64,000 bases of DNA from an uncultured Acidobacteriota bacterium (GTDB lineage Bacteria > Acidobacteriota > Vicinamibacteria > Fen-336), in the NCBI GenBank assembly GCA_963740655.1, contig CAVUFF010000011.1, forward strand, positions 502,834-566,833, given 5' to 3'. Both the position numbers and the translations under genes were made by a program. The notes under the pieces were generated by a model. The model ran no database searches, had not been told where the DNA came from, and worked only from the letters and a program-made list of their open reading frames with translations. Below are positions 1 to 64,000 of the stretch, piece by piece. Numbering within the stretch: the stretch's first letter is position 1; each line of letters begins with the position of its first letter.

Positions 1-189
1 GCCATCGAGGTCGGGACAGTGGGCGCATTCCCGCCACGCGTCCGGGTCGGTCGTCACGGTCCGTCCTGACTCGACCACCCCGGTGTGGTCGACCCGATAG
101 CCGAAGACCCTCCCCTTGACCTCCTTGTTGGGGGTCTTCACGAGGGTGGGCGGGTACATTCTCCCGTAGCAAGCCGAAGGGTGCGGCAT
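1..189 (-). CDS. Hypothetical protein, N-terminal 63 codons only (MPHPSACYGRMYPPTLVKTPNKEV...). The gene runs off the window start.
   Basis: ATG at 189 (minus strand) is preceded by a GGGAGGAG ribosome-binding site. The frame stays open to position 1. No recognisable motif. Confidence 0.3.
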   Translation of the reverse strand, partial: MPHPSACYGRMYPPTLVKTPNKEVKGRVFGYRVDHTGVVESGRTVTTDPDAWRECAHCPDLDG

Positions 190-237
190 TTCACTCCTCC
201 CGACATAGGCGAGGGCCGGCAATGAAGTCCATGTCAT

Positions 238-1290
238 TCACAGGATCGCGTTGAAGAGGTATCCCGTGACGATGATCGCCACCGTCACGACGCCGACGAA
301 CACGGCGATGAGCCGCGGCTTCAGCACGCGGCGCAGGAGGATGGTCTCGGGAAGGCTGACGCCCACGACGGCCATCATGAACGCGAGCGCGGTGCCGAGC
401 GCCGCGCCCTTCTCCACCAGGGCCTGCAGGACCGGCGCCATTCCGGCCGCGTTCGAGTAGAGCGGCAGGGCGGCGAGCACGACGAGCGGCACCGACCACC
501 ACGCAGCGTCCTTGCCCATGTATCCGGCCAGCGCGTCCGTCGGGACATACCCGTGGATGCCGGCGCCGACACCGATGCCGACCAGCACGTACAGCCAGAC
601 CTTCTTCACGATGTCGCGGACCGAGTCGCGTGCCTGCCCGAAGCGATCCTCCCAGGCAAGCCCCGCAGATTCGTCGTGGCCCTCTCGGAACTGCGCGCGC
701 CAGACGAAGTCCTCGACGTAACGCTCCAGCCGGAGCCGGCCCAGAACGAGGCCGGTCACGATGGCGATGGCCAGTCCCGAGCTGACGTAGAGCGCCGCTA
801 CTTTCCAGCCGAACATCCCGAACAGCAGGATCAGCGCGACCTCATTGATCACCGGCGCCGCGATCAGGAACGAGAACGTCACGCCGAGAGGGATGCCGGA
901 CTCGACGAAGCCGATGAAGAGCGGGACGGCGCTGCACGAGCAGAACGGCGTGACGATGCCGAGCGTGGCCGCGAGCACGTTGCCGATCCCGACGCGTTTG
1001 CCGCTCAGCAGCCGACGCGCCCGCTCGGCGCTGAAGAACGACCGCACGACGGTGATGACGAAGATCATTCCCGAGAGCAGCAGCAGGATCTTGGGCACGT
1101 CGTAGAAGAAGAACGCGACGGCATCGCCGAGATGCGAGCCGCGAGGCAAGCCGACCAGCCCAAAGGCGATCCAGCGCGAGAGCGGCTCGATGACCAGGTA
1201 GAGGGCGGTCCAGACGAGCGCTTCCAGGGCCACCCGCCACCAGGCGCCGACGTCGGGCTTGGCCGTGATGGTGCTGGGTGCGCTTGTCAT
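238..1290 (-). CDS. Predicted permease (DUF318/YraQ-like). In this family it is typically found after ArsR and a thioredoxin-like protein.
   Basis: Polytopic membrane protein with the TPFCSCSAVP motif characteristic of the family. The start is taken at the internal Met (MTSAPST), because the upstream part of the track ORF overlaps the thioredoxin-like gene in another frame. Confidence 0.7.
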   Translation of the reverse strand: MTSAPSTITAKPDVGAWWRVALEALVWTALYLVIEPLSRWIAFGLVGLPRGSHLGDAVAFFFYDVPKILLLLSGMIFVITVVRSFFSAERARRLLSGKRVGIGNVLAATLGIVTPFCSCSAVPLFIGFVESGIPLGVTFSFLIAAPVINEVALILLFGMFGWKVAALYVSSGLAIAIVTGLVLGRLRLERYVEDFVWRAQFREGHDESAGLAWEDRFGQARDSVRDIVKKVWLYVLVGIGVGAGIHGYVPTDALAGYMGKDAAWWSVPLVVLAALPLYSNAAGMAPVLQALVEKGAALGTALAFMMAVVGVSLPETILLRRVLKPRLIAVFVGVVTVAIIVTGYLFNAIL

Positions 1291-1322
1291 GCGTGTCTCC
1301 ACTCGACCGACTGCTGGCTCGC

Positions 1323-1583
1323 CTATGAGAGGCCGAGGAGCTTCCGGACCTCCTCCGTCTTCGGAATGCGTCCAGAGAGGACGACCTTCCCATCGAAGAC
1401 GATCGCTGGGGTCCGCATCACTCCGAGGTCCGCCATGCGCTCGACCGACTCGGTCTTCTGGACGAGGCAGTCCAGATGCGCTTCGTCCACGACGTGACGA
1501 ACGACCCGGAGCGTCTCGTGGCAGCGAGCGCACCCGGGTCCCATCACCTCGATCACGTTCACCGTTGTCGTCATCTGCTCCAC
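1323..1583 (-). CDS. Thioredoxin-fold redox-active disulfide protein (CXXC). Small arsenic-operon-associated type.
   Basis: 86 aa with a GPGCARCHE CXXC motif. Sits between arsR and the permease on the same strand with 3-30 bp spacing. Confidence 0.7.
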   Translation of the reverse strand: MEQMTTTVNVIEVMGPGCARCHETLRVVRHVVDEAHLDCLVQKTESVERMADLGVMRTPAIVFDGKVVLSGRIPKTEEVRKLLGLS

Positions 1584-1586
1584 CTT

Positions 1587-1988
1587 TCAGGATGCCGCCC
1601 GCCCCAAGCCGAATCGCCCGAGGTCGAGACCGGCCTCGCACAGGTCGGTCCGTGACACCCGTCGCAGCTTGCGGACGATGCGCTCGTCCTGACGCACGAC
1701 CGCGTCGCCTCCGATCTGGCCCCAGACGTGGTCAAGGAGAGCGCATGCCTCTGGTGCGACGGCCAGGCGGTACGTGACCCAGCGCCCATCCCGCCGCTCG
1801 TCGGCAAGACCGGCCCGCTTCAGGTCGGCCAGGTGCTCCGAGACGGTGGACACGGGCGCGCCCAGGGCCGCCGCGGCTTGACAGACGCAGAGCCCGCCGG
1901 AGCGAAGCATGGCGAGGAGCCGGAGTCGAGTGGGATGCGCCAGGACCTTCAGCGTGCCCGTGAGCTGCGCGAGCGGACTCGTGGTCAT
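1587..1988 (-). CDS. arsR: ArsR/SmtB-family metalloregulator
   Basis: HTH with an LCVCQ metal-binding motif, plus AHPTRLRLLAML and RDGRWVTYRL. These are classic ArsR signatures. Confidence 0.85.
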   Translation of the reverse strand: MTTSPLAQLTGTLKVLAHPTRLRLLAMLRSGGLCVCQAAAALGAPVSTVSEHLADLKRAGLADERRDGRWVTYRLAVAPEACALLDHVWGQIGGDAVVRQDERIVRKLRRVSRTDLCEAGLDLGRFGLGRAAS

Positions 1989-2004
1989 TTCTTCTCTCTC
2001 CTCT

Positions 2005-2793
2005 TCACACGGTCACGGCCGGCCGGATCTTCTCGAAGATGGCCCGTAGGCGCGTCCGGTAGGCGACCCTGAATGCTTCCTCGTCCTCAGCGAGCGGGCG
2101 CACCGGCACCAGGTCGATGAGCTCGGCAGCCGACAAGCCCGATTCCGTCATCGCGCGGAGGGCTCCCCTGACCATGTGGTCCATGCCATCGGCCGCGGCA
2201 CCGCTTCGGAGACCGAAGCCCTCCGCAAGCGACAGCAGCTCGTAGAACTGGAACCACAGGTAAGTCGGGCCCATGCCCGTGAGCAGGGCGTAGGCCTCGA
2301 GGTCGGATTCGGCCACCTCAGGTGCGTCGCCGAGCGGCGTCATCAGCCTCGCGAGCGCTTCGCGGTCCGCTGCCGTGAGCCCCGGCGCGTACGCGGCAGG
2401 GTTGAAGCCGGCGCCGACGATCGATGGGGCGTTCGGGATCACGCGCGCGACGCGGGTTGACGGACCCAGCGCTGCGGAAATCTCGCCGATCGTGAGCTTG
2501 GGAGCCAGCGACACCACCAGGGACGCCGCGGACAGCCGTCCGCGCAGCTCGGCCAGGACGGTCCGCAGGGCCGGCGGGTGCAACGCCAGAAAGACGACCC
2601 GTTGACCGGCGGGCACGAGGTTGTCGCCGAGGACGGTCACGGCGTCCGGGGCGATGGCGCGCACGGCATCGAGGGCCGTGGCCGACGTGTCGCTGACCAC
2701 GACCCGCGCAGGCCGGTGTGCGGAACGCGACCAACCCTTGAGGAAGACGCGCGTGACGCGGCCCCCGCCGATGAAACCGACCGAGGGTGCCAT
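2005..2793 (-). CDS. Pyrroline-5-carboxylate reductase (ProC)-like NADP oxidoreductase
   Basis: N-terminal Rossmann motif (VGFIGGGRV). Length and C-terminal region are ProC-like. It abuts arsR on the same strand. Confidence 0.55.
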   Translation of the reverse strand: MAPSVGFIGGGRVTRVFLKGWSRSAHRPARVVVSDTSATALDAVRAIAPDAVTVLGDNLVPAGQRVVFLALHPPALRTVLAELRGRLSAASLVVSLAPKLTIGEISAALGPSTRVARVIPNAPSIVGAGFNPAAYAPGLTAADREALARLMTPLGDAPEVAESDLEAYALLTGMGPTYLWFQFYELLSLAEGFGLRSGAAADGMDHMVRGALRAMTESGLSAAELIDLVPVRPLAEDEEAFRVAYRTRLRAIFEKIRPAVTV

Positions 2794-2992
2794 CTGATCC
2801 CTCCCCTGGAATGCGGGCCGCCGTCATTTCGGCGCTCCCCGAAACGACGGACTGCAACCGCCGCGCCAGCCATAAGGTCTTGATTCATCGGGTCCCTTGG
2901 CGGACGGGAGGCGCACGGCCTGCGTGGCGCGGGACGCGCAACGAACGGATTACCGCTTCTTCGGCGTTGACGGCATCCCTGGAGTCGGATAT

Positions 2993-3366
2993 ATGGATAC
3001 CCGTATGGCCTCGCAGGTGCTCGACGTCCGGTCCTTCTCCCGCCTGTTCAAGGCGCTGGGCGACGAGACGCGGCTCCGCATCGTCGCGCTGCTCTCCCAC
3101 GGCGAGCTGTGCGTCTGCCATCTCGAGGAGGCGCTCGCGGCTGTCCCAGCCCAAGGTCTCGCGCCACCTGGCCAGCCTGCGGGCGGCCGGTGTGGTCGAG
3201 ACCGGCGCGACGGGACCTGGGTGTACTACCGCCTCATGCGCCAGCCGGACGCCGACTGCGAGCGGCAGCTCCGGGGGCTCGTCGCGACCTTCGCCAAGCG
3301 CATCGCGTGCTCCGCAAGGACCTGGAGCGCCTCGTCAAGGTCCGCGGTCCGGAGTCCTGCAAGTAG
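2993..3366 (+). pseudogene. arsR: arsR (second copy), disrupted by about 3 single-base frameshifts
   Basis: Frame A reads MDTRMASQVLDVRSFSRLFKALGDETRLRIVALLSHGELCVCHLEEAL. Frame B then reads LSQPKVSRHLASLRAAGVVET. Frame A resumes with RRDGTWVYYRLMRQPDADCERQLRGLVATFAKR. A third frame gives LRKDLERLVKVRGPESCK with a stop at 3366. Confidence 0.7.
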
Positions 3367-3387
3367 CACGCCTCGAAAGGAGCGCTC

Positions 3388-3901
3388 ATGGAGCCGTACA
3401 ACGTCCTCTTCCTCTGCACTGGCAACTCGGCGCGCAGCATCATGGCCGAGGCGCTCCTGAACTACTGGGGCCAAGGGCGGTTCCGCGCGCTTCAGCGCCG
3501 GCAGCCAGCCGAAGGGCGAGGTCCATCCGCTGACGCTGGAGACGCTGGAGCGGACGCACTTGCCCGACGGACGGCGCTGCGCAGCAAGAGCTGGAACGAG
3601 TTCTCCGGCCCGGAGCGCCCCGAAGCTCGACTTCGTGTTCACCGTGTGCGGCAACGCGGCGAAGGAGCAGTGCCCCTACTGGCCGGGCCAGCCGATGACC
3701 GCGCACTGGGGCGTGGACGACCCCGCCGCGGTCGAGGGCACGCTCGAGGAGCAGCGCCGAGCCTTCGAGCGCGCGCTGCGCGAGCTGGACGCCCGGATCA
3801 AGCTCTTCATCAGCCTGCCCATCGACTCGCTCGACAAGATGGCCCTCCAGGAGAGGCTCCGGGACGATCGGCCGCACTCCCGCGACGAAGGACTGAGGTG
3901 A
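3388..3901 (+). pseudogene. arsC: arsC (LMW-PTP/thioredoxin-coupled arsenate reductase), disrupted by about 3 frameshifts
   Basis: MEPYNVLFLCTGNSARSIMAEALLNYWGQGRFRA is followed by three frame switches (FSAGSQPKGEVHPLTLETLERTHLP, then LRSKSWNEFSGP, then APKLDFVFTVCGNAAKEQCPYWPGQPMTAHWGVDDPAAVEG). Joined, they reconstitute a canonical ArsC. The ribosome-binding site GAAAGGAG sits before the ATG. Confidence 0.75.
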
Positions 3902-3922
3902 CGACCGGACGCGGCCAAGCGG

Positions 3923-4996
<1,074 letters not shown>

Positions 4997-5364
4997 GCCG
5001 CCTCGTGCACGATGCTGAGCGTGCTTCTGCGGCCTACGCGGCGCCAGGGGACTCCTATCGAGTCGCGATCGTACGGGACGCATCGTCAGCGGGAGTGACG
5101 GTGAAGTTTAGGGCAGGGCCCGACTGAACGTCTCCACGCGAGGCTGAGACTGCATCGGCCACCGCCCCTGGACATCGAAAGGACTCGGACGACGCGCCCC
5201 AAGAGAGCCGGGACGGGGCGGGCTCGAGGCCCCCTCAGCGACCCAGGCTACCCGCCGACCGGCCCCTCTGCCGCGATCATTACTGGACGTCTCCTTGGGG
5301 TCCAACGACCAGCCCCGCAGCGGTGAACGCCTCAACCTCAGGTCGAGTGGCGCTGACCACGCCC

Positions 5365-6777
5365 CTAGGCGCGGACGGCGCCCGCGCCGGCCGCGAAGGC
5401 GCGCTCGTTCAGTGTCAGGAGCGCCGGCTTGTGGCGCAGCGCCTGGCGGATCGCGGTGAGGTAGGTCTCTTCGGGGAAGAGGCGAGTCGCTTCGCAGAGC
5501 GCCCCGAGCGCCACGACGTTCTTGGCCATCATGAAGCCGAGCTCCTGCGCCAGCGCCGAGCACGGCACGCCGTGCACCCGCACCCGCGGGTCGAGCTTCG
5601 GCGGATCCGCTACCACCGAGCGATCGTAGACGGCCACTCCGCCCGGGACGACGGCCGGTCCGAAGCGGGCGAGGCTCGGGGCGTTGAACGCCACGAGCGC
5701 GTGCGGCGCGGGCGCCGCGGGCGACAGCACCTCGCGCTCGGCCACCCGCACGTCGGCGTACGAGGTGCCGCCGCGCGACTCGGGCCCGTAGCTCGGGATG
5801 TGCGTGGCGTCGAAGCCCTCGTTGATCGCCGCCCGCGCGATCAGCATCGCCGCGGTCTGGGCTCCGTCGCCGCCCGCCCCCGCGAGCTTCAGGGCGACGT
5901 CGGGGCCATAGAGCTGCCTCGGGAAGCCCTGGCAGAAGCGCGGCGCGGGCTCGGCGCCGGCGCCCACCGCCGCGGCGACCGTCGCCGGCTCGAAGCTCGG
6001 CCGCCGCCACTCGCTCCAGGGCTCGCAGGCCACGTCCTTCTTCACTCCCAGCGGGAACACCTTGGTCATCTCGTCCCGCACCCAGCACTCCGCCTCGTGC
6101 GGCGTCTTGCCGAGGTGGAGCGGGCACTCCGCGAGCACCTCGACGAACGCGAAGCCGCGGTCGTCCGCCTGCAGCGCGAGCGCCTTCTTGATCGCCTTGC
6201 GGGCCTTGACGCGCTGCTTGGGGTCGTAGAGCGCGACGCGCTCGACGTAGCTCGTGCCGTCGAGCTGGGCCACGAGCTCGGCCATCTTGATCGGCTGGCC
6301 CATCATGCGCCCGCGCCCCGTGGGAGAGGTGGCGGTGCGCTGGCCCATCAGTGTGGTCGGCGCCATCTGCCCGCCCGTCATCCCGAAGACCGCGTTGTTG
6401 ACGAACACCACGCTCAGCGGGATACCGAGCTGGCACGCGCTTATGATCTCGGCGAGCCCGATCGAGGCGAGGTCGCCGTCTCCCTGATAGCTGATCACCA
6501 CCGCGCCGGGGTTGGCGAGCTTGTGGCCGAGCGCGACCGCCGGCGCGCGGCCGTGAGCGGCCTGGGTATGGCCGACGTCCAAATAGTAGTAGAGGAACAC
6601 GCTGCAGCCCACCGGCGAGATCGCGACGGTGCGGTCCTGGATCCCCAGCTCCTCGATCGCGTCGGCCAGGTAGCGGTGTACGAGCCCGTGACCGCAGCCG
6701 GGGCAGTAGTGGGTGCTCTTCCCCTTCAGGCCCTCGCCCTTCGCGTGGCGCTCGAAGCGCTCGTAGTAGACGCTCAT
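5365..6777 (-). CDS. 2-oxoacid:ferredoxin oxidoreductase, fused beta (TPP-binding) and gamma subunit
   Basis: N-terminal TPP-binding region (HYCPGCGHG, YQGDGDLASIGL). C-terminal gamma/POR domain (KLAGAGGDGAQTAAMLIARAAINEGFDATHIPSYGPESRGG). A 4-bp ATGA overlap with the upstream gene. Confidence 0.8.
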   Translation of the reverse strand: MSVYYERFERHAKGEGLKGKSTHYCPGCGHGLVHRYLADAIEELGIQDRTVAISPVGCSVFLYYYLDVGHTQAAHGRAPAVALGHKLANPGAVVISYQGDGDLASIGLAEIISACQLGIPLSVVFVNNAVFGMTGGQMAPTTLMGQRTATSPTGRGRMMGQPIKMAELVAQLDGTSYVERVALYDPKQRVKARKAIKKALALQADDRGFAFVEVLAECPLHLGKTPHEAECWVRDEMTKVFPLGVKKDVACEPWSEWRRPSFEPATVAAAVGAGAEPAPRFCQGFPRQLYGPDVALKLAGAGGDGAQTAAMLIARAAINEGFDATHIPSYGPESRGGTSYADVRVAEREVLSPAAPAPHALVAFNAPSLARFGPAVVPGGVAVYDRSVVADPPKLDPRVRVHGVPCSALAQELGFMMAKNVVALGALCEATRLFPEETYLTAIRQALRHKPALLTLNERAFAAGAGAVRA

Positions 6778-8168
6778 GCGAACAGCTCCTGTGGTGTCTC
6801 GGCGCGCACGCCGCCCAGCACGGCATCGATGATCTCGCGCTCGGCCGGCAGCACTCCGCCGTAGCTGCGGAGCGACTCGATGCGCGGTAGCGGGACGCCC
6901 GCCGCCGTCTCAGCGTGGCTCAGCGCGAGCCGCAGCTCGTCTTCGAGCTGCCCGTGGCTGGCCTCGACCACGATCAGCCGCTGCAGCCGCGGAAGCAGAG
7001 GCAGCAGGAAGCGGATCGGGAACGGCCACAGCGTCTGCGGGCGCAACAGGCCGGCGCGCACGCCCTGCGCGCGCAGGGTCTCGACCGCGCCCTTGGCCAT
7101 CCGCGCCGGCGTGTTGCAGGCGATCAGCACCACCTCGGCGTCTTCGCAGTGGACGAGCTCCGCACGCTGCTCGCGCCGCGACATCTCCGCGTACTTCGCC
7201 ACGAGGTGCCGGTTGTGGGCCTCGAGCTCCGGCTCGGACAGGTGGATCGAGGAAATCAGGTTGTGCCGGTGGCTCGCGTCTCCCCAGACGGCCCAGCCCG
7301 GAAGGCCGGGCTTGGTGAACGTGCGGGGCAGCTCGACCCGGCCCGTCACCTGGCCGAGGTAGCCGTCGGCGACCAGGATCACGGGCGTGCGGTACTCGAA
7401 GGCGAGCTCGAAGGCCAGCAGGGTGAAGTCGAGCATCTCCTGCGGCGACGAGGGCGCGAGCACGATCGCCTGGGTGTTGCCGTGGCCGAGCCCGCGGCAG
7501 GCGAGCTTGATGTCGGCCTGCTCCGGGGCGATGTTGCCGAGGCCGGGGCCCCCGCGCATCACGTTGACGAACACGCCCGGCAGCTCCGCGCCGATCATGT
7601 ACGAGAGGCCCTCGAGCATCAGGCTGAACCCGGGCGATGAGGTGAAGGTGAGCGAGGGCAGGCCGGCCGCTCCGCAGCCGTACATCAGGTTCACGGTCGC
7701 CACCTCGCTCACGGCCTGCAGGAAGACGCCGTCGAGCTTCGGAAGCAGCTTCGCCATCAGCTCGGCGCCCTCGCTCGAGGGCGTGATCGGGTAGCCGAAA
7801 AAGTGGCGGCACCCTGCGAGGAGCGCCCCGATCGCGGAGGCGTGCGTGCCCTTCGTGACGATGGGCACGCTCTGCGGAAGCGGCAGCCGGACCGGCGGCA
7901 CCGTGGCGGCGGAGGCCTCGTCGGGCGCCCGTGCCGGGACGAGGCCCGCCTCGGGACGCATCGCGTAGGGCTCGGGGCAGGCGTCGAAGCACAGCGCGCA
8001 GCCCGAGCAGTTGGCGAGATCCACGAGGACGGGGACGAGCCCCGTCAGCGGGTGGATGTCGTGGCCGGCCTCGATGCAGCCTCGCGCGCAAGCTTCGATA
8101 CAGCGCCCGCAACCTTTGCAGTACTCGGGGGCCAGCAAAGGCTTTGCAGCTGAGCGAGTTGAGGGCAA
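6774..8168 (-). CDS. 2-oxoacid:ferredoxin oxidoreductase, fused delta (2x[4Fe-4S] ferredoxin) and alpha subunit. Start codon uncertain.
   Basis: CKGCGRCIEAC...CSGCALCFDACP ferredoxin motifs are followed by alpha-subunit domains (PITPSSEGAELMAKL, GVFVNVMRGGPGLGN). The track ORF extends to 8285, but that N-terminus is low-complexity. A TTG near 8168 or 8138 is more plausible. Confidence 0.75.
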   Translation of the reverse strand: MPSTRSAAKPLLAPEYCKGCGRCIEACARGCIEAGHDIHPLTGLVPVLVDLANCSGCALCFDACPEPYAMRPEAGLVPARAPDEASAATVPPVRLPLPQSVPIVTKGTHASAIGALLAGCRHFFGYPITPSSEGAELMAKLLPKLDGVFLQAVSEVATVNLMYGCGAAGLPSLTFTSSPGFSLMLEGLSYMIGAELPGVFVNVMRGGPGLGNIAPEQADIKLACRGLGHGNTQAIVLAPSSPQEMLDFTLLAFELAFEYRTPVILVADGYLGQVTGRVELPRTFTKPGLPGWAVWGDASHRHNLISSIHLSEPELEAHNRHLVAKYAEMSRREQRAELVHCEDAEVVLIACNTPARMAKGAVETLRAQGVRAGLLRPQTLWPFPIRFLLPLLPRLQRLIVVEASHGQLEDELRLALSHAETAAGVPLPRIESLRSYGGVLPAEREIIDAVLGGVRAETPQELFA

Positions 8169-8217
8169 GTGGCTCCTCCGCGGACCATCTCGTGCAAGAG
8201 GCGGGCCACGTTGCCGA

Positions 8218-10266
8218 TCACTCCCCGGCTGGCGAGTCGCTCCTCCGCCGGCGCAGCAGGCGCGCGTAGACCGGCCGATTCGCACCCAGGTGCTGGGCCG
8301 AGGCGCGGCCGCTCAGCCATGCGGCGTCCATCGGGTAGACGTCGGGGTCGAAGATCACCAGGTAGAAGTGCCAGACCAGGATCGCGAGCGTCGCGAGGAT
8401 CGCCTCGTACCAGTGGATCGCCGTCGCGGCGTCCATCACCCAGGTCGGGAGCACGCGCAGGCTCCAGCTCTCGAACCACAAGAGGAAGCCCGAGCCGGCC
8501 ATCACCAGCGTGCCCCATACGAAGGCCCAGTACTCGATCTTCTCCGCGTAGCTGAAGACGCCGAAGCCCGGGCGCTCGGCGCGGCGGCCGAGCGCCCAGC
8601 GGAAGAACGCGACCAGGTCCTGCGCGTCCTTCAGGCGCGGCAGCATGCGGCGCAGGGCGTGGCGGTCGCGCCGCACGCGCAGCAGGTGCACGCCGTGGTA
8701 CGCGCAGGCGAGACACAGCAGGACTGCCGCGACACGGTGGACGAGGCTGCGCAGCGCGAGGTGGCCCTCGAAGGCGACGAGCGGCGCCGCCCACCACGAC
8801 TCGGGGAACTTGAGCGCGAAACCGGTCACCACCAGGACCGGGAAGCTGAGCACGACGAGGCCGTGGGCGATCCGGAAGTTGCGGTTCATGCGCGGAACGG
8901 TCCCCGCGGCGCCGTGGCCCGCGCCGCGGCGCCGGAGCTTGCGCAGGAAGTCGAGGCCGTTGTGCAGCAGCATGAAGCCGAGCGTCGCCGGGATCAGCGT
9001 GACGTAGGCGAGGCGCACGAAGCGCACCACGGCGTGCTCGCTGCGGCTGTTGGTCGTGACGTGCACGGGGCCGATCCCGAAGCGCTCCCCGGCACCCGGG
9101 TGGCATGCGCCGCAGGTCTTCGCGAGGTTCGCGGGGTGCACGGTTGAGCGCGGGTCGCTCGAGGGCAGGATGTTGTGGATCCCGTGGCAGGACGCGCAGT
9201 TCGCGACGCGGAGCGAGCCCGCACGCCCGGCGAGGCCGTGGAAGCTGTCCTGGAAGGCCGGCACCTTGTCGCGCGGCAGGTTGTACTTCGCGACCAGCCG
9301 CTCGTCCGCGTGGCAGCGGCCGCAGGTGACGCTCGACACGCGCGCGGGGTTCACGAGCGAGCCGGGCTCGGAGGGCGCCAGGATCGAGTGCTCGCCGTGG
9401 CAGTCCGTGCAGACCGGCGCGCCGTCGTGGCCGCGCGCGAGGGCCTGCCCGTGGATGCTCGCCGTGAAGGCGTCCTTCACCTGCGCGTGGCACTGGCCGC
9501 AGGTGGCGGGGACGTTCCAGCGGTTGATGCGCGACGAGGCGTCCTTCGCCTTGCCGATGTCGTGCGCGCCGTGGCAGTCGGAGCAGGAGGCGGCCTTGTC
9601 GTTGCCGCCGGCGAGCGCCTTGCCGTGAACGCTCAGCTGGTAGGCCTCGATCGGGCGCGCCAGGCCGAGCTGGTGCCGCGCCAGGAAGTCCGGGTTCGCG
9701 TGGCACCGGCCGCAGGTCTTCGGCAGGTTGCGCTTCGCGACCTCGGAGGCGGGGTCGCTGCGCGGCTTGAACTCGTGGATCGCGCCGTGGCAGCTGCCGC
9801 AGCCCGGCACCTCGGAGCCGCCGTTGCGCCGGCCGTGGACGCTCTTCTCGAGCGCGGCCTTCTCGTCGGCGTGGCATGTGGCGCACGAGGGCCTGGCCGC
9901 GGGCGCGGGGTGGGGGTAGTCCTTGACCTTATCGTGGCAGTCGCCGCAGCCGAGCGTCGCGTGGGCGCTGGTGGCGCGCTTGTCCTTGTCGACGAACAGG
10001 CTCGCGCCCTTCTCCGAGTGCAGGTCCTTGTCGCCGTGGCAGGCGAGGCAGTCCGCGTCGGCGGCCAGCGCCGCGCGGCCCGCCAGCAGCAGCACGGCGA
10101 GCACGCAGGCGCGCGCGCCGAAGTGAAACGAGACGCTTCCGCCTGGCGGACCCGAAGGCCCGCCGCGGATCACAGGATTCTCCGGTTGCGTGCGGCCCGG
10201 AGCAGCTCCTCGCGGAAGTCCGGATGCGCTACGGCGACGAGCGCCTGGGCGCGCTCGCGCAGGCAC
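8218..10266 (-). CDS. Multiheme cytochrome c (11 CXXCH) fused to a C-terminal HydC/FdnI-type cytochrome b membrane domain (CbcL-like)
   Basis: Eleven CXXCH motifs (CLACH, CGDCH, CATCH, CGSCH, CGRCH, CSDCH, CGQCH, CTDCH, CGRCH, CASCH, CGACH). A signal peptide. C-terminal 4-5 TM helices with conserved His (HNGLDFLRKL, AHGLVVLSF, YHGVHLL, HWYEAILA). The start may be a GTG near 10173 rather than the ATG at 10266. Confidence 0.8.
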   Translation of the reverse strand: MPARARPGARRRSASGLPRGAAPGRTQPENPVIRGGPSGPPGGSVSFHFGARACVLAVLLLAGRAALAADADCLACHGDKDLHSEKGASLFVDKDKRATSAHATLGCGDCHDKVKDYPHPAPAARPSCATCHADEKAALEKSVHGRRNGGSEVPGCGSCHGAIHEFKPRSDPASEVAKRNLPKTCGRCHANPDFLARHQLGLARPIEAYQLSVHGKALAGGNDKAASCSDCHGAHDIGKAKDASSRINRWNVPATCGQCHAQVKDAFTASIHGQALARGHDGAPVCTDCHGEHSILAPSEPGSLVNPARVSSVTCGRCHADERLVAKYNLPRDKVPAFQDSFHGLAGRAGSLRVANCASCHGIHNILPSSDPRSTVHPANLAKTCGACHPGAGERFGIGPVHVTTNSRSEHAVVRFVRLAYVTLIPATLGFMLLHNGLDFLRKLRRRGAGHGAAGTVPRMNRNFRIAHGLVVLSFPVLVVTGFALKFPESWWAAPLVAFEGHLALRSLVHRVAAVLLCLACAYHGVHLLRVRRDRHALRRMLPRLKDAQDLVAFFRWALGRRAERPGFGVFSYAEKIEYWAFVWGTLVMAGSGFLLWFESWSLRVLPTWVMDAATAIHWYEAILATLAILVWHFYLVIFDPDVYPMDAAWLSGRASAQHLGANRPVYARLLRRRRSDSPAGE

Positions 10267-11510
10267 TTGCCGTGCAGGTCGGCGACGCCGTGCTCGGTCA
10301 CCACGTAGTGGACGTCGGCGCGCGTCGTGACCACTCCCGAGCCCTCGGCGAGCGCGTCCACCACGCGCGACAGCTTACCTCCCTTGGCGGTGGACGGCAG
10401 CACGATGATCGGCTTGCCGCGCTTCGAGCGGGCGGCGCCGCGGATGAAGTCCGCCTGCCCGCCGACGCCCGAGTAGATCGAGCGCCCGATCGAGTCGGCG
10501 CAGACCTGGCCGGTGAGGTCGACGGCGAGCGCGGAGTTGATCGCGACCATGCGCTCGTTGCGCGAGATGACGAAGGGGTCGTTGACGTAGTCCGTGGGAT
10601 GGAACTCGACGAACGGGTTGTTGTGCAGGAAGTCGAAGCAGCGCTTCGTGCCGAGCACGAACGAGGCCACGATCTTGCCGCGGTGCAGCGTCTTCGCCTC
10701 GCCGTTGATCACGCCGGCCTCGAACAGCTCGACGACGCCATCCGAGAACATCTCGGTGTGGATCCCGAGGTTGCGGCGGCCCTTGAGCTCGTGCAGCAGC
10801 GCGTCCGGCACCTCGCCGATGCCCATCTGCAGCGTCGAGCCGTCCTCGACCAGCTCGGCGGCTCGGCGGCCGATCGCCTTCGAGACGTCGCTCACGGCGC
10901 GCGGCACGGGCAGCTCGAGCACCGGCTGGTCCACCTCGACCGCGTAGGTCAGCCGCGAGACGTGGATGAAGCAGTCCCCGAGCGTGCGCGGCATGCGGGC
11001 GTTGACGAGCGCTACGACGTCGCGCGCCGACTCGGCGGCGGCCTTGGTGCACTCGACCCCGACGCCGTAGGAGCAGAAGCCGTGCTCGTCGGGCGGCGAG
11101 ATGTGGACGAACGCCACGTCGACCGGCAGCCGGCCCGACGTGACGAGGCGCGGGATGTCGGAGAGGTGGATCGGCACCCAGTCGGCGCGGCCTTCGTTCA
11201 CGGCCTCGCGCACGTTGCCGCCCGCGAAGAGCGCGCGGTGGCGGAACGAGCGCGCGTGGGCGGGGTCCACGTGCGGCGCCTCGCCCAGCGCCATCAGGTG
11301 CACGAGCTCGACGTCGCGCAGCTCGTCGGCGCGCGCGACCAGCGCGCGCACCAGCGGCTCGGGGTTGCCGCAGCCGGGGTGGACCCAGACGCGGTCGCCC
11401 GAGCGCACGACGCGCACGGCGTCGCGGGCGCTCGCGAGCTTGCCACGGTACTGCGCGGTCCAGCGGGCGGACGTCGCCGTGGCGGCGGCCGGTTCGATCA
11501 GGCACTCCAT
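10170..11510 (-). CDS. Acetyl-CoA hydrolase/transferase family protein (4-hydroxybutyrate/succinyl-CoA:acetate CoA-transferase-like)
   Basis: MECLIEP start with ATG at 11510. Family motifs GIGEVPDALL and GGQADFIRGA. The track ORF's long N-terminal extension overlaps the radical SAM gene and is an artefact. Confidence 0.85.
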   Translation of the reverse strand: MECLIEPAAATATSARWTAQYRGKLASARDAVRVVRSGDRVWVHPGCGNPEPLVRALVARADELRDVELVHLMALGEAPHVDPAHARSFRHRALFAGGNVREAVNEGRADWVPIHLSDIPRLVTSGRLPVDVAFVHISPPDEHGFCSYGVGVECTKAAAESARDVVALVNARMPRTLGDCFIHVSRLTYAVEVDQPVLELPVPRAVSDVSKAIGRRAAELVEDGSTLQMGIGEVPDALLHELKGRRNLGIHTEMFSDGVVELFEAGVINGEAKTLHRGKIVASFVLGTKRCFDFLHNNPFVEFHPTDYVNDPFVISRNERMVAINSALAVDLTGQVCADSIGRSIYSGVGGQADFIRGAARSKRGKPIIVLPSTAKGGKLSRVVDALAEGSGVVTTRADVHYVVTEHGVADLHGKCLRERAQALVAVAHPDFREELLRAARNRRIL

Positions 11511-12655
11511 GTCACGCTCCGTTCGGCGGGCGCCTGCGGCTGGTAGGCGCACCAGGGGTCGGTGGCGAGGTGGTCGCCGGTGAGCGCGAACGCGCGCGCG
11601 CGCGAGCCGCCGCAGCTCGCGCGGAACTCGCAGCGGCCGCAGCGGCCGCGCAGGCGGTCGGGGTCGCGCAGCTCGCGGAACACCGGCGACTCGCGGTACG
11701 CGGCCGCGAGGGACGTCTCGCGCACGTTGCCCGCGCGCAGCGGGAGGAAGCCGCTCGGGTAGATCTCGCCGAGGTGGGACACGAACAGGAAGCCTTTGCC
11801 GGAGTTGACAGCCTTCGGCGACAGGCCGATCGGGGCGTGCGCCATGGTCTCCGACGCGGCTCCGGGCGCGCCCCCGTGCTTCGCGATCCAGCGCCTGTAC
11901 TGCGGCGCCTCGGTGACCTTCAGCACGAAGCGGCGCTTCGACTCGATCGTCCAGAGCGCCTCGTAGAGGCGCTCGCAGGCGTCGGCGCCGAGCCCGCCCA
12001 GCAGGGTCCCGCGTCCCATCGGCACGAGGAAGAAGACCTCCCAGAACACGATGCCTAGGTTCGCCACGAAGTGCCCGAGCTCGGCGAGGTAGGGCGCCGT
12101 CTCGCCGCACACCGTGGAGTTGATCTGGAGCGGAAGGCCGAGCTCCTGCGCCCAGCCCGCGGCCTGCATCGTGCGGTCGAAGGCTCCCGCGGCCAGACGG
12201 AATCCGTCGTGCAGCGCCGCGCGCGGGAAGTCGAGCGAGAATGCGATCTGGTCGAGGCCGGCGTCCTTGAGCTCGGCGAGGCGGTCGCGCGTCAGCTGCT
12301 CGGTCGCGGCAGGAATCGTCGCGACGCGCAGGCCGCGCGCCTTGCCGTGGCGGACGAACTCGGCGAGGTCGGGCCGGTTGAGCGGGTCGCCGCCGCTCAG
12401 GATCAGGAGCGGCGTGCCCATGTCGGCCACCGAGTCGACGAGCCACAGACCCTCGGCGGTCGTGAGCTCGCCGGGGCTGCGTCCCGGCTGGGCCGAGGCC
12501 CGGCAGTGGCGGCACGCGAGCTCGCAGGCCTGCGTGGTCTCCCAGATCACGAGCAGCGGCGCCTTTTCGAAGTCGGGGATCGCGAAGGGGGGCGGGCCGC
12601 CCGGGCGTCGCGTCGTTCCGGCTGGGTGTCCCATTTCGCCGGCCATCAAGAGCAA
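11498..12655 (-). CDS. Radical SAM/SPASM-domain protein, AhbD/NirJ-like (heme-cofactor radical SAM subfamily)
   Basis: PLLVIWETTQACELACRHC (CX3CX2C in the ACxLACRHC context). C-terminal Cys-rich SPASM-type region (CGRCEFRASCGG...WCAYQP). The true start is probably the ATG at ~12646 or ~12634; the track start is a TTG. Confidence 0.7.
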   Translation of the reverse strand: MLLMAGEMGHPAGTTRRPGGPPPFAIPDFEKAPLLVIWETTQACELACRHCRASAQPGRSPGELTTAEGLWLVDSVADMGTPLLILSGGDPLNRPDLAEFVRHGKARGLRVATIPAATEQLTRDRLAELKDAGLDQIAFSLDFPRAALHDGFRLAAGAFDRTMQAAGWAQELGLPLQINSTVCGETAPYLAELGHFVANLGIVFWEVFFLVPMGRGTLLGGLGADACERLYEALWTIESKRRFVLKVTEAPQYRRWIAKHGGAPGAASETMAHAPIGLSPKAVNSGKGFLFVSHLGEIYPSGFLPLRAGNVRETSLAAAYRESPVFRELRDPDRLRGRCGRCEFRASCGGSRARAFALTGDHLATDPWCAYQPQAPAERSVTWSA

Positions 12656-12773
12656 CGGCCGTGCCGATCGACATCAGCGCATTTGCGGGCGATCCCGCCG
12701 CCAGCAGGCGCAACTCGGACGCCGTGCGCCGCGGCGCGCGCAAGAACTGCGGCGCGGGGACGAGCGGCGCAGA

Positions 12774-13016
12774 CTACGCGTGCAGCCGCTGGTAGCGCTC
12801 GAGCAGGAGCTCCTTCGGCTCGGCCGGATCGACGAGGATGCAGCTGGTGGGGCACACGTCGACGCAGCGCGGAGTGTCGTGGGCGCCCACGCACTCCGTG
12901 CAGAGCGCCTGGTCGACCACGAAGGTCGTGCCCGTGTTGCTGATCGCCGTGTTGGGGCACTCCGGCTCGCACGCAGCGCAGTTGATGCAATCGGCTTCGA
13001 CGATCTTCATGGCCAT
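12774..13016 (-). CDS. 2x[4Fe-4S] ferredoxin
   Basis: MAMKIVEADCINCAACEPECP...CTECVGAHDTPRCVDVCP gives two cluster-binding motifs. 80 aa from the internal Met. Confidence 0.8.
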   Translation of the reverse strand: MAMKIVEADCINCAACEPECPNTAISNTGTTFVVDQALCTECVGAHDTPRCVDVCPTSCILVDPAEPKELLLERYQRLHA

Positions 13017-13119
13017 GGAACACCTCGCGTTCGGCGGCGGTAGTGCACGGATCGCGCCAGGTCTACCGAGCCGTCGCGCGGGCACGCGGGTTGCACCTTC
13101 ACGATGCGGAGGTGCCCCC

Positions 13120-14082
13120 ATGGCCGCGCAGGCGCTTCAAGTCCGCAGAGTTCTCTGCGCCACCGACTTCTCTCACTTCTCGGCCGACGCGCTTCGCTAC
13201 GCCGCTTCGATCTGCCGGACGCAAGGCGGCGAGCTCAGCGTCGTCCACGTCCACCCCCGCGAGCTGCCGATGGCCGCGGAGTTCGCGTACCTCTCGCCGG
13301 CCCCGCTCGACCTTCCGGAGCGAGCCGGGCTCGAGTCGAGGCTCGAGGCCTTCGCCGAGCCGGCCCGCGCCCTCGGCGTGCGCACACGCTGCCGCGTCCT
13401 AGAGGGGCGGCCGTCGCGCGAGATCGCGCAGCTGGCGGAGGAGCTGGAAGCCGACCTCGTGGTGGTCGGCTTCCGCTCGGACGCGCGGCTCGAGCACTTC
13501 CTCGCGGGTTCGGTGACAGAGGAGCTGCTGCGCAGCGCGCCGTGCCCGGTGCTGACGGTGCGGCATGGCGTGGGAGGGCCTCCGGACGCGGGCGTGCCCT
13601 TCCGCCGGGTCCTCTGCGCCGCGGATCTCATCGAGCCGGGAGCGGAGACGGTCTCCTACGCGGTCAAGCTCGCCGAGGCGTTCCACGCGGAGCTGACCCT
13701 GCTGCACGCGCTCGAGCAGGTGCCCGAGTTCGAGCCCGGCGCGCTGGTGGAGATCCAGGCGTTGCGGCAGGCCCTGGCGGAGGAGGCCCGGGGCCTTCTG
13801 CGTGCGGCGGTGCCCGAAGCGGACAGGAAGCAGCTGGCGGTGCGCGACCTCGTCCGAGCGGGAAGCGCCCACGAGCGGATCCTGGACGTGGCCCGAGAGG
13901 AGCGCTCGCAGCTGATCGTGCTCGGAGCGCGGAGCCACCGGTCCCTGGGCCGGCTGCTGTTCGGCTCGACTTCCCGCCGCGTGCTGCGCGACGCGCCCTG
14001 TCCGGTGCTGGTCGTGCCGGAAACCACGGCCGCCGACGCCCGCTCCGAGGAGCGGGCGTCGCGCGAGCCAGTGCGGGTCTGA
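13120..14082 (+). CDS. Tandem universal stress protein (2x UspA domain)
   Basis: Two repeats with VLCATDFS...PVLTV and VLCAADLIE...PVLVV architecture. ATG at 13120. Confidence 0.8.
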   Translation: MAAQALQVRRVLCATDFSHFSADALRYAASICRTQGGELSVVHVHPRELPMAAEFAYLSPAPLDLPERAGLESRLEAFAEPARALGVRTRCRVLEGRPSREIAQLAEELEADLVVVGFRSDARLEHFLAGSVTEELLRSAPCPVLTVRHGVGGPPDAGVPFRRVLCAADLIEPGAETVSYAVKLAEAFHAELTLLHALEQVPEFEPGALVEIQALRQALAEEARGLLRAAVPEADRKQLAVRDLVRAGSAHERILDVAREERSQLIVLGARSHRSLGRLLFGSTSRRVLRDAPCPVLVVPETTAADARSEERASREPVRV

Positions 14083-14094
14083 GCCGACGCCAGG

Positions 14095-14415
14095 CTACAA
14101 CCGGAACCGCTCCACGGCGTCGCGCACGATGCCGGCGACGTAGCCGGGCTCGGCCTCGTCGCGCCCGAACGACAGCTGGAGGGACGCACGCCGGCCGCTG
14201 ATGCGGACGACGATCTCTCCCGCGTCGCCACGAGGCTCGATCCGCACGCAAAAGGCGGAGCGCGCCCCGCCCAGGGCTTTCTGCACCTCGTCCCTGAGCA
14301 TGGGCACGAGCGCCTCGTCGTCGAGCAGCGTCGCGCCCAGATCGCCCGTGATCTCGAGCGGGCGGTTGTGCGACTCGGCGACCTCCAGGCCGCTGCTGTG
14401 GCCGACTGCGAGTGT
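14095..14415 (-). CDS. Hypothetical small protein (106 aa)
   Basis: MTLAVGHSSGLEVAESHNRPLEITGD...RDAVERFRL. This is the only non-Arg-rich, balanced-composition part of the long track ORF 14095..15702. No recognised motif. Confidence 0.3.
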   Translation of the reverse strand, partial: TLAVGHSSGLEVAESHNRPLEITGDLGATLLDDEALVPMLRDEVQKALGGARSAFCVRIEPRGDAGEIVVRISGRRASLQLSFGRDEAEPGYVAGIVRDAVERFRL

Positions 14416-14636
14416 CATCTTGACTCTCGGGCTCCGGTCGAGGGCCGTCCGTCCACGAGCCCGATTCCTTTCACTTGCCAGACAGAGCAATTCGCGTGCC
14501 TCGCTCAGGGCGTTCGCGGCGGCCGCGCCGGAAAGGGCACGCGGCCCGCGCCGCAAGGTCTGCCGGTACGCCAGGTCTTGACCTGCAACGTTTGCAGCCC
14601 GGACAAGGGGGCCGGCTGCGCCCCTCAAGGTCGTGC

Positions 14637-15869
14637 TCAAGAACACGTAGCGGCCGCGCGCACGTTGCGGGCGACCATCGCCTTCGCCCCGCGGCGGAGC
14701 AGCGCGAGCTTGAGACTCTGCAGCGGGTAGCGGCGCTCCGAGAGGCTGCGGCACTCGTCCGGCAGCAGCACCAGGCTCACGTGGACGTTCGGGGCGACGC
14801 CGATCGGCAGCCCGCGCTCCATGCACGCCTCGTAGAGGCGCCGGAACACGGGCACGAGCGGCGCCGCCTCGGGCGGCGGCATGTCCGCGTAGTCCGTTCC
14901 CGCGAGCGGCCGGAACACGCACACCGTCGGGATCGCGCCCACCGAGGTGATCCAGTCGATCGCCTTGATCGACGACTCGGGCGGCTCGAGCCCCGCGATG
15001 ATCTCGCCGTTCGTCACCCACGGCTCGTGGCGCGGGCCCCTGCGGCCGAGCGCCGCGCAGTAGGCGACCGCGTCGAGGTAGCGCTGCAGGCCGTACTGGC
15101 GGTGCTTGCCGGGGCAGACGTCCTTGAACAGGCAGGGGTCGAAGATCTCGAAGCAGAAGGAGACGCGGTTGACGCCGAGCTCGCGCAGCGCGTCGTAGCG
15201 CTTGAGGTCCGCGTGGGGCGGCGTCTGGACGCCGACCAGGATCCCGACCTCGCGCTTGATGCGCCGGATGTAGGGCTCGAGGATGTCGAGGTAGCTCTCG
15301 CCCTCGTAGTGGCCGGTGTTGAAGTCCACGTAGGTGAGCCCGGACTCCGCGCGCGCGGCGCGCACCACCTCCATCACCTCCTCGACGGACTTGTCGTCCG
15401 CGTCGTCCACGCCGAGGTTGAGGCCCACCGAGCAGAACTTGCAGTTGGACTTCTGCGGCTTCTCCGTCCAGTACTCGCAGACCTTCGCCGGATAGACGCC
15501 GAGGTAGGTGCCCTGCAGCGTGCCGACGCGGGTCATCGGCTTGCCGGTCGAGGTCTTGCGGTCGTACCAGGCCGGACGCGGCGACAGCTCGAGCGAGGAG
15601 ATCGCCTCGCCGTCGCGCTCGATCAGGTAGGAGCCGTTGCGGCGCCGCAGCACGTAGGGCGAGCGCTGCGCGAAGCGCTCGCTGACCGGGATGTTGGTCC
15701 ACAGGCCCCCCGGCAGCACGGCCTCGAGCCCGCTGCCGAGGCCGGCGCGGGTCCGGAGCACGCGGCGGCCGCCGTCCTGCTCGACGAGGCAGCTGTCGTC
15801 GATCCGCATGCCGCTGCAGTAGAGGTCGAGCTTCAAGAGCGCCGGGTTGCGGCGAACGTCCAGGTCCAT
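14637..15869 (-). CDS. Radical-SAM-like enzyme with non-canonical Cys spacing and an extra N-terminal domain
   Basis: Motif VCEYWTEKPQKSNCKFCSVG (C-x11-C-x2-C) precedes a TIM-barrel-like region. ATG at 15869 is preceded by a GGAGCA ribosome-binding site. Family assignment is uncertain. Confidence 0.5.
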   Translation of the reverse strand: MDLDVRRNPALLKLDLYCSGMRIDDSCLVEQDGGRRVLRTRAGLGSGLEAVLPGGLWTNIPVSERFAQRSPYVLRRRNGSYLIERDGEAISSLELSPRPAWYDRKTSTGKPMTRVGTLQGTYLGVYPAKVCEYWTEKPQKSNCKFCSVGLNLGVDDADDKSVEEVMEVVRAARAESGLTYVDFNTGHYEGESYLDILEPYIRRIKREVGILVGVQTPPHADLKRYDALRELGVNRVSFCFEIFDPCLFKDVCPGKHRQYGLQRYLDAVAYCAALGRRGPRHEPWVTNGEIIAGLEPPESSIKAIDWITSVGAIPTVCVFRPLAGTDYADMPPPEAAPLVPVFRRLYEACMERGLPIGVAPNVHVSLVLLPDECRSLSERRYPLQSLKLALLRRGAKAMVARNVRAAATCS

Positions 15870-15991
15870 TCGTGCTCCTCGCGCTCCAGTATCGGGGAGC
15901 GCGCTCATGACGGCTGTCATGCCGGGCGTGGAACGCCCGCGGCGGCTCGCCGGCGGGGAGGTGGGGGCCGGCGGGCCGCCGCGGGAAACGG

Positions 15992-16816
15992 CTAGCTGGA
16001 TCTCAGGTTGAAGGTGATGACCACGGAGAGGATGAAGCCGGTCGGCTCGCCGTTCAGGAGCAGCGGCTGGTAGCGCCACTGCCTGACCGCACTCATGGCC
16101 GCCTCGTCGAACAGCGGGTGCCCGCTCAGCACCTTCACGGTCTTCACGACGCCGCGCACGTCCACCTCGGCCTCGACCACGACGATCGCGCCGAGGCGGG
16201 CTGCGGCGGCGAGGTCCGGATACACCGGCTCGACGCGGCGGATGATGCGCGGCTGGGCGATCTTGCCGCCGATCCTCACGACCTGCGCCGGCGGCGGGGG
16301 CAACGCGGTGGGCAGCCCGCCGACGACGCCGCCGACGACCCCGCCGGGCACGCCGCCCTCGACGCCGCCCGCCGCTCCGCCCTCGACGCCGAGGTCGAGG
16401 CTTTCCTCGGGCTGCACCACGTTCGGGATGTCGATCGGGGCGACGAACGCCGCGGTGGGCTGCACGACCCTCGGCGCCGCCTTGATGGCCGTCCGCGCCG
16501 CCGACGGTGGAGGGGGAGGTGGCGGCGGGGCCGCGATCTCGAGCGGCTGGACGAAGAAGGCCTTGAGCGCCTCCTGGCTCGGCAGGTAGTCGTAGAACAC
16601 GATCGGCACCAGGACGATCGCCACCACGAGCACGAGGTGCAGGCTCATGGAGACCGCGAGCGTGGCGCTGCGGCGGCCGAAGACCGACGCGTGCTCAGTG
16701 AGCATCAGGGTCGGCGGCGGCGTCGGCGGCGCCTTCGGCGCGAGCGGTGCCGGCGCCTCGAGCTTCGGTTCGGTCGGCCTGCGGACCGCCTCGACGGTGG
16801 CAGTAGCGTTGCTCAT
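15992..16816 (-). CDS. TonB-family energy transducer (C-terminal TonB domain)
   Basis: N-terminal TM anchor. Pro-rich linker (APPPPPPPPS). C-terminal domain YPDLAAAARLGAIVVVEAEVDVRGVVKTVKVLSGHPLFDEAAMSAVRQWRYQP. Confidence 0.75.
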   Translation of the reverse strand: MSNATATVEAVRRPTEPKLEAPAPLAPKAPPTPPPTLMLTEHASVFGRRSATLAVSMSLHLVLVVAIVLVPIVFYDYLPSQEALKAFFVQPLEIAAPPPPPPPPSAARTAIKAAPRVVQPTAAFVAPIDIPNVVQPEESLDLGVEGGAAGGVEGGVPGGVVGGVVGGLPTALPPPPAQVVRIGGKIAQPRIIRRVEPVYPDLAAAARLGAIVVVEAEVDVRGVVKTVKVLSGHPLFDEAAMSAVRQWRYQPLLLNGEPTGFILSVVITFNLRSS

Positions 16817-17130
16817 GCGTGTCTCCCGTCCGACTCATGCAACAAAGCGCGTGCCAGCGCCGAAGCCGCGCAACCCGCTCACGACACGCGATCTGCCGCA
16901 CGGCGAGGGCGGCTCCGCCGAAGGAATTGCGTGTGCGCGCGTCCGCGGCGCGCGATTTTCTGCGCGCCGCAGCGCGTCGGGTTTGCCCGCGCGCGCGCTG
17001 CGTCGCCACTCACTTGCGCCGCCGCGGGTTGGCTACAGCCTCGCGGGCGCCTTGTTCCACGGCCCGGTGCATCGGGACGGTACGTAGATTGCTTGATCTA
17101 CGTTCGGTTCGATTGAATTGGGGTGATCAC

Positions 17131-17898
17131 ATGAAGGTCCTCGACAGCCGCAATCACTGGTCCACCGACGCGGGCGCCGAGGTTCTCGAGGGGCTCGCGC
17201 GCGCCGACACGCCGGCCATGGCGACGGACCCGACCGGACACGTCATCTACTGGAACCCGGCGGCCGAGCGGCTGCTCGGCCGCACCGCCGCGCAGACGCT
17301 GGGCCGGCGCTGCTACGAGGTGCTCGGCTGGCGCGACGTGTTCGGCAACCGCTTCTGCCACGAGAACTGCGCGGTGCTGTCGATGGCGCGCAAGGACGAG
17401 CCGGTGCACGGCTTCGAGGTCGTGACGGCGGGCGCGCCGAAGCAGGAGCCGGTGCTCAACGTGACCGTGCTGCGGATCCCGGCCTCGCGGTCCGAGTCGC
17501 ACACGCTCGTCCACATCCTGCAGCCGATCGAACGCACGGGGCGGCTCGAGCGCGCGCTGGAGCGTCTGGGCGCGAGCCGCGCCGCCGCGGATTCCGCTCC
17601 CGCCTCGGGCGAGGAGCGGCGCTTGCCCGCCGCACGGCCCGTAGCGCTCGCCAAGGCTCCGCCGCTCACCGAGCGCGAGCGCGAGATCCTGCGCTGGCTC
17701 GCGGACGGGCTGCAGAACAAGGAGATCGCACGCGAGCTCGGGATCAGCCTGGCGACGGTGCGCAACCACGTCCACAACATGCTCGAGAAGCTCGACGTGC
17801 ACTCGAAGCTCGAGGCGGTGTCGCTCGCGTTTCGCCAGGGCTGGGTGAGCGCGCGCAGCGACGAGCCGGTGCGGGGAACGGAGCGCGCGCGCGCCTAG
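17131..17898 (+). CDS. PAS-domain sensor fused to a LuxR/GerE-type HTH transcriptional regulator
   Basis: ATG at 17131 (MKVLDSR). PAS-like region (GHVIYWNPAAERLLG). C-terminal LTEREREILRWLADGLQNKEIARELGISLATVRNHVHNMLEKLDVHSKLEAV. Confidence 0.8.
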   Translation: MKVLDSRNHWSTDAGAEVLEGLARADTPAMATDPTGHVIYWNPAAERLLGRTAAQTLGRRCYEVLGWRDVFGNRFCHENCAVLSMARKDEPVHGFEVVTAGAPKQEPVLNVTVLRIPASRSESHTLVHILQPIERTGRLERALERLGASRAAADSAPASGEERRLPAARPVALAKAPPLTEREREILRWLADGLQNKEIARELGISLATVRNHVHNMLEKLDVHSKLEAVSLAFRQGWVSARSDEPVRGTERARA

Positions 17899-17928
17899 CG
17901 CCGGGGGCGCAGGGAGAGGCCGCGGAGC

Positions 17929-18126
17929 TCAGCTCGCGACGAGCCGCTCCAGCGCGTCGCGGTCGATCAGCCGGAAGCCGTCCTTCTCGGTGGCGACGAC
18001 CCGCTGCTTGCCCCAGCGGCTCATGATCCTGATGCAGGTCTCGATCGTGGTGCCGGTGAGGTCCGCCAGGTCCTGGCGGCTGAGGCTCATCGGGATGAAG
18101 ACGCCCTCGGCGTCGGGGCGGCCCAT
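17929..18126 (-). pseudogene. Crp/Fnr-family regulator, C-terminal HTH fragment only (cNMP-binding domain missing)
   Basis: RFGRPDAEGVFIPMSLSRQDLADLTGTTIETCIRIMSRWGKQRVV is the HTH_Crp region. No upstream effector-domain sequence in any frame. Confidence 0.6.
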
Positions 18127-18169
18127 GCGGTCGGCGAGATTCGTCCCGGGCCCCGCGGCGGCGCGTCCG

Positions 18170-18277
18170 GCCGTGCTCGACCGCGTGCGCCAGGAAGGGG
18201 CGGAGATCCGCGGGCTCAGCGCGGAGGAAGGACGCCTCGACGAGCTCTACCTTGAGCTGGTCGAGATGAGCGTATGA
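18170..18277 (+). pseudogene. ABC-transporter ATPase (NosF-like), C-terminal ~35-aa fragment only
   Basis: AVLDRVRQEGAEIRGLSAEEGRLDELYLELVEMS resembles the C-terminus of ABC-2 ATPases. It sits directly upstream of nosL and nosY. No Walker motifs upstream. Confidence 0.4.
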
Positions 18278-18287
18278 GGATGAGCGT

Positions 18288-18731
18288 ATGAGACGGCTCG
18301 CGCTCACCGCCTTGCTCGTCGCCAGCGGCTGCTCCGGGGCGGGGCCGGCTCCCCTCGACACCCGGAACGAGGCCTGCTCCTGGTGCCGGATGGCGATCTC
18401 CGATCCGCGCTTCGCCGCGCAGCTCGTGGCGGCCTCGGAGGAGCCGCGCTTCTTCGACGACGTCGGCTGCCTCGCGACCTACCTCCGGTCGAGGCGCGAC
18501 TGGCCGAAGGGCGCTCGCGCGTACGTCGCCGACCACCGTCACCAGGGGTGGATCGAGGCCGGAGCTGCGGTCTACACGCGCGTCGAGGCGATCGAGACGC
18601 CGATGGGCTCGCACATCGTCGCCCACGCCGACGCCACGTCGCTCGCGCAGGACGCGGAGGTGAAGGCCGGGACCCGGCTGTCGCTGGTGGACGTGTTCGG
18701 CCCCGCGGGCCCTCCCGGGAGGAACCCGTGA
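18288..18731 (+). CDS. nosL: NosL-family copper-binding lipoprotein
   Basis: Lipobox LLVASGCSG. CSWCRM (CXXC-x-M) and FFDDVGC motifs typical of NosL. Confidence 0.7.
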   Translation: MRRLALTALLVASGCSGAGPAPLDTRNEACSWCRMAISDPRFAAQLVAASEEPRFFDDVGCLATYLRSRRDWPKGARAYVADHRHQGWIEAGAAVYTRVEAIETPMGSHIVAHADATSLAQDAEVKAGTRLSLVDVFGPAGPPGRNP

Positions 18732-19549
18732 GCGCCGCGCTGCTCTGCGCGCGCCAGGAGCTGCGGCTCGCGGTGCGCTCGCGCTGGACGCAGACATTCG
18801 CCCTGGTGTTCGCGGCGCTCGCGATCGCGGTGGCCGCGTCGGGCTACGTGCTGTCGGGCGGGCACGGCGTCCAGGACTTCGCGCGCACCGCAGTGTCGCT
18901 GGTCCAGCTCGTGCTGCTGCTCGTCCCGCTCACGGCGCTCGTGATCGGCGTGCTGGCGCTCTCGCCGGACCGCGGGGCGGGCGAGCTGCTGTTCTCCCAG
19001 CCCGTGCCGCGCGCGACGATCCTGCTCGGGCAGGTCCTGGGCCTCTTCGGCTCCCTGGTGGCGGCGCAGGCCCTCGGCTTCGGCGCGGCCGGTCTCGTGA
19101 TCTTCAACCAGTCGGGCGACGAGGGCCTGGGCGGTTTCCTGATCCTGGTACTCGCCGCGGTCGTGCTCACCGCCGTCTTCCTGGGCCTGGCCGCGCTCGT
19201 CTCGGTGGGCGGCCGTCGCGCGCGCTCGCTCGCCCTCGCGCTCGTGGTCTGGTTCACGACGGTGGTCCTTTTCGACGTGGCGGCACTCGGCATCGCGTCG
19301 CTGCTGCCGTCGGGTCCGGCGTCCCGCGTGCTGATCCTGGGCGTGCTGCTGAACCCGGTGGACGCCGTGCGCACGGCGGCCCTCCTGGGGATCGAAGGCA
19401 CCGCTGCGTTCGGCCCCGCCTCGCTCGCGTTCCTGCGCTTCACTCACGGGGCCGGCGGAGCCGCGGCGCTGCTCGGGCTGTCGGTAGCGCTCTGGATCGT
19501 CGGCCCCCTGCTCGCCGCGGCGATTCGGCTCAGGCGAGCCGACATCTGA
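18728..19549 (+). CDS. nosY: NosY-like ABC-2 family permease
   Basis: GTG start overlapping the nosL stop. Six predicted TM segments. ABC-2 permease architecture immediately after nosL. Confidence 0.6.
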   Translation: MSAALLCARQELRLAVRSRWTQTFALVFAALAIAVAASGYVLSGGHGVQDFARTAVSLVQLVLLLVPLTALVIGVLALSPDRGAGELLFSQPVPRATILLGQVLGLFGSLVAAQALGFGAAGLVIFNQSGDEGLGGFLILVLAAVVLTAVFLGLAALVSVGGRRARSLALALVVWFTTVVLFDVAALGIASLLPSGPASRVLILGVLLNPVDAVRTAALLGIEGTAAFGPASLAFLRFTHGAGGAAALLGLSVALWIVGPLLAAAIRLRRADI

Positions 19550-19625
19550 TCGGCGGTCTGCCCGCGCGAGGCCGGAGAGTGTGGCGACCCGCGCGCGGGG
19601 TCGTCGACGCGCGCGGGCCTTCGAC

Positions 19626-21365
19626 TCAGGCGAGGACCGGCTCGGCCACCCGCCGCGGACCCGCCACGAGCGGAAGGTAGGCGGGCTCCCACATGGCCCC
19701 CGCCACGGCGGCAGGGATGTCCGCGTCCGGGATCGGCTTGCCAACGCCTTCGTCGCGCGCCGTCCGCACGACGGCCTCGGCGATGCGGGCGCTGACGCGC
19801 CGGATCTCGCGGACGCGCGGGAACAGGCTGCCCTTCGCAAGCTGCTCGGCATCGACCTCTGCCGCCAGCCGCTCCGCCGCCGCCGCGAACATCGAGTCGG
19901 TCACCCGCGTGGCCTGGGACACGAGCATGCCGAGCCCCACGCCGGGAAACACGAAGGCGTTGTTGCCCTGGCCGGTGTGGATCGGCTTGCCCTGCCACGA
20001 CACGGGGTCGAACGGGCTGCCGGTCGCGACCAGCGCGCGCCCCTCGGTCCACGCGATCACGTCGGCGGGCGTCGCCTCGCTGTTCGCCGTCGGGTTCGAC
20101 ATCGGGAACACCAGCGGCCGCTCGACGTGGCGGGCCATCTCGCGCACGATAGGCTCAGTGAAGGTGCCCGGCTCGGCGCAGACGCCGATCAGCATCGTGG
20201 GCTTGAGCTGGCGCACGACGCTCAGCAGGTCGCGGCGGCGCCCGGCGCCCAGCCCGCGCGTCTGCGCGAGGGCCGCGGGCCACGCGAACTCGCGCTTGTG
20301 CGCGTCCTCGATCGGGGCGTCGTCGACGAGCAGGCCGCGGCTGTCCAGGCAGGCGATCGCCGTCGCCAGCTCGTCGCCGGCCAGGCCGGCGCGCGTCAGC
20401 GCGCCGCGCAAGAGCCGCGCGATCCCGATCCCGGCGGCGCCGGCCCCGTAGATCACGACGCGCTGCGCGCGCGGATCCGTCCGGGTCAGCCGCGCTCCGG
20501 CGAGCATCCCTGCGAGCGCCACGGCCGCCGTGCCCTGGATGTCGTCGTTGAACGAGGGCAGCTCCTCGCGGTAGCGGTCGAGCAGGCGGAACGCGTTCGC
20601 CTTCTTGAAGTCCTCCCACTGCAAGACCGCGCGCGGGAAGCAGGTCTTCACCGCCTTCACGAACTCGTCGACCAGCGACTGGTACTCCGGGCCGCGCAGC
20701 CGCGGGAAGCGCCAGCCGAGGTAGAGCTCGTCCTGCAGCAGCTCGGGGTTGTCGGTGCCGACGTCGAGGCTGATCGGCAGCGTCTGCCAGGGCGGGATCC
20801 CGGCGGCCGCCGTGTAGAGCGCGAGCTTGCCGATCGGGATTCCCATCCCGCCGGCGCCCTGGTCGCCGAGGCCGAGGATGCGCTCGTTGTCCGTCACCAC
20901 GATCAGCCGCACATCTTCGAAGGGCGCGTTCTTGAGCACGTCCGCGATGCGGCCGCGGTGCTCGGGCGTGATCCACAGGCCGCGGGCGCGGCGGAAGATG
21001 TGGCTGAACTGCTGGCACGCGAGCCCGACCGTGGGCGTGTAGACGACCGGCAGGAACTCCTCGATGTGGTTCATGAGCACGCGGTAGAACAGGTGCTCGT
21101 TGCGATCCTGGAGCGCCGCGAGCCCGATGTACTTCTCGAGCGGCTCGCGCTTCCTGGCGATGTTGTCGCAGATGCGCCGCTCCTGCTCCTCGATGCTGTT
21201 CGTCGCGTGCGGCAGCAGGCCCTCGAGTCCGAGCGCCGTGCGCTCCTCCGCGCTGAACGCGGTGCCCTTGGTATAGAGCGGGTGGTGGAGCAGCTCCTCG
21301 CCCCGGCACGGCACCTCGAGCCACGACCCACGGCGCGGATCGCGCCTAAGACCGAAGGTTTCCAT
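19626..21365 (-). CDS. NAD(P)-dependent malic enzyme
   Basis: ATG at 21365 with an AGGAGG ribosome-binding site. HHPLYTKGTAF, GIPIGKLALYTAAAGI and VIYGAGAAGIGIA motifs. Confidence 0.9.
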   Translation of the reverse strand: METFGLRRDPRRGSWLEVPCRGEELLHHPLYTKGTAFSAEERTALGLEGLLPHATNSIEEQERRICDNIARKREPLEKYIGLAALQDRNEHLFYRVLMNHIEEFLPVVYTPTVGLACQQFSHIFRRARGLWITPEHRGRIADVLKNAPFEDVRLIVVTDNERILGLGDQGAGGMGIPIGKLALYTAAAGIPPWQTLPISLDVGTDNPELLQDELYLGWRFPRLRGPEYQSLVDEFVKAVKTCFPRAVLQWEDFKKANAFRLLDRYREELPSFNDDIQGTAAVALAGMLAGARLTRTDPRAQRVVIYGAGAAGIGIARLLRGALTRAGLAGDELATAIACLDSRGLLVDDAPIEDAHKREFAWPAALAQTRGLGAGRRRDLLSVVRQLKPTMLIGVCAEPGTFTEPIVREMARHVERPLVFPMSNPTANSEATPADVIAWTEGRALVATGSPFDPVSWQGKPIHTGQGNNAFVFPGVGLGMLVSQATRVTDSMFAAAAERLAAEVDAEQLAKGSLFPRVREIRRVSARIAEAVVRTARDEGVGKPIPDADIPAAVAGAMWEPAYLPLVAGPRRVAEPVLA

Positions 21366-21492
21366 GACGCCTCCTGCGCGCAAACGGCCTCGACAGCAGA
21401 TCGGGTGCAAACGAGAGGCCAGAGGGACGCGGTCCGGCAAGCCGCGCCCTGACGGCGCCCGCTCGACAGAAGGCTCGCGCCGGGCGCGAATC

Positions 21493-22449
21493 CTACGCCG
21501 GCGAATGGCCCGGCGCAGCTTCTGCGCCAGCCGGGTCCTGGGCTTGCGGAGGCGGCGTGGGCGGGGGAGTGGCTGGCGGCGTCTCGGGCAAGCTGGTGGG
21601 CGGCGTGGGCTCCGGCGTGGGCGCGGGCGGGGGTGCCGGCTCGATCGGCGGAGGCTGCGGAGTAGGGCCCGGCGCGGGACCCTCCGCCTCGTCGTCTTCG
21701 GGGACCTCCTCCGGCGGCGGCTCGGCGCCGAGCGAGGCGGTGTCGCGGCCGAGGTAGCCGGCCTGCGCCATCAGCCACAGCACGCGTCGCGTGGCGCGCT
21801 CGTGGCGCGCTGCGTTTACGGCCGGATTGAGCCGCCGCGGGTTCGGGATCATGGCCGCGAGGCCCGCAGCCTCCGTCTCCGTGAGCGCCGCCGCGGGCTT
21901 GCCGTACCAGCGCCGCGCCGCCTCCTCGCAGCCGTAGATGCCGTCGCCCCACTCGATGACGTTCAGGTAGAGCGAGAGGATGCGCGGCTTCGTCAGGTCC
22001 TGCTCGAGCCAGCGCGCCACCACCAGCTCGCGCAGCTTGCGCAGCGGCGTCTTCGCCGTGCCGAAGTAGAGGTTCTTCGCGAGCTGCTGCGTGATCGTGC
22101 TGCCGCCGCGGGCGAAGCGTCGCCTCTCGACGTCCTTCTCGAGCGAGTCCTGGATCGCCGTCCAGTCTACGCCCGCGTGGCCGAAGAACTTCTGGTCCTC
22201 CGAGGCCAGCACCGCGTGGATCAGGTGGCGCGAGACGGCCGAGAGCGGCACGGGCGCGCGCCGCGCGCGTGCGGAACGGCCCCGGGCGCGCGCTTCCTCC
22301 TCGCGCTGCAGCATCAGGCGCGTGCGGCCGGGGTCGTGCGCGGCGAGCGCGCTCACCTCGGCGCGCGCGGGCAGGCCCGACCAGACCCAGGCGGCGACGA
22401 GCGCGAGTAGCGCGAGCGCGAGGAGCGCGACGAGCGCGAGCCGCTTCAT
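21493..22449 (-). CDS. mtgA: Monofunctional biosynthetic peptidoglycan transglycosylase (GT51) with a Pro-rich C-terminal tail
   Basis: [17 protein letters not shown] anchor. GT51 motifs ([37 protein letters not shown]). Track ORF N-terminal extension rejected. Confidence 0.85.
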
Positions 22450-22464
22450 GACGGGCGGTATACC

Positions 22465-23664
22465 ATGAGACCGCGGGCGTCCTCCGACGACCGCAGCGGA
22501 GGCCGCGTGGACTTCGAGCTCAGCGAAGAGCAGGCGCTGCTGCGCAAGACCGTGCGCGAGTTCGCCGAGGCCGAGCTCGCCCCGCACGTGCGCGAGTGGG
22601 ACGAGAAGCAGGCGTTCCCGCGCGACGTGTTCACGCGTCTCGGCGCGCTCGGGCTCGCCGGCGCCTGCTGGCCGGAGCGCTACGGCGGCTCGGGCCTCTC
22701 GACGCTCGACTGGGCGCTCGTGATGGAGGAGCTGGCGCGCGTCGACGCGGGGGTGGCGCTCTCGCTCGCGGCGCACCACGGGCTGTGCTCGGCGCACATC
22801 CACGCGTTCGGCAGCGAGGAGCAGAAGCAGCGCTTCCTACCCGCGCTCGCGAGCGGCGCGAAGGTCGGCTGCTGGGGCCTCACCGAGCCCGGCTCGGGCT
22901 CGGACGCGGGCGGGATGCGCACGACCGCCGTGCGCGACGCCGGGCACTACGTGCTCAACGGCTCCAAGAACTTCATCACCAACGGCGGCATCGCCGACAC
23001 GGCCGTCGTCATCGCGGTGACGGATCGCGCCGCCGGCAAGAAGGGCATCTCGGCGATCGTGGTCGAGCGGGGAACGACGGGCTTCCGCTCGGGGCGCAGG
23101 GAGGACAAGCTCGGCGTGCGCTCCTCCGACACCTCGGAGCTGGCGTTCGAGGACTGCCGCGTGCCCGCCGCGAACCTGCTGGGCGAGCCGGGCAAGGGCT
23201 TCATCGACACGCTGCGCCTGCTCGACAAGGGCCGCATCGGGATCGCGGCGTTCTCGCTCGGGATCGCCCAGGCCGCGTTCGAGGCCTCGATCAGCTACGC
23301 GCGCGCGCGGCGGCAGTTCGACCACCCGATCGCCGACTTCCAGGCGATCCAGTTCAAGGTGGCCGAGATGGCGACCAAGCTCGACGCGGCGCGCCTGCTC
23401 ACCTGGCGCGCCGCGGCGCTCGCGGACCGCGGCAAGCCGCACACCGCCGAGTCCTCGATGGCGAAGCTGTTCGCGAGCGAGTCCGCCGTCGAGACGGCGC
23501 TCGAGGCCGTGCAGCTGCACGGCGGCTACGGCTACATCAAGGACTACCCGGTCGAGCGCCACCTGCGCGACGCCAAGCTCGGCACGATCGGCGAGGGCAC
23601 GAGCGAGGTGCAGCGCCTGGTGATCGCGCGGCTCCTGCTCGGCCTGCGGCCGGTGGTCCGCTAG
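22465..23664 (+). CDS. Acyl-CoA dehydrogenase
   Basis: [24 protein letters not shown] and [18 protein letters not shown] motifs. The start may be the downstream GTG (VDFELSEEQ). Confidence 0.9.
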
Positions 23665-24620
23665 TGGCGGGAGCCGACGACGTCGCGGCCGTCGCCGGCG
23701 CGGTGCGCGCGGGCGACGCGCGGGCGCTCGCGCGTGCGATCAGCCTGGTCGAGGACGACGCGCCGCAGTCGCGGGCCCTGATGCGCGCGCTCTTCCCGCA
23801 CGGCGGCGACGCCCTGGTCGTGGGCGTGACGGGGCCGCCCGGCGCCGGCAAGTCCACGCTCGTCGACCGGCTCACGGCGCTCTTCCGCGCCGAGGGCAGG
23901 AGCGTGGGCATCGTGGCGGTCGACCCGAGCTCGCCTTTCAGCGGCGGCGCGATCCTGGGGGACCGCATCCGGATGCAGGCGCACGCGACCGACCCGGGCG
24001 TCTTCATCCGCTCGATGGCAACCCGCGGCCACCTCGGCGGCCTCGCGGCGACGACCGGCGGCGTGCTGAGCGTCCTCGCGGCCTCGGGCAAGGACGTGAT
24101 CCTGGTCGAGACCGTGGGGGTCGGCCAGGACGAAGTCGAGATCGTCGGGGCCGCCGACGTGAGTGTCGTCGTGCTGGTGCCCGGGCTCGGCGACGAGGTG
24201 CAGGCGCTCAAGGCCGGCATCATGGAGATCGCCGACGTCTTCGTGGTCAACAAGGCCGACCGCGAGGGCGCCGACCGCGTCGTGGCCGAGATCGAGTCGA
24301 TGCTCTCGCTCGCCGCCGGCGAGGGACCGCCGCCAGTCATCGTCCGCACCGTCGCGACGCGCGACGAAGGCGCGCGGGAGCTTCTGGCCGCGATCTTCGC
24401 GTTCCACGAGCGGGCGAGGGGCTCGGGCGTGCTCGCCGCGAGGCGGCGCGAGCGGCTCGGCCGGCAGCTGGACGGCGCCGTGCGTCGCCGGCTGCTGGAG
24501 CGCCTGGAGTCGAGCCTGCGGCCCGGCGAGACGGACGCGCTCGTAGAGCGGCTGGTGCGTCGCGAGCTCGACCCGTTCAGCGCGGCCGACGAGCTCACCT
24601 CGCGAATGGCGGGCGCGTGA
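23664..24620 (+). CDS. meaB: MeaB/ArgK-family methylmalonyl-CoA mutase-associated GTPase
   Basis: GTG start overlapping the ACAD stop (TAGTG). P-loop GVTGPPGAGKST. LVETVGVGQ. NKAD. Confidence 0.85.
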   Translation: MAGADDVAAVAGAVRAGDARALARAISLVEDDAPQSRALMRALFPHGGDALVVGVTGPPGAGKSTLVDRLTALFRAEGRSVGIVAVDPSSPFSGGAILGDRIRMQAHATDPGVFIRSMATRGHLGGLAATTGGVLSVLAASGKDVILVETVGVGQDEVEIVGAADVSVVVLVPGLGDEVQALKAGIMEIADVFVVNKADREGADRVVAEIESMLSLAAGEGPPPVIVRTVATRDEGARELLAAIFAFHERARGSGVLAARRRERLGRQLDGAVRRRLLERLESSLRPGETDALVERLVRRELDPFSAADELTSRMAGA

Positions 24621-25021
24621 AGGTCCTCCGCATCGACCACCTCGGGATCGCTGTGCCGTCGCTCGGACCGGCCGTCGCCGCCTACGAGGCGCTCGGCTTC
24701 CGCGTCTGCGCACGCCACGACGTGCCCAGCGAGCAGGTGCGGACCGCGTTCCTGCCGGTGGGTGAGTCGCAGCTCGAGCTGCTCGAGCCGACGGGCCCGG
24801 GCGGGGCGATCGCGCGTTTCCTCGAGAAGCGCTCCGGCCTGCACCACGTGTGCGTCGTGGTGGACGACATCGAGGCGGCGCTCGTCGAGCTGAAGGCGCG
24901 CGGAGTGGCGCTCGTCGACGAGACGCCGCGGGTCGGTGCGGGCGGCTGCCGCGTGGCCTTCGTCCACCCGAAGGCCGCCGCCGGCGTGCTGCTCGAGCTC
25001 AAGCAGGAGCCGAAAGCCTAG
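24617..25021 (+). CDS. Methylmalonyl-CoA epimerase (glyoxalase/VOC fold)
   Basis: 134 aa, VLRIDHLGIAV...GLHHVCVVVDDI...VAFVHPK. GTGA overlap with meaB. Confidence 0.8.
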   Translation: MKVLRIDHLGIAVPSLGPAVAAYEALGFRVCARHDVPSEQVRTAFLPVGESQLELLEPTGPGGAIARFLEKRSGLHHVCVVVDDIEAALVELKARGVALVDETPRVGAGGCRVAFVHPKAAAGVLLELKQEPKA

Positions 25022-25115
25022 GCCTCGCGGCCGGGCGAGCCCTGGCGCGGGGGCGCCGGAGCGCGTACGATCGCCGGTCGGCCCGGGAGCGGGGCGCTTC
25101 GGAGGGACAACAGGA

Positions 25116-25982
25116 ATGGGCGAGCAGGTCCGGATCGGGATCATCGGCGGCACCGGTCTCTACCAGATGGAGGGCTTCAGCGGCGTCCGCGAGGTCGCGG
25201 TCGACACGCCGTTCGGCAAGCCTTCGGATAGCCTGATGCTGGGCGAGCTCGAGGGCCGCGCGGTGGCGTTCCTGCCGCGCCACGGGCGCGGCCACCGCAT
25301 CCTGCCGCACGAGCTCAACTTCCAGGCGAACGTCTTCGCGATGAAGTCGCTCGGCGTCGAGTTCCTGCTCTCGGTCTCGGCCGTCGGCTCGCTCAAGCAG
25401 GAGTACGCGCCGCTCGACATGCTGATCCCGGACCAGTTCATCGACCGCACGCAGCAGCGGCGCTCGACGTTTTTCGGACGCGGGCTGGTGGCGCACGTGG
25501 GCTTTGCCCACCCGTTCTGTCCCGAGCTGTCGAAGCGCATGGCCGAGGGCTGCGCCGCGGCGGGCGCGCGCCACCACGTCGGCGGCAGCTACGTCTGCAT
25601 CGAGGGCCCGCAGTTCTCGACGCTCGCGGAGTCGCGGCTCTACCGCTCCTGGGGCGCGGACGTCGTGGGCATGACGAACCTGCAGGAGGCCAAGCTCGCG
25701 CGCGAGGCGGAGATCTGCTACGCCACGCTCGCGATGGTGACCGACTACGACTGCTGGCACCCCGAGCACGACGCGGTCACGGCCGAGGGCGTGATGGCGG
25801 TGCTCGGGAAGAACGTCGCGACCGCGCGCGCCGTGCTGCGCGGCGTCGTGGGGCGCCTGCCGCAGCCGCGGGAGTGCGAGTGCGCCCACGCTCTGCGACA
25901 CGCGCTCTTGACCGCGCCCGAGCTGGTGCCCGAGGCGGTCAAGCGCGAGCTCGCCCCGATCGTCGGCCGCTACATCCGCTGA
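25116..25982 (+). CDS. mtnP: S-methyl-5'-thioadenosine phosphorylase
   Basis: VRIGIIGGTGLY, GVEFLLSVSAVGSL and MTNLQEAKLAREAEICYATLAMVTDYD. ATG at 25116 with a GGAGGGA ribosome-binding site. Confidence 0.9.
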   Translation: MGEQVRIGIIGGTGLYQMEGFSGVREVAVDTPFGKPSDSLMLGELEGRAVAFLPRHGRGHRILPHELNFQANVFAMKSLGVEFLLSVSAVGSLKQEYAPLDMLIPDQFIDRTQQRRSTFFGRGLVAHVGFAHPFCPELSKRMAEGCAAAGARHHVGGSYVCIEGPQFSTLAESRLYRSWGADVVGMTNLQEAKLAREAEICYATLAMVTDYDCWHPEHDAVTAEGVMAVLGKNVATARAVLRGVVGRLPQPRECECAHALRHALLTAPELVPEAVKRELAPIVGRYIR

Positions 25983-25991
25983 GGAGACCCG

Positions 25992-26900
25992 ATGTCGATC
26001 CTGGTCGTCGGCAGCGTCGCATACGACACGGTCGAGACGCCGGCCGGGCGCCGGGAGCGCGTCCTCGGCGGCAGCGCCTCGTTCTTCGCGGTGGCGGCGT
26101 CCTTCTTCTCGCCCGTCAACCTGGTGGGTGTCGTGGGCGACGACTTCGGCGAGGCGCAGCTCGAGGCGTTCCGCGGCCGCGCGATCGACCTCGCCGGCCT
26201 CGAGCGGACGCACGGCAAGACCTTCCACTGGCAGGGCCGCTACTCGCAGGACCTGAACTCGCGCGACACGATCGCCACCGACCTCAACGTGTTCGAGTTC
26301 TTCGAGCCGAAGATCCCGCAGGCCTACCGCCGCTGCGAGCTCGTGTTCCTCGGCAACATCGATCCCGTGCTGCAGCGGCAGGTGCTGGCGCAGGTCGAGC
26401 GCCCGCGCGTCGTCGCCTGCGACACGATGAACTTCTGGATCAAGGGCAAGCCCGAAGCGCTGCGCGAGACGCTCGCCAAGGTGCAGGTGCTGCTGATCAA
26501 CGACCAGGAGGCGCGCGAGCTCTCGGGCGAGTGGAACCTGGTCAAGGCGGCACGCGCGATCCGCGCGATGGGCCCGCACACGCTGGTGGTGAAGAAGGGC
26601 GAGCACGGCGTGCTGCTCTTCGGGCACGGGACCTGCTTCGCCGCGCCCGCGCTGCCGCTCGAGACGGTCGTCGACCCGACCGGCGCCGGCGACACCTTCG
26701 CCGGCGGCTTCATGGGATACCTGGCGAGCGCTCCCGAGCTGGGCGACGCGGCCCTGCGCCAGGCGGTCGTGATGGGCAGCACGCTCGCCTCGTTCTGCGT
26801 CGAGGCCTTCAGCCTCGACCGCCTGCTGACGCTCACGCGGCCGGAGATCGAGGCGCGCTACGGCGTCTTCCAGGAGCTGACGACGTTCGAGAAGCTGTAG
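25992..26900 (+). CDS. PfkB-family carbohydrate/nucleoside kinase (adenosine-kinase-like)
   Basis: Ribokinase-fold motifs. C-terminal DPTGAGDTFAGGF. Located downstream of MTAP. Confidence 0.8.
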   Translation: MSILVVGSVAYDTVETPAGRRERVLGGSASFFAVAASFFSPVNLVGVVGDDFGEAQLEAFRGRAIDLAGLERTHGKTFHWQGRYSQDLNSRDTIATDLNVFEFFEPKIPQAYRRCELVFLGNIDPVLQRQVLAQVERPRVVACDTMNFWIKGKPEALRETLAKVQVLLINDQEARELSGEWNLVKAARAIRAMGPHTLVVKKGEHGVLLFGHGTCFAAPALPLETVVDPTGAGDTFAGGFMGYLASAPELGDAALRQAVVMGSTLASFCVEAFSLDRLLTLTRPEIEARYGVFQELTTFEKL

Positions 26901-26902
26901 GG

Positions 26903-27295
26903 CTACGGCTGGGAAGTGCCGGCCTCCGCCTGCTCGAGCATCGTGTTGACGATCGTGAGCAGCTTGTTCGCGGTGAAGGGCTTGTTGATGTACATCACCG
27001 CGCCCGACTCGAAGCCCTCCGCGAGCGCCTCGCCACCGCCCTTCGCCGTCAGGAAGATGACGGGGATCTCCTTGGTGCGCCCGTCCTGCTTGATCTGACG
27101 GCACACCTCGAAGCCGTCCTTGTCGGGCATCATCACGTCGAGCAGCACGAGGTCGAAGACCTGCTCGCGCAGCAGCTTCAGCGCTTCCTCGCCGCCGCCG
27201 GCGGTGGTGACCAGGAACCCCTTCTGCTCCAGGATGGTGCGCTCGAGGCTCAGGATGTTCTCGTCGTCGTCAACGACAAGGATTCGCTTGGCCAT
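26903..27295 (-). CDS. Single-domain CheY-like response regulator receiver
   Basis: ILVVDDD, LVLLDVMMP and phospho-acceptor Asp contexts. 130 aa with no output domain. Confidence 0.9.
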   Translation of the reverse strand: MAKRILVVDDDENILSLERTILEQKGFLVTTAGGGEEALKLLREQVFDLVLLDVMMPDKDGFEVCRQIKQDGRTKEIPVIFLTAKGGGEALAEGFESGAVMYINKPFTANKLLTIVNTMLEQAEAGTSQP

Positions 27296-27369
27296 CCGTC
27301 CTCCGGCCGAAAGCTTGTCTGGTGATCGGGCGGGATTCTAGCACCGAAGCGCCGCGCAACACCCGGTTC

Positions 27370-28008
27370 TCAGGGGATCACGAGCTCCCCGCAGGCGCCG
27401 CCCGCCGTGCACGCCCGGAACGTGCCGGAGCCGTACGCCCACACCAGGTACTGGTTGTCCGAGTGGTTGAGGCACGCCGTCCCCCCGTCGGGGCCGTTGC
27501 AGCGCTTGCCGTTCGCCGACCACGTCGGCCCCGCGCGGCCCGTGTCCGCGGCGCGCCCGACGCGCAGGGCCTCGCACGCGGCGCGCTCGGGGTCGCCTTC
27601 CATCCGCACCGGGCACACGCTGCGGCCGTCCGTGAAGCCGATGTTGCGGCAGTAGACCGCGTCCGAGACGAGCGGCGTCGAGTCGAGCAGCGCCCGGCTC
27701 GAGGACCCGCCGTGCAGCTTGACGTTCATGCGCGCGATCGGCGGCGGCAGCGGTGCGCTGCAGGTGCCCGAGACGTTGCCGCCGCCTCCGCCGCCCCCGC
27801 CACCGCCCGGATCGTACGGATCGGGCTCCGGATCGGGCTCGGTCCCGGGCGTGGGCGTCGGCGTGGGCTGGGGCGCCGGCGCCGTCGGCACCATCGCGAC
27901 GTCGGGCTGCGTCTGCGTGCGCCTCGACTCCGACGCGGAGCCGCCGCAGGCGGCAGCCAGGAGCGACGTCAGCAGCAGGGCGCCTAGCGCGAGCGCCGCC
28001 CGGTCGTC
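27370..28008 (-). CDS. Cys-rich PT-linker lipoprotein, paralog 1 (8-Cys domain of unknown function). Start codon unresolved.
   Basis: Signal/lipobox ALALGALLLTSLLAAAC. PT/G-rich linker. 130-aa domain GTCSAPLPP...AYC..IGFTDGRSVCPVRMEGDP..ACE...DTGR.GPTW...C....C..DNQY...AC....CG. No ATG/GTG/TTG in frame between the P2 stop and the signal peptide. Confidence 0.5.
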   Translation of the reverse strand, partial: DDRAALALGALLLTSLLAAACGGSASESRRTQTQPDVAMVPTAPAPQPTPTPTPGTEPDPEPDPYDPGGGGGGGGGGNVSGTCSAPLPPPIARMNVKLHGGSSSRALLDSTPLVSDAVYCRNIGFTDGRSVCPVRMEGDPERAACEALRVGRAADTGRAGPTWSANGKRCNGPDGGTACLNHSDNQYLVWAYGSGTFRACTAGGACGELVIP

Positions 28009-28666
28009 AGCGGTCGACGAAAACCGAGCCGCAGACGCCGTTCTTGTTGCCGCAGGCCTGGTAGCTGCCGGCCTTGTAGGCGAAGACCTGGTACTGGTTG
28101 TCGGGGCTGTTCTCGCACACCGGCTTCCCGGTGCACGAGCTGCCGTCGACGGACCAGGTCGGCCCGTTGCGCCCGGTGTCGTGCGCGCGCCCGACGACGA
28201 CGAGCTCGCAGGCGCTGCGCTGGGGATCGCCTTCCATGCGGACGGGGCACACGCTCCGGCCATCGGTGAAGCCAATCTTGGCACAGTAAGCAGCGTCCGG
28301 GCCGACGAGCGGCGTCGAGTCGAGCAGCCAGTGGTTGTCGCCGCGCTGGTGGATCTTCACGTTGATGCTCGAGAGGTCCGGCGGCAGCGGCGAGCCGCAG
28401 CCGGCGGCGTCGCCCGGATCCGGCGTCGGGCTCGCGGACGGATCGGGCGTCGGCGTGGCGTTCGGGTCGGGCGACGGGGTCGGTTTGCTCGGTGCGCCGA
28501 GGATCGGCGGGTTGGGGTTGGGGGAGCTGCTCGCGATCGGCCTCGGGTCCGGCGTCGGCTCGGGACGCGTCGGCGTGGCGAGCGTCCCGCAGCCCCACGC
28601 CAGCACGCCGCACGCCACGACCAGGCCCCCGAGTGCCCCCAGGCTGAAGGCCCGTGTCACCGGCAC
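28007..28666 (-). CDS. Cys-rich PT-linker lipoprotein, paralog 2
   Basis: GTG start (VPVTRAFSLGALGGLVVAC lipobox). PT-rich linker. Same 8-Cys domain (CGSPLPPDLSSINVKIH...IGFTDGRSVCPVRMEGDPQRSACE...DNQYQVFAY...VCGSVFVDR). Confidence 0.6.
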   Translation of the reverse strand: MPVTRAFSLGALGGLVVACGVLAWGCGTLATPTRPEPTPDPRPIASSSPNPNPPILGAPSKPTPSPDPNATPTPDPSASPTPDPGDAAGCGSPLPPDLSSINVKIHQRGDNHWLLDSTPLVGPDAAYCAKIGFTDGRSVCPVRMEGDPQRSACELVVVGRAHDTGRNGPTWSVDGSSCTGKPVCENSPDNQYQVFAYKAGSYQACGNKNGVCGSVFVDR

Positions 28667-28709
28667 ACGGTCACACGCAGGCGGCGGGCTGTCAAGCCTG
28701 CGCGCGCGA

Positions 28710-29357
28710 TCAGCGGTCCACCTGCACGCTGCCGCAGACGCCGTCGTCGGTGCAGGCCTCGTAGAGCCCGCCGCCGTAGGCGTACAGGAGGAACTGGTTG
28801 TCCTCGTGGTTGTCGCAGTCGCCGGCGGCGCCGGTGCAGTAATGGCCGTTGCGCGTCCAGGTCGGGCCCGGCCGGTGCGTGTCGGCCGCGTACCCGATCG
28901 CGTAGATCTCGCAAGCGAAGCGGTCGGCGGAGCCCTCGATGCGGACCGGGCAGTCGAGGCGGCCGTCGGTGAAGCCGATCGCCGCGCAGTACGCACCGTC
29001 GTGCACGAGCGGCGTGACGTCGAGCGTGTACTTGTTCGGGCCGCGGATGTGGATCTTGGCGTTCATCCGCGAGATGCCGGGGGGCAGCGGGCTGCCGCAG
29101 CCTCCGCTGTCGGGCGGCGTGGGCGTCGGGGCGGGCGCCGGAGTCGGCGTCGGACCGGGCCCCGGCGCCGGCGGGGGCGGCGAGCTCGGCTTGGGCACAG
29201 GCGTCGCGGCCGGGATCACGGGAATCGCGACCTTCAGCACGCCCGACGCGGGCGCCTTGGGGGCCTCGGAGGGCTGAGTCGGCAGCTCTTCGGTGATCGT
29301 GTGACAGCCCACCAGAAGGAGGGCAGCAGCGGCCATCCCGAACAGGACTCGGTTCAT
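28710..29357 (-). CDS. Cys-rich PT-linker lipoprotein, paralog 3
   Basis: ATG at 29357. Lipobox MNRVLFGMAAAALLLVGC. PAP/PT linker. Same 8-Cys domain ending CGSVQVDR. Confidence 0.7.
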   Translation of the reverse strand: MNRVLFGMAAAALLLVGCHTITEELPTQPSEAPKAPASGVLKVAIPVIPAATPVPKPSSPPPPAPGPGPTPTPAPAPTPTPPDSGGCGSPLPPGISRMNAKIHIRGPNKYTLDVTPLVHDGAYCAAIGFTDGRLDCPVRIEGSADRFACEIYAIGYAADTHRPGPTWTRNGHYCTGAAGDCDNHEDNQFLLYAYGGGLYEACTDDGVCGSVQVDR

Positions 29358-29430
29358 GACACCCCTCGCCTAGAATTCACATCAGAAGGTCACATACAAC
29401 CTCGCATTCTGTCAAGCTTTTCTGATCCAG

Positions 29431-30579
29431 TTAGCCCAGAAAAGGTCGAACGATGGCCGCCGCCCGGCCGGAGGCACCCGGACCGCCGAGCCTTTGTCTC
29501 ACCTCGGCGAGCCCCGATTTCACGGCGGCGCGGTGCGCCGGGTCGTCGAGGAGGCGGCCTACCTCGCTCGCCACGGCCTCGGGCTGGAAGCCGCGCTGGA
29601 TGAGCTCCGCGACGACCCGCCGGCCGGCGATCAGGTTCGCCATCGCGTAGTGTGGAACGTGGACGAAGGGCCGGCCGAGCGCGTAGCTGAGCGGCGACAC
29701 GCGGTAGACGACGACCGAGGGCAGGTCGAGCAGGGCCGCTTCGACGGTCGCCGTACCCGAGGCCACGATCCCCGCCGTGGCCGCGCTCATGAGCGCGTGC
29801 GTCTCACCTGCGACTCGCTTCACGTCGAGCCCGCCGAGCGCCGCGTCGAAGATCGAGGGAGGTGTAGCGGGGGCCACCGCAAGCGCCGCCTGGAGCTGCG
29901 GGCGCTCGCGCAGCAGGAGGCGCAGCGCGCCCGCGATCGGCGGCAGGTTGTAGGCGATCTCCTGGCGCCGGCTCCCCGGCAGCACGGCGATTACCGGCCG
30001 CTCGGGATCGAGCCCGTGGGCGGCCAGGAAGGCCCGCGGGTCGCTGGCCGGGCGCAGCAGCTCCACCAGCGGGTGGCCGACGAAGCTCGCGCTCACTCCG
30101 GCCTCGCGATAGAAGGCCTCCTCGAACGGGAAGATCACGAGCATGCGCGCGACGTGGCGCCTTACCGCGCGCAGGCGGCCGCGCCGCCAGGCCCAGATCT
30201 GCGGCGAGACGTAGTAGACGACCGGGATCCCGCGCGCGTCGAGCGCGCGGGCGAGCCGGAGGTTGAAGCCGGCGTAGTCGACGAGGACGGCCGCATGTGG
30301 CCGCTCGCGGTCCACCTCCCGCAGCACCGAGCGGAACACCGCGCGCAGGCGACGCAGGTGGCGAAGCACCTCGACGAGCCCCACGACTGCGAGCTCGCTC
30401 ACGTGCGCGAGGAGGTGGGCTCCCTGGGCTCGCAGCCGGTCGCCGCCGAGCCCGAACACCTCGAGCTCGGGGACGTCCTCCCGGAGGTGGCTTACGAGCT
30501 CGCCCGCGTACAGGTCGCCGGACGGCTCGCCGCTCGAAACGAGGAGCCTTCGCCTCGCGGGCGGGGACGCTTCTGCCAC
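29431..30579 (-). CDS. lpxB: Lipid-A-disaccharide synthase
   Basis: N-terminal SSGEPSGDLYAGELV. GT19 family length and motifs (VDYAGFNLRLA, LPGSR). Confidence 0.9.
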   Translation of the reverse strand: MAEASPPARRRLLVSSGEPSGDLYAGELVSHLREDVPELEVFGLGGDRLRAQGAHLLAHVSELAVVGLVEVLRHLRRLRAVFRSVLREVDRERPHAAVLVDYAGFNLRLARALDARGIPVVYYVSPQIWAWRRGRLRAVRRHVARMLVIFPFEEAFYREAGVSASFVGHPLVELLRPASDPRAFLAAHGLDPERPVIAVLPGSRRQEIAYNLPPIAGALRLLLRERPQLQAALAVAPATPPSIFDAALGGLDVKRVAGETHALMSAATAGIVASGTATVEAALLDLPSVVVYRVSPLSYALGRPFVHVPHYAMANLIAGRRVVAELIQRGFQPEAVASEVGRLLDDPAHRAAVKSGLAEVRQRLGGPGASGRAAAIVRPFLG

Positions 30580-30756
30580 GGAGCGAGCAGTATATCGGGT
30601 GACAGCGCTGTCCCCGCGCGGAGACGGAGCCCGCGGTGCCGCCGGGCGTTACACTCGGAGACACCCGCCAGGTCAACGACTTGGCGGCACCGGCTCGCTC
30701 AGGCTACCGGCACGTGCGTTGCAACTTTGGCTAGGGGCGACAAGCACCTCGGGACG

Positions 30757-31791
30757 ATGGAGGCGAAGATGAGCGGTCGAACCGGCAAGCTGGTCCTGGC
30801 GGCGAGCCTGGCGCTCGCGCCGGGTATGCTGCTCGCGCAGGATCACGCCGTGCCTCGTGGCGGCGGCTCGAGCAGCTCGGGCGGGGGCTCGGACAGTGGC
30901 GCCCGCCACCCGGGTCCGAGCTCCTCGGGCGTTTCGTCGGGCTCGAGCTCGGGCGGGTCGAGCAGCTCGAGCACCTACGACGGCCACCAGCCGACCAACG
31001 CCGAGCGCCGGCACCCGCGCGCCGGCACGGGCACCGGCGGTGGCGGCGGCTACTATCCGGGCTATCCCGGCTACCCGGGCTATAGCTGGGGCTGGTACTA
31101 CCCGGGCTACGGCGGCTATTGGTGGCCGTACGGCTACTACGGCTGGTACGGCGGCTACGGCGGCTACGGCTATCCGGGCGGCGGCGGCGGCGCGGTCTAC
31201 TACAGCTCGGGCGGGAGCGAAGGCGGCTCGATCCGCGTGCTGGTCGATCCCGCCGAAGCTCGCGTGTACGTGGACGGCTACTACGCCGGTGTCGTCGACG
31301 ACTTCGACGGCCTGTTCCAGCGGCTGCACGTCGCGCCCGGCCGCCACGAGATCACGCTGAAGCTCGAGGGTTACCAGTCTTACCGGATGCGCGTCTACGT
31401 CGGGCCCGACGCGACCGTGAAGCTGCACCACGAGATGCAGCGCGGCAGCGGCGAGGCCTTCGAGGACCTGACGGGGGGCGCGCCGCCGCCGGAGCGGGAA
31501 GTGAGCCACGAGCGCGACGACGCCCCGGTCTCGCGCGACGAGCCGGCGCCGCCTCCCGACGAGCACGGCGGCGGCCGGCTCCGGCTGCGCGTGCAGCCCG
31601 AGGACGCGTCGGTCTACGTCGACGGCGCCTTCCGTGGCAGCGGCCGCGAAGCCGGCTCGCTGCTGCTCGCGCCGGGACGCCACCGGATCGAGATCGTGCG
31701 CCCGGGCTACCGCACCGCGGAGCAGGAGATCGAGGTCAAGCCGGGCGAGACGCTGCCGCTCGCGATCACGCTCGAGCGGCCGCAGACCTGA
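30757..31791 (+). CDS. Secreted Gly/Ser/Tyr-rich protein with two C-terminal PEGA domains
   Basis: Signal peptide. SSSGGG tract. GYYPGYPGYPGYSWGWYYPGYGGYWWPYGYYGWYGGYGGYGYPGGGG. Two PEGA units (IRVLVDPAEARVYVDGYYAGV...GRHEITL; LRLRVQPEDASVYVDGAFRGS...GRHRIEI). Confidence 0.75.
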   Translation: MEAKMSGRTGKLVLAASLALAPGMLLAQDHAVPRGGGSSSSGGGSDSGARHPGPSSSGVSSGSSSGGSSSSSTYDGHQPTNAERRHPRAGTGTGGGGGYYPGYPGYPGYSWGWYYPGYGGYWWPYGYYGWYGGYGGYGYPGGGGGAVYYSSGGSEGGSIRVLVDPAEARVYVDGYYAGVVDDFDGLFQRLHVAPGRHEITLKLEGYQSYRMRVYVGPDATVKLHHEMQRGSGEAFEDLTGGAPPPEREVSHERDDAPVSRDEPAPPPDEHGGGRLRLRVQPEDASVYVDGAFRGSGREAGSLLLAPGRHRIEIVRPGYRTAEQEIEVKPGETLPLAITLERPQT

Positions 31792-31825
31792 GCCGGCCGC
31801 CGGGCGAGCCGCGGCCGAGCGGGCG

Positions 31826-32848
31826 CTACGGGCCGGCCGCGGCCGTCGTCTGCGAGCGGGTGCCGCCGAACAGCTGGCGGAAGATGCGGCCGGCCACGGC
31901 CGAGGCGCCGTGGCCGCTGCCGTGCCGCAGGAACACCACGACCACCAGCTCGGGCCGGTCCGCCGGAGCGTAGGACGCGAACCAGCCGAGCGCGGCGCAG
32001 GTGCCGGTCTTTCCGGCCACCGCCACCTCGGGGTCGAACGCCGCGCTCGCCGAGCCCTCGTTGACCGCGGCGGCGAAGCCCGCGCTCAGGCCGTCGAGGC
32101 GCGTGCCTTCGGGCAGCCGCCAGCGCTCGCTCGCCGCGAAGCCTTCGGGGCCGCTCACCTGCGGCCGGAGCAGCACGCCGCCGTTCACGGTCGCCGAGAT
32201 CAGCACCGCGAGCTGCAGCGCCGAGGTCGCGATGCCCTCGGCGTGGCTCGAGAGGTGACCGACCGCCTCAGGGCGCACGAACGCGGGCACGAAGCCGGCG
32301 GCCTCGCCGGTCAGGTTGATGCCCGAGGGCTCGCCGAGGCCGAGCAGGTGCGCGTAGCGCTGCACGCGCTCGTAGCCGAGCTGCTCGCCGACCCACTCGA
32401 AGTACGGGTTGCACGAGACGGCGAGCGCGCGGCCGAGGTCGATCGTGCCGTGGCCGGCCCACATCCAGCAGCCCTTCGTGCAGCGGAAGGTCGTCTGCGG
32501 CGTGATGACGCCCTCGGACAGCCCCGCGATGCCGACGACGATCTTGAACACCGAGCACGGCTGAAACGCGCGCTGCATCCCGAGCGCCGGGTTGACGAGC
32601 GCGTGCACGCGACCGGTGAACGGATCCATGGCGACGACCGCGCCCTGGGCTCCCGCCAGGCCGGCGCGGGCCGCCTCGCCGACGGCCACGTCCCACGCGG
32701 AGGCGCTCGCGGGCAGCACGACGGAGGCGAGCGCGGGCGCGCGCCGCACGGGGCGCCGTGCGCGCCTGGCGGCCGCTGCCGGCGCGGCCGCGGCGAGCGA
32801 CACCCCGAGCGCCAGCGCGACGGCTGCGAGATGGGGCCGCTTCAGCAC
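31826..32848 (-). CDS. Penicillin-binding-protein/beta-lactamase-fold transpeptidase-like protein
   Basis: GTG start with signal peptide MLKRPHLAAVALALGVSLAAAA. SVFK (SXXK), SCN (SXN) and KTGT motifs. Confidence 0.65.
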   Translation of the reverse strand: MLKRPHLAAVALALGVSLAAAAPAAAARRARRPVRRAPALASVVLPASASAWDVAVGEAARAGLAGAQGAVVAMDPFTGRVHALVNPALGMQRAFQPCSVFKIVVGIAGLSEGVITPQTTFRCTKGCWMWAGHGTIDLGRALAVSCNPYFEWVGEQLGYERVQRYAHLLGLGEPSGINLTGEAAGFVPAFVRPEAVGHLSSHAEGIATSALQLAVLISATVNGGVLLRPQVSGPEGFAASERWRLPEGTRLDGLSAGFAAAVNEGSASAAFDPEVAVAGKTGTCAALGWFASYAPADRPELVVVVFLRHGSGHGASAVAGRIFRQLFGGTRSQTTAAAGP

Positions 32849-32963
32849 GCGCGGCGAGACTAGCACGGACCGTGCCGCCGCGTCGCGGCCGGCGCGCCCG
32901 GGCGTTGTGAAGCGCGTGCGGCAGCGCATAAAATCAATCATTCGAAGCAGAAGGAGAGGGCGC

Positions 32964-34415
32964 ATGACCGCTCGGTCGTTCCGGCTCGCACTACTCGGAG
33001 GGGCGCTCGCCGTCTGGCCCGCGCTCGCCACCGCCCAGAAACTGGACAAGGACGACAAGGCGTTCCTCGACGGCGTGAAGCCCATCATGCTGGCGGAGGA
33101 GGACAGGCTCTACCGCGGCCTCAAGGAGCGCTCCGACCGCCTCGAGTTCCAGAAGATCTTCTGGGCCCGCCGCGACCCCGACCTCGCCACGCCGGCGAAC
33201 GAGTACCAGGCGGAGTTCGAGAAGACGCGCGCCGAGGCCGACCGCCTCTACAGGATGCCCACGCAGCCGGGCTCGCTCACCGACTGCGGGCGCGTCTTCA
33301 TCCTGCTCGGCAAGCCCGACGAGGTGAAGCAGGAAGGCAGCAGCACCTCGCCCGGCCTGCGCGTGCCGGAGAGCTGGACATATCGCGACAACGGCAAGCG
33401 AACCTTCACCGGCGGCAAGGCGACGATCGCATTCGACGAGGAGTGCCGGGCTCCGGGCTCGCTCGCCGCGCAGATGGACCGGATCGCCGCGGCGCTCGTG
33501 GTGCAGCCGAACCTCGACTACAAGAAGGACAAGGACGGCCGGCTGGTCAAGCTCGCCGAGATGCTGCCGAAGGACTCGCCGGCGCGGGCGCTCATGAAGC
33601 AGCCGCGCCAGGACTTCGCGAGCGGCGTGCAGCCGGCGTACCTGAAGGTGGCGGACGGCGGCACGGCGCTGCTCGGGCTCGTGCGCGGCGACGCGTCGGG
33701 GTTCACCCCGACGAGCGGACCGGCGGGCAAGACGGTGACCGTGGCCGTCGGTGCGAGCGCCGTGAGCGCGGACGGGAAGGAGGCCGCGTGGACCGAGCAG
33801 ACCACGACGGCTCCGGTCGGAGCGGACGGCGCCTTCCTGGCGAGCTTCAAGCTGGCGCTGCGCCCCGGCAAGTACACGCTCAAGGTCGGAGCGGTCGAGC
33901 CGAAGAGCGGCAAGGGCTCGCTCGCGTCGATCCCGATCGAGGTGCCCGACTTCTCGAAGGTGGACACGGCTGCGGACGGGACCACGGCGCCGGTCCCCAC
34001 GGCGGGGACGCTGCTGTTCGTCTCGAAGGTCGACGACCTGCCGCCGGGGACGAAGGAGGATCCGAGCCACCCGTTCGCCGCCTTCGAGCTCGGCACGATG
34101 CGGCTCCACCCCTTCTTCGGCAGCTCGTTCACGAAGAGCGACGAGCTCAACATCGTGTTCCAGGTCTACGACCTCTCGGTGGACAAGACGACCGGCAAGG
34201 CGAACGCCACGGCCACGCTGTCGATCCTCAAGGACGGCACGACTCCGGTCGCCAAGCTGGACCAGCCGATCGAGGGCGCAATCGGCGGCGGCCTGATCGG
34301 CCCGGTCCCGCTCTCGGGCTATGGTCCCGGCAAGTACGTGGTGCAGCTCAAGGTCGCCGACCGGATCAGCAAGAAGGAAGTGCTGCAGGAGGCCCCGCTC
34401 GAGGTGAAGCCGTGA
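32964..34415 (+). CDS. GWxTD-domain secreted protein
   Basis: Signal peptide. KIFWARRDPDLATPANEYQAEF and GSLTDCGRVFILLGKPDEV (GWxTD-like core with W replaced by S). Long C-terminal beta-rich region. Confidence 0.55.
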   Translation: MTARSFRLALLGGALAVWPALATAQKLDKDDKAFLDGVKPIMLAEEDRLYRGLKERSDRLEFQKIFWARRDPDLATPANEYQAEFEKTRAEADRLYRMPTQPGSLTDCGRVFILLGKPDEVKQEGSSTSPGLRVPESWTYRDNGKRTFTGGKATIAFDEECRAPGSLAAQMDRIAAALVVQPNLDYKKDKDGRLVKLAEMLPKDSPARALMKQPRQDFASGVQPAYLKVADGGTALLGLVRGDASGFTPTSGPAGKTVTVAVGASAVSADGKEAAWTEQTTTAPVGADGAFLASFKLALRPGKYTLKVGAVEPKSGKGSLASIPIEVPDFSKVDTAADGTTAPVPTAGTLLFVSKVDDLPPGTKEDPSHPFAAFELGTMRLHPFFGSSFTKSDELNIVFQVYDLSVDKTTGKANATATLSILKDGTTPVAKLDQPIEGAIGGGLIGPVPLSGYGPGKYVVQLKVADRISKKEVLQEAPLEVKP

Positions 34416-34471
34416 CGGCGGCGGGTTCGGGCGGCGCCCAAGCGCCCCGATAGCCGGTCCAGGGCAGCAGC

Positions 34472-34744
34472 TTGAACAAGGCCGAGCTCGTCAAGCGTAT
34501 CGCGCGCGACACGGGCCTCTCGAAAGCGGACGTGGCGCGCGTGCTCGAGGGCTGCCTGGCGCAGGTCACTCGCGCGCTGCGCCGGGGCGAGGACGTGAAG
34601 CTCGTCGACTTCGGCACCTTCCTCGTGAGCCATCGCCGCGCACGCGCCGCGCACAATCCCCACACGGGCAGCGCCATGAAAGTGCCCGCCAGGAAGTGGC
34701 CGCGATTCTCCCCAGGCAAAAAACTAAGATCCCTGGTCCGTTAG
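34472..34744 (+). CDS. hup: HU/IHF-family nucleoid-associated DNA-binding protein
   Basis: TTG start. NKAELVKRIA..LSKADVARVLEG...GFGTF.V..R.AR.G.NP.TG pattern. 90 aa. Confidence 0.85.
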   Translation: MNKAELVKRIARDTGLSKADVARVLEGCLAQVTRALRRGEDVKLVDFGTFLVSHRRARAAHNPHTGSAMKVPARKWPRFSPGKKLRSLVR

Positions 34745-34758
34745 GCTAACAAGGGGGG

Positions 34759-34781
34759 TCTGGGGGGCGAAGCCCCCCAGA
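34759..34781. terminator. GC-rich hairpin (9-bp stem, 5-nt loop) immediately 3' of hup, with no T-tract
   Basis: tctgggggg-cgaag-ccccccaga lies 15 bp after the hup stop. Confidence 0.4.
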
Positions 34782-34796
34782 ACAAGAAAGTTAGCC

Positions 34797-34897
34797 GTTT
34801 CTCCCCCCTTCGAGAGCCGAGCTTGAAGAGTCGAAGGCCGAGCGCCCGTTTCTCCCACCTTCGAGAGCCGAGCTTGAAGAGTCGAAGGCCGAGCGCC
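34797..34897. repeat. Two tandem copies of a ~51-bp unit, each with an internal 7-bp inverted repeat
   Basis: gtttctcccc(c/a)cttcgagagccgagcttgaagagtcgaaggccgagcgcc appears twice with 1-2 mismatches. Internal ccttcga...tcgaagg stem. Lies in the 3' UTR region between hup and ctpA. Confidence 0.6.
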
Positions 34898-34929
34898 GGT
34901 CGAAAGCTGGAGGCTCGACCGCCGAGTCG

Positions 34930-36105
34930 CTAGGCCGCGGCCTTCGCCGGCGCCGCCTCCGCCTTCAGCACCTCGAGCGCCTTCTCGAGGATGCGGTCGG
35001 ACTTGGGTGCGCCCTCGACCGCGTCTTCGTCCTCCTCGGCGACCGGCACTGTGGGCGCCAGACCCTGGCCGTGGATGGAGGTGCCCTTCGGCGACATGTA
35101 TTTCGCGACCGTGAGCACGAGGCCGCCCTCGGGCAGCGGGATCGTCTTCGAGACGGCCGCGCGGCCGAAGGTGTGCTCGCCGACCAGCTTGGCGCGGCCG
35201 GCGTCGACGAGCGCCGCCGCGACGATCTCGCCCGGGCCGGCGGTGCCGTTCGTCACGAGCACGGCGAGCGGGCCCGACCAGGCGTTGTGCGAGGCGTCGG
35301 CCTGCAGCAGCTTCTCGTCGGCGCGGCGGCCGACCAGCTTCGTGACGAGACCGCCCTGCAGGAAGACTTCGGCGACCTTGGCTCCGTCCGCCGGGGATCC
35401 CCAGGCGGCGTCGCGTACGTCGAGCAGCAGCCGCGCCGCGCCCGAGCGCTTCAGCGTCTCCACCTGAGCGCGCACGTCGTCGCCGGTCGTGGCCGTGAAG
35501 TCGGACACCTTCACGTAGCCGGTGGCGTCTTCCAGCATGCGGCTCTGGACGGCCGCCGGGCGCAGGCGCTCGCGCACGACCGTCACGTCGAACGGGTCGG
35601 CGCCCGCGCGCAGCACCGACAGCTTCACCGAAGAGCCGGGCGCGCCGCGCAGCAGCCGCTCGGCGATCGGGGCCGGCATCGGGCGCGTGTGGCGCTCGTC
35701 GATCGCCTTGACGAGATCGCCCGGCTGGAGGCCGGCCTTCGCGGCGGGCGAGCCCGGCCGCGCGGCGACGACCATCACGAACGAGAAGCGGCGCGTCAGC
35801 ACCAGGCCGACCTCGGCGTCGGAGTCGTTCTGGGGCTGCTGCAGCTGCGCGTACTGCTCGGCGTCGAGGTACGCGCTGTCGCCGTCGAGCGCGTCGGCCA
35901 TCCCGAGCCGCGCCCCCGCCATCGCACGGTCGAGGTTCACGGGCTCGACGTAGGCGTCGAGCACCAGGCGGACCACCTCGTTGAAGATCGCGAGCTGCGC
36001 GTAGCTCGTGTCGCCGAGCGCCTTGCCGAGCAGAGCCCCCACGGCGATGTAGCCGATCAGGACGGTCGACGCGAGAGCGATCAGCAGACGCGAACGGTGG
36101 CTCAT
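34930..36105 (-). CDS. ctpA: Carboxyl-terminal processing protease (S41) with PDZ domain
   Basis: N-terminal TM segment. PDZ (GLQPGDLVKAIDE). S41 catalytic region (GPLAVLVTNGTAGPGEIVAAAL, GTSIHGQGLAP). Confidence 0.85.
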   Translation of the reverse strand: MSHRSRLLIALASTVLIGYIAVGALLGKALGDTSYAQLAIFNEVVRLVLDAYVEPVNLDRAMAGARLGMADALDGDSAYLDAEQYAQLQQPQNDSDAEVGLVLTRRFSFVMVVAARPGSPAAKAGLQPGDLVKAIDERHTRPMPAPIAERLLRGAPGSSVKLSVLRAGADPFDVTVVRERLRPAAVQSRMLEDATGYVKVSDFTATTGDDVRAQVETLKRSGAARLLLDVRDAAWGSPADGAKVAEVFLQGGLVTKLVGRRADEKLLQADASHNAWSGPLAVLVTNGTAGPGEIVAAALVDAGRAKLVGEHTFGRAAVSKTIPLPEGGLVLTVAKYMSPKGTSIHGQGLAPTVPVAEEDEDAVEGAPKSDRILEKALEVLKAEAAPAKAAA

Positions 36106-36117
36106 GAAATCAGGATA

Positions 36118-37281
36118 TCAGGGTTTGGCGAGCCAGGCCTCCGGATCTTCGGGCCGTCCCTGGTAGCGCATCTCGAAGTAGACGCCCGGTCCGTCCGGCC
36201 CGGCCACGTCGGCGTGGCCGAGCACGGCCCCGGCGGCGACATCCTGTCCATTGGACACGGCGAGCTCGGCGAGCTGGCCGTAGAGCGAGTAGTGCTTGCC
36301 CCCGTGGTCGAGGACCACGAGCAGCCCGTAGCCGCGGAAGCGGTCGGCGAACACGACCTTGCCGTCGTGCACGGCGCGCACCGGTGCGTCCGCGGCCGCC
36401 GCGATCTCGATGCCGTTGTGGATCGTGTAGGTGTCGAAGCGCGGGTGCTTGCGCCGGCCGAACGGCGTGCGGACCGCTCCCTCCACCGGCCAGGGGAGGC
36501 TGCCGCGGAAGGCCCCGAGTGGAACCTCGACGTCGCCCCCGCCGAGCCCTGCGAGCAGCTGCTGCAGCCGCCCCTCGGCCTGGCCGAGCTCTTCGACGTA
36601 CGCCGCGTTGAGCTCCTTGCGCTCGACGAGCGAGGTGAGCAGCTCGGTCTTGCGCTGGCGCTGCGCGTCCAGGTTGTGGCGCGCCGCGGCGAGGCGGTTT
36701 CTGAGCGCGATCGACTCCTGCGTGCGCTTCTCGAGCTCGGCCTTCTCGGTCGTGTGGGCCGCGAGGTCGGTCCGGAACTGCGCCACCCGCGCGTTGTCGC
36801 GGCGCGCGAGCGTCGTGATCAGGCGGTAGCCGCGGAAGAAGTCGGACGGCCGGTCGATCGAGAGCAGCAGGCGCAGGTAGCTCGTGTCGCCGAGCTTGTA
36901 GAGCGCGCGGGCGTGGCGCGCGAGCGCGGGCCGCGCCTCGGCCAGGCTCGCCTCGAGCTGGCGCACCCGGGCCGCCGCCTGGTCGAGCTGCGCGCGCGTG
37001 CGCTTCAGCGAGATCTGGATCTCGACGAGCTCGTCGCTGCGCAGCTGGAGCTCGAGCTCGAGCTGGTCGACCTCGCCGAGCAGGCTCTTCTCGTCGCCGC
37101 GCATCCGCTTGAGCTCCTGCTCGAGCGCGATCCGGCGCTCCTGCACCTTGCGCAGCCGCTCCTCGTCGCTGGCGGGGGCGGAAGCGAGCGCCTTGGCGGC
37201 GGCGGGCGCCGCGGACGAAGCACCCGGGGGCGGCTCCTGAGGAGCCGCGGCGAGCGCGACGAGGAGGAGCGCCGCCGTCAC
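36118..37281 (-). CDS. EnvC-like coiled-coil M23 peptidase (murein hydrolase activator)
   Basis: GTG start overlapping the upstream stop (GTGA). Long coiled-coil region. C-terminal M23 (HNGIEIAAAADAPVRAVHDGKVVFAD, LLVVLDHGGKHYSLYGQL). Confidence 0.8.
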   Translation of the reverse strand: MTAALLLVALAAAPQEPPPGASSAAPAAAKALASAPASDEERLRKVQERRIALEQELKRMRGDEKSLLGEVDQLELELQLRSDELVEIQISLKRTRAQLDQAAARVRQLEASLAEARPALARHARALYKLGDTSYLRLLLSIDRPSDFFRGYRLITTLARRDNARVAQFRTDLAAHTTEKAELEKRTQESIALRNRLAAARHNLDAQRQRKTELLTSLVERKELNAAYVEELGQAEGRLQQLLAGLGGGDVEVPLGAFRGSLPWPVEGAVRTPFGRRKHPRFDTYTIHNGIEIAAAADAPVRAVHDGKVVFADRFRGYGLLVVLDHGGKHYSLYGQLAELAVSNGQDVAAGAVLGHADVAGPDGPGVYFEMRYQGRPEDPEAWLAKP

Positions 37282-39395
37282 CAGAGCGGCTTGCCGTCGT
37301 AGTCCGCGGGGATTGGCACCTCGAGCAGCTTCAGGACCGACGGCGCGAGGTCCATGATGCCGGGCGAGCGGCTCGCGATCTTGCGGTTGCAGAAGAAGAC
37401 GCCGTGCGAGATCTCGGTCGCGGTGGCGCAGTGGTCGCCGGACCACTTCTTGTTGTTGTTCTCGACGACAGCGCGGCGGATGGTGCCGAGCGTGTCCTGC
37501 CAGCCGACCCGGTAGCCGTCGAGGAAGCCCACTTGCAGGTCGGGCGCCATCTGGATGAACTCGCCCTTGTAGATGTCGTCGCGCTTGTAGAGGTCCTGGA
37601 ACACGCGGTCGCCGGTCTCGGGGTCGTTGAGCGGGAGCAGCTTGCCCTTGATCTCGTCCTGGAGCTTGCGGTACTCCTCGCCCGCCGAGACGATGCCCTG
37701 CGCCTCGCGGCCCTTCAAGTTGAAGTAGATCTGGCCGAGCCCCACGGCGTAGGCCTTCGTCTGCGACCAGTCGACATCTGCGAAGAACTGGCCGCGGCCG
37801 AAGAGCTGAGCGAGGTTGTGGGTTTGGGTCGCGCCCTGGCCCTTGATGGTCATGTAACCGTTCTGGAGCAGCCAGGTGTTCAGGTTCACCTCGCGCCGGA
37901 AGGAGTGGAAGCCGTGGTCCGACATCACCATGAAGACCGCGTCCTTCGGCACCTTCGCGCGCAGCCGGCCGACGAAGTCGTCGGCGCGGCGGTAGACCTT
38001 CTCGATCGCGTCGCCGTACTTGTCGGCGAGCGCCTTGTCGTACATCGGGTGCCTGGGATCGATGAGCCGCCACATCATGTGCTGGATGCGGTCGGTCGTC
38101 TCGATCGCCGCCACGAACAGGTCCCAGTCGTCCGTCTCGAGCCGCTTCAGGATGATCTTCTCGCGGTCGTCCATGGCGCGGTCCGAGTCGTACAGGAACT
38201 GCGCCTCGTCGAGCCGGCCCTCGTTGAGCGGCTTGTCGGCCGACTCGGCCCAGCCGAGCGTGCGGTAGAGCCCGATCTGCGAGACGAGCTCTTTCGAGAA
38301 GGACGCCGGATACGTGATCGGGACCGGCGGGTTGCGCGGGTCCATGTTGACGGGCGAGGCGTAGAGCCGCAGCTCGCGCCCCGCCTCGAGCACGCTGAAC
38401 TGCGTCATGCCGTGGACGCTCACGAGCGCGTTGATCTTGAAGCTGAGCGGAACCCATGCGCTCCACTCCCCGGCCTTGAGGTGCAGCTTCTGGCCCTGGA
38501 TCTCGATGTCGGCGGCGTCCGAGCCTTCGGTCCAGCGCACCGTGATCGGCAGGTTGATGTCCTTGCCGGTGGTGAGCGCGTCGAGCCGCGCCTGCTCCGC
38601 CTCGCCGAGCACCGCTTCCTTCCTCTTCTTCCGGAGCGCCGCCTCCTCCTGCTTGAGGATCGGGTTCTCCGGTCCGCGCAGTGTCGTCTCGGAGACGCCG
38701 CCGTCGAGCAGCAGCCGCTTCAGCACACCGCCGAACTCCGTGTTGCCTTCCTCGTACGAGCTGAGGTCCGTCGCCCAGTAGTAGAAGGTCCCGAGCGTGC
38801 CGCGCAGGTCGGGCAGCGGCAGCCCGCCGAGCATCTGGCCGTGGTGGAGCTCCTCGGGGGGGAAGGTCACCGGCACCGTGAGCACCACCGAGTTGACGCC
38901 GTCGGCCGAGGCGGTCTTCCAGAACGACGTCCCGCCGCGCATTGACGTGATCTTCGGCTGCTTCGTCGGGATCAGGCCCCAGAGGAACTCGGGCGGCTCC
39001 TTCTTGATCATGTTGAAGTCCGGGAAGTACGTCTGGAGGTCCCGGACCAGGAAGTCGTAGATGCTGTGCTTGCCGGGGTTGACCCCGGTCGCGAAGCTCG
39101 ACCAGGCGGTCGGCGACTCCGAGGGCTGGGTCGAGCCGAGCCGCGAGAAGACGCCCTCGTCGGCGAGCGCCTTGAGGTTCGGCAGCTTGCCCGCGTCCAT
39201 GTACTGGCGCGCGAGCGTCGGGTCCATGCCGTCGAAGCCCATCACGAAGACGCGCTGCTTCGTGCGCCGGAGCGGCTTGCCGCCCGGGGGCCCCGAGTGG
39301 CAGGCGAGGAGCGACGACAGGAAACACACGCCGGCCAGCAGCAGGGCCAGCCTCGAGGAATGGCGCGAAATCGGGAAAAGCATGGAGTGGAGCAA
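37278..39395 (-). CDS. Alkaline-phosphatase-superfamily lipoprotein (type I phosphodiesterase/nucleotide pyrophosphatase-like)
   Basis: Lipobox LALLLAGVCFLSSLLAC. FVMGFDGMDP metal-ligand motif. FMVMSDHGF. Confidence 0.7.
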   Translation of the reverse strand: MLHSMLFPISRHSSRLALLLAGVCFLSSLLACHSGPPGGKPLRRTKQRVFVMGFDGMDPTLARQYMDAGKLPNLKALADEGVFSRLGSTQPSESPTAWSSFATGVNPGKHSIYDFLVRDLQTYFPDFNMIKKEPPEFLWGLIPTKQPKITSMRGGTSFWKTASADGVNSVVLTVPVTFPPEELHHGQMLGGLPLPDLRGTLGTFYYWATDLSSYEEGNTEFGGVLKRLLLDGGVSETTLRGPENPILKQEEAALRKKRKEAVLGEAEQARLDALTTGKDINLPITVRWTEGSDAADIEIQGQKLHLKAGEWSAWVPLSFKINALVSVHGMTQFSVLEAGRELRLYASPVNMDPRNPPVPITYPASFSKELVSQIGLYRTLGWAESADKPLNEGRLDEAQFLYDSDRAMDDREKIILKRLETDDWDLFVAAIETTDRIQHMMWRLIDPRHPMYDKALADKYGDAIEKVYRRADDFVGRLRAKVPKDAVFMVMSDHGFHSFRREVNLNTWLLQNGYMTIKGQGATQTHNLAQLFGRGQFFADVDWSQTKAYAVGLGQIYFNLKGREAQGIVSAGEEYRKLQDEIKGKLLPLNDPETGDRVFQDLYKRDDIYKGEFIQMAPDLQVGFLDGYRVGWQDTLGTIRRAVVENNNKKWSGDHCATATEISHGVFFCNRKIASRSPGIMDLAPSVLKLLEVPIPADYDGKPLW

Positions 39396-39468
39396 GTCTA
39401 CCCGACGCCTCGCGACGGCCGGTACGACTCGCGCTCGGCAAAGGCTCGCGCCATCGACCCGGCGTCGC

Positions 39469-42237
39469 TCAGCGAGGGCCGGCCGGCGCCAGGCGGCGCA
39501 GCTCGTCGAAGAAGTTCAGGATGAAGACCAGGTGGTCCCGCTTGGCAGCGGTCTGCTCCTCCGGGGCCATCAGGACGGCAAGGCGCTGGCCGTCGGGGTG
39601 CAGATCGAAGGACCGGAGCGCCGTCGGCAGGGACTGCATGCGCTCCGGCGACCACTCCCGGGGCGTCTCCGCGCGAAACGAGTCTCCCTCCGCGACGTAC
39701 GTCGCCACCCAGATGCTCCCGTCGTCCTTCTGGTAGAAGAGCTCCTTCCCGGCTCGCGACCACGCGGCGTAGAGGCCCCCACCGGTCGAGATCTGCCACT
39801 TTCCACCCGGGCCCGGAAAGGGCCGTACGTAAACCTCGGCGACACCTGCCTCGTTGGACTGGTAGGCGAGCCAGCGCCCGTCGGGGGAGAAGGTCGCATT
39901 GGTTTCGACGGCAGGACTGTTCAGGAAAGCCACGGGTTTCCCCGGCCGCCATCCGGACGTTTCGTCGCCCTCCAGAGGCAGGATCATGACGTCGTTGTAC
40001 GTCTGCGGATGCTGCTCGGTGAAGGCAAGGTACTTCCCGCTCGGATGCCACGACGTGGGCCATTGCGGATTCTTGCTTTCCGTCAGCCGCTGCGCCTCGC
40101 CCGTCCCGTCGGCGCGCTGCCAGTAGAGATTGGACGTCGCCTTGTTGGCCCGGTCGGAGCCGAAGGCGATGCGGCGGCCGTCCGGCGTCCACACCGGCCA
40201 CTGGTCCGAGGCGCTGTCGAATGTCAGGCGCGACAGCGTGTCGCGTTGCCAGTCGTAGACGGATACGTCGATCTGGCTACCCTCCTGGATGTCCATCGCG
40301 AGCTTCCGGCCATCCGGAGAGAAGCGGAGGTTCCGGTAGCGGCGGGGCAGGGCTCGGAGCGGCTGTGGCCGGCCTTCCCGGCCCAGCCACAGGATGGACA
40401 TTTCGCCCCCGACGCTCCGGCCGGGCAGGAATACGAACGTCCCCCGATCCGAGAAGGCGAACTGCGCCCCCGCGAACCCCGCAGCGGAAGTGATGCCCTG
40501 CAGCACCGGGACAGGCGGGCCGCTCCGCTCCAGACGACCTTTATCGAAGGGCACCGCGAACAGCGTCCCTTCGTGCATGTAGACCAGGTGGCCGCTCCCG
40601 AGATAGCGGCCGTGGTATCCGCCGCGATGAACGATGCGCCGCGGGCCGCTCGGCAGCGGCTGGACGACGAGGCTCGCGCCCTCGAAGTCGCCCACCTGGC
40701 TGTGTGCTGTGTAGAGCACGGCCCGGCCGCCAGGGAGCGCCTGCGGCCAGCGGTGGGTGATCTCCGCGTCGAGGGACGTCACGACTTCCGGTGCTCCTCC
40801 ATCGGCGGACACCCGTGACAGCCCGCTTCGGCCCCGAGGCGCAAAGACGATCGTCCGGTCGTCGATCCAGGTCCCGCCGCGGTCGTCGGGCGCATCGCAC
40901 AGCGCGACGGCGGCGCCTCCGGTGACCGCCACCTTCTTGAGCTTGCCGCCGGCGAAGAACGCGAGCCACTGCCCGTCGGGCGAGAAGAACGGGTTGCGGG
41001 CGTTCTCCGTGCCGGGAAGCGGGGAAGCCTGCAGCTCCTCGAGCCGCCGCAAGTAGAGCTGCTGCGGCCTGCCCCCCGCGGCTCTTTGCGCCACGAAAGC
41101 GAGCAGGCTGCCGTCCGGGGAAAGGGTCACGGCCGTCCCCACTCCGAAGCCCGTGGTCGCGAGCGACATGTCCGCTCCCAGCTCGACGCTCAGGCGCACG
41201 GCCTTCGGCGCCGCCGCGGCCGGCTTCCAGGGCGCCCAACGGCCCAGCACCAGCCCCAGCGCCAACGCACCCGCGACCGCCCACGGCAACGCTCGCCACC
41301 AGAGCGGCACCGGCTGCGGGAGCGCGCCTGCGGTTGCTTCCTCCGGCACACCTCCGAGCGCCTCGTCGAGGGCCACGCGCGCGTCGGCGATGTCGTGCTG
41401 GCGGTTCTTCGGGTTGCGCTCCAGGCAACGCCGCAGCAGGCGGCGGACCGCGGGGGGCGTCGCCAAGGGCAGCTCGTTCCACCGTGGCTCGCGCGTCAGC
41501 ACCGCGGCCAGCACGTCCGACACCGTCTCGCCGACGAAGAGCTGCCTGCCCGTCAGCATCTCGAACAGGACCACGCCAAAAGCCCAGATGTCGGCGCGCT
41601 TGTCGACCGGCTTGCCGCGGGCCTGCTCCGGCGACATGTAGGCGGCGGTGCCGAGGATCAGGCCCGCGGCGGTGCCGGTGCGCGCGAGAGTGGGCGACTG
41701 CGACCAGTCGAAGCTGTCGCTGGCTCCGTCGCCGTCGTGGCTCCAGGCCTTGGCGAGACCGAAGTCGAGCACCTTGACGTGACCGTCGGCCGAGACCTTG
41801 ACGTTCGCGGGCTTGAGATCGCGGTGGACGATACCCTTCTCGTGCGCGGCCTCGAGCGCCTCGGCGATCTGCTTCGCGATCGCCAGCGCCTCGTCGACCG
41901 GAATCGCAGAACGCTTCAGGCGCTCCGAGAGGTTCTCGCCCTCGGCGAGCTCCATCGCGAGGAAGCGCACCGGAGTCGCGCTGCCTTCGTGCGATCCCTC
42001 CTCGAGCGCGAACAGGCCGGCGATGTGGGTGTGCGAGAGCGACGCGAGCAGCTTCGCCTCGCGCTCGAAGCGGGCGAGGCGGTCCGGATCGGAAGCGAAG
42101 GCGGCAGGAAGCAGCTTGAGCGCGACGTCCCGGCCGAGGCGCGTGTCCGTTGCGCGCCAGACTTCGCCCATCCCCCCTGCGCCGAGGGGCGCCAGCACCT
42201 CGTAGGGACCGAGACGGTGACCTTTCTCCAGGGTCAA
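39469..42237 (-). CDS. Ser/Thr protein kinase fused via a TM helix to a periplasmic TolB-like beta-propeller
   Basis: Kinase subdomains (GAGGMGEVWRA, VALK, HRDLKPANV, DFGLAK, SPE). One TM segment. Repeated PD40 units (FSPDGQWLAFF, FSPDGRKLAM, WTPDGRRIAFGSDR, FSPDGRWLAYQSNE). Confidence 0.85.
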   Translation of the reverse strand: MTLEKGHRLGPYEVLAPLGAGGMGEVWRATDTRLGRDVALKLLPAAFASDPDRLARFEREAKLLASLSHTHIAGLFALEEGSHEGSATPVRFLAMELAEGENLSERLKRSAIPVDEALAIAKQIAEALEAAHEKGIVHRDLKPANVKVSADGHVKVLDFGLAKAWSHDGDGASDSFDWSQSPTLARTGTAAGLILGTAAYMSPEQARGKPVDKRADIWAFGVVLFEMLTGRQLFVGETVSDVLAAVLTREPRWNELPLATPPAVRRLLRRCLERNPKNRQHDIADARVALDEALGGVPEEATAGALPQPVPLWWRALPWAVAGALALGLVLGRWAPWKPAAAAPKAVRLSVELGADMSLATTGFGVGTAVTLSPDGSLLAFVAQRAAGGRPQQLYLRRLEELQASPLPGTENARNPFFSPDGQWLAFFAGGKLKKVAVTGGAAVALCDAPDDRGGTWIDDRTIVFAPRGRSGLSRVSADGGAPEVVTSLDAEITHRWPQALPGGRAVLYTAHSQVGDFEGASLVVQPLPSGPRRIVHRGGYHGRYLGSGHLVYMHEGTLFAVPFDKGRLERSGPPVPVLQGITSAAGFAGAQFAFSDRGTFVFLPGRSVGGEMSILWLGREGRPQPLRALPRRYRNLRFSPDGRKLAMDIQEGSQIDVSVYDWQRDTLSRLTFDSASDQWPVWTPDGRRIAFGSDRANKATSNLYWQRADGTGEAQRLTESKNPQWPTSWHPSGKYLAFTEQHPQTYNDVMILPLEGDETSGWRPGKPVAFLNSPAVETNATFSPDGRWLAYQSNEAGVAEVYVRPFPGPGGKWQISTGGGLYAAWSRAGKELFYQKDDGSIWVATYVAEGDSFRAETPREWSPERMQSLPTALRSFDLHPDGQRLAVLMAPEEQTAAKRDHLVFILNFFDELRRLAPAGPR

Positions 42238-42250
42238 GGGTGCGAGGATT

Positions 42251-42718
42251 CTAGCGCGTGGGCGCCTGACGGATCATGAGGTATTCGCGGAGCTGGAGGA
42301 CCCGCAGGCCCGGCAGCGGCGGGAGGTCGCGGTCGTTGGTCACGAAGCTGCGACAGCCGGCGGACAGGGCCGTCGCCAGCTGGAGCGCGTCGGGCGACCG
42401 GAGCGACGGGTGACGCGCCCGCAGCTGCGCCGCGGCCCGCAGCTCGTCGCGTCCGATGTCCACGAGCTGCAGGCCTCGGCTGCGCGAGAGGCTGGTCTCG
42501 TATCGATCGGCCAGCGCGAGGTTGCCGGCGCGGTAGGGCACCACGAGCACCTCGAGCAGGGTGAGGCTCGAGGTGACGACCTGCCGCCGGCCGGCCGCCA
42601 CCTCCTCGAAGATCGGCGCCACGAGCGGCAGGAAGTCCGGACTCTCCTCGATGAAGTAGATGAAGACCGCGGTGTCGAGGGCGGTAGGACCTGGCCCCAG
42701 GTCGTCCGTCAGTCCCAC
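42251..42718 (-). CDS. vapC: PIN-domain toxin
   Basis: LDTAVFIYFIEE with conserved acidic residues. 155 aa. 10-bp overlap with the upstream antitoxin. Confidence 0.75.
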   Translation of the reverse strand: MGLTDDLGPGPTALDTAVFIYFIEESPDFLPLVAPIFEEVAAGRRQVVTSSLTLLEVLVVPYRAGNLALADRYETSLSRSRGLQLVDIGRDELRAAAQLRARHPSLRSPDALQLATALSAGCRSFVTNDRDLPPLPGLRVLQLREYLMIRQAPTR

Positions 42719-42939
42719 GTGCGGCGCTCGGCCTCCACGTGCGACGCGGCGTCCGTGGCTTCCCAGACCTCCTTCCCGAGGCCTCGGAGCTCGAGGATCG
42801 ACACCTGCTGCGGGCGTCCTACCGCCTCCTCGAGAATCAAGGTCACCTCCTGCGCTACGGACCGGCGCCGGTCACGCGCCCGCTTCTGGAGCTTGCGGTA
42901 GAGGGCGTCCGGGAGGTTCTTTACGTTCAGCGTTGCCAC
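42709..42939 (-). CDS. vapB: Ribbon-helix-helix (FitA/VapB-type) antitoxin
   Basis: MATLNVKNLPDALYRKLQKRARDRRRSVAQEVTLILEEAV, a typical Arc/MetJ-type antitoxin N-terminus. Confidence 0.7.
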   Translation of the reverse strand: MATLNVKNLPDALYRKLQKRARDRRRSVAQEVTLILEEAVGRPQQVSILELRGLGKEVWEATDAASHVEAERRTWD

Positions 42940-42994
42940 TATTCCTCCAAACCTCCTCCATTATGGAGGAATAGGGCGTCGAGGCAACTCCGCT

Positions 42995-43324
42995 TCAACC
43001 CCCGCAGCCGAGCGCAAAGCCCAGTGCGTCGCAGACCTCCCGCATCCGTCGCGGCTCGAGTGAGCCCAGGCGCCGGCCCAGGAGCTGCTTCGATACGGTG
43101 ACGACGTTGTGGAGGTTCACCGCGCACGGCTGCTTCATTCCGTCGTCGGGGCCAAGCACGACCTCCGAGGGCACGCCGCGGATCGTGGACGTGATGGGCG
43201 CCACGGTCACGCGGGAGAGGTACCCGATCGCCGAATCGCGCGTCAGCACGAGCACCGGCCGCGGCTTGTCGGGTGAGGGGAATGCGAACACGCGCACGTC
43301 GCCGCGCGCTACTCCTCCGGCCAC
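42995..43324 (-). CDS. mazF: MazF/PemK-family toxin
   Basis: RGDVRVFAFPSPDKPRPVLVLTRD...VAPITST...PSEVVL fits the PemK/MazF pattern. 16-bp overlap with the upstream antitoxin. Confidence 0.7.
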   Translation of the reverse strand: MAGGVARGDVRVFAFPSPDKPRPVLVLTRDSAIGYLSRVTVAPITSTIRGVPSEVVLGPDDGMKQPCAVNLHNVVTVSKQLLGRRLGSLEPRRMREVCDALGFALGCGG

Positions 43325-43554
43325 GCGGCGAGCCTCTCCCAGGCGGCCCCTTCGGCGGCATGCTCGGGACGGCGTTCGTAACCCGCGCGATCGGCCGCCT
43401 CCCGCTGTCTGCGCCGCATGCCGGCGAGATGCGCGCGCAGCGCCTGGCGCACGAGCGCCGACCGATTCAGCTTGAGGCGCCGGGCTGCCTGGTCAGCGGC
43501 CCGCAGCAGCTCCGCCTCGAGCACGACCTGGATCGTCTCCATACTGTGGAGCAT
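43309..43554 (-). CDS. RHH/CopG-like antitoxin partner of the MazF-like toxin
   Basis: 81 aa with LNRSALVRQALRAHL (RHH-like). Its start codon lies inside a perfect 12-bp inverted repeat. Confidence 0.55.
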   Translation of the reverse strand: MLHSMETIQVVLEAELLRAADQAARRLKLNRSALVRQALRAHLAGMRRRQREAADRAGYERRPEHAAEGAAWERLAAWPEE

Positions 43555-43576
43555 GATCCACAGTATGCTCCACAGT
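43543..43576. promoter_or_regulatory. Perfect 12-bp inverted repeat (ACTGTGGAGCAT-N10-ATGCTCCACAGT) overlapping the antitoxin start; candidate autoregulatory operator
   Basis: actgtggagcat gatccacagt atgctccacagt. The spacer repeats part of the half-site. Confidence 0.5.
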
Positions 43577-43603
43577 CAACGGGCGAGCGACTGTCCCGCG
43601 GGG

Positions 43604-44659
43604 CTACCTTTTCGGGTCGCCGGGCCGCCGCGCCCGGCCCGGGCGCGGCGTCGTCCCGGGCACGATCACGCGCTCGAGCGGCGAGGCGGCCCGCGTCGTG
43701 ATCCCGTCGTCGAACGGCTCGCGCATGTCGTCCTGCAGCGGCACCAGCGTCGGCTCGTGCTGGCGCGGCTCGGCGTCGTCGCTCACGAAGCCCTCGCCGA
43801 AGATCGAGCCCAGGTAGTGCTTCAGCGTCAGGTTGGTGGGGCCGTAGCCCTTGTCGTACAGGTAGTGCTCGCAGGCCTCGCCCATGGCGGCGGCCGCGGG
43901 AAAGCGGCGCGCCGACGCGCGCTCGAGCGCGCGCGACAGGATCGCCTCGACCGCCTCCGGAACCGCCGGGTTGATCGAGCTCGCCTTGGGGATGTCGCCC
44001 GAGACGACGCGCTCCAGGATCTCCGCCGTGCTCTCGCCCGTGAACAGGCGCTCGCCGGTCAGCATCTCGAACAGCACGCTGCCGAGCGAGAAGATGTCGC
44101 TGCGCTGGTCGGCGCGCATCTCGACCACCATCTCGGGCGCCATGTACGAGGGCTTGCCGGCCAGGTAGCTCTCGCGCGTGCCGCTCCTCGCGGCGATCCC
44201 GAAGTCGATCAGCTTGACGGTGCCCTCGGTCGTCATCATCACGTTGCTGGGGCTGATGTCGCGGTGCACGATGCGTACCTTCTCGAACACGTACTGCAGC
44301 CCGCGGCACACCCGGCTCGCGATGAACACCGACAGGTCCACGTCGGCCAGGTAGCCGAGCTCGCGGTGTCGCTCGAGGTACTCGATCAGGCTCCAGCCGT
44401 CGATGTACTCGAGCACGATGCACAGCTCGCCGTCGATCCGCTCGAAGTCGAAGATGCGGCCGATGTTCTCGTGGTCGAGCACCGCGTAGCGGCGCGCCTC
44501 CTCGACGAAGAGCCGCAGGTGCTCGGGCTCGGGCGTGCGCAGCTGCTTGATCACGATCGGGCGCTGGAAACCCGCCTGGCCCAGCAGCAGCCCCTTGCGC
44601 ACGGTGCCCATGCCGCCGGCTGCCAGCTCGTGAAGGAGACGGTACTTCGGTTCGGACAA
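43604..44659 (-). CDS. Ser/Thr protein kinase (cytoplasmic, 351 aa)
   Basis: GGMGTVRKG, VIKQL, HRDISPSNVM, DFGIA, APE. No TM segment. Confidence 0.85.
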   Translation of the reverse strand: MSEPKYRLLHELAAGGMGTVRKGLLLGQAGFQRPIVIKQLRTPEPEHLRLFVEEARRYAVLDHENIGRIFDFERIDGELCIVLEYIDGWSLIEYLERHRELGYLADVDLSVFIASRVCRGLQYVFEKVRIVHRDISPSNVMMTTEGTVKLIDFGIAARSGTRESYLAGKPSYMAPEMVVEMRADQRSDIFSLGSVLFEMLTGERLFTGESTAEILERVVSGDIPKASSINPAVPEAVEAILSRALERASARRFPAAAAMGEACEHYLYDKGYGPTNLTLKHYLGSIFGEGFVSDDAEPRQHEPTLVPLQDDMREPFDDGITTRAASPLERVIVPGTTPRPGRARRPGDPKR

Positions 44660-44747
44660 GAAACCTTCCCCGGACTATGGCCCGCGCGAGGATGGCAAAG
44701 CCGTCCCGGGGTGTCAAGGCAAACGCCCGTCGCTATACTGGCCGACA

Positions 44748-45182
44748 GTGCGCCTCCTGGCTCTCGACGTGGGGGACGTGCGGATCGGAGTCGCGGTCTC
44801 CGACGAGACGCGAACGCTCGCGTCCGGCCTCACGACGCTCCGCTCGCGCGGAGCGCGCCGGGACGTGCAGCAGGTGGTGGCACTCGTGCGCGAGCAGGGC
44901 GTGGGCGAGGTCCTGGTCGGGCTGCCGCTCCGGCTCGACGGCTCGCGCGGCCCGCAGGCGGAGAAGGTGCTCGCGTTCGTGGAGCGGCTCCGGCGCAGCC
45001 TGCGCATCCCGGTGGTCACGCGCGACGAGCGGCTGAGCTCCGTCGCTGCGGCCGAGCGGCTGGCCGAGGCCGGCGTGCGCGGCCGCGAGCGCAAGCGGCG
45101 CCTCGACCAGGCGGCCGCCTGCGTGGTGCTGCAGGAGCTGCTCGACGAGCGCAAGGCCGTGCCCGCGGGAGGCGGCGCCTGA
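44748..45182 (+). CDS. ruvX: Holliday-junction resolvase-like RuvX/YqgF
   Basis: LLALDVGDVRIGVAVSD start and LPLRLDGS motif. 144 aa. Confidence 0.85.
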   Translation: MRLLALDVGDVRIGVAVSDETRTLASGLTTLRSRGARRDVQQVVALVREQGVGEVLVGLPLRLDGSRGPQAEKVLAFVERLRRSLRIPVVTRDERLSSVAAAERLAEAGVRGRERKRRLDQAAACVVLQELLDERKAVPAGGGA

Positions 45183-45229
45183 ACCGGCTCGGCTACCGCT
45201 CCAGGCCGGAGCCCCCGCGGACGCGCCAG

Positions 45230-46261
45230 GCTGTGGCCTCGCGCGGGAGCGCGAGGGGCCTCGCTCCATGGCTCGCGGCGCTGGTGCTGCTCACGAGCGC
45301 CCTCGCCGCGGCCTGGCGCTACGAGATCTCGTCGACCAAGATCGATGCGGGGCTCCTGCCCGTGCGGCTCGTGGTGCCGCAGGGCGCGAGCGTCGGGGCG
45401 ATCGCACGCCAGCTGCACGCGATGGGCCTCGTGCGCCACCCGCTCGTCTTTCGCGTGCTGGCGGCGCGGCAGGGTGTCGCGGGACAGCTGAAGGCGGGCG
45501 AGTACGCGCTCTCGGGACCGCTGTCGGTCCAGGGCATCCTGGACGCGTTGGTGCGCGGCGACGTGCTGCGCCGCGACCTGACCGTGCCCGAGGGCCGCAG
45601 CCTGGACGAGATCGCGGCGCTCGTGGTCGCGGAGGGGCTTCGGCTCGACGCCTTCCTCGCCGCCGCCCGCGACCCGACGCCGATCCACGACCTCGACCCC
45701 GCGGCCGCGAGCCTCGAGGGCTACCTGTTCCCGGACACGTACGACGTGCCCCAGACGCCCGAGGCGCCGCGCGCTCTGGTCCGCCACATGCTCGAGCGCT
45801 TCCGCGCGGTGATCGGGCCCGAGCTGCCGCGCATCGCCGGCAAGGGGCTGACGGTGCGGCAGGTGGTGACGCTCGCCTCGATCGTCGAGCTCGAGACCGC
45901 GCAGCCCGGCGAGCGGCCGCGGATCGCCGCCGTGTTCCTGCACCGGCTGGAGAAGGGCATGCCGCTGCAGACCGATCCGTCGGTGATCTACGCGCTGAAG
46001 CTGGCCGGCCGCTGGGACGGCAACATCCGCAAGAAGGACCTCGACATCGACTCGCCCTACAACACCTACGTCCACCCCGGCCTGCCGCCCGGTCCGCTCG
46101 GCTCACCGGGCAAGGACGCGATCCGGGCCGTGCTCGATCCCACGCCCGGCAAGGAGCTCTACTTCGTGAGCCGCAACGACGGCACGCACGAGTTCAGCGA
46201 GACGCTCGACGCGCACAACCGCGCGGTGAGCCGCTACCAGCGGCACCGCGTGAGCTCCTGA
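45230..46261 (+). CDS. mltG: Endolytic murein transglycosylase MltG (YceG family); start approximate
   Basis: N-terminal TM anchor (LAALVLLTSALAAAW). YceG motifs (GEYAL, SIVELE, QTDPSVIYAL, SPYNTY). Candidate GTG near 45232. Confidence 0.8.
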   Translation, partial: AVASRGSARGLAPWLAALVLLTSALAAAWRYEISSTKIDAGLLPVRLVVPQGASVGAIARQLHAMGLVRHPLVFRVLAARQGVAGQLKAGEYALSGPLSVQGILDALVRGDVLRRDLTVPEGRSLDEIAALVVAEGLRLDAFLAAARDPTPIHDLDPAAASLEGYLFPDTYDVPQTPEAPRALVRHMLERFRAVIGPELPRIAGKGLTVRQVVTLASIVELETAQPGERPRIAAVFLHRLEKGMPLQTDPSVIYALKLAGRWDGNIRKKDLDIDSPYNTYVHPGLPPGPLGSPGKDAIRAVLDPTPGKELYFVSRNDGTHEFSETLDAHNRAVSRYQRHRVSS

Positions 46262-46264
46262 GCC

Positions 46265-47902
46265 GTGGGCGTCCGCTCCCACGCGCCGGCGCCGCCGCCC
46301 CGTGCCAGGCCGCGCGGGCCGGGCCTCATGGCGGGGCTCGTGGTCGTGGTCCCGGCGTTCCTGCTGCTCGCGGCGAACGGCCGCACGCTGCCGGCGCCGC
46401 CGCTGTCCTGGGCCGCCTCGCTCCTGCTCTCGGCCGCGCTCGCGCTCGCCGGTCTGGTGCTCGAGGTCGACGCGACCGGCGCCGCGCTCGTCGGCAAGCT
46501 GCTGGCCGCGCTCGTCGCCGCGCTCGCGGCCGGAGCGCTCTTCGCCGCCGTCGCCCGCCGCCACGGCGCGGCCGAAGGGCGCTGGGCCGGCTTCGCGCTC
46601 GCGCTGGGCACGACGCTCGCCGGCGCCGCTCAGGCCTGGTCGGGCGAGGCCGCCGCGACGGCGGCGGTGGCAGTCGCGCTGCTGCTGCTGGTGCGCGCCG
46701 AGGAGGAGCAGCGCGCCATGCCGGCCGCGCTCGCGGGGCTGCCGCTCGGGCTCGCCGTCGCGCTCCAGCCGAGCGCGGGCCTTCTCGCGCTCGTGCTGGC
46801 GCTGGCCGTGGTCGTTCGCTGGCGCCTCGCCGGCCTCGCGGTGCTGGCCTGGGCGCTGCCGGGGGGGCTCGCGGCGCTCGGCTCGCTCGCGGCGGCGCCG
46901 CTGCCGCTCGCCGCGGGCGCTGCGGGGCCTCGCGTTGCCGAGGAGGCGCTCGCGCTCCTCGCGTCGCCGGCGAAGGGGATGCTGGTCTTCGCGCCCGTGG
47001 GGCTGGCCGGCCTCGCCGGCCTGCTGCGCGCACTGCGCGTGAGGACGCCGCGGCTGTGGGACCAGGCCGCGCCGACCAAGCTGCTGCCGATCGCGTGCCT
47101 GCTGGCCGCGCTGGCTCACGTCGCCTGGCTCGCTCTGGCCGGCGGCTGGAGCCAGGGCCCCTTCTGGGGGCCGCGGCTCGTGGCGCCGCTCTGGCCGCTG
47201 CTGCTGCTGTTCCTGCCCGAAGGCTTCGCGTTGCTGCGCCTGGCCGCGTCGCTCCTGGTCCTGGCCTCGGTGGGCGTCCAGGCGCTGGGCCTGCTGAGCT
47301 ACGACGGCCGCTGGGACAAGCTCCAGGCGGCGGCTTCGCCCGCGCGCGCTCTGTCGGCGTGGGACTTCCGGACGAGCCCGATCGCCTTCTACGCACGCGA
47401 CCCCGCGGCCCGCATCGCCCTGCCGGCGCTCGAAGGCCGGCGCTTGACGAGCCGCGAGCGCACGTTCGCGCCGCGGGGCGGTGCCGGCTCGTTCGTCTCG
47501 TTCGCGAAGCTCCCTCCCACCCCGACCGGTGCCGACCAGACCTTCGACTCTCTGCGCTTCGACGGCGGCGCCCGTTTCGAGGCGGACGGGCTCGTGCTGG
47601 CGGCCGCGGGCGACGGGCTGGGCTTCCGCGTGCGCGAGGGCGCGCGGCCACGCCGGCTCGAGGTCCGGGTCGCAGGCCACGGCACCGGCGTCGTCGGCCT
47701 CGGCGAGAGCGGCTCGGGCGCCGGCACGCGCTGGCGCGACTCGAGCGTGGGCGGCGCCTTCAGGCTGCGCCTGCCCTACCTTTTCGCGGAGTCCGGCGGT
47801 CCCGACCTGCGCCTCGTGCTGCGCTCGGGCGGCCCCGTGCGCATCGACTCGCTCGCGCTCGTGCCGCCGACCGAGCCCGAGAACGTGCTGCGGCTGCCCT
47901 AG
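46265..47902 (+). CDS. Polytopic inner-membrane protein with ~12 Ala/Leu-rich TM helices and a C-terminal soluble domain
   Basis: Repeated hydrophobic segments through ~350 aa, then a non-membrane C-terminal region. Any glycosyltransferase-C-like assignment is speculative. Confidence 0.45.
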   Translation: MGVRSHAPAPPPRARPRGPGLMAGLVVVVPAFLLLAANGRTLPAPPLSWAASLLLSAALALAGLVLEVDATGAALVGKLLAALVAALAAGALFAAVARRHGAAEGRWAGFALALGTTLAGAAQAWSGEAAATAAVAVALLLLVRAEEEQRAMPAALAGLPLGLAVALQPSAGLLALVLALAVVVRWRLAGLAVLAWALPGGLAALGSLAAAPLPLAAGAAGPRVAEEALALLASPAKGMLVFAPVGLAGLAGLLRALRVRTPRLWDQAAPTKLLPIACLLAALAHVAWLALAGGWSQGPFWGPRLVAPLWPLLLLFLPEGFALLRLAASLLVLASVGVQALGLLSYDGRWDKLQAAASPARALSAWDFRTSPIAFYARDPAARIALPALEGRRLTSRERTFAPRGGAGSFVSFAKLPPTPTGADQTFDSLRFDGGARFEADGLVLAAAGDGLGFRVREGARPRRLEVRVAGHGTGVVGLGESGSGAGTRWRDSSVGGAFRLRLPYLFAESGGPDLRLVLRSGGPVRIDSLALVPPTEPENVLRLP

Positions 47903-47955
47903 GTCGCGATCTCTCTCCGGGGGCGCTGCGCCGCGGTGGTAGGATCGCGAGCGTC

Positions 47956-49098
47956 ATGAAGAATCCAGACGGCCGTCGCGCCTTCCTCCGCACCTCGCTC
48001 CGCGGCGTCGCGCTATCGACGCTCGCGGCCGGGCGTCCCGCCAGCGCGTCCGCGCAGGAGCCGGCCGCCGCGCCGAAGCCCGCGCGGATCCGCTTCGCGG
48101 CGATCGGGCTCAATCACGGCCACATCAACGGCCAGACCGAGGCCGTGATCCGCGGAGGCGGCGAGCTCGCCTCCTTCCACGCGCCCGAGGACGACCTCGC
48201 GGCCGCTTTCCAGAAGCGCTTCCCGCAGGCGAAGCGGGCGCGCGAGGAGCGCGAGATCCTCGAGGACGCGGGGATCAAGCTCGTGGTGAGCGCGGCGATC
48301 GCCAGCGAGCGCGCGCCGCTCGGCGTCCGCGTGATGCGCCACGGCAAGGACTTCATGGCCGACAAGCCGGGCATCACGACACTCGAGCAGCTCGCCGAGG
48401 TGCGCAAGGTGCAGGCCGAGACGAAGCGCATCTACTCGATCTGCTACAGCGAGCGGCTCGAGAACAAGGCGACCGTGCGGGCGGGAGAGCTCGTGAAGGC
48501 GGGGGCGATCGGCCAGGTGATCCAGACGATCGGCCTCGGACCGCACCGCATGAACCCGTCCACCCGACCGCCCTGGTTCTTCGAGCGCGAGAAGTACGGC
48601 GGCATCCTGTGCGACATCGCGTCGCACCAGTTCGACCAGTACCTGTTCTTCACGGGCTCGACGAAAGCGGAGGTGGTGGCGGCGCAGGTGGCGAACGTGC
48701 GCCACCCGCAGTACCCGGGGCTCGAGGACTTCGGCGACGTCATGCTGCGCGGCGACAAGGGCGCGGGCTACATCCGCGTCGACTGGTTCACGCCCGACGG
48801 GCTCGCGACCTGGGGCGACGGCCGGCTCACGATCCTGGGGACGGACGGCTTCATCGAGATCCGCAAGAACATCGACCTCGGCGGGCCGCGCCAGGGCGGC
48901 AGCCACCTGTTCCTGGTGGACGGCAAGCAGACGCGCTACGTCGACTGCAAGGACCAGCCGCTGCCCTACGGGACGCAGCTCGTCGACGACGTGCTCCACC
49001 GGACCGAGACCGCGATGCCGCAGGAGCACTGCTTCCACGCGATGGAGCTGGCGCTCGTCGCCCAGAAGCAGGCGCAGCGCGTGCGCTTCGAGGCCTGA
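47956..49098 (+). CDS. Gfo/Idh/MocA-family oxidoreductase with a Tat signal peptide
   Basis: RRAFLRTSL twin-Arg motif. IRFAAIGLNHGHI Rossmann start. EKP-like family core. Confidence 0.8.
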   Translation: MKNPDGRRAFLRTSLRGVALSTLAAGRPASASAQEPAAAPKPARIRFAAIGLNHGHINGQTEAVIRGGGELASFHAPEDDLAAAFQKRFPQAKRAREEREILEDAGIKLVVSAAIASERAPLGVRVMRHGKDFMADKPGITTLEQLAEVRKVQAETKRIYSICYSERLENKATVRAGELVKAGAIGQVIQTIGLGPHRMNPSTRPPWFFEREKYGGILCDIASHQFDQYLFFTGSTKAEVVAAQVANVRHPQYPGLEDFGDVMLRGDKGAGYIRVDWFTPDGLATWGDGRLTILGTDGFIEIRKNIDLGGPRQGGSHLFLVDGKQTRYVDCKDQPLPYGTQLVDDVLHRTETAMPQEHCFHAMELALVAQKQAQRVRFEA

Positions 49099-49110
49099 GC
49101 GCCGGGCGGC

Positions 49111-50805
49111 TCAGCTGATCGCGAGGCCGGCCTTGTCGAGGCCGTCCAGGATCGTCTCGAGAAGCTCCGGCGACTTGATGTAGCGGCCGATCAGCACGCC
49201 CCCGCGCCGCGCGAAGTCGGGCTTCTTGCGGAGCAGCTCGGCCCGTTCCTGCTTCGCCTCCGCGCGACGCCCCAGATGGCCGAGGCAGCACGCCCGCATC
49301 AGCGCGCGCCAGAAGAAGGTGGCGTCCCCATAGCGCTGCGCCGCCTCGTGAGCCTCCTCGAACTCGCCCCGGTGCAGGTGGTCGGCCCAGATCGCGTGCA
49401 GCGCCACCGGAATGTGATGGGGGTTCCTGGCCATCGCGCGCCGGACGATGGCCGGCCCCCGCTTCCAGTCGCCGAGCATCGTCATCAGCCAGCCGATCCA
49501 CTCGAGGTACGTGAGCGAGTCCGGGTTGATCTCGTACGCCTTCTCGGTCTCGGTGCGGGCGATCTCGAGCTCGCCCTTGATCAGGAACGCCCCGGCCAGC
49601 ACGGCCCGCGCGCGCTGGCTGGACGGATCGAGGCGCACGGCGTGCTGCGCGTAGCCGATCGCCGCGTCGATCGGGGTCTCGGCCTCGGCGATCTCGAAGG
49701 CGTAGTTCGCGCTGTAGAGCCGCGCGAGCTGCACCCAGGCCAGCGCGCACTCGGGCCGCTCTCGGACCGTACGCTGCAAGGCGGCTACGGCCGCATCGAA
49801 ATCGCGCGGGTCCCGGTTGAAGAAGAACTGGTACGAGCGGAGGATCGCCCCGTAGGGGGTCGTCGCCCCGTCGTCGCTTTGCGTCCTTTGGTCCGCCCAC
49901 AGCCGCTGCGCGACGACGCCTTGCTCGGAGGCGATCCGCGCGGCGATCACGCGGGCCGTCTCCTCGAAGAAGTCGGCCGAGCCCGCCTCGCCGCGGTAGT
50001 CCTCCGCCCAGATCTGGCTCGCGTCGCGACTGTCGACGAGCCGCACGCTCACGCGCGGGCCGTGCGCACCGCGCGAGACGTGCCCGGACAGCGCGAAGTC
50101 GCCCCCCTGCGTGCGGCCGAGCTCATCCAGCTCCCGCCGGTGCACGACGTGCACGTCGCCGTAGCGGCCGACCTCCACGCAGAGAGTGTCCTTGAGTCGC
50201 TCGGCGGCGTCGCCGACGGCCGTCTCGCTGTCGTGCTCGAAGGGGTTCATGACGACCAGCGGCCAGCCGTCCGTGGCCCCGGATTGGCGCCCGAGCGACG
50301 CCTCGGTGTTTCGCCCGTCGCCGTTGCGCAGCGAACGCAGGGTCGGCACGTAGGTGCCCCGCGACAGCTCGATGCGCACCGAGTCGCTTCCACCGGAAAG
50401 CAGATAGTAGCGTTCGAGCGAGCGGCGCAGTCGCCCCGCCTGGATCCGCACGATCGGGTCGACGGTCGGGTCGAAGTCCTCCCGCCTCCCGAAGACGCGC
50501 GTCGCGATCGTCGCCTGCGTGAGCCCCTCGCCGCGGCCGGCGAGCGCCTCCTCGATGATGAAGCGCACGAAGTCGCGCGAGCGCGGAGACGCGTCGAAGT
50601 CGTCGCTCGCGAGAATCCTCTCGAGCTGTTCGAGGACAGCGTCGTCCTCGGGGCGGACTTCCCCCTGCTCCGTGCGCGGGAGCTGTTGCACCGGCGACCC
50701 CTTCCCCAACGGCATCACCTTCAGAAGGCCCCGACTGGACGTCTTGCCTTTAAGACCCAAGACCCTAGCAGAGGGACCATGAAACGTAAAGGAGTGATAC
50801 TGCAA
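49111..50805 (-). CDS. Transcriptional regulator: CadC/OmpR-type winged-helix DNA-binding domain plus TPR-like helical repeats
   Basis: LTQATIATRVFGRREDFDPTVDPIVRIQAGRLRRSLERYY (wHTH recognition and wing region). C-terminal alpha-helical repeats. The start may be the internal ATG at ~50715. Confidence 0.55.
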   Translation of the reverse strand: MQYHSFTFHGPSARVLGLKGKTSSRGLLKVMPLGKGSPVQQLPRTEQGEVRPEDDAVLEQLERILASDDFDASPRSRDFVRFIIEEALAGRGEGLTQATIATRVFGRREDFDPTVDPIVRIQAGRLRRSLERYYLLSGGSDSVRIELSRGTYVPTLRSLRNGDGRNTEASLGRQSGATDGWPLVVMNPFEHDSETAVGDAAERLKDTLCVEVGRYGDVHVVHRRELDELGRTQGGDFALSGHVSRGAHGPRVSVRLVDSRDASQIWAEDYRGEAGSADFFEETARVIAARIASEQGVVAQRLWADQRTQSDDGATTPYGAILRSYQFFFNRDPRDFDAAVAALQRTVRERPECALAWVQLARLYSANYAFEIAEAETPIDAAIGYAQHAVRLDPSSQRARAVLAGAFLIKGELEIARTETEKAYEINPDSLTYLEWIGWLMTMLGDWKRGPAIVRRAMARNPHHIPVALHAIWADHLHRGEFEEAHEAAQRYGDATFFWRALMRACCLGHLGRRAEAKQERAELLRKKPDFARRGGVLIGRYIKSPELLETILDGLDKAGLAIS

Positions 50806-50907
50806 ACAGATGTGATACGGGATACGCGCCTCAATGGGCTCAGCGACTTGCGGGGCGGCGTCGGGACGACGGTGACCGCAGCAGGCTGAAACGGCGGCGA
50901 CGGTCGG

Positions 50908-51729
50908 CTAGCGCTGCATCTCCACGAGCAGGTCGCTCTTCTGGCCCCTCGCGATTTCCACCTCGCGGTGCTCGGTCACGTAGCCCGGGCGCACGAGCTC
51001 GATCGTGTGATGGCCGGGAGCGAGCGACAGGCCCCGGGTCTCGCGCGCGGTCCCGCGGAACTGGTCGTCGACGTAGACCGACGTGTCCTCGGGCCGGACC
51101 TCGAGCCGCAGCGAGCCACCCGACCCCTCGCGCGGCGGGGGCGCGTAGCGCTCGCCGTCCTGCTGCGGGGGAGGCGCCTGCTCTTCGCCGTAGTCCGATG
51201 CGGGCGGCGCCGAGTACTCCATCGAGGCGCTTGGGGCGTACCCGTACGAGGCGCCGGGGGCGTACGCGTATCCCGCGCCGTAGTACGGCGCCGAATAGGA
51301 GTAGGGCCATCCCCAGCCGAAGGAAAGCCCGAAGGACGGATAACCGTAGTAGGCGTACGGGTAGTAATAGGGGTAGTAGCCGCGAGAGTAGGGATAGTAG
51401 CCGCGCCCGTAGTACCCGGAATGCCCGTGCCCGTAGTAGCCGCCGCCGTGGTAGTGCCCGTAGCCCGTGCCGGCCTGCGGATGGCGCCCTCCCGCGACGC
51501 CGCCGCCGTGGTAGCCGCCGCCCGTGCGGGCAACGGCGTGTCCGCCGCTGTAGCCACCGTGCCAGCCGCCGCCACTACCGCCGTGCCCGCCGCTGCCACC
51601 ACCGCCATGCCAGCCGCCGCCACCACCGCCATGCCCACCTCCGCCTCGGTGCTGGGCCAGGACAGGCTGACTCGTGAGCGCCAGAGCGAAAGAAAGGGCC
51701 AGGGGAACTGCGAACCGCTTCACCGTCAT
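50908..51729 (-). CDS. Secreted His/Gly/Tyr-rich protein with a C-terminal PEGA domain; paralog of 30757-31791
   Basis: ATG at 51729 with a GAGGAGG ribosome-binding site. Signal peptide. HRGGGGHGGGGGGWHGGGGSGGHGGSGGGWHGG. YYGHGHSGYYGRGYYPYSRGYYPYYYPYAYYGYP. PEGA (LRLEVRPEDTSVYVDDQFRGT...GHHTIEL). Confidence 0.75.
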   Translation of the reverse strand: MTVKRFAVPLALSFALALTSQPVLAQHRGGGGHGGGGGGWHGGGGSGGHGGSGGGWHGGYSGGHAVARTGGGYHGGGVAGGRHPQAGTGYGHYHGGGYYGHGHSGYYGRGYYPYSRGYYPYYYPYAYYGYPSFGLSFGWGWPYSYSAPYYGAGYAYAPGASYGYAPSASMEYSAPPASDYGEEQAPPPQQDGERYAPPPREGSGGSLRLEVRPEDTSVYVDDQFRGTARETRGLSLAPGHHTIELVRPGYVTEHREVEIARGQKSDLLVEMQR

Positions 51730-51883
51730 GGGGCCCTCCTCGACACGAGGAGCATAACGAGACGTCTCGGTCCGACGCAAGCTTCTCGCGCAGTGGCACT
51801 TGTAAAAAGGCGGCCCACGCGCGTTCGACAACGCATCCGCTAGACTCGTCCGGGGGCTCGGAAGCGAGCGGGGAGGGTTCGGC

Positions 51884-54262
51884 TTGGCGTCAAGGTTGTC
51901 GTGGATGCGGCTGTGCCGGCTCGTGTCGGTCCTCGCCGCTTGGCTCGGCGCTGCCGCGGCTCTCGACGCCCAGACGGGAGGGCGGATCACGGGCCGCGTG
52001 CTCGACTCGACGGGAGCGCCGCTCGGGAACGCCACGGTGGCGCTCGCCGGAGCCCGCCCGGGCCGCGCGACCACCGCCGCCGACGGCAGCTTCTCGATCG
52101 CGGGCCTGCCCGACGGCGAGTACGAGCTTACGGCTGCGCTCGTCGGCTTCGCTCCGTCGACGAGCCGCGTCCGGCTCGTGGACGGAGTCGCTCAGCCGGT
52201 GGTGCTCAGGCTCGGTGTGCTGGCGTTCGACAGCGTCGTCGTCACGGCGGCGAAGACGGGAGAGCGCCCGCTCCAGGCGACGCCGCTCGCGGTGAGCGTG
52301 AGGTCGGGCTCGGAGCTGCTGCGCGCGGGCGCGCAGAGCGTCGAAGAACTGGCCGGACTCGCGCCCTCGCTCACCTTCTCGCAGAACACGGGCTTCGCGC
52401 AGCTCACGATCCGGGGCATCGGCACGAACGCCGTCTTCGCGGGCTCCGACCCGAGCTCGGCCGTCTACCTGGACGGCGTCTACCTCGCGCGGCCGGCGAT
52501 GGTGCTCGCGGACTTCCTCGACCTCGAACGCGTCGAGGTGCTGCGCGGGCCGCAGGGCACGCTCTACGGCAGGAACGCGGTCGGCGGCGCGCTCAACGTG
52601 ATCACGAGGACGCCGGCCGACGCCGTCGATGCCGAGGCGCGGCTCGCCGCCGGGAACCTCGACACGCTGCGGGCCGCGGCGCAGGTGAGCGGACCGCTCG
52701 TCGCGGGGAAGCTGCGCGGCAGCGCGGCGCTGCTGCGCGGCGTCGAGCAGGGCTACGTTCGAGATCTCGACCACCCCGACCACCCGCTCGGCGGGGAGGA
52801 CGTCACGGCCGGGCGCGCCAAGCTGCAGCTGCTTCCCGGCACCCGCTCCGAGCTCCTCGTCTCGGGCGACGTCACGCTCCGCGATCCGACGCCGCTCACC
52901 TACTCGAAGGTGCTCGCGGTGAAGCCGGGCTTCGTAGTCGACAACCCGCAAGATCCCCGCGAGGTGCGGACTTCCACGCTCGCGTCGAGCCGCAACCTCC
53001 AGTGGGGAACGGCCGCGCGCTACAGCCTGCGCCTCGCGCCGGACACGGTGCTCACCAGCCTGACGGCGTTCCGCGAGCTCGACTACGAGCTCGTTTCGGA
53101 CACCGACGTCACCGAGCTCGAGCTCACGGTTGCGCGCATCCACGAGCGACAGCACCAGTGGTCGGAAGAGCTGACGCTGGCGCACGACCGCAGCGGCCGC
53201 TCCTGGGTCGCCGGCATCTTCCTGCTCGACGAGCTCGACCGCCAGCCGACCACGGTGCTCCTGGGCGGGCCGCGGCTCGACAACCTTCTCGATCCGAGTG
53301 TTGAGGCTCGCTCGAGCGCAGCCTTCGGGCAGGGCACGCTGGCGCTCACGCGCCGCCTCTCCGCGACACTTGGCCTGCGCTACACGCACGAGCGCAAGGC
53401 GATCGACAACGCGGGACAGGCCTACACCCAGGACGTGCCGGCCGAGCTCGTCGCAGGCAGCGCGTACTCGTACTCCGACGCGATTTCCCACGACGCCTGG
53501 ACCCCGAAGCTCGGCGTCGAGTGGAAGCTCGGCGAGCGCGCCCTCGCCTATGCCTCCGCGACGCGCGGCTTCAAGAGCGGCGGGTTCAACATCTCGTCGC
53601 GCGAGCCCGGCCGCGGCTACGCGCCCGAGTGGGCCTGGAGCTACGAGGCGGGGTGGAAGGCGACGGTCGCGGGCGGCCGCGCGGGCTACGACCTCGCGGC
53701 CTTCCACACCGACTACACAGACCTGCAGGTCCAGCTGACGATCCGGCCCGGCGTGATCGACATCTCGAACGCCGCGGCCGCATCGCTCTCCGGCTTCGAG
53801 GCCGAGGCGTGGTGGCAGCCGTCGGGCGGCCTGCGCGCGGGCGGGCACGTGGCGTGGCTCGACGCGACCTACGAACGATACGTCGCCGTCGGCACGAGCG
53901 GAGTGACGGGCGACGTCTCGGGCAACCGGCTGAGCAACGCGCCCGAGTGGTCGGGACGGCTCTGGCTCGAGTGGAGCGCGCGGGCCGGACGCCTGGGCGC
54001 GCTGAGCCTGCGCGCCGAGGCGCGAGCCCAGAGCACGGTCTACTTCACCGCGTTCAACGACGACGTCCAGCGGCAGCTGCCCTACGGCCTCCTCGACGCG
54101 AGCGCGCGGCTCGAGCGCCGCCACTGGTCGCTCGACGTCTACGGACGCAACCTGACGAACGGGGCCTACATCACCGGCAGCTTCGGCTCGCCGCCGCCCG
54201 CGATCGGCGGGCGGCCGGCGCCGCCCCGCGAGTGGGGCCTGCGCGTGACGCTCCGGCGATAG
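51884..54262 (+). CDS. TonB-dependent outer-membrane receptor with an N-terminal carboxypeptidase-regulatory-like domain
   Basis: Signal peptide. CarbopepD_reg_2-like (GRITGRVLDSTGAPLGNATVAL...GEYELTA). Plug (LRGPQGTLYGRNAVGGALNV). Long beta-barrel region. Confidence 0.75.
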   Translation: MASRLSWMRLCRLVSVLAAWLGAAAALDAQTGGRITGRVLDSTGAPLGNATVALAGARPGRATTAADGSFSIAGLPDGEYELTAALVGFAPSTSRVRLVDGVAQPVVLRLGVLAFDSVVVTAAKTGERPLQATPLAVSVRSGSELLRAGAQSVEELAGLAPSLTFSQNTGFAQLTIRGIGTNAVFAGSDPSSAVYLDGVYLARPAMVLADFLDLERVEVLRGPQGTLYGRNAVGGALNVITRTPADAVDAEARLAAGNLDTLRAAAQVSGPLVAGKLRGSAALLRGVEQGYVRDLDHPDHPLGGEDVTAGRAKLQLLPGTRSELLVSGDVTLRDPTPLTYSKVLAVKPGFVVDNPQDPREVRTSTLASSRNLQWGTAARYSLRLAPDTVLTSLTAFRELDYELVSDTDVTELELTVARIHERQHQWSEELTLAHDRSGRSWVAGIFLLDELDRQPTTVLLGGPRLDNLLDPSVEARSSAAFGQGTLALTRRLSATLGLRYTHERKAIDNAGQAYTQDVPAELVAGSAYSYSDAISHDAWTPKLGVEWKLGERALAYASATRGFKSGGFNISSREPGRGYAPEWAWSYEAGWKATVAGGRAGYDLAAFHTDYTDLQVQLTIRPGVIDISNAAAASLSGFEAEAWWQPSGGLRAGGHVAWLDATYERYVAVGTSGVTGDVSGNRLSNAPEWSGRLWLEWSARAGRLGALSLRAEARAQSTVYFTAFNDDVQRQLPYGLLDASARLERRHWSLDVYGRNLTNGAYITGSFGSPPPAIGGRPAPPREWGLRVTLRR

Positions 54263-54274
54263 AATCCCCTCCCG

Positions 54275-55231
54275 ATGGCGACCGGATCCGGAAAGTACGA
54301 GCAGCTCCTCGCCCTCTGCAGCGGGCTGGCGCCTGCCACGACCGTCGTCGCCCACCCGTGCGAGGCCTCGGCTCTCTCGGGCGCGCTCGACGCGGCGCGG
54401 CTCGGGCTCATCCGACCGATCCTGGTGGGGCCGGCCGACAGGATCGGCGCGGTCGCCCGCGAGGCGGGCCTGTCGCTCGACGGCGTGCGCATCGTGGACG
54501 TGGAGCACAGCCACGCCGCCGCCACGCGCGCGGTGGAGCTGGTGCGCGCGGGCGAGGCGGAGCTCTTGATGAAGGGCAGCCTGCACACCGACGAGCTGAT
54601 GGCGGCGGTGGTGGCGAAGGACGTCGGGCTGCGCACGGCGCGCCGCATCAGCCACGCGTTCCTGATGGACGTGCCGACCTACCCGAAGGTGCTGATCATC
54701 ACCGACGGCGCGATCAACATCGCGCCGACGCTCGAGGACAAGGTCGACATCGTGCAGAACGCGATCGACCTCGCGCGCTCGCTCGACGTGGCTCTGCCGA
54801 AGGTGGCGATCCTGGCGGCGGTCGAGACGGTGAACTCGAAGATGCCCGCCACGATCGAGGCCGCGGCGCTTTGCAAGATGGCCGAGCGCGGCCAGATCAC
54901 CGGAGGGCTGCTCGACGGGCCGCTCGCCTTCGACAACGCCATCAGCCGCGACGCAGCGCGCACGAAGGGGATCCACTCGGAGGTCGCCGGCGATCCCGAC
55001 ATCCTGCTCGCGCCGGATCTCGAGGCCGGCAACATCCTCGCCAAGCAGCTGAGCTTCCTGGCCAACGCCGACAGCGCCGGCATCGTGCTGGGCGCGCGCG
55101 TGCCGATCATCCTGACGAGCCGCGCCGACAGCGTGCGCTCGCGCACGGCGAGCTGCGGCGTGGCGCTGCGGATGGTGCACGCGCGCCGCTCGGCGGCGCA
55201 ACGCCAGGCGGCGACAGGGTTGCGCGCCTGA
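54275..55231 (+). CDS. Phosphate acetyl/butyryl-transferase (Pta/Ptb family)
   Basis: HAFLMDVPTYPKVLIITDGAINIAP, AGNILAKQL and ILTSRADS motifs. Confidence 0.85.
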   Translation: MATGSGKYEQLLALCSGLAPATTVVAHPCEASALSGALDAARLGLIRPILVGPADRIGAVAREAGLSLDGVRIVDVEHSHAAATRAVELVRAGEAELLMKGSLHTDELMAAVVAKDVGLRTARRISHAFLMDVPTYPKVLIITDGAINIAPTLEDKVDIVQNAIDLARSLDVALPKVAILAAVETVNSKMPATIEAAALCKMAERGQITGGLLDGPLAFDNAISRDAARTKGIHSEVAGDPDILLAPDLEAGNILAKQLSFLANADSAGIVLGARVPIILTSRADSVRSRTASCGVALRMVHARRSAAQRQAATGLRA

Positions 55232-55370
55232 CGCAGTCCTGACCGACGGCGAGGCGAGGTCGTTCTGGCCCCTGTACGACGACTACGAGAAGCAGCGCCG
55301 CGCGATCGAGAACAGGCTCGACGCCGCCATCCACGCGGACGCCGCCCAGAAGATCCCGCTCGTCCCCTGA
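55230..55370 (+). pseudogene. C-terminal ~45-codon fragment of an LTXXQ-motif (Spy/CpxP-like) periplasmic protein; no start codon
   Basis: Frame reads AVLTDGEARSFWPLYDDYEKQRRAIENRLDAAIHADAAQKIPLVP*. Upstream in-frame sequence lies inside ptb. Confidence 0.3.
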
Positions 55371-55553
55371 TCCCACGGGGTGGATCGCGCCCGGTGCAAC
55401 GGTAACTTACCGCGGTGTTACTAGCGCCGGGGCCGGACTTCTGGTCATCCTCTGGGCCGTGCGCTAGAACGATGTCGCCGCTCGGGGCGCCGTTCGGTCC
55501 AGCCTGCGTCGCGGCCGCCGCGGCGGCGATCGAGGACTCTTCGGAGGACGCTG

Positions 55554-58043
55554 ATGACGAACCGTCTTGACGTGCTCGAGGCCCTGGCCGGACTTCCTGT
55601 CCGGAAGCTCGTGGCGCTCGCAACCGCCCTTTCGCTCGCTCTCGCTCCGGCGGGTCCTCTTTTCGCTGGGCCCGCCCCGGAACAGGCCGCAAGCGGCGCC
55701 GCGGCTCCCAGCACCCCGGCCGCTGCGGCGCCGGCCAAGGCCGTGCCTGCGACAACGCCGCCTCCCGTCGACGGCGGCTGGCCGAGGGCCTACTCGACCC
55801 CGAGCGGCGGGAAGATCCTGGTCTACCAGCCGCAGGTTGCGAGCTGGGACAACCAGCGGCGCATGATTGCCTATGCGGCAGTGGGTTACGAGGCCAAGGG
55901 CGCGACCAAGCCCGCGCTCGGCAGCCTGAAGATCGAGGCCGACACGAAGGTGGCGGTCTCGGAGCGGCTCGTGAGCTTCAAGCCGCTGCAGGTCACCGAG
56001 TCCAACTTCCCGACGCTCAAGAAGGAGGAAACGCGCGAGGTCGTGGCGGAGATCGTCGCGGCCATCCCGGACGCGGAGCGCGTGATCGCGCTCGACCGGG
56101 TGCTCGCGCACGTCGACAAGAGCCAGATCCTCCCGAAGAACGCCGAGGGCGTGAAGGCGGATCCGCCGAAGATCTTCTTCAGTGAGACGCCCGCCGTGCT
56201 CGTCAACCTCGACGGCGAGGCGATCTGGAGCCCCATCAAGCAGAACGACCTCAAGTTCGCCGTCAACACCAACTGGGATCTCTTCCAGCACGAGCCGACG
56301 AAGACGTTCTACCTGCGGTACGAAAAGGCGTGGCTCAAGGCCACCGACCTCGCGGGAGCCTGGGGCCCTGCCGGCCGGCTGCCCGAGAGCTTCTCGAAGC
56401 TGCCGGCCGACGACAACTGGAAGGACGTGAAGGCGTCGCTGCCCGGAGAGAAGCTCGCTGCGGACAAGGCGCCACGGGTCTTCGTGAGCACGACGCCTTC
56501 CGAGCTGATCCTGCTGAAGGGCCCGCCGCGCTACAAGCCGGTGTCGGGGACGAAGCTGACCTGGGTCAGCAACACCGAGAGCGACGTCTTTCGCATGGGG
56601 GGCACGGGCCCGGTCTACTACCTCGTGTCCGGCCGCTGGTTCACCTCGGCGGGCTTCGAAGGTCCGTGGACGTTCGCGACCCCGAACCTGCCCGCGGACT
56701 TCCAGAAGATCCCGCTCGAGCACGAGCGCTCGCGGGTGCTGGCCGCGGTGCCCGGCTCGCAGCAGGCGGCCGAGGCCGTGCTGCTGGCGCAGGTGCCCCA
56801 GACGGCTCGCGTCAACAAGAAAGAGCTGAAGGCGCCCGAGGTGGTCTACCAGGGCGAGCCGAAGTTCGAGCCGATCGAGAAGACCACCGTCCAGCAAGCG
56901 GTCAACACGGACAAGCAGATCATCAAGGTCGGCGACCTCTACTACATGTGCTTCCAGGGTGTGTGGTTCATGTCGAAGACCGCGACCGGCCCGTGGGAGG
57001 TCACGTCCAAGGTTCCGAAGGAGATCTACGAGATCCCCACGAGCTCGTCGGCCAACAACGTGACGTACGTGACGGTCGTGGAGGACGACTCGGACGACGA
57101 GTGGGTCCAGTTTGCGACGGTCGCCGCCTATACCGGCGTCATGATCGCCTGGGGCTGCGCTGTGTGGGGCAGCGGCTGGTATCACCCCCCCTACTGGGGC
57201 TGGGGCGGCGGCTATCCCTACTACTACCCGCACTACCCGAGCTACGGGTACGGCGCGTCCTACAACCCGTGGACCGGCGCCTACGGCCGCGGCGCGGTCG
57301 CTTACGGTCCCTACGGCGGCGCGGGAGTCACCTCGCGCTACAACCCGCGCACAGGCACCTACTCGCGCGGCGCGGCGGCCTGGGGGCCGTACGGCGCGCG
57401 CGGCTACGGCGAGGCCTACAACCCGCGCACCGGCGCCTACGGACAGACGCGCCAGGGCTCGAACGTCTACGGCAGCTGGGGCGCGACGTCCGTGCAGCGC
57501 GGCGACCAGTGGGCGCAGACTGCGCGCACGACGAACCGGGCGACGGGCGCCACGACGCGCGCGACGCGGACGAGCGAAGGCGGCGCGGCCGTCACGCGCA
57601 ACGGGCCCGGAGTCGGGAACAACTCGGGTGTCGTGCGCACCGGCGGCGGCGACGTCTACGCCGGCCGCGACGGCAACGTCTACCGCAACGACGGTGGCAG
57701 CTGGCAGAAGTACGACAACGGGAACTGGGGCAACGTCGACACGCCGCAGCGCCAGGGGCAGGCGGCCACGACGCAGTCGCGCGACCGCGCGAACGCCGGC
57801 CCGCAGCCCACGACGCAGGCTCGCGACCGCAGCACGACGGGCGCTGGCTCGTCCGGTGGCTGGGACTCCGCGACGCGGGACCAGCTCAACCGCGACTCGC
57901 GCGCCCGCTCCGAAGGCACTCAGCGCACCCGCGACTACAGCAGCTACCAGGGCAGCGGTGGCAGCCGCAGCAGCTCGAGCTCGTACCGCTCGAGCGGCTC
58001 GCGCGGCGGTGGGGGACGAGGAGGCGGCGGCCGTCGACGGTAA
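55554..58043 (+). CDS. Large secreted hypothetical protein with a C-terminal aromatic/Gly-rich repetitive region
   Basis: Signal peptide. ~560-aa globular region. Then GWYHPPYWGWGGGYPYYYPHYPSYGYG and repeated YNP(W/R)TG.Y.RG..A(Y/W)GPYG units, ending in an RGGGG tail. Confidence 0.65.
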   Translation: MTNRLDVLEALAGLPVRKLVALATALSLALAPAGPLFAGPAPEQAASGAAAPSTPAAAAPAKAVPATTPPPVDGGWPRAYSTPSGGKILVYQPQVASWDNQRRMIAYAAVGYEAKGATKPALGSLKIEADTKVAVSERLVSFKPLQVTESNFPTLKKEETREVVAEIVAAIPDAERVIALDRVLAHVDKSQILPKNAEGVKADPPKIFFSETPAVLVNLDGEAIWSPIKQNDLKFAVNTNWDLFQHEPTKTFYLRYEKAWLKATDLAGAWGPAGRLPESFSKLPADDNWKDVKASLPGEKLAADKAPRVFVSTTPSELILLKGPPRYKPVSGTKLTWVSNTESDVFRMGGTGPVYYLVSGRWFTSAGFEGPWTFATPNLPADFQKIPLEHERSRVLAAVPGSQQAAEAVLLAQVPQTARVNKKELKAPEVVYQGEPKFEPIEKTTVQQAVNTDKQIIKVGDLYYMCFQGVWFMSKTATGPWEVTSKVPKEIYEIPTSSSANNVTYVTVVEDDSDDEWVQFATVAAYTGVMIAWGCAVWGSGWYHPPYWGWGGGYPYYYPHYPSYGYGASYNPWTGAYGRGAVAYGPYGGAGVTSRYNPRTGTYSRGAAAWGPYGARGYGEAYNPRTGAYGQTRQGSNVYGSWGATSVQRGDQWAQTARTTNRATGATTRATRTSEGGAAVTRNGPGVGNNSGVVRTGGGDVYAGRDGNVYRNDGGSWQKYDNGNWGNVDTPQRQGQAATTQSRDRANAGPQPTTQARDRSTTGAGSSGGWDSATRDQLNRDSRARSEGTQRTRDYSSYQGSGGSRSSSSSYRSSGSRGGGGRGGGGRRR

Positions 58044-58123
58044 CAGGGACGTCTCGTACGTCAGACAGTGGACCCGTGAGCATCGTCTGCGCTGCCTGAA
58101 ACAGACATCGAGGAGGTGAGGGC

Positions 58124-60859
58124 ATGACCACCGAGGGCGATCGCCTCGAAGGTGCACGGCTCGGGAAGGCTCCCTGGAAGAAGTGGGGGCCCTACCTGAG
58201 CGAGCGGCAGTGGGGCACGGTGCGCGAGGACTACAGCGACAACGGCGACGCCTGGAACCACTTTCCCCACGACCACGCGCGCTCGCGCGCCTACCGCTGG
58301 GGCGAGGACGGCCTCGCGGGAGTCTCGGACGACGAGCAGCGGGTCTGCCTGGCGCTCGCGCTCTGGAACGGCAAGGACCCGATCCTCAAGGAGCGCCTGT
58401 TCGGCCTCACCAACAGCGAAGGCAATCACGGCGAGGACGTGAAGGAGTACTACTTCTACCTCGACTCCACTCCCACGCACTCGTACATGAAGTACCTGTA
58501 CAAGTATCCCCAGGCGGCCTACCCCTACGGTGACATCGTGAAGACCAACCGGGACAGGAGCCGCGAGCAGCCCGAGTACGAGCTCCTCGACACGGGCGTC
58601 TTCGATCAGGACCGCTACTTCGACGTCTTCGTCGAGTACGCGAAGGCGAGCCCCGAGGACCTGCTGATGCAGGTGAGCGTGCACAACCGCGGCCGTCAGC
58701 CGGCGACACTTCACGTCCTGCCGACGGTCTGGTTCCGCAACACCTGGTCGTGGGGCGACGCAGGCTCGCGGCCTTCGCTGCGACAGGTCGCGCGCGACGC
58801 GAAGGGCTCGGTGATCGGCCTCGGCAGCGAGGAGCTCGGCACGCGCTTCCTGTGCAGCGAAGGGCCGGCCGGCCTGCTCTTCACCGACAACGAGACGAAC
58901 AGCGAGCGCCTGTTCGCGACGCCCAACCGGACGCCTTACGTCAAGGACGCCTTCGACCGCTACCTGGTGCAGGGCGATGCGAGCGCCGTCAACCCCGAGC
59001 ACACGGGGACGAAGGCGGCGGTCCACTACACGCTCGAGGTCGGGGCGGGGAAATCCGAGACGCTGCGCCTGCGGCTCTGCCAGACTGCGCCGTCGCAGAC
59101 GAGCGCACCCTTCGCGGACTTCGACGCGGTGATGCAGGCGCGGCGCCGGGAGGCCGACGAGTTCTACGCCACGGTGATCCCGGCCTCGCTCGACGCGGAC
59201 GCGGCCGGCGTGATGCGCCAGGCGCTCGCCGGCATGATGTGGTCGAAGCAGTTCTACAACTACGACCTCGACGCGTGGCTCGTCGAGCACGGCGCCGACC
59301 CGTTCGCCCCGCGGCGCGCCGCCCCGCGCAACGACCACTGGCACCACATGGCGAACGCCGACGTCATCTCGATGCCCGACAAGTGGGAGTACCCGTGGTA
59401 CGCGGCCTGGGACCTGGCGTTCCACGTGCTGGCGCTCACACTCGTCGACGAGGACTTTGGCAAAGCGCAGCTCGACTTGATGCTGCAGGACCGCTACCTG
59501 CACCCGAACGGCCAGATCCCGGCCTACGAGTGGAACTTCGGCGACGTGAACCCGCCGGTCCACGCCTGGGCCACGATCTTCACCTACCGCCTCGAGCAGG
59601 CGCAGCACGGGCAGGGCGACCTCGACTGGCTCGAGCGCTCGTTCCAGAAGCTGGTGCTGAACTTCACCTGGTGGGTGAACCGCAAGGACCGCACCGGCCG
59701 CAACGCCTTCGAGGGCGGCTTTCTCGGCCTCGACAACATCGGCGTCTTCGACAGAAGCGCGCCACTGCCCACCGGCGGCTACCTGGAGCAGGCCGACGGC
59801 ACCGCCTGGATGGCGCTGTTCAGCCAGAACATGCTCGAGATCGCCGTGCAGCTCGCGCTCGCCAAGCCCGCCTACGCCGACATGTGCCTGAAGTTCTTCC
59901 AGCACTTCCTCTGGATCGCCTCGGCGATGGCCCACGCCGGCGAGGACGCCGGGATGTGGGACGAGGAGGACGGCTTCTTCTACGACGTGCTGCGCCTGCC
60001 CGACGGCCGTTCCGAACGCCTGAAGGTGCGATCGATGGTCGGGCTGCTGCCGCTCTGCGCCGTCACCGTCTTCGAGGGCGAGCTGATCGAGAAGTATCCC
60101 GAGATGGCCCAGCGCATGCGCCGGTTCCTCGCGACGCGGCCAGAGCTCACCGCCTCGATCCACGATCCGACGCTGGTCGGGCAGGGCGGCCGCCGGCTCG
60201 CCTCGGTCCTCAACGAGAAACGCCTGCGCCGGGTGCTCGCAAAGCTCGTCGACGAGAGGGAGTTCTTCGGGCCCTGCGGCGTGCGCGCTCTCAGCCGCTA
60301 CCACGCCGACCACCCGTACGTCATGCAGACGGGCGGCCAGGAGTACCGCGTGGACTACCTGCCCGGAGAGTCGGACTCCGGCATGTTCGGCGGCAACTCC
60401 AACTGGCGCGGACCCGTGTGGATGCCGGTCAACGGGCTGATCCTCCGCGCGCTGCTGCAGTACTACGCGTACTACGGCGACGACTTCAAGATCGAGTGTC
60501 CGACGGGCTCCGGGCGCCAGCTGACGCTCTACCAGGTGGCCGAGGAGCTGCAGCGCCGGCTGTCGGGCATCTTCCTGCGCGACGCGAAGGGGAAGCGTCC
60601 CGTCAACGGCGAGACCCGCAAGTTTCAGGACGATCCGCACTGGCGCGACCTCGTCCAGTTCTTCGAGTACTTCCACGGGGATACCGGCCAGGGGATCGGC
60701 GCCAGCCATCAGACCGGCTGGACGGGCGTCGTGGCGCGGGGCATGCACCTGTTCGCCACCACGACGCCCGCGCAGGTCCTTGCCCTGGGCAAGGCCGCGG
60801 GCGTGACCGAGACGGCGCCCCGAACGCCGGGCCGCGGCGAGACTCGCCGCTCGCGATGA
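58124..60859 (+). CDS. GH63/MGH1-like (alpha/alpha)6-barrel glycoside hydrolase
   Basis: WKKWGPYLSERQWGTVREDYS N-terminus. WEYPWYAAWDLAFH. Length ~910 aa. No signal peptide. Confidence 0.75.
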   Translation: MTTEGDRLEGARLGKAPWKKWGPYLSERQWGTVREDYSDNGDAWNHFPHDHARSRAYRWGEDGLAGVSDDEQRVCLALALWNGKDPILKERLFGLTNSEGNHGEDVKEYYFYLDSTPTHSYMKYLYKYPQAAYPYGDIVKTNRDRSREQPEYELLDTGVFDQDRYFDVFVEYAKASPEDLLMQVSVHNRGRQPATLHVLPTVWFRNTWSWGDAGSRPSLRQVARDAKGSVIGLGSEELGTRFLCSEGPAGLLFTDNETNSERLFATPNRTPYVKDAFDRYLVQGDASAVNPEHTGTKAAVHYTLEVGAGKSETLRLRLCQTAPSQTSAPFADFDAVMQARRREADEFYATVIPASLDADAAGVMRQALAGMMWSKQFYNYDLDAWLVEHGADPFAPRRAAPRNDHWHHMANADVISMPDKWEYPWYAAWDLAFHVLALTLVDEDFGKAQLDLMLQDRYLHPNGQIPAYEWNFGDVNPPVHAWATIFTYRLEQAQHGQGDLDWLERSFQKLVLNFTWWVNRKDRTGRNAFEGGFLGLDNIGVFDRSAPLPTGGYLEQADGTAWMALFSQNMLEIAVQLALAKPAYADMCLKFFQHFLWIASAMAHAGEDAGMWDEEDGFFYDVLRLPDGRSERLKVRSMVGLLPLCAVTVFEGELIEKYPEMAQRMRRFLATRPELTASIHDPTLVGQGGRRLASVLNEKRLRRVLAKLVDEREFFGPCGVRALSRYHADHPYVMQTGGQEYRVDYLPGESDSGMFGGNSNWRGPVWMPVNGLILRALLQYYAYYGDDFKIECPTGSGRQLTLYQVAEELQRRLSGIFLRDAKGKRPVNGETRKFQDDPHWRDLVQFFEYFHGDTGQGIGASHQTGWTGVVARGMHLFATTTPAQVLALGKAAGVTETAPRTPGRGETRRSR

Positions 60860-62154
60860 GGGGGCGCGCGTTCGGCTCCCACGCCGCCTGGGCACGCGGC
60901 GGGATCGTCACGCCGTTGGCCTACGCGGCGGCCGCCGTCGTCCTCGGCATGCTCGTGCCCCGGCTCGAGCGCCATTTCTTCCCTGACCTCACGGCGCCGG
61001 CGAGCGCGAGCGCAGCGATCGCGCTGCTCTCGGCGGTCGCTTCCGGCATGCTGCCGCTCACCGGTCTCGTCTTCTCGCTCGCCTTCGTGATGGTGCAGTT
61101 CAGTGCCTCGGCGTACTCGCCGCGCCTGGTGTCGTGGTTCGCCGGCTCCGCGATGATGAGCCACTCGCTCGGCGTCTTCACCGCAACCTTCATCTACTCG
61201 CTCGCGGCCATCGTGTGGGTGGACCGCGGCGGCACCGGCAAGGTGCCGCCGTTCACGCTCTGGGTCGCGATCGCGCTGCTGCTCGTGAGCGTGGTCTTCT
61301 TCGTGCTGCTGGTGGAGAAGCTCGAGGCGCTCCAGATCTCGCGGGTCCTCCAGTATGCCGGCGACCAGGGTCGGGTCGTGATCGAGCGGGACTACCCGCT
61401 GCTCGAGGGTCCCGAGGACGGCAGGACCGGGGCGGCGACCCGGGGCTCGGAGCTGCCGGAGGTGAGCCAGCTGCTCGCCCACCGTGGCGGTCCCGCGGTG
61501 ATCCAGGCGATCGACGTCTCGGGCCTCGTCGCTCTCGGCGCGGGCGCGGGGGCCGTCGTCGAGGTGGCGTGGGCGGTGGGCGACACGGTGATCGACGGCA
61601 TGCCGCTGCTGCGCGTCCACGGGGGCGCACGACCCATCTCCGAGTGGAAGCTGCGGCGGCGCGTCAACCTCGGCTCGGAGCGTACCTTCGAGCAGGACCC
61701 CAAGTATGCGATTCGCATCCTCGTCGACATCGCGATCAAGGCGCTTTCGCCGGCGATCAACGATCCCACGACCGCGGTGCAGGCGCTCGACCAGCTCGAA
61801 GACCTGCTGCTGCGGCTGGGCCGGCGGAGCCTCGCGGCCGGCCGTGCCCGCGACGCATCCGGCAGCGTGCGTCTCGTCTTCCCGGTGCCGAGCTGGGAAG
61901 ACTTCCTGGTCCTCGCGCTCGACGAGATCCGCTACTGCGGCGCGAGCTCGATCCAGGTGATGCGACGGATGCGGGCGCTGCTGCTCGACCTGATGAAGAG
62001 CGCTCCGCCCGAGCGGCGTAGGGCGCTCGAGCGCTACCTGGAGCGCGTCGACGACGGCATTCGCCGCGCCTTCGAGGACGGCGCGGACAGGAAGGACGCC
62101 CTCGAGCAGGACCGCCAGGGGCTGGGCCTGTCGCCGGAGCAGCGGCAGGCGTGA
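60856..62154 (+). CDS. DUF2254-like membrane protein
   Basis: ATGA overlap with the upstream stop. 4-5 N-terminal TM helices, then a soluble domain. Confidence 0.55.
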   Translation: MRGRAFGSHAAWARGGIVTPLAYAAAAVVLGMLVPRLERHFFPDLTAPASASAAIALLSAVASGMLPLTGLVFSLAFVMVQFSASAYSPRLVSWFAGSAMMSHSLGVFTATFIYSLAAIVWVDRGGTGKVPPFTLWVAIALLLVSVVFFVLLVEKLEALQISRVLQYAGDQGRVVIERDYPLLEGPEDGRTGAATRGSELPEVSQLLAHRGGPAVIQAIDVSGLVALGAGAGAVVEVAWAVGDTVIDGMPLLRVHGGARPISEWKLRRRVNLGSERTFEQDPKYAIRILVDIAIKALSPAINDPTTAVQALDQLEDLLLRLGRRSLAAGRARDASGSVRLVFPVPSWEDFLVLALDEIRYCGASSIQVMRRMRALLLDLMKSAPPERRRALERYLERVDDGIRRAFEDGADRKDALEQDRQGLGLSPEQRQA

Positions 62155-63641
62155 GCGCGCGTACGTCGGGGCCGCGTTATCCATCGCTCTACCAGCTGAA
62201 CACGCGCACCTTCCTGACGGCCCTCGCCTCGCGCCTGGGCCGGCGGGCGACACTCGACGACTTCCCGGATGAGCAGATCGACCGGCTCGCGGCTCTCGGC
62301 TTCGACTGGGTCTGGCTGCTGAGCGTGTGGAGCACCGGGCGGGCGAGCCAGAAGGTCTCGCGGTCCTTGCCCGAGCTGCGCGGGGAGTTCGAGGCGACGC
62401 TGCCGGACCTGCGGGAGGACGACATCGCGGGCTCGGGCTTCGCGATCACCGGCTACTCGGTGCACCCGGCGCTCGGAGGCGACGCGGCGCTCGCGCGGCT
62501 CCGCGCGCGCCTCGCCGCGCGCGGCCTCAAGCTGATGCTCGACTTCGTTCCCAACCACACGGCGCTCGACCACTCCTGGGTGGAGGACCACCCGGAGTAC
62601 TACGTGGGCGGGACGGAGCTGGACCTCGCGCGCGAGCCGCGCAACTTCACGTGGGCGAGGCGCAAGCGCGGCGACCGCGTGATGGCCTACGGGCGCGACC
62701 CGTACTTCGCGGGCTGGGCGGACACGCTGCAGCTCGACTACGCGAATCCGGCGACGCGAGAGGCGATGGCGGCGGAGCTCTTGAAGATCGCGCGCCAGTG
62801 CGACGGCGTGCGCTGCGACATGGCGATGCTGGTGCTGCCGGAGGTGTTCGAGCGGACCTGGGGCCGTCGGGCCGAGCCGTTCTGGCCGGCGGCCGTCGCG
62901 CGCGTGCGCGAGACGGTCCCGGGCTTCCTGCTCATGGCCGAGGTCTACTGGAGTCTCGAGTGGACCCTGCAGCAGCAGGGCTTCGATTACGCGTACGACA
63001 AGCGCCTCTACGACCGCCTGCACGAGGGCGCGGCGCGGCCCGTCCGCGAGCACTTCCAGGCCGGGCTCGACTACCAGGACAGGCTCGCGCGCTTCCTCGA
63101 GAACCACGACGAGCCGCGGGCGGCGGCGACGTTCGCGCCGGACGCGCACCGGGCCGCGGCGGTGCTCAGCTTTCTGTCTCCCGGGCTGCGCTTCTTCCAC
63201 GCGGGACAGCTCGAGGGGCGTCGGAAGAAGATCTCGCCCCACCTCGTGCGGGCGCCCGTGGAGCCCGTCGATCGGGAGCTCGCGGCCTTCTACGAGCGGC
63301 TGCTCGGCGTGCTGCGGCGGCCGGCCGTGCGAGACGGCCAGTGGCAGCTGCTCGAGTGCGCGGCTGCCTGGGACGGCAACGCGAGCTCGGACGGTTTCGT
63401 CGCCTTCGCCTGGGAGCTCCACGAAGAGCGGCTGCTGGTCGCCGTGAATCAAGCCGCCGGCCGCGGCCAGTGCCACGTGCGCCTGCCGTTCGCGGACCTG
63501 GCGGGCCGCTCGTGGCGGCTGCGGGACGAGCTCGGCCCGGCCGTTTACGATCGCGACGGCTCGCAGCTGCAGGCGCCTGGGCTTTACCTCGACGAGCCGG
63601 CGTGGCAGGCCTCGGTGTTTTCGCTGACGCCGGTCGAGTGA
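62151..63641 (+). CDS. GH13 alpha-amylase-family catalytic-domain protein (cytoplasmic)
   Basis: GTGA overlap with the upstream gene. LMLDFVPNHTALDH (region I-like). GFDYAYD. Confidence 0.7.
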   Translation: MSARTSGPRYPSLYQLNTRTFLTALASRLGRRATLDDFPDEQIDRLAALGFDWVWLLSVWSTGRASQKVSRSLPELRGEFEATLPDLREDDIAGSGFAITGYSVHPALGGDAALARLRARLAARGLKLMLDFVPNHTALDHSWVEDHPEYYVGGTELDLAREPRNFTWARRKRGDRVMAYGRDPYFAGWADTLQLDYANPATREAMAAELLKIARQCDGVRCDMAMLVLPEVFERTWGRRAEPFWPAAVARVRETVPGFLLMAEVYWSLEWTLQQQGFDYAYDKRLYDRLHEGAARPVREHFQAGLDYQDRLARFLENHDEPRAAATFAPDAHRAAAVLSFLSPGLRFFHAGQLEGRRKKISPHLVRAPVEPVDRELAAFYERLLGVLRRPAVRDGQWQLLECAAAWDGNASSDGFVAFAWELHEERLLVAVNQAAGRGQCHVRLPFADLAGRSWRLRDELGPAVYDRDGSQLQAPGLYLDEPAWQASVFSLTPVE

Positions 63642-63688
63642 TATAGCACCTCCTTCTCCGATAGACTCCGGCCTCGACAGGGGGCCGC

Positions 63689-64000
63689 ATGGACTGGTTC
63701 GTCGGTTCGCTCCGCGAGAATCCCGAGCTCGCCATCTTCCTGACGCTCGCGATCGGCTTCACGATCGGGCGGCTCCGCCTCGGCAGCTTCAGCCTCGGCG
63801 CCGTCGTCGGGACGCTCCTGGCCGGCGTCGTGGTCGGCCAGCTCGACATCCGCGTCGACCCGCTCGTCAAGGTCGTCTTCTTCGACCTGTTCCTGTTCGC
63901 CACCGGCTACAAGGTCGGCCCGCAGTTCTTCCGCGGCCTCCGGAAGAACGCCGGATCGCAGGCGCTGCTGACACTCGTGCTGTGCCTCGCGAGCCTTGTC
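63689..64000 (+). CDS. Putative transporter, N-terminal part (YidE/YbjL/AAE-type); truncated by window end
   Basis: MDWFVGSLRENPELAIFLTLAIGFTIGRLRLGSFSLGAVVGTLLAGVVVGQL is typical of the family N-terminus. Confidence 0.55.
   Translation, partial: MDWFVGSLRENPELAIFLTLAIGFTIGRLRLGSFSLGAVVGTLLAGVVVGQLDIRVDPLVKVVFFDLFLFATGYKVGPQFFRGLRKNAGSQALLTLVLCLASLV

Follow-up and report, generated by a model that had tools for sequence, protein, structure and literature searches.

A putative sigma-54-controlled gene island with oxidoreductase, CoA-transferase, radical SAM and multihaem cytochrome modules in an uncultured acidobacterium

With moderate confidence, we read the gene cluster described here, part of a 64,000-nucleotide stretch of DNA analysed as a whole (the window), as a gene island under sigma-54 control in an uncultured acidobacterium (probably Vicinamibacteria), in which co-regulated modules stand side by side without forming one operon or one pathway. 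The parts are known, and their arrangement is new and lineage-restricted. Shared regulation most likely joins these modules, rather than direct electron transfer from the 2-oxoacid:ferredoxin oxidoreductase (OFOR) to the cytochrome. The inducing condition is probably oxygen or energy limitation, a guess from the adjoining universal stress protein (Usp) gene and from how sensitive these enzyme families are to oxygen.

Gene content of the cluster

The original prediction of six minus-strand genes with three start/stop overlaps was borne out: all the genes are present, the six family assignments were upheld by Pfam, NCBIfam and a start scan, and the same scan confirmed the overlaps (Table 1). The ferredoxin gene (fdx) starts at an ATG at 13016 preceded by a GAGG Shine-Dalgarno sequence, while OFOR delta-alpha starts at a TTG after GGAGGAG (both by start scan). 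The loci share only one start codon of the radical SAM gene, the ATG at 12634, and this is probably the true start.

Both OFOR fusions, delta-alpha and beta-gamma, were confirmed. Delta-alpha contains two CX2CX2CX3C motifs, matches the length of P0241 (464 aa) and scores 389 bits against the VorB-type model PRK07119, just short of the cut-off of 399. The claim that such fusions are uncommon holds against characterised enzymes only; the best 120 database matches to delta-alpha are all Fer4 + POR_N fusions of 448-510 aa, making this fusion common in metagenomes, and beta-gamma fusions recur in loci with a linked CoA-transferase. Following the established chemistry of the family, the OFOR would convert a 2-oxoacid to an acyl-CoA and pass electrons via the fused delta domain to the YfhL-type ferredoxin, after which the CoA-transferase would hand CoA to another carboxylate, the substrates of both steps being presumptive. 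This carbon flux would require no NAD+. The CoA-transferase has the N- and C-terminal AcetylCoA_hydro domains (Pfam) and takes its name solely from similarity to 4-hydroxybutyrate CoA-transferases.

As predicted, the cytochrome carries eleven CXXCH motifs by count and a cytochrome b domain (PF01292, Ni_hydr_CYTB, 52.6 bits vs 30.1), together with four to five predicted transmembrane helices and conserved histidines; its match to database protein P0001 is exact over 651 aa. By prediction, the redox domains of the cytochrome lie in the periplasm and within the membrane, and no cytoplasmic ferredoxin-docking domain was recognisable in it by Pfam or motif scan. This architecture suggests that electrons from the quinol pool would pass two haems b and eleven haems c on their way to an acceptor in the periplasm. 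The radical SAM protein, described beforehand as AhbD/NirJ-like, is indeed a paralogue of these enzymes but not AhbD proper, as it passes the TIGR04053 cut-off and scores 295 bits against the AhbD model, below the NCBIfam cut-off of 500. It has a CX3CX2C motif at residues 41-48 and CX2CX5CX20C at its C-terminus. As a paralogue of AhbD (haem b synthase), it probably carries out an oxygen-independent tetrapyrrole (haem) tailoring step, primed by reduced ferredoxin.

Table 1. Features of the gene cluster and its flank, in window coordinates.
Feature	Position	Strand	Details
OFOR beta-gamma, 470 aa	5365..6777	-	TPP domain VI + domain III; TPP_enzyme_C + POR
ATGA overlap	6774-6777	-	OFOR beta-gamma start / delta-alpha stop
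OFOR delta-alpha, 464 aa	6774..8168	-	2x[4Fe-4S] domain V + domains I-II; Fer4 + POR_N + PFOR_II
Sigma-54-type -24/-12 element (predicted)	8193..8208	-	TGGCCCGCCTCTTGCA; cytochrome/OFOR gap; conserved in window, L166, L001, L006
CbcL-type cytochrome	8218..10173	-	Signal peptide, 11 CXXCH haem c motifs, C-terminal FdnI/HydC-type cytochrome b domain
GTGA overlap	10170-10173	-	Cytochrome / CoA-transferase stop
Family-I CoA-transferase, 4-hydroxybutyrate CoA-transferase (AbfT/Cat2) type, 446 aa	10170..11510	-	PF02550 + PF13336
13-nt overlap	11498-11510	-	CoA-transferase / radical SAM stop codon
Radical SAM/SPASM protein, TIGR04053 family	11498..12646	-	TIGR04053 424 bits vs cut-off 395
Sigma-54-type -24/-12 element (predicted)	12651..12665	-	GGCACGGCCGTTGCT; toward radical SAM gene; strict consensus match
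fdx, YfhL-type 2x[4Fe-4S] ferredoxin, 80 aa	12774..13016	-	NF033683 88.4 bits vs cut-off 86
Sigma-54-type -24/-12 element (predicted)	13044..13058	-	GGCGCGATCCGTGCA; toward fdx; kept in 6/6 clade loci, flanking intergenic sequence variable
Sigma-54-type -24/-12 element (predicted)	13081..13095	+	GGCACGCGGGTTGCA; toward divergent Usp gene; core invariant in 6/6 loci
Tandem universal stress protein, two Usp domains	13120..14082	+	Divergent from fdx; PF00582 204.5 bits, two stretches
Conserved 107-aa ORF	14095..14418	-	ORFs of 106-107 aa in same neighbourhood in L001, L166, L171
Sigma-54-type element (predicted)	14486-14500		Before 107-aa ORF, about 65 nt upstream; strict consensus match

Sigma-54-type elements and transcription units

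The cluster was first described as a compact operon, which proved overstated, since two real gaps, one of 128 nt separating fdx from the radical SAM gene (139 nt if the latter starts at its conserved ATG) and one of 49 nt between the cytochrome and OFOR genes, both contain conserved sigma-54-type promoter elements. With one conserved -24/-12 element ahead of fdx, another ahead of the radical SAM gene and a third ahead of the OFOR genes, about three tandem transcription units are more likely than one operon. Here, the first unit would consist of fdx, the second of the radical SAM, CoA-transferase and cytochrome genes, and the third of OFOR delta-alpha and beta-gamma, each behind its own element. 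Two further genes with predicted sigma-54 promoters adjoin these units: the tandem Usp gene, a divergent Usp gene lying next to the cluster in all six clade loci, and the 107-aa ORF, for which a Pfam search returned no match.

The promoter calls are predictions from consensus matches and cross-locus conservation. The strict consensus GGCAC-N5-TTGCW occurs four times in the window against 0.18 expected, the pattern GGCRC-N5-KTGCA six times against 1.09, and TGGC-N7-TTGCA three times against 0.25. Before the radical SAM gene, CGGCACGGCCGTTGCTC is almost invariant across the six loci, with two spacer bases differing in L166, and the element is kept even in L001, a locus without fdx. Conserved CGCAnnTCTTGCG-type repeats, 60-95 nt upstream, may represent activator binding sites. 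The 64-kb window was found to contain no sigma-54 gene and no activator gene; two related loci, L005 and L166, carry NtrC-type sigma-54 activator genes.

Conservation and alternative readings

Gene-neighbourhood comparison showed the cluster to be co-conserved in L001, L005, L166, L167 and L171, giving six contigs with the window, all from a single narrow clade (protein identity 72-92%) of uncultured soil Acidobacteria, probably Vicinamibacteria. The fdx, radical SAM, CoA-transferase and cytochrome genes occur together in five of the six, fdx being present in L005, L166, L167 and L171 at 80-92% identity and absent from L001. An NrfH-like cytochrome is present in L005, L166 and L171 and absent from the window, and gene order is unchanged whether this gene is inserted or lost. 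Beta-gamma homologues (84-87% identity) lie downstream of the cytochrome in L166 and L006, with L001 similar across matched segments; L006 is built differently, having cytochromes and an OFOR but neither the radical SAM nor the CoA-transferase gene. As the clade contigs may stem from closely related organisms, this conservation could in part reflect shared ancestry. Taken further, the adjacency would carry no shared function, having arisen by rearrangement in one lineage and been retained only through the close kinship of the sampled contigs. The restriction of the linkage to one clade at identities of at least 72%, the differing gene content of its members and the origin of several contigs in one ENA sample series (ERZ250394xx-ERZ250395xx) fit such a history. 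We nevertheless hold it to be distinctly unlikely, as start/stop overlaps are retained, each unit keeps the same promoter type amid diverged intergenic sequence, gene order survives the NrfH-like insertion or loss, and distant lineages pair the CoA-transferase and OFOR independently.

The original prediction proposed one dedicated pathway, in which 2-oxoacid electrons pass obligatorily from the OFOR through ferredoxin to the c/b cytochrome and on to the membrane or periplasm, while the CoA-transferase recycles CoA. The common orientation and tight packing of the genes favour this, as does the adjacency of cytochrome and OFOR in five related contigs (window, L001, L166, L171 and L006), which could reflect a functional tie closer than co-regulation. 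The recycling step gains independent support from direct adjacency of CoA-transferase and OFOR, with no cytochrome between them, in 6 of 38 metagenome loci (those CoA-transferase loci with at least 3 kb of downstream flank). An alanine-dehydrogenase-like (AlaDH-like) gene often accompanies these pairs, the order being AlaDH-like, CoA-transferase, (delta), alpha, beta-gamma in L115, L104 and L151 and reversed in L100. The route as a whole was not supported, and we regard it as quite improbable: L005 and L167 keep the remainder of the cluster without an OFOR, the OFOR genes have a separate conserved promoter (predicted), the cytochrome has no cytoplasmic redox domain to take ferredoxin electrons, the cluster encodes no ferredoxin:quinone oxidoreductase (Rnf-type or Nuo-like), and a cytochrome adjoins none of 80 other CoA-transferase loci. 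The cytochrome subfamily is itself very large and mostly acidobacterial (>7,900 database matches), and among 80 GTDB-species loci, nearly all Acidobacteriota, 79 lack an OFOR, a CoA-transferase and a TIGR04053 radical SAM gene, these out-of-clade homologues lying in ordinary multihaem or respiratory neighbourhoods. An NrfH-like partner (roughly 485 aa) is present in 51 of the 80, and other common neighbours are Crp/Fnr-like regulators, small c-type cytochromes and Rieske/cytochrome b genes.

It is also conceivable, if unlikely, that fdx, the radical SAM gene and the CoA-transferase gene form a core for making or modifying a cofactor of the neighbouring cytochrome, either its haem or another. 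Here, the ferredoxin would prime the radical SAM enzyme, the translationally coupled CoA-transferase would activate or remove a carboxylate side chain, and the OFOR would serve as an optional ferredoxin reductase. These three genes and the cytochrome are the four retained in five of the six clade loci, the radical SAM/CoA-transferase overlap is seen in the window, L001 and L167, and the nearest named TIGR04053 relatives (AhbD, NirJ and AhbC) all work on tetrapyrrole side chains. Furthermore, one TIGR04053 gene adjoins a HemY-type oxidase gene, and 10 of the 80 loci have an AhbD-like gene some 1.9 kb downstream of the cytochrome homologue, with recurrence in Terriglobia. Such independent association of haem-type radical SAM genes with this cytochrome family also speaks for our main reading. 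In contrast, the CoA-transferase shares about 60% identity with ordinary 4-hydroxybutyrate CoA-transferases and retains their catalytic glutamate, its homologues partner AlaDH-like and OFOR genes and no haem genes, none of the 80 other CoA-transferase loci has an adjacent radical SAM gene, and the two out-of-clade TIGR04053 homologues (L169 and L170, with little context) both stand alone, neither beside a cytochrome.

Comparison with known systems

Compared by architecture, the cytochrome resembles CbcL (Geobacter sulfurreducens GSU0274), MtrH and MtoC in joining an N-terminal periplasmic multihaem c region to a C-terminal HydC/FdnI-type dihaem cytochrome b, a family of inner-membrane quinol oxidases/quinone reductases with 3 to 23 haems (PMC6295460). 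It differs from CbcL in having eleven haems instead of nine, and in belonging to a subfamily whose usual NrfH-like partner is absent at the window. The radical SAM protein shares the CX3CX2C core and a C-terminal SPASM auxiliary-cluster motif with AhbD and NirJ/AhbC, its best-scoring named relatives, but falls in TIGR04053, a distinct and still uncharacterised family. The anaerobic coproheme decarboxylase has been proposed to be a radical SAM enzyme of AhbD-like type, and the auxiliary motif of AhbD is CX2CX5CX2CX17C, while that of the window protein is NirJ-like (PMC10114771).

The CoA-transferase is similar over its full length to AbfT/Cat2 enzymes (PDB 9vag, 549 bits; 3eh7, 475; 3gk7, 396; also 2oas), and its E253 aligns with E238 of AbfT (3gk7) in the motif GIH(T/S)EM. 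In contrast to AbfT/Cat2, its genomic context lacks 4-hydroxybutyrate pathway genes, and the adjacency of its homologues to AlaDH-like and OFOR genes suggests a physiological acyl-CoA/acid pair other than that of 4-hydroxybutyrate. The OFOR keeps the alpha, beta, gamma and delta domains, the TPP-binding domain and the Fe-S cysteine motifs of four-subunit VOR/POR-type enzymes (PRK07119 'VorB'), with the alpha subunit of Pyrococcus 2-keto acid:ferredoxin oxidoreductase (1yd7) as its nearest structure, but places these domains on two polypeptides (in L001 called as a single 936-aa chain). Anaerobic protists combine PFOR with an acetate:succinate CoA-transferase, and Geobacter and Desulfobacter pair succinyl-CoA:acetate CoA-transferase with 2-oxoglutarate:ferredoxin oxidoreductase in acetate oxidation. 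The likeness is one of logic, the acyl-CoA that an OFOR yields along with reduced ferredoxin giving up its CoA to another acid through a family-I CoA-transferase. However, the transferases of those routes belong to the Cat1/AarC/ASCT subfamily, and the window protein scores about 76 bits against AarC vs 396-549 against AbfT-type enzymes.

As a co-regulated island, the cluster finds a parallel in the hypoxia response of aerobic mycobacteria, which under oxygen limitation turn to ferredoxin and ferredoxin-dependent enzymes, an OFOR among them, with more haem synthesis (PMC2799521). The two differ in phylum, in the multihaem cytochrome that the window cluster adds, and in the regulator, DosR in mycobacteria and sigma-54, as predicted from sequence, in the window. 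The DosR regulon includes Usp-family proteins.

Gene content and protein families

Gene calls backed by Pfam and NCBIfam profile searches and a start-codon scan bear out six minus-strand genes of the families originally predicted, and the overlaps between them are exactly as foreseen: ATGA at 6774-6777, 13 nt at 11498-11510 and GTGA at 10170-10173. Two true gaps interrupt the cluster, one of 128 nt after the ferredoxin gene (fdx) and one of 49 nt separating cytochrome and OFOR genes. The start calls of the cytochrome and of OFOR delta-alpha agree with the database proteins P0001 and P0241, respectively, both at 100% identity and coverage. Look-ups by exact sequence found no record of the window's OFOR beta-gamma and cytochrome proteins, and the nearest named hits are from Vicinamibacteria MAGs. 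A divergent tandem universal stress protein (Usp) gene forms the upstream border and unrelated arsenic-resistance-type genes the downstream one. Recent horizontal transfer lacks compositional support, as GC is uniform at 70-75% across the cluster region. The second radical SAM gene of the window has a TonB_C gene and a PAS-LuxR regulator gene for neighbours, and Radical_SAM calls are found at the equivalent position in two related loci, L001 and L171.

Features of the cluster and its surroundings (window coordinates)
Feature	Position	Strand	Basis or remark
Arsenic-resistance-type cluster	238-5127		ArsP_1 permease, Thioredoxin_3, ArsR, F420_oxidored-type reductase
Sigma-54 consensus match	2853-2868	minus	about 60 nt upstream of NADP-oxidoreductase/ArsR/thioredoxin/ArsP gene string
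LMWPc ArsC (arsenic cluster)	3388-3987		apparently frameshifted; pseudogene or sequence error
ACR3/SBF transporter	4165-4644, other frame 4688-4996		apparently frameshifted; pseudogene or sequence error
OFOR beta-gamma	5365-6777	minus	TPP_enzyme_C + POR
OFOR delta-alpha	6774-8168	minus	Fer4 + POR_N + PFOR_II
c/b cytochrome, 651 aa	8218-10173	minus	signal peptide, 11 CXXCH, PF01292 cytochrome b domain
CoA-transferase (acetyl-CoA hydrolase/transferase family)	10170-11510	minus	PF02550 + PF13336
Radical SAM/SPASM protein	11498-12646	minus	TIGR04053 424.2 bits, cut-off 395; AhbD model (TIGR04545) 295 bits, cut-off 500
YfhL-type 2x[4Fe-4S] ferredoxin (fdx)	12774-13016	minus	NF033683 88.4 bits, cut-off 86
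Divergent tandem Usp gene	13120-14082		upstream border
107-aa ORF	14095-14418	minus	about 65 nt downstream of GGCACGCGAATTGCT; no Pfam match
Fifth sigma-54 element (candidate)	14486-14500	minus	strict consensus GGCACGCGAATTGCT
Second radical SAM gene	14637-16079	minus	NF045502 'variant_rSAM' type, 207 bits
TonB_C gene	15992-16816		
PAS-LuxR regulator	16819-17898		
Sigma-54 consensus match	21406-21421	minus	
Sigma-54 consensus match	30709-30723	plus	about 70 nt upstream of ATG preceded by GGAGG
Two small neighbouring ORFs, 109 + 81 aa	42995-43554	minus	toxin-antitoxin-like, by-eye reading of translations

The ferredoxin has two [4Fe-4S] motifs, with cysteines at 10, 13, 16, 20 and 39, 42, 51, 55. 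In the cytochrome, an N-terminal hydrophobic segment (residues 14-32) and 11 CXXCH motifs spread over residues 42-358 are followed by a C-terminal PF01292 domain (52.6 bits, cut-off 30.1) with four to five predicted transmembrane helices, whose region holds histidines invariant across 36 homologues. The protein shares with the CbcL/MtrH/MtoC type a signal peptide and periplasmic multihaem c domain, together with a C-terminal HydC/FdnI-type dihaem cytochrome b membrane domain, and by this domain architecture it can be classed as CbcL-type. It belongs to a very large family, with over 7,900 proteins reaching E <= 1e-5, and a PDB sequence search returned a single weak match, to a small cytochrome c.

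The CoA-transferase fold is recognized by PF02550 (99.6 bits) and PF13336 (218.9 bits), and the catalytic glutamate is conserved, Glu253 aligning with Glu238 of AbfT (3gk7) in a GIH(T/S)EM motif. Scores of 396-549 bits against five PDB entries of the 4-hydroxybutyrate CoA-transferase type, set against some 76 bits for AarC, place the protein by sequence in the AbfT/Cat2 type of family I, and the succinyl-CoA:acetate CoA-transferase (Geobacter/AarC) type was rejected. The setting differs from that of AbfT/Cat2, in that 4-hydroxybutyrate pathway genes are absent around the window gene. The OFOR domains are complete, comprising I-II (alpha, POR_N, PFOR_II), VI with the TPP site (beta, TPP_enzyme_C), III (gamma, POR) and V (delta), and the N-terminal 64 residues of delta-alpha contain two CX2CX2CX3C motifs ([4Fe-4S]). 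Among substrate-class models, the best is PRK07119 (VorB) at 389 bits, under its cut-off of 399, with the others far under theirs. The OFOR fusion pattern had been thought uncommon, but such fusions prove not to be rare: the best 120 database matches to delta-alpha are all Fer4 + POR_N proteins of 448-510 aa.

Distribution of the cluster and of its parts

A scan anchored on the cytochrome, with one genome per GTDB species, gave 80 loci with 44-67% identity, almost all of them from Acidobacteriota, in which partner genes were sought by tblastn with the six window proteins. Greedy longest-ORF calling picks wrong strands in high-GC loci such as L006, and there strand-specific ORFs and tblastn were used. 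Co-conservation of the genes, named in the original prediction as a thing to check, breaks down at this level: OFOR genes adjoin the cytochrome in only one of the 80 loci (L006, a Vicinamibacteria MAG), and neither a CoA-transferase nor a TIGR04053-level radical SAM gene lies beside it in any. Neighbour clustering shows the usual partners to be an approximately 485-aa NrfH-like cytochrome (51/80), Crp/Fnr-like regulators (33/80, by-eye assignment), a small c-type cytochrome (29/80) and a protein of roughly 860 aa that carries no annotation (16/80). Rieske/cytochrome b genes occur in L002, L004 and L168. Co-conservation does hold among close relatives, whose contigs at 72-92% identity carry the cluster.

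Gene content of the window and of related loci carrying the cluster
Locus	Usp (divergent)	fdx	Radical SAM	CoA-transferase	NrfH-like	Cytochrome	OFOR
Window	yes	yes	yes	yes	no	yes	delta-alpha + beta-gamma
L167	yes	yes	yes	yes	no	yes	no
L001	yes	no	yes	yes	no	yes	one 936-aa ORF
L005	yes	yes	yes	yes	yes	yes	no
L166	yes	yes	yes	yes	yes	yes	delta-alpha + beta-gamma
L171	yes	yes	yes	yes	yes	yes	present (fragmented assembly)

Outside these loci the parts separate. L006 has NrfH-like, 19-haem c/b cytochrome, 11-haem cytochrome and OFOR genes without those for the radical SAM protein and CoA-transferase, L168 (74% identity) shows an ordinary Rieske/cytochrome b context, and L169 and L170, out-of-clade TIGR04053 members, have none of the partner genes; identity among TIGR04053 homologues falls from at least 73% (21 clusters) to about 65%. 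Together with the contents of the clade loci, this confines conservation of the cluster to one narrow clade, inside which the cluster is modular. No description of a Vicinamibacteria arrangement combining multihaem and OFOR genes was found in the literature.

Several further arrangements were seen among these loci. For the OFOR of L001 (11987-14797), ORF calling gives one delta-alpha-beta-gamma chain, which may be a further fusion or an assembly artefact. A block encoding Fer4_11 (NrfC/DmsB-like) and NrfD-family membrane proteins, a HAMP histidine kinase and a Response_reg-GCV_H protein lies between Usp and the 107-aa ORF in L001, L166, L167 and L171 and is missing from the window. Second c/b cytochromes stand directly upstream of the 11-haem homologue in L006 (2426-5180, 19 CXXCH) and L057 (6580-9915, 21 CXXCH), and these tandem copies point to a cytochrome family that duplicates in tandem.

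In metagenomes, a scan that took the CoA-transferase as its anchor (80 loci, 52-85% identity) found a cytochrome or radical SAM gene beside it in none of the 80. Homologues of OFOR alpha and beta-gamma (41-51% identity) follow directly downstream in six of the 38 loci whose downstream flank reaches at least 3 kb, and lie elsewhere in several further loci. The recurrent order is an AlaDH-like gene, AbfT-type CoA-transferase, sometimes a separate delta, VorB-type alpha and fused beta-gamma (L115, L104 and L151; reversed in L100), and the AlaDH-like gene abuts the CoA-transferase in 31/64 loci. In L115, where the module spans 8901-14685 and is followed by a Usp-like ORF, PRK07119 scores 545 bits (cut-off 399); the alanine dehydrogenase model TIGR00518 gives the AlaDH-like protein 327 bits, under its cut-off of 392, and the L106 representative 402 bits. 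No description of clusters combining AlaDH, 4-hydroxybutyrate CoA-transferase and OFOR was found in the literature. Judged by this distribution, the CoA-transferase-OFOR pair is older than the six-gene cluster and predates it. Its recurrence without the cytochrome gives independent support to the earlier suggestion that the transferase handles acyl-CoA made by the OFOR.

Candidate sigma-54 promoters

The sigma-54 -24/-12 consensus is TGGCAC-N5-TTGCW. In a six-locus alignment (A2), the 103-nt Usp-fdx spacer contains two conserved blocks amid variable sequence, TGGCGC-N5-GTGCA directed towards fdx and, on the opposite strand, GGCAC-N5-TTGCA directed towards Usp, both of which fit the consensus. 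In the fdx-radical SAM gap (alignment A3), a nearly invariant CGGCACGGCCGTTGCTC stands 12-17 nt ahead of a conserved ATG at 12634, with CGCAnnTCTTGCG-like conserved repeats, candidate sites for activator binding, upstream of it, and the element is also found in L001, which is without fdx. The cytochrome-OFOR gap holds TGGCCCGCCTCTTGCA, kept in L166, L001 and L006 (alignment A4). The fifth element precedes the 107-aa ORF, and ORFs of 106-107 aa occur in the same neighbourhood of L001, L166 and L171. The five elements, with their -12 parts at 13044, 12651, 8193, 13095 and 14486, all have GG at -24, GC at -12 and canonical spacing, four are conserved in 4-6 related loci, and sigma-54 patterns are enriched in the window (4 versus 0.18 expected, 6 versus 1.09 and 3 versus 0.25).

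From the consensus matches and their cross-locus conservation we infer three tandem sigma-54 units (fdx; radical SAM - CoA-transferase - cytochrome; OFOR), which with Usp and the 107-aa gene would form one regulon. Three units are more likely than the single compact operon first proposed, both gaps having conserved sigma-54-type elements of their own, and separate promoters would explain why OFOR and fdx are lost or kept independently. No GAFTGA-containing ORF, the mark of an activator gene, is present in the 64-kb window; NtrC-type Sigma54_activat genes are present in L005 and L166. Further consensus matches occur elsewhere in the window (listed with the features), and sigma-54 promoters may be frequent in the host genome. 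A sigma-70 promoter scan gave no sites, and the five terminator-like sites, all intragenic, are near the shuffled background of 2.1, both results being uninformative on operon structure at 72% GC. An Rfam scan of the whole window at gathering thresholds gave no match, and the two gaps are therefore free of known riboswitches and leaders.

Radical SAM protein and role of the cluster

The radical SAM motif CX3CX2C reads CELACRHC (residues 41-48), and the SPASM domain scores 19.7 bits, under the Pfam cut-off of 21.5. The auxiliary motif, CX2CX5CX20C, is NirJ-like, while AhbD has CX2CX5CX2CX17C (both reference motifs from PMC10114771). The predicted AhbD/NirJ-like enzyme is a member of TIGR04053, whose cut-off it exceeds, and AhbD itself was rejected on both score and motif. 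The named relatives all act on tetrapyrrole side chains, and no papers on TIGR04053 were found in the literature. An AhbD-like gene that has the AhbD motif (TIGR04545 474 bits) is found some 1.9 kb downstream of the cytochrome in 10/80 loci. In Terriglobia-type loci (L008, L053, L055, L059, L073-L075, L079, L081-L083) it comes after the NrfH-like gene (e.g., L053 13887-15152), and by gene order a linkage between cytochrome and haem synthase is recurrent there. In L053 a YwiC-like membrane protein gene and then a Crp/Fnr regulator follow, and YwiC-like genes recur downstream in 7/80 loci. In L170 (6182-9137), a Planctomycetes MAG, the TIGR04053 gene is divergent from genes for a response regulator and a HemY-type protoporphyrinogen oxidase (TIGR00562 208 bits; about 530 nt away), one anecdotal link to haem synthesis. 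An AhbD-like radical SAM enzyme might stand in for the O2-dependent coproheme decarboxylase under anoxia (PMC10114771). The tetrapyrrole relatives, the AhbD-like genes near cytochromes, the HemY neighbour and this proposal together make a haem-related role for the TIGR04053 protein plausible.

We lean, by a little, towards reading the cluster as an island of co-regulated genes that serves when oxygen or energy is limiting. In such an island, the OFOR and CoA-transferase would oxidise 2-oxoacids independently of NAD while recycling CoA and reducing ferredoxin, the CbcL-type cytochrome would be an electron outlet from quinol to the periplasm, and the radical SAM enzyme would support an oxygen-independent cofactor supply. 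That adjacency is pure coincidence is quite unlikely because overlaps and promoters are conserved. The dedicated route from 2-oxoacids to the cytochrome first put forward fares poorly: OFOR is dispensable, being lost in two clade members, has its own predicted promoter and finds no cytoplasmic acceptor domain on the cytochrome, and the cluster encodes no ferredoxin:quinone oxidoreductase, so that direct coupling of OFOR to cytochrome appears improbable. A role of fdx, the radical SAM protein and the CoA-transferase in cofactor maturation is unlikely. It is likewise doubtful, and improbable on balance, that the translationally coupled TIGR04053 protein and AbfT-type CoA-transferase make up, with the YfhL ferredoxin, a so far undescribed system that tailors a cofactor specifically for the adjacent cytochrome, with OFOR as a built-in low-potential electron source; candidate tailoring roles are oxygen-independent haem (coproheme) decarboxylation and CoA-dependent haem side-chain modification. 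Were this so, TIGR04053, an uncharacterised family, would gain a function, and 2-oxoacid oxidation a new link to cytochrome maturation.

Vicinamibacteria and related Acidobacteriota are abundant in soil and generally regarded as aerobes. A conserved sigma-54-driven island, joining ferredoxin-dependent 2-oxoacid oxidation, a CbcL-type quinol-oxidising cytochrome and a haem-type radical SAM enzyme, would suggest that the lineage has a dedicated programme for survival or respiration under anoxia. Leads to follow are the AlaDH - CoA-transferase - OFOR module, TIGR04053 beside a haem-rich protein, and the five candidate sigma-54 promoters as a small regulon. No part falls outside known families, and the arrangement, though new, is confined to one lineage. 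The outcome refines annotation and physiology and establishes no new principle. An analogy for the window island is found in aerobic mycobacteria, which under hypoxia switch to ferredoxin-dependent enzymes (PMC2799521).

Follow-up and report, generated by a model that had tools for sequence, protein, structure and literature searches.

Gene model and gene neighbourhood

The 64-kb stretch analysed here (the window), part of a high-GC Vicinamibacteria (Acidobacteriota) genome, contains a single, uninterrupted open frame at 8218–10266 on the (−) strand that encodes a multiheme cytochrome. It lies third in a string of five genes on one strand, which are joined by overlaps of 4–13 nt or separated by a 50-nt gap:

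11498–12655 (−): radical SAM/SPASM protein, TIGR04053 (AhbD/NirJ-like), first of the string; NCBIfam 424 bits against a cutoff of 395
10170–11510 (−): CoA-transferase of the acetyl-CoA hydrolase/transferase family, upstream of the cytochrome; Pfam AcetylCoA_hydro and _C; its stop overlaps the cytochrome start
8218–10173 (−): 651-aa cytochrome CDS, GTG start at 10173 and TGA stop at 8218–8220; aligns end to end with 46 homologues
6774–8168 (−): 2-oxoacid:ferredoxin oxidoreductase (OFOR) alpha, downstream; Pfam POR_N, PFOR_II and Fer4; N-terminal 2x[4Fe-4S] domain
5365–6777 (−): OFOR beta+gamma fusion, starting at an ATG that overlaps the stop of alpha; matched by the NCBIfam PorB_KorB and gamma-subunit models

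The radical SAM gene scores 295 bits against the AhbD model, below cutoff, and the best NCBIfam match of the CoA-transferase, butyryl-CoA:acetate CoA-transferase, is also below cutoff. OFOR alpha, for which TTG at 8168, with GGAGGAG ahead of it, is the probable start, reaches 389 bits against the 399 required by a VorB-like NCBIfam model. Within the 64-kb window we detected no other multiheme ORF, partner cytochrome, porin or terminal reductase, and scans of the window or region for Rfam families, tRNAs, promoters and terminators returned nothing relevant.

The sequence-only reading had left the N-terminus to be resolved between 10266 and a GTG near 10173, and the true start is GTG 10173, which yields a product of 651 aa. 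Three features define the 5′ end:

10180–10183 (−): Shine-Dalgarno-like GGAG, 6 nt upstream of GTG 10173, read from the sequence
10174–10266 (−): spurious 5′ extension of the ORF, in which the last part of the upstream CoA-transferase gene is read in another frame
10060–10173 (−): signal peptide, residues 1–38, from hydropathy and N-terminal alignment, with an inferred cleavage site

A start at 10266 is ruled out by the GC3 pattern of the extension (0.48 in the cytochrome frame vs 0.875 in the CoA-transferase frame), by the GGAG ahead of GTG 10173 and the overlap of this codon with the CoA-transferase TGA stop as GTGA, a coupled start, and by the database copy of the protein, an exact match already present in NCBI/ENA that also begins at GTG 10173. 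The codon at 10266 is itself GTG, not the ATG that had been read there, and the hydrophobic core of the signal peptide begins about 52 codons past it, not about 45. Starts at GTG 10104 or 10095 are unlikely, as they lack a Shine-Dalgarno sequence and would delete an Arg-containing n-region that is kept in homologues. Cytochrome GC3 is 0.965, as in the neighbouring genes, and the homologues that align end to end with the protein are 620–660 aa long. A frameshift between the heme and membrane domains was looked for and none was found, both domains lying in one frame and aligning throughout with homologues.

Heme and membrane domains

The signal peptide comprises an n-region with R3 and R21, an h-region (ACVLAVLLLAG) and a c-region (AALA|AD). 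Its first residues, MIRGGPSGPP, are common to the cytochrome and one homologue (P0002), and in the N-terminal alignment Arg-containing n-regions precede the DADC of homologues. The mature protein then divides into a periplasmic c domain, an additional helix and a cytochrome b domain:

9034–10059 (−): periplasmic multiheme c domain, residues 39–380; regex and Pfam Cytochrome_C7, c3_2 and Paired_CXXCH
8962–9033 (−): extra helix TM0, residues 381–404; hydropathy, AF2 helix 381–414 and positive-inside count
8239–8895 (−): FdnI/HydC-type four-helix di-heme cytochrome b domain, residues 427–645; PF01292, hhalign, profile-PDB and Foldseek

A regex search returns exactly 11 CXXCH motifs, the number that had been counted from the letters, at residues 73–389 in the 682-residue numbering, or 42–358 of the 651-residue protein, spanning 9100–10050 (−) from the first Cys (C42) to the last His (H358). 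There are no CX3-4CH variants in the cytochrome, 22 of its 25 cysteines fall within CXXCH motifs, and none of 20,000 shuffles of the protein contained more than two such motifs. None of the 11 motifs varies across 47 aligned sequences, and 12 further histidines are likewise invariant. These extra histidines, together with the lack of any Met in the periplasmic c domain, suggest that each motif would hold a c heme with bis-His ligation.

Hydropathy places five hydrophobic helices after the hemes, in agreement with the four to five proposed earlier, and the AF2 model (pLDDT 76.7) has helices at 381–414, 431–455, 474–499, 542–566 and 577–608. TM0, which takes the chain from the periplasm to the cytoplasm, holds the invariant H404, a residue conserved in CbcL too. 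By the positive-inside count, the cytoplasmic loops carry 7, 12 and 7 K+R and the periplasmic loops 0 and 1, which fits a predicted topology with the c domain outside and loops 0 and 2 and the C-terminus inside.

The likeness of the C-terminal part to the formate dehydrogenase gamma/NiFe-hydrogenase cytochrome b family, already suspected from the sequence, is borne out by four comparisons: Pfam PF01292 (prokaryotic cytochrome b561/Ni_hydr_CYTB) matches residues 429–609 with 53.4 bits against a gathering threshold of 30.1; hhalign to E. coli FdnI residues 8–209 gives 97.6% and E 3.4e-12; the family profile searched against the PDB matches 1kqf_C with E 1.2e-9; and the best PDB match of the AF2 model in Foldseek is again 1kqf_C (FdnI), with a TM score of 0.78. 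All four heme-b histidine ligands of FdnI are present as invariant residues in the hhalign register, and a candidate quinone-site motif lies at the start of TM3:

8863–8865 (−): H437, TM1, cytoplasmic side, equivalent to FdnI His18, heme bC ligand
8737–8739 (−): H479, TM2, periplasmic side, equivalent to FdnI His57, heme bP ligand
8413–8415 (−): H587, TM4, periplasmic side, equivalent to FdnI His155, heme bP ligand
8368–8370 (−): H602, TM4, cytoplasmic side, equivalent to FdnI His169, heme bC ligand, adjoining the FdnI quinone site
8539–8550 (−): Y542-A-E544-K545, cytoplasmic start of TM3, aligned by hhalign with FdnI residues 111–114

Y542, E544 and K545 are invariant in the family alignment, and the motif reads ‘YWEK’ in CbcL. 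It overlaps the Asn110/Gly112/Gln113 region of FdnI, which lines the HQNO/menaquinone pocket.

Family breadth and related loci

Using the Geobacter hydrogenophilus orthologue as the CbcL reference (L001:4807-6663, from Geobacter loci retrieved with an 85-aa CbcL fragment), BLASTP gives 29% identity over 566 aa with E 4e-65, collinear through both domains. The CbcL/MtrH/MtoC family, as defined by Zhong and Shi 2018 with a BLAST criterion of E<0.01, has homologues in 15 phyla with 3–23 hemes and 4–6 helices and identities of 28.6–100%, with 57–100% in the CbcL cluster proper (PMC6295460). With its multi-CXXCH periplasmic domain, fused HydC/FdnI-like helices, b-heme histidines and full-length similarity to CbcL, the cytochrome groups, as judged from these sequence features, with this family in the broad sense. 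It falls outside the narrower CbcL orthologue group of the Desulfuromonadales, having 11 rather than nine heme motifs, five rather than six helices and 29% rather than at least ~57% identity. The sequence-only reading was right about a CbcL-type architecture and mistaken in calling it rare: a search with the cytochrome returned ~7,900 matches, and the b-domain clusters, taken at 50% identity, number 1,421 representatives at E<=1e-10. It was right, too, that there are more hemes than in CbcL, but this is normal family variation, since 43 of the 97 closest representatives have 11, the modal number. Heme number in relatives shifts in two-heme steps (9, 11, 13), and the 11-heme, five-helix form is the commonest version of the clade.

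Most related loci carry an ImcH-like gene immediately upstream of the homologue, whereas none was found in our 64-kb window. Relatives with 63–68% identity (L082, L088 and L090) sit in clusters with an MtrA-family decaheme, an MtrB_PioB porin, a monoheme cytochrome c and a NapC-like gene; MtrA-family and MtrB/PioB porin genes are absent from positions adjacent to the cytochrome here. The gene order seen here recurs in L084 and L085 (79 and 77% identity), and L085 has its ImcH-like gene precisely at the CoA-transferase/cytochrome junction, where there is no space for one in our string. A CoA-transferase also lies upstream of the homologue in L087, and OFOR and Usp are still nearby in L082; the CoA-transferase/cytochrome/OFOR order is absent from L083, L086 and L088.

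Direction of electron flow and comparison with known systems

Taken together, these features make it likely that the locus encodes an intact inner-membrane cytochrome bc fusion of the CbcL/MtrH/MtoC family, with menaquinol oxidation to the periplasm the favoured activity. By homology, its function would most likely be that of a menaquinol:periplasmic-cytochrome oxidoreductase. Sec export and signal-peptide cleavage would place the N-terminal 340 residues in the periplasm, where the 11 bis-His c hemes could serve as an electron wire. TM0 would lead the chain into the cytoplasm ahead of the FdnI-type four-helix bundle, in which two b hemes would stack across the membrane, with H479/H587 as the ligands of bP and H437/H602 as those of bC. 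[quoted passage not shown] Such a bundle, with its two b hemes and quinone site joined to an 11-heme wire, would let electrons pass between the (mena)quinone pool and soluble redox partners in the periplasm without any FeS, Mo or Ni subunit. Electrons would pass from menaquinol to bC, bP, the 11 c hemes and finally a periplasmic carrier, and protons would be released to the cytoplasm, so that the electron-transfer step itself would conserve no energy; low-potential acceptors would be reachable, as proposed for CbcL. Against this reading stand the lack of partner genes and of an ImcH-like gene in the 64-kb window, the replacement of CbcL V205 by Asp, and the missing sixth helix.

The direction cannot be read from the sequence, as the same family is found in Fe(III) reducers and in Fe(II) oxidisers, for which quinone reduction has been proposed, with no sequence feature that tells them apart (PMC6295460). 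The cytochrome might accordingly run in reverse, as a quinone reductase fed by periplasmic cytochromes (for example from Fe(II) or other extracellular donors, as proposed for MtoC), in which case quinone reduction at the cytoplasmic face would consume protons from the cytoplasm and, as in FdnI, generate a membrane potential. We consider this unlikely but credible: the FdnI template itself runs toward quinone reduction, and relatives are encoded in Mto/Mtr-like clusters that, like mtoABD(C) ones, include a monoheme cytochrome c. On the other side, the neighbouring genes encode electron-producing catabolic enzymes (OFOR and CoA-transferase) better suited to electron disposal, an all-bis-His heme set is usually of low potential, the CbcL domain is active around −0.1 V and below, and the window contains no Cyc2 or MtoAB genes.

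The same neighbours raise the idea that the radical-SAM/CoA-transferase/cytochrome/OFOR string is one operon in which 2-oxoacid oxidation feeds the respiration of an acceptor in the periplasm or outside the cell, with the cytochrome as its dedicated outlet. The tight same-strand packing of the five genes and the order kept in L084 and L085, echoed in part by L087 and L082, speak for such an arrangement, yet the order is lacking in L083, L086 and L088 and, being shared only among close relatives, may reflect common descent and not function; moreover, the electrons of OFOR go to ferredoxin, and the string shows no Rnf, Nuo-like or Fix system to connect ferredoxin with quinone. We regard a dedicated outlet as doubtful. 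A further version, which we hold a little more doubtful again, is that a CbcL-type cytochrome split from its ImcH-like and MtrAB-like partners and now sits in the OFOR/CoA-transferase/AhbD-like radical-SAM operon as a self-contained module carrying electrons from anaerobic oxidation of 2-oxoacids or organic acids to a periplasmic or extracellular acceptor; if true, this would be a mode of anaerobic respiration that has yet to be described in Vicinamibacteria.

Loss of ancestral ImcH-like and MtrAB-like partners at the locus could also have left the gene as a stranded remnant that is no longer used, and both the ImcH-like gene of L085, for which there is no room here, and the absence of another multiheme ORF in 64 kb could be read in this way. 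This is very unlikely, given an intact ORF that retains every heme motif and family-invariant residue, GC3 like that of its neighbours, a good ribosome-binding site and a coupled start; genes for the partners may lie in other parts of the 898-kb contig. Least probable is a membrane (gamma) subunit of formate dehydrogenase, hydrogenase or thiosulfate reductase, a reading suggested by the JGI names of homologues (‘formate dehydrogenase gamma subunit’), a weak TIGR01583 match and the FdnI fold, which we reject on scores (TIGR01583 at 45.2 against a cutoff of 115.85, with the FdnI and HydC equivalogs lower still: NF007558, 19.1 vs 339; TIGR02125, 13.6 vs 121.5) and gene context, there being no adjacent FdnG/FdnH, NiFe large/small or PhsAB genes in the window or nine related loci, and the 11-heme domain occupying what in FdnGHI is the docking position of the FeS subunit. 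The sole exception among these loci, L089, has an unrelated cytoplasmic-type NiFe cluster several kb from the cytochrome homologue.

Vicinamibacteria are abundant in soils, and little work has addressed their ability to respire metals or extracellular acceptors. The combination of a multiheme c domain with a di-heme b anchor is a known and widespread device for electron exchange between the quinone pool and the periplasm, and the cytochrome adds a clean, intact CbcL/MtrH/MtoC module of this kind for a Vicinamibacteria genome. The find does not overturn current understanding, nor does it make an open question newly testable. It does offer markers for annotation, namely the 11-heme, five-helix form, the two-heme steps, the usual pairing with an ImcH-like gene and the MtrA/MtrB-like genes found several times, which could help where pipelines now label such genes ‘formate dehydrogenase gamma subunit’ or ‘cytochrome c3 family’.

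Among characterized systems, CbcL (GSU0274) of G. sulfurreducens has the same order of signal peptide, multiheme c domain, extra helix and FdnI-type di-heme b domain, and the multiple alignment shows the histidines in TM0, TM1 and TM2, the two in TM4 and the Y-x-E-K motif to be conserved. Both proteins lack Met ligands, so that all of their c hemes would be bis-His (for CbcL, PMC9129911). CbcL is a menaquinol oxidase that reduces PpcA (PMC9129911), and it is needed to reduce acceptors at or below about −0.1 V (PMC9129911; PMC5322298). Its FdnI-type domain implies proton release on the cytoplasmic side, V205 has been linked to potential gating, and the domain is active around −0.1 V and below (bioRxiv 10.1101/2022.08.31.506072). 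The cytochrome described here differs in having one extra two-heme module (11 vs 9 hemes), a short basic tail in place of the sixth, C-terminal helix of CbcL, Asp at the V205 position, a different phylum (Acidobacteriota) and a different gene context. No weight is placed on CbcL F525, a position that is not conserved and at which the numbering of the orthologue is shifted by one residue.

FdnI (the gamma subunit of E. coli formate dehydrogenase-N, 1kqf chain C), HydC and HyaC share the four-helix fold, all four heme-b histidines and probably the cytoplasmic-side quinone site, but identity is just ~17–19%, and in our protein the fused 11-heme domain and added helix stand in for separate FeS and catalytic subunits. 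MtoC and MtrH of Gallionella, Dechloromonas and Rhodoferax, which belong to mtoAB/mtrAB clusters, are likened here by family description; the 63–68% identity relatives of the cytochrome sit in clusters of mto/mtr appearance, whereas the cytochrome itself has no MtrAB neighbours. Finally, ImcH (GSU3259) and the NapC/NirT/NrfH proteins do a broadly similar job, linking menaquinol with periplasmic multiheme carriers, but ImcH does so with an unrelated fold, no b hemes and a quinone site on the periplasmic face (bioRxiv 10.1101/2023.05.03.539133).

Start codon and gene string of the cytochrome

The open reading frame at 8218..10266 (minus strand) is real and continues without interruption, so that both domains lie in one polypeptide, as the sequence-only reading had it. 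That reading had hesitated over the N-terminus, between an ATG at 10266 and a GTG near 10173; the codon at 10266 is in fact GTG, and the only in-frame starts ahead of the first heme motif are the GTGs at 10266, 10173, 10104 and 10095. GTG 10173 and the CoA-transferase stop (TGA, 10170-10172) share the sequence GTGA, and the codon is preceded by a GGAG at a distance of 6 nt. GC3 is 0.965 across the cytochrome ORF; over 10266-10174 it drops to 0.48 in the cytochrome frame but reaches 0.875 in that of the CoA-transferase, so this stretch is part of the upstream gene. NCBI/ENA already contains an identical 651-aa protein, corresponding to a start at 10173, on a contig of 898 kb, and the nearest homologue (83% identity) shares the N-terminal MIRGGPSGPP. 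Taken together, these features resolve the predicted start as GTG 10173. The predicted signal peptide (38 residues, Arg at positions 3 and 21) has AALA as its last residues, before AD. Open frames in another frame or on the opposite strand, at 8011-9147 (+), 9175-10308 (+) and 8045-9886 (-), were rejected as genes, as their high GC3 only mirrors the real frame in this 71.5% GC genome.

Gene string around the cytochrome, in order of transcription
11498-12655 (-), radical SAM/SPASM protein of family TIGR04053
10170-11510 (-), CoA-transferase of the acetyl-CoA hydrolase/transferase family
8218-10173 (-), cytochrome
6774-8168 (-), 2-oxoacid:ferredoxin oxidoreductase (OFOR) alpha subunit with ferredoxin domain
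5365-6777 (-), OFOR beta+gamma

Junctions within the string are overlaps of 4-13 nt or one 50-nt gap, and a Usp gene lies upstream in divergent orientation. No second multiheme ORF occurs within the 64-kb window, whose remaining genes are ordinary housekeeping and acidobacterial-type genes. After TIGR04053, the radical SAM protein best matches the heme b synthase AhbD, although below cutoff (295 bits). A radical SAM gene also stands next to the cytochrome homologue at three related loci (L084, L085 and L089); so close to a 13-heme protein, a role related to heme is conceivable.

Heme c and membrane domains

A regular-expression search found exactly 11 CXXCH motifs in the protein, the number counted earlier for its periplasmic part, and no CX3CH or CX4CH variants; these motifs take up 22 of the 25 cysteines, and none of 20,000 shuffles of the protein contained more than two. 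Pfam multiheme models cover residues 39-360, and residues 39-170 (about 9664-10059) match chain A of PDB 28pb (278 aa, titled 'Cytochrome c') with the family profile (E 4e-16), as does the Geobacter CbcL orthologue (E 4e-6). Because the periplasmic domain lacks methionine and 12 of its non-motif histidines are invariant in an alignment of 47 family members, all 11 c hemes are most likely bis-His ligated, the arrangement shown by experiment for the c hemes of CbcL (PMC9129911).

Five hydrophobic helices follow the last CXXCH motif (4-5 had been proposed), placed by an AlphaFold2 model (mean pLDDT 76.7) at residues 381-414, 431-455, 474-499, 542-566 and 577-608. The assignment of this part to the HydC/FdnI type holds by three routes: PF01292 (Ni_hydr_CYTB) on residues 429-609 (53 bits vs cutoff 30); profile-profile alignment of the family with residues 8-209 of E. 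coli FdnI (97.6% probability, E 3.4e-12; PDB 1kqf_C at E 1.2e-9); and Foldseek, where 1kqf_C was the sole significant structural match (TM 0.78 on target length), with E. coli hydrogenase-1 cytochrome b lower in the list. The heme-b ligands of FdnI, which we take to be His18, His57, His155 and His169 (1KQF structure), align to H437, H479, H587 and H602, all invariant across the 47 members. H437 and H602 lie close to cytoplasmic helix ends and H479 and H587 close to periplasmic ends, at depths consistent with the FdnI ligands. Predicted cytoplasmic segments carry 7, 12 and 7 Lys+Arg and periplasmic loops 0 and 1, a charge pattern consistent with an external heme-c domain; through the extra first helix (TM0) the chain crosses to the cytoplasmic side, where the four-helix FdnI-type bundle (TM1-TM4) begins. 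The invariant Y542-A-E544-K545 aligns with FdnI residues 111-114, part of the Asn110/Gly112/Gln113 region next to the FdnI quinone pocket, and CbcL has YWEK in this place, from which we infer a putative quinone site on the cytoplasmic side. Besides the canonical ligands, H404 (8962-8964), H493 (8695-8697) and H496 (8686-8688) show full or almost full conservation; they sit towards the cytoplasmic ends of TM0 and TM2, grouped by the presumed quinone site.

Abundance and genomic partners

Of 1.84 billion cluster representatives searched exhaustively with phmmer, 2,132 matched the membrane domain (residues 375-651, used by itself) at E<=1e-3, 1,421 of them at E<=1e-10 and 364 even at E<=1e-30; the modal motif number was 11 (43 of the 97 best representatives of >=420 aa; range 0-19). 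The description of the architecture as rare, with more hemes than usual, is therefore incorrect: the protein is another member of a known, widespread family, reported from 15 phyla, its members having 3 to 23 heme motifs and between 4 and 6 helices (PMC6295460). A homology search scored 8,000 candidates, of which about 7,900 passed E<=1e-5. Each of the top 120 scored above 869 bits, and those given an organism name are mostly labelled Vicinamibacteria or Acidobacteria (e.g. HJS59076.1, Vicinamibacteria bacterium); 53 of the 120 have 11 motifs and 60 have 13, the extra two-heme module of the latter inserted between hemes 2 and 3. Heme number differs in two-heme steps between CbcL (9), the window protein (11) and a sister group (13; alignment columns 126-151), which suggests that a repeated C..CH-H-C..CH-H module was gained or lost.

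The window gene order recurs in L084 (79% identity) and L085 (77%). Exactly between CoA-transferase and cytochrome, L085 encodes a 485-aa protein that resembles NrfH/NapC and combines three N-terminal helices with one CX3CH and five CXXCH. This architecture, read in detail at L085, matches ImcH as compared by published description. Similar genes recur at other loci.

ImcH-like genes (475-485 aa) directly before the cytochrome homologue
L085:8587-10044
L082:8531-9973
L086:8554-9999
L088:6563-7990
L090:6530-7972

Mtr/Mto-like porin-cytochrome clusters (relatives of 63-68% identity)
L082:4794-9973
L090:2789-7972
L088:10092-13369

Such a gene is near, not directly before, the homologue in L083, and absent from the window and L084. 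Since imcH and cbcL are unlinked in Geobacter, a fixed pair would be a distinct arrangement. In L082, L088 and L090 the pair adjoins an MtrA/DmsE-family decaheme (230 bits vs cutoff 192) and an MtrB/PioB porin, with a monoheme cytochrome c also at the cluster in L082 and L090, apparently in Acidobacteria-type genomes. This association supports a role of the clade in electron exchange between quinone pool and cell envelope or exterior. Within the 64-kb window, the cytochrome has no MtrA/MtrB, monoheme c or ImcH-like neighbours.

Near the window cytochrome lie genes for malic enzyme (19626-21770, -), Usp (12838-14082, +) and TonB (15992-16834, -). L082 and L090 likewise have malic enzyme near their MtrAB-containing clusters, joined by Usp only in L082, and the L086 homologue has Usp and TonB_C genes in its vicinity; given this recurrence, synteny may extend over the wider neighbourhood, and this genome would then lack the porin-cytochrome segment. 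Frameshifts split both CoA-transferase and cytochrome genes in L085 (6126-11940), and L087 gene calls are fragmented; these breaks look like long-read metagenome assembly errors, not true pseudogenes.

Function and comparison with CbcL

The best-supported reading is that the protein would act as a (mena)quinol:periplasmic-cytochrome oxidoreductase. In the CbcL literature, an FdnI-type domain is taken to oxidize quinol at the cytoplasmic face, releasing protons inside and building no proton-motive force, which suits low-potential acceptors. Electron flow in the reverse direction, in which the protein would reduce quinone as MtoC is proposed to do in Fe(II) oxidizers (PMC6295460), is a tentative and rather less probable option. 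A functional tie to the adjoining OFOR and CoA-transferase is possible, its support being synteny among close relatives. A decaying remnant is unlikely, because motifs are fully conserved and coding statistics intact, and annotation as a formate dehydrogenase gamma subunit, which falls short on curated scores and gene context, is highly improbable. The modest value of the protein lies chiefly in flagging possible extracellular or periplasmic respiration in Vicinamibacteria.

For comparison, 80 Desulfuromonadales loci were retrieved with an 85-residue fragment from a machine-read, unreliable CbcL paper supplement, used as bait only. The Geobacter hydrogenophilus CbcL orthologue (L001:4807-6663; 618 aa, 9 CXXCH) aligns collinearly with the window protein through both domains (BLASTP, 29% identity over 566 residues, E 4e-65). 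A joint alignment gives both proteins the same histidines in TM0, TM1, TM2 and TM4, and the H404 counterpart is kept in CbcL. The window protein has one two-heme module that CbcL lacks, whereas the sixth, C-terminal helix of CbcL has no counterpart in it, a hydrophilic tail ending the whole clade. The CbcL-type identification thus stands in the broad sense, if not the claimed rarity: judged by its sequence, the protein probably works like CbcL, as a member of the CbcL/MtrH/MtoC family defined by Zhong and Shi, but is not a CbcL orthologue in the narrow sense.

Follow-up and report, generated by a model that had tools for sequence, protein, structure and literature searches.

What does a tandem array of three lipoprotein genes, each built around a cysteine-rich domain of no recognized family, contribute to the bacterium that carries it, and can its member P1, which has no canonical start codon, still be produced? 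Both questions arise from the window, a 64,000-nt stretch of contig from an uncultured soil Acidobacteriota bacterium, in which the open reading frame list and the sequence place a minus-strand array of three paralogs (P3, P2 and P1) at positions 27370-29357 (Table 1). The first-pass annotation had described three consecutive same-strand genes of common architecture, and the reading frames are indeed present at these coordinates, each with a lipobox, a Pro/Thr linker of 60-70 residues and a core of ~131 residues. In a three-way alignment the paralogs are 46-51% identical over their full length and 53-59% identical over the core (46-59% overall), and by both tblastn and HMM (E 1e-40 to 1e-72) their paralogy is far beyond chance. 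The eight cysteines that had been called conserved are all invariant in this alignment, besides the lipobox Cys, and the conserved polar residues are retained in all three proteins; the motif blocks listed earlier can be found there as well, with minor departures (P3, for example, has TLD in place of LLD). Signal peptides were judged from the lipobox pattern and from ortholog conservation. Under a PROSITE PS51257-type definition, which requires a basic n-region, a hydrophobic h-region and a lipobox [LVI][ASTVI][GAS]-C ~15-35 residues from the start, a lipoprotein signal can be read from the sequences of P3 (MNR...LLVG-C18) and P2 (MTR...LVVA-C17, with LAWG-C24 as a second lipobox candidate), and the lipobox and signal-peptide architecture originally described is typical of the family.

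Table 1. Features of the P3/P2/P1 array and its flanks, in window positions.
Feature	Position	Strand	Details
lpxB (lipid-A-disaccharide synthase)	29431..30579	-	PF02684, E 8e-87; upstream of P3 in all loci
P3 promoter-like element	29386..29415	-	TTGACA-N15-TGT-GACCTT, then conserved leader of ~30 nt
P3 gene	28710..29357	-	ATG start, 215 aa; ORF and sequence; signal peptide MNRVLFGMAAAALLLVG followed by C
P3 signal peptide and lipobox	29304-29357	-	from sequence
P3-specific motif HTITEELPTQP	29271..29303	-	directly after lipobox Cys
P3 core domain	28713..29105	-	131 aa, 8 Cys
P2 promoter-like element	28667..28695	-	TTGACA-N14-TGT-GACCGT; pattern search and orthologs
P2 gene	28007..28660	-	GTG start, 217 aa; core 28010-28405
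P1	27370 up to P2 stop	-	lipobox LAAA-C at 27946-27948
P1 signal-peptide-like segment	27946..28006	-	DDRAALALGALLLTSLLAAA followed by C; lacks a canonical start; has CTG codons at 27970-27978
P1 mature part	27370..27945	-	linker with 10-Gly run (27778-27807) and core (27373-27774)
Extended -10 promoter-like element	27333..27343	-	TGCTAGAATCC; in front of receiver gene
Stand-alone CheY-like receiver	26903..27295	-	130 aa; PF00072, E 1.9e-30

Neither Pfam, NCBIfam nor the PDB so far contains the family to which the core belongs. At E up to 1 none of the three cores matched Pfam or NCBIfam, PADLOC gave no match for the paralogs, and a PDB sequence profile search with the core returned zero hits at E up to 10, which bears out the initial description of a domain of no known family. 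Foldseek likewise found no close fold match for the core in the PDB, and when 102 diverse members were scanned with Pfam, the matches were to partner domains only, never to the core. The motifs GFTDGR, TITEELPTQP and DTGRPGPTW were not found in a full-text literature search, and a keyword literature search was unproductive. A model of the core computed without ligands (pLDDT 96) predicts a beta-sandwich, a fold also found among CBMs, that is loosely Ig-like and not a toxin-like knot.

All eight Cys are kept in 152 full-length members; elsewhere Cys5 and Cys6 are lost together in at least ten clusters, and Cys7 and Cys8 together in two. Loss of Cys in pairs is what disulfides, rather than metal sites, would lead one to expect, and the core is probably locked by four of them. 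The compact extracytoplasmic fold with four disulfides that the first-pass annotation had proposed is thus consistent with both the model and the pairwise co-loss, whereas the modelled fold speaks against its toxin-like option. We regard it as highly improbable that the eight Cys coordinate metal ions and that the trio are metal-binding or redox lipoproteins: invariant His, Asp and Glu do accompany the eight invariant Cys, but the losses are pairwise, the protein is predicted to be exported, spacings that mark metal sites (CxxC, CxC) are absent, and a confident fold was obtained with no ligand. Laz, the lipid-modified azurin of Neisseria, resembles the trio in combining a lipobox, an Ala/Pro-rich low-complexity linker and a Greek-key beta-sandwich of ~125 residues; the core, in contrast, has neither copper-site residues nor cupredoxin matches, and its Cys behave as disulfide pairs.

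Judged from gene order, the triplication is ancient and conserved, not recent, because the arrangement LpxB-P3-P2-P1-receiver recurs with 1:1 orthology in ~50 related metagenomic and MAG loci. Besides LpxB, the neighbourhood of the array holds a PBP transpeptidase, a PEGA protein, an S41 protease and M23 peptidases; conservation of this envelope neighbourhood is shown within one clade, where shared descent may be all that keeps the array beside envelope genes. Wherever the sequence extends far enough, the receiver lies downstream of the array, so that the adjacency pointed out in the first-pass annotation recurs throughout the syntenic loci, but it is not a constant companion of the family, as members outside the clade (L004, L005, L006, L016) have no receiver neighbour. 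P3/P2/P1 are adjacent to the receiver, and adjacency does not demonstrate coupling; no functional link between the two is shown, because the receiver has a conserved promoter-like element of its own. This element, TGCTAGAATCC, has a single match in the window (0 expected) and is identical in 9/9 syntenic loci checked and in L072, a lineage that carries P3 alone of the trio. Rfam gave no match over 26.5-30 kb.

The wider family is small (377 clusters at 50% identity, E up to 1e-3). Most full-length members carry an N-terminal lipobox and a P/T linker, and all four named genomes with family members are Acidobacteriota MAGs; a protein identical to P3 (P0001) is encoded on an 898-kb NCBI contig, with 215 homologs returned. 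Searches of plasmid and phage collections with tblastn yielded no family match, and a scan of IMG/VR yielded a single partial match at a contig edge. A divergent six-Cys version of the core is located after a clan GH-A barrel (C-terminal to it in at least ten clusters), a CBM5/12 domain (one member) or NBR1-type Ig domains (six), which makes this variant a discrete module within carbohydrate-active enzymes; the window proteins themselves are not enzyme-fused. Every GH-A or CBM5/12 fusion also has an additional 'helper' domain. The GH-fusion alignment gave no match in a PDB profile search; a fold search with the GH fusion did give one, to the clan GH-A barrel.

Because the six-Cys version follows a GH-A barrel, CBM5/12 or NBR1-type Ig domain, we favor a tethered glycan-binding module, and we tentatively propose, as a plausible reading, that P3/P2/P1 are anciently duplicated glycan-binding lipoproteins with a disulfide-locked beta-sandwich. 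Each would be exported and acylated at its lipobox Cys, and would display a small rigid beta-sandwich domain at the end of a Pro/Thr-rich tether of 60-70 residues. The core would then be a putative ligand-binding module for a cell-envelope or extracellular-matrix polysaccharide, engaged through the polar and aromatic constellation K-x-H, LDxTP, GFTDGR, R-x-E-G, R..CE, W and N, and the three diverged paralogs would act as side-by-side tethered glycan binders, much like surface glycan-binding lipoproteins or a carbohydrate-binding module that lacks its enzyme. The retention of the polar residues in all three paralogs and of the triplet amid envelope genes speaks for this reading. Since the GH-A and CBM5/12 fusions involve a divergent six-Cys subfamily and a helper domain, extending their function to stand-alone lipoproteins is something we infer. 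CBMs on clan GH-A hydrolases (GH5, GH140) resemble the core in its predicted beta-sandwich fold, and the six-Cys core shares their C-terminal accessory position behind the barrel and co-occurs with CBM5/12. The core nevertheless matches no Pfam CBM family, most members are stand-alone lipoproteins with no enzyme, and its eight-Cys pattern and its invariant charged residues (H, D, R, R, E, R, E), which exceed those of a typical carbohydrate-binding module, are atypical.

Where CBM5/12, helper and core stand in one protein, the core could equally be the effector or catalytic part, since this is the usual layout of a targeting module plus a catalytic unit. The core, alone or with the helper, would then be a small extracytoplasmic polysaccharide enzyme whose invariant His, Asp, Glu, Arg and Tyr form the active site, and the polar constellation is indeed invariant even in members only 30-40% identical. 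We consider an enzyme quite unlikely, however, as a 130-residue Ig-like sandwich is an unusual glycan-active scaffold, no similarity to any catalytic family was found, and the GH-A fusions already hold a bona fide catalytic barrel.

The tethered domain might instead bind a protein, acting as an outer-membrane-anchored regulator or inhibitor that controls an envelope enzyme across the periplasm. LpoB activates PBP1B in E. coli, and MliC/PliC and Omp19-type lipoproteins inhibit lysozymes or proteases; MliC/PliC- and Omp19/Inh-type lipoproteins protect the envelope. With a lipobox, a disordered linker (~65 residues; ~55-70 in the comparison with LpoB) and a globular domain of ~130 residues in ~215 aa, the trio fits the LpoB class, and it resembles the MliC/PliC lysozyme inhibitors and Omp19/Inh protease inhibitors in placing a small beta-rich domain on a lipoprotein anchor. 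A PBP transpeptidase and the S41 and M23 enzymes are nearby, short linker motifs are strongly conserved, suggesting docking peptides, and many invariant residues are charged and of surface type. Set against this, the core has no homology to LpoB, MliC/PliC, Omp19-type or other inhibitor families in Pfam or NCBIfam, the domain of LpoB is alpha/beta whereas that of the trio is a predicted disulfide beta-sandwich, fusions in the wider family join the core to glycan-related domains and not to protease- or PBP-related ones, and conservation of the neighbourhood is confined to the one clade. Protein binding is therefore, in our estimation, unlikely.

For the preferred glycan-binding reading, the SusE/SusF-like SGBPs of Bacteroidota offer a parallel, being lipid-anchored beta-sandwich modules on a flexible N-terminal tether that are non-catalytic, often paralogous neighbours, and functionally tied to glycoside hydrolases. 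An acidic TEE soon after the lipidated Cys of P3 also loosely recalls the Bacteroidota lipoprotein export signal; it is part of HTITEELPTQP, whose conservation reaches at least 90% across 116 P3 orthologs with 50-100% identity elsewhere. Unlike these SGBPs, the trio belongs to another phylum, shows no sequence or close structural similarity to them, carries a single small disulfide-rich domain in place of tandem Ig/CBM domains, and occupies a locus that lacks both a SusC/SusD-type transporter and a PUL. In soil, Acidobacteriota rank among the most abundant bacteria, and their envelope and surface proteins are almost uncharacterised. The core is compact, confidently modelled and absent from the curated libraries searched; with the trio conserved next to lipid A synthesis genes and the core recombined with glycoside hydrolases, it is therefore a concrete candidate for a new carbohydrate- or envelope-binding module family.

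The promoter-like element of P3 is one of only two pattern matches in the window (0 expected by chance) and is kept upstream of P3 orthologs. The start codon position of P2 is conserved among orthologs, and its GTG lies 6 nt past the -10 hexamer, which implies a leaderless P2 mRNA; the start codon is at exactly +6 in 8/8 P2/P1 promoters examined. P3 and P2 would thus each be transcribed from a promoter of their own, P2 as a leaderless message.

For P1, the first-pass remark that no in-frame start follows the P2 stop is correct: no in-frame ATG, GTG or TTG occurs between that stop (28007-28009) and the P1 lipobox, and these codons are missing ahead of the lipobox in the window and in seven other lineages. 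The h-region and lipobox are present in P1, the signal peptide is complete in orthologs from other lineages, and in a relative (identity 90% or more) GTG stands at the position of the first CTG in the window. Across all eight start-less lineages the signal-peptide-like segment, lipobox, linker motifs and core are intact, dN/dS among these lineages is 0.08-0.35, as it is for P2 and P3, and no frameshift or stop interrupts any P1 core among the Illumina contigs examined. Thus, we conclude that P1 is under clear purifying selection and is not decaying; of the earlier suggestion that P1 is decaying or coupled, dN/dS and reading-frame integrity contradict the former and leave coupled or other non-canonical initiation standing. 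The canonical P1 start codons, downstream of a leaderless cistron, have been lost, probably more than once. The gene thereby offers a natural system in which to probe non-canonical or termination-coupled initiation in bacteria.

It is, in the same light, very unlikely that P1 in the window is a recently inactivated pseudogene that has lost its start codon and promoter and leaves only P3 and P2 functional here. Such a history would account for the missing start codons and for the gene callers' finding only a signal-less start, and L072 does live with only P3. The start-less state is nonetheless common to eight distinct lineages, closely related start-less pairs have the same dN/dS (0.08-0.31) as P2 and P3, and a start codon offers mutation only 3 nt, compared with ~600 nt in the gene body, which makes repeated first hits in the start alone unexpected under neutral decay.

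Other accounts of the start-less P1 fare no better. An assembly error is rejected because the state recurs in Illumina and nanopore assemblies with differing junction sequences, and stop-codon readthrough because P1 is never in the P2 frame. A P2-P1 fusion by programmed frameshifting would require a +1 shift in one sub-group but -1/+2 in the other; slippery and re-pairing sites are absent, and an Arg-rich, hydrophobic and lipobox segment in an internal position makes sense only as an N-terminal signal. The one start that gene callers give for P1, the internal ATG at 27894, is unconserved (absent, for example, in L001) and deletes the signal peptide, and the resulting automatic annotation, a 174-aa product with no signal peptide, is incorrect in this case. 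Initiation within P2, at in-frame starts 254-275 nt upstream, is improbable: these starts are conserved only through overlap with the P2 motif YCAKIGFTDGR, and the presequence would be ~105 residues. Open alternative frames were discounted as evidence, being equally open where lineages have a normal P1 start.

If, as we envisage, the lineage of the window has lost both the P1 promoter and the P1 start codon, translation from the P2 transcript must supply P1, by what we infer to be non-canonical or termination-coupled initiation. That both propositions hold jointly, so that the core founds a new disulfide-locked family of glycan-recognition (or glycan-active) modules in soil Acidobacteriota and P1 is functional with no canonical initiation codon, is a rather doubtful composite as it stands. 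In it, P1 would be re-initiated at or beside the stop codon of a leaderless upstream cistron; in one sub-lineage initiation would fall on a CUG that overlaps the UGA (CUGA), and the site in the sub-lineage of the window would be not even a near-cognate codon.

Three consecutive ORFs on the minus strand of the window (27370-29357; G+C of the window ~72%) encode paralogous proteins, P3, P2 and P1, in each of which the lipobox is followed by a 60-70 residue Pro/Thr-rich linker and then a ~131-residue domain, the core. Identity between the paralogs is 46-51% over the whole protein and 53-59% over the core, where eight cysteines are invariant, and a core HMM recovered exactly three copies from the 64-kb window, namely P1, P2 and P3. 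The ORFs, the alignment and the HMM bear out the first-pass annotation, which had described three minus-strand genes with a lipobox, a Pro/Thr linker and an eight-Cys domain; the motif blocks it had read as common to the three cores are present in the alignment.

Coordinates of features in the window (slashes precede candidate lipobox cysteines)
Feature	Position	Strand	Description
P3	28710-29357	minus	ATG, 215 aa; N-terminus MNRVLFGMAAAALLLVG/C
P2	28007-28660	minus	GTG, 217 aa; N-terminus MTRAFSLGALGGLVVA/CGVLAWG/C
P1	end at 27370	minus	DDRAALALGALLLTSLLAAA/C segment directly after P2 stop codon
P3 promoter-like element	29386-29415	minus	TTGACA-N14/15-TGnGAnCnT, directly upstream
P2 promoter-like element	28667-28695	minus	TTGACA-N14/15-TGnGAnCnT, directly upstream
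P3 post-lipobox motif	29271-29303	minus	HTITEELPTQP
P2 lipobox candidates	28589-28612	minus	LVVA/C17, LAWG/C24
First CTG of P1	27976-27978
P1 linker motif	27778-27945	minus	LP(D/N)xA(S/G)xIPxAPAPQPTPTPTP
Internal ATG of P1	27892-27894	minus	start of public gene call
P1 Gly run	27778-27807	minus	ten Gly
Extended -10-like element	27333-27343	minus	TGCTAGAATCC, ~38 nt upstream of receiver ATG
Receiver	26903-27295	minus	receiver-only response regulator
Composition outlier	46001-48000		G+C 0.77, AT skew -0.28
Ala/Leu/Gly-rich ORF	46265-47902	plus	resembles polytopic membrane protein

The N-terminal regions differ in detail. Of the two candidate lipobox cysteines in P2, orthologs favor the second position (L[AT]WAC/G in the related loci L002 and L003), with a Trp at -2 that lies outside the classical pattern. 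HTITEELPTQP, which immediately follows the lipobox Cys of P3, is at least 90% conserved in 116 orthologs (P0001-P0119), a level matching that of the core, and could serve in sorting or export or as a docking peptide; a second motif in the P3 linker, GVLxVxIPxIP, is semi-conserved. The P1 linker motif is conserved in orthologs (L001-L003, L008, L011), and a run of 9-10 Gly just precedes the P1 core in the lineage of the window.

At a cutoff of E up to 1, neither Pfam-A nor NCBIfam matched the P1, P2 or P3 core (scans of the paralogs returned only low-complexity noise from the linkers), PADLOC gave no match for the paralogs, and a 20-sequence core profile searched to E up to 10 matched no PDB chain. 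When 102 diverse family members were scanned singly against Pfam, partner domains alone were matched, never the core. The earlier impression that the domain belongs to no known family thus survived each of these searches, and neither the curated libraries nor the solved structures that were searched contain the family. P3 had 215 homologs in a word-indexed search; every one was unnamed or labeled 'hypothetical', and no Pfam domain was assigned to any of them. When 1.84 billion cluster representatives were searched exhaustively with a profile, 377 clusters scored at E up to 1e-3, 223 of them at E up to 1e-10. The family is small, and metagenomic dark matter holds many uncharacterized families of similar size. 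All four genome loci retrieved for it were Acidobacteriota MAGs, and plasmid and phage collections yielded no family matches. A partial member (49% identity over 43 residues; IMG/VR UViG_3300047552_000908, positions 56-202) lies right at one end of a 17-kb contig that is classified as viral but is possibly host DNA or mis-binned. Most complete members begin with a lipobox and then a Pro/Thr linker, indicating that the architecture in the window is the family norm.

All eight cysteines occur in 152 full-length cores of the family. Joint loss of Cys5 and Cys6 is seen in at least ten clusters and that of Cys7 and Cys8 in two, the pattern expected of disulfide partners; four disulfides per core are presumed.

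The array lies in the order LpxB-P3-P2-P1-receiver, beyond which a PfkB kinase and an MTAP-like phosphorylase are encoded on the opposite strand, and the receiver adjoins it as a stand-alone domain on the same strand, as had been noted. The LpxB-to-receiver order recurs in four MAG/metagenome loci, in six more and in JGI metagenome contigs, and every contig with enough sequence has three cores flanked by lpxB and the receiver, except L072 (3740-4387); this contig carries lpxB, a single P3-type gene with HTITEELPTQP, the receiver promoter and the receiver, showing that P3 can exist without P2 and P1. Each copy is closest to the same-position copy in other loci (~76% versus 50-58%), which places the triplication before the split of lineages that now share only 50% identity in P3; the triplet is therefore ancient and conserved. 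The extended -10-like element before the receiver has no second copy in the window and is the same in nine of nine syntenic loci checked, and also in L072, marking the receiver as a conserved neighbor with its own promoter, from which it appears to be transcribed on its own. Whether homologs always form tandem arrays beside a receiver had been asked: they do so in the syntenic clade, apart from the lone P3 of L072, and not outside it, where single members (L004, L016), a tandem pair (L005) and glycoside hydrolase fusions (L006) occur without a receiver.

TTGACA-N14/15-TGnGAnCnT has two matches in the window, where none is expected by chance, and in the fetched loci (L002, L003, L008, L011, L013 and others) it is found only before these three paralogs. 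From its sequence it reads as a perfect -35 and a 17-nt spacer with an extended -10 TG, followed by a weak -10 hexamer. The ATG or GTG of P2, and of P1 where the promoter is kept, falls exactly 6 nt past the -10 hexamer in 8/8 cases, which implies leaderless mRNAs for P2 and promoter-bearing P1. In P3, a conserved leader of ~30 nt (CTGATGTGAATTCTAGGCGAGGGG) that includes a GGCGAGGGG stretch precedes the ATG.

The stretch from the P2 stop to the P1 lipobox has no ATG, GTG or TTG in frame, as the first-pass annotation had observed in proposing that P1 may be decaying or translationally coupled. We classified 44 P2-P1 junctions: 26-28 have a 96-164 nt spacer, a promoter and a leaderless P1 start (class A), seven (five distinct) have a short spacer and an ATG, GTG or TTG (class B), and nine (eight distinct) have a short spacer and no canonical start before the P1 lipobox (class C: the window, L001, L019/L021, L022, L024, L031, L032 and L033). 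The start is also missing in relatives at least 90% identical to the window from independent assemblies; one of these relatives has GTG at the position of the window's first CTG. The public gene call for P1 (174 aa, no signal peptide) is probably a mis-annotation, and probably arose because a canonical start is missing; P1 of relatives is called from assorted internal GTG or ATG codons (119-202 aa). Decay is contradicted on three counts: between start-less lineages the P1 core has a dN/dS of 0.08-0.35, which cannot be told apart from the values for P2 and P3 (0.15 for the close pair L022/L001, 96% identical); P1 cores in the Illumina contigs examined contain no frameshift or stop; and start-less P1 retains an Arg-containing n-region, an h-region and the lipobox. 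These genes are not decaying.

Readthrough of the P2 stop was excluded by the frame of P1, and frameshifting into a P2-P1 fusion was downgraded, since opposite directions would be needed in two sub-groups; such a fusion is also disfavored by the signal-peptide features of P1. Openness of alternative frames was dropped as evidence, being uninformative in G+C-rich DNA. In the sub-group with P1 in the +2 frame, an in-frame CTG overlapping the P2 stop (CTGA) would yield a textbook signal peptide, the alternative being an in-frame GTG 43 nt upstream. In the window's sub-group (+1 frame) no consistent canonical or near-cognate codon was found, and the nearest upstream canonical start lies 254 nt inside P2. 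P1 is most likely initiated on the P2 transcript by termination-coupled or non-canonical means; what is most unusual about the array is this gene, start-less yet under selection, behind a leaderless cistron.

P1, P2 and P3 are exported-looking lipoproteins with a confidently folded, cysteine-rich, undescribed beta-sandwich, and the overall kind (small beta-sandwich, lipoprotein tether, paralogous neighbors) is familiar. Other family members have been recombined with glycoside hydrolase and carbohydrate-binding domains. A divergent six-Cys core forms the C-terminus of 480-690 residue lipoproteins, one of which (P0187) matches PF13204 (Apiosidase-like), and GH5 weakly, in its N-terminal domain. 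Between barrel and core these long proteins carry a ~100-residue helper domain, which also forms the N-terminal domain in a class of 326-residue lipoproteins (P0123, L004, L005); one member combines lipobox, CBM5/12, helper and core, and six have an NBR1-type Ig domain. These partners tie the family to polysaccharides without telling a binding core from an acting one. The best-supported reading, which we hold tentatively, is that P1, P2 and P3, presumably acylated and with a ligand-binding core, are tethered glycan-binding modules; the ligand would be an envelope or extracellular polysaccharide, and the reading would include, as a special case, a tether from outer membrane to peptidoglycan. 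The main rival, which we judge unlikely, is a regulator or inhibitor that binds a protein and resembles LpoB or MliC in its build; the architecture, the conserved linker motifs, including the nearly invariant one after the P3 lipobox, and the envelope-enzyme neighborhood (outer neighbors include a PEGA protein, a PBP transpeptidase, an S41 protease and M23 peptidases) speak for it. A catalytic core, suggested by its many invariant polar residues, seems improbable.

Elsewhere in the window, a composition outlier coincides with the Ala/Leu/Gly-rich ORF, and an MltG/YceG-like ORF ends just before the latter, at 46261.
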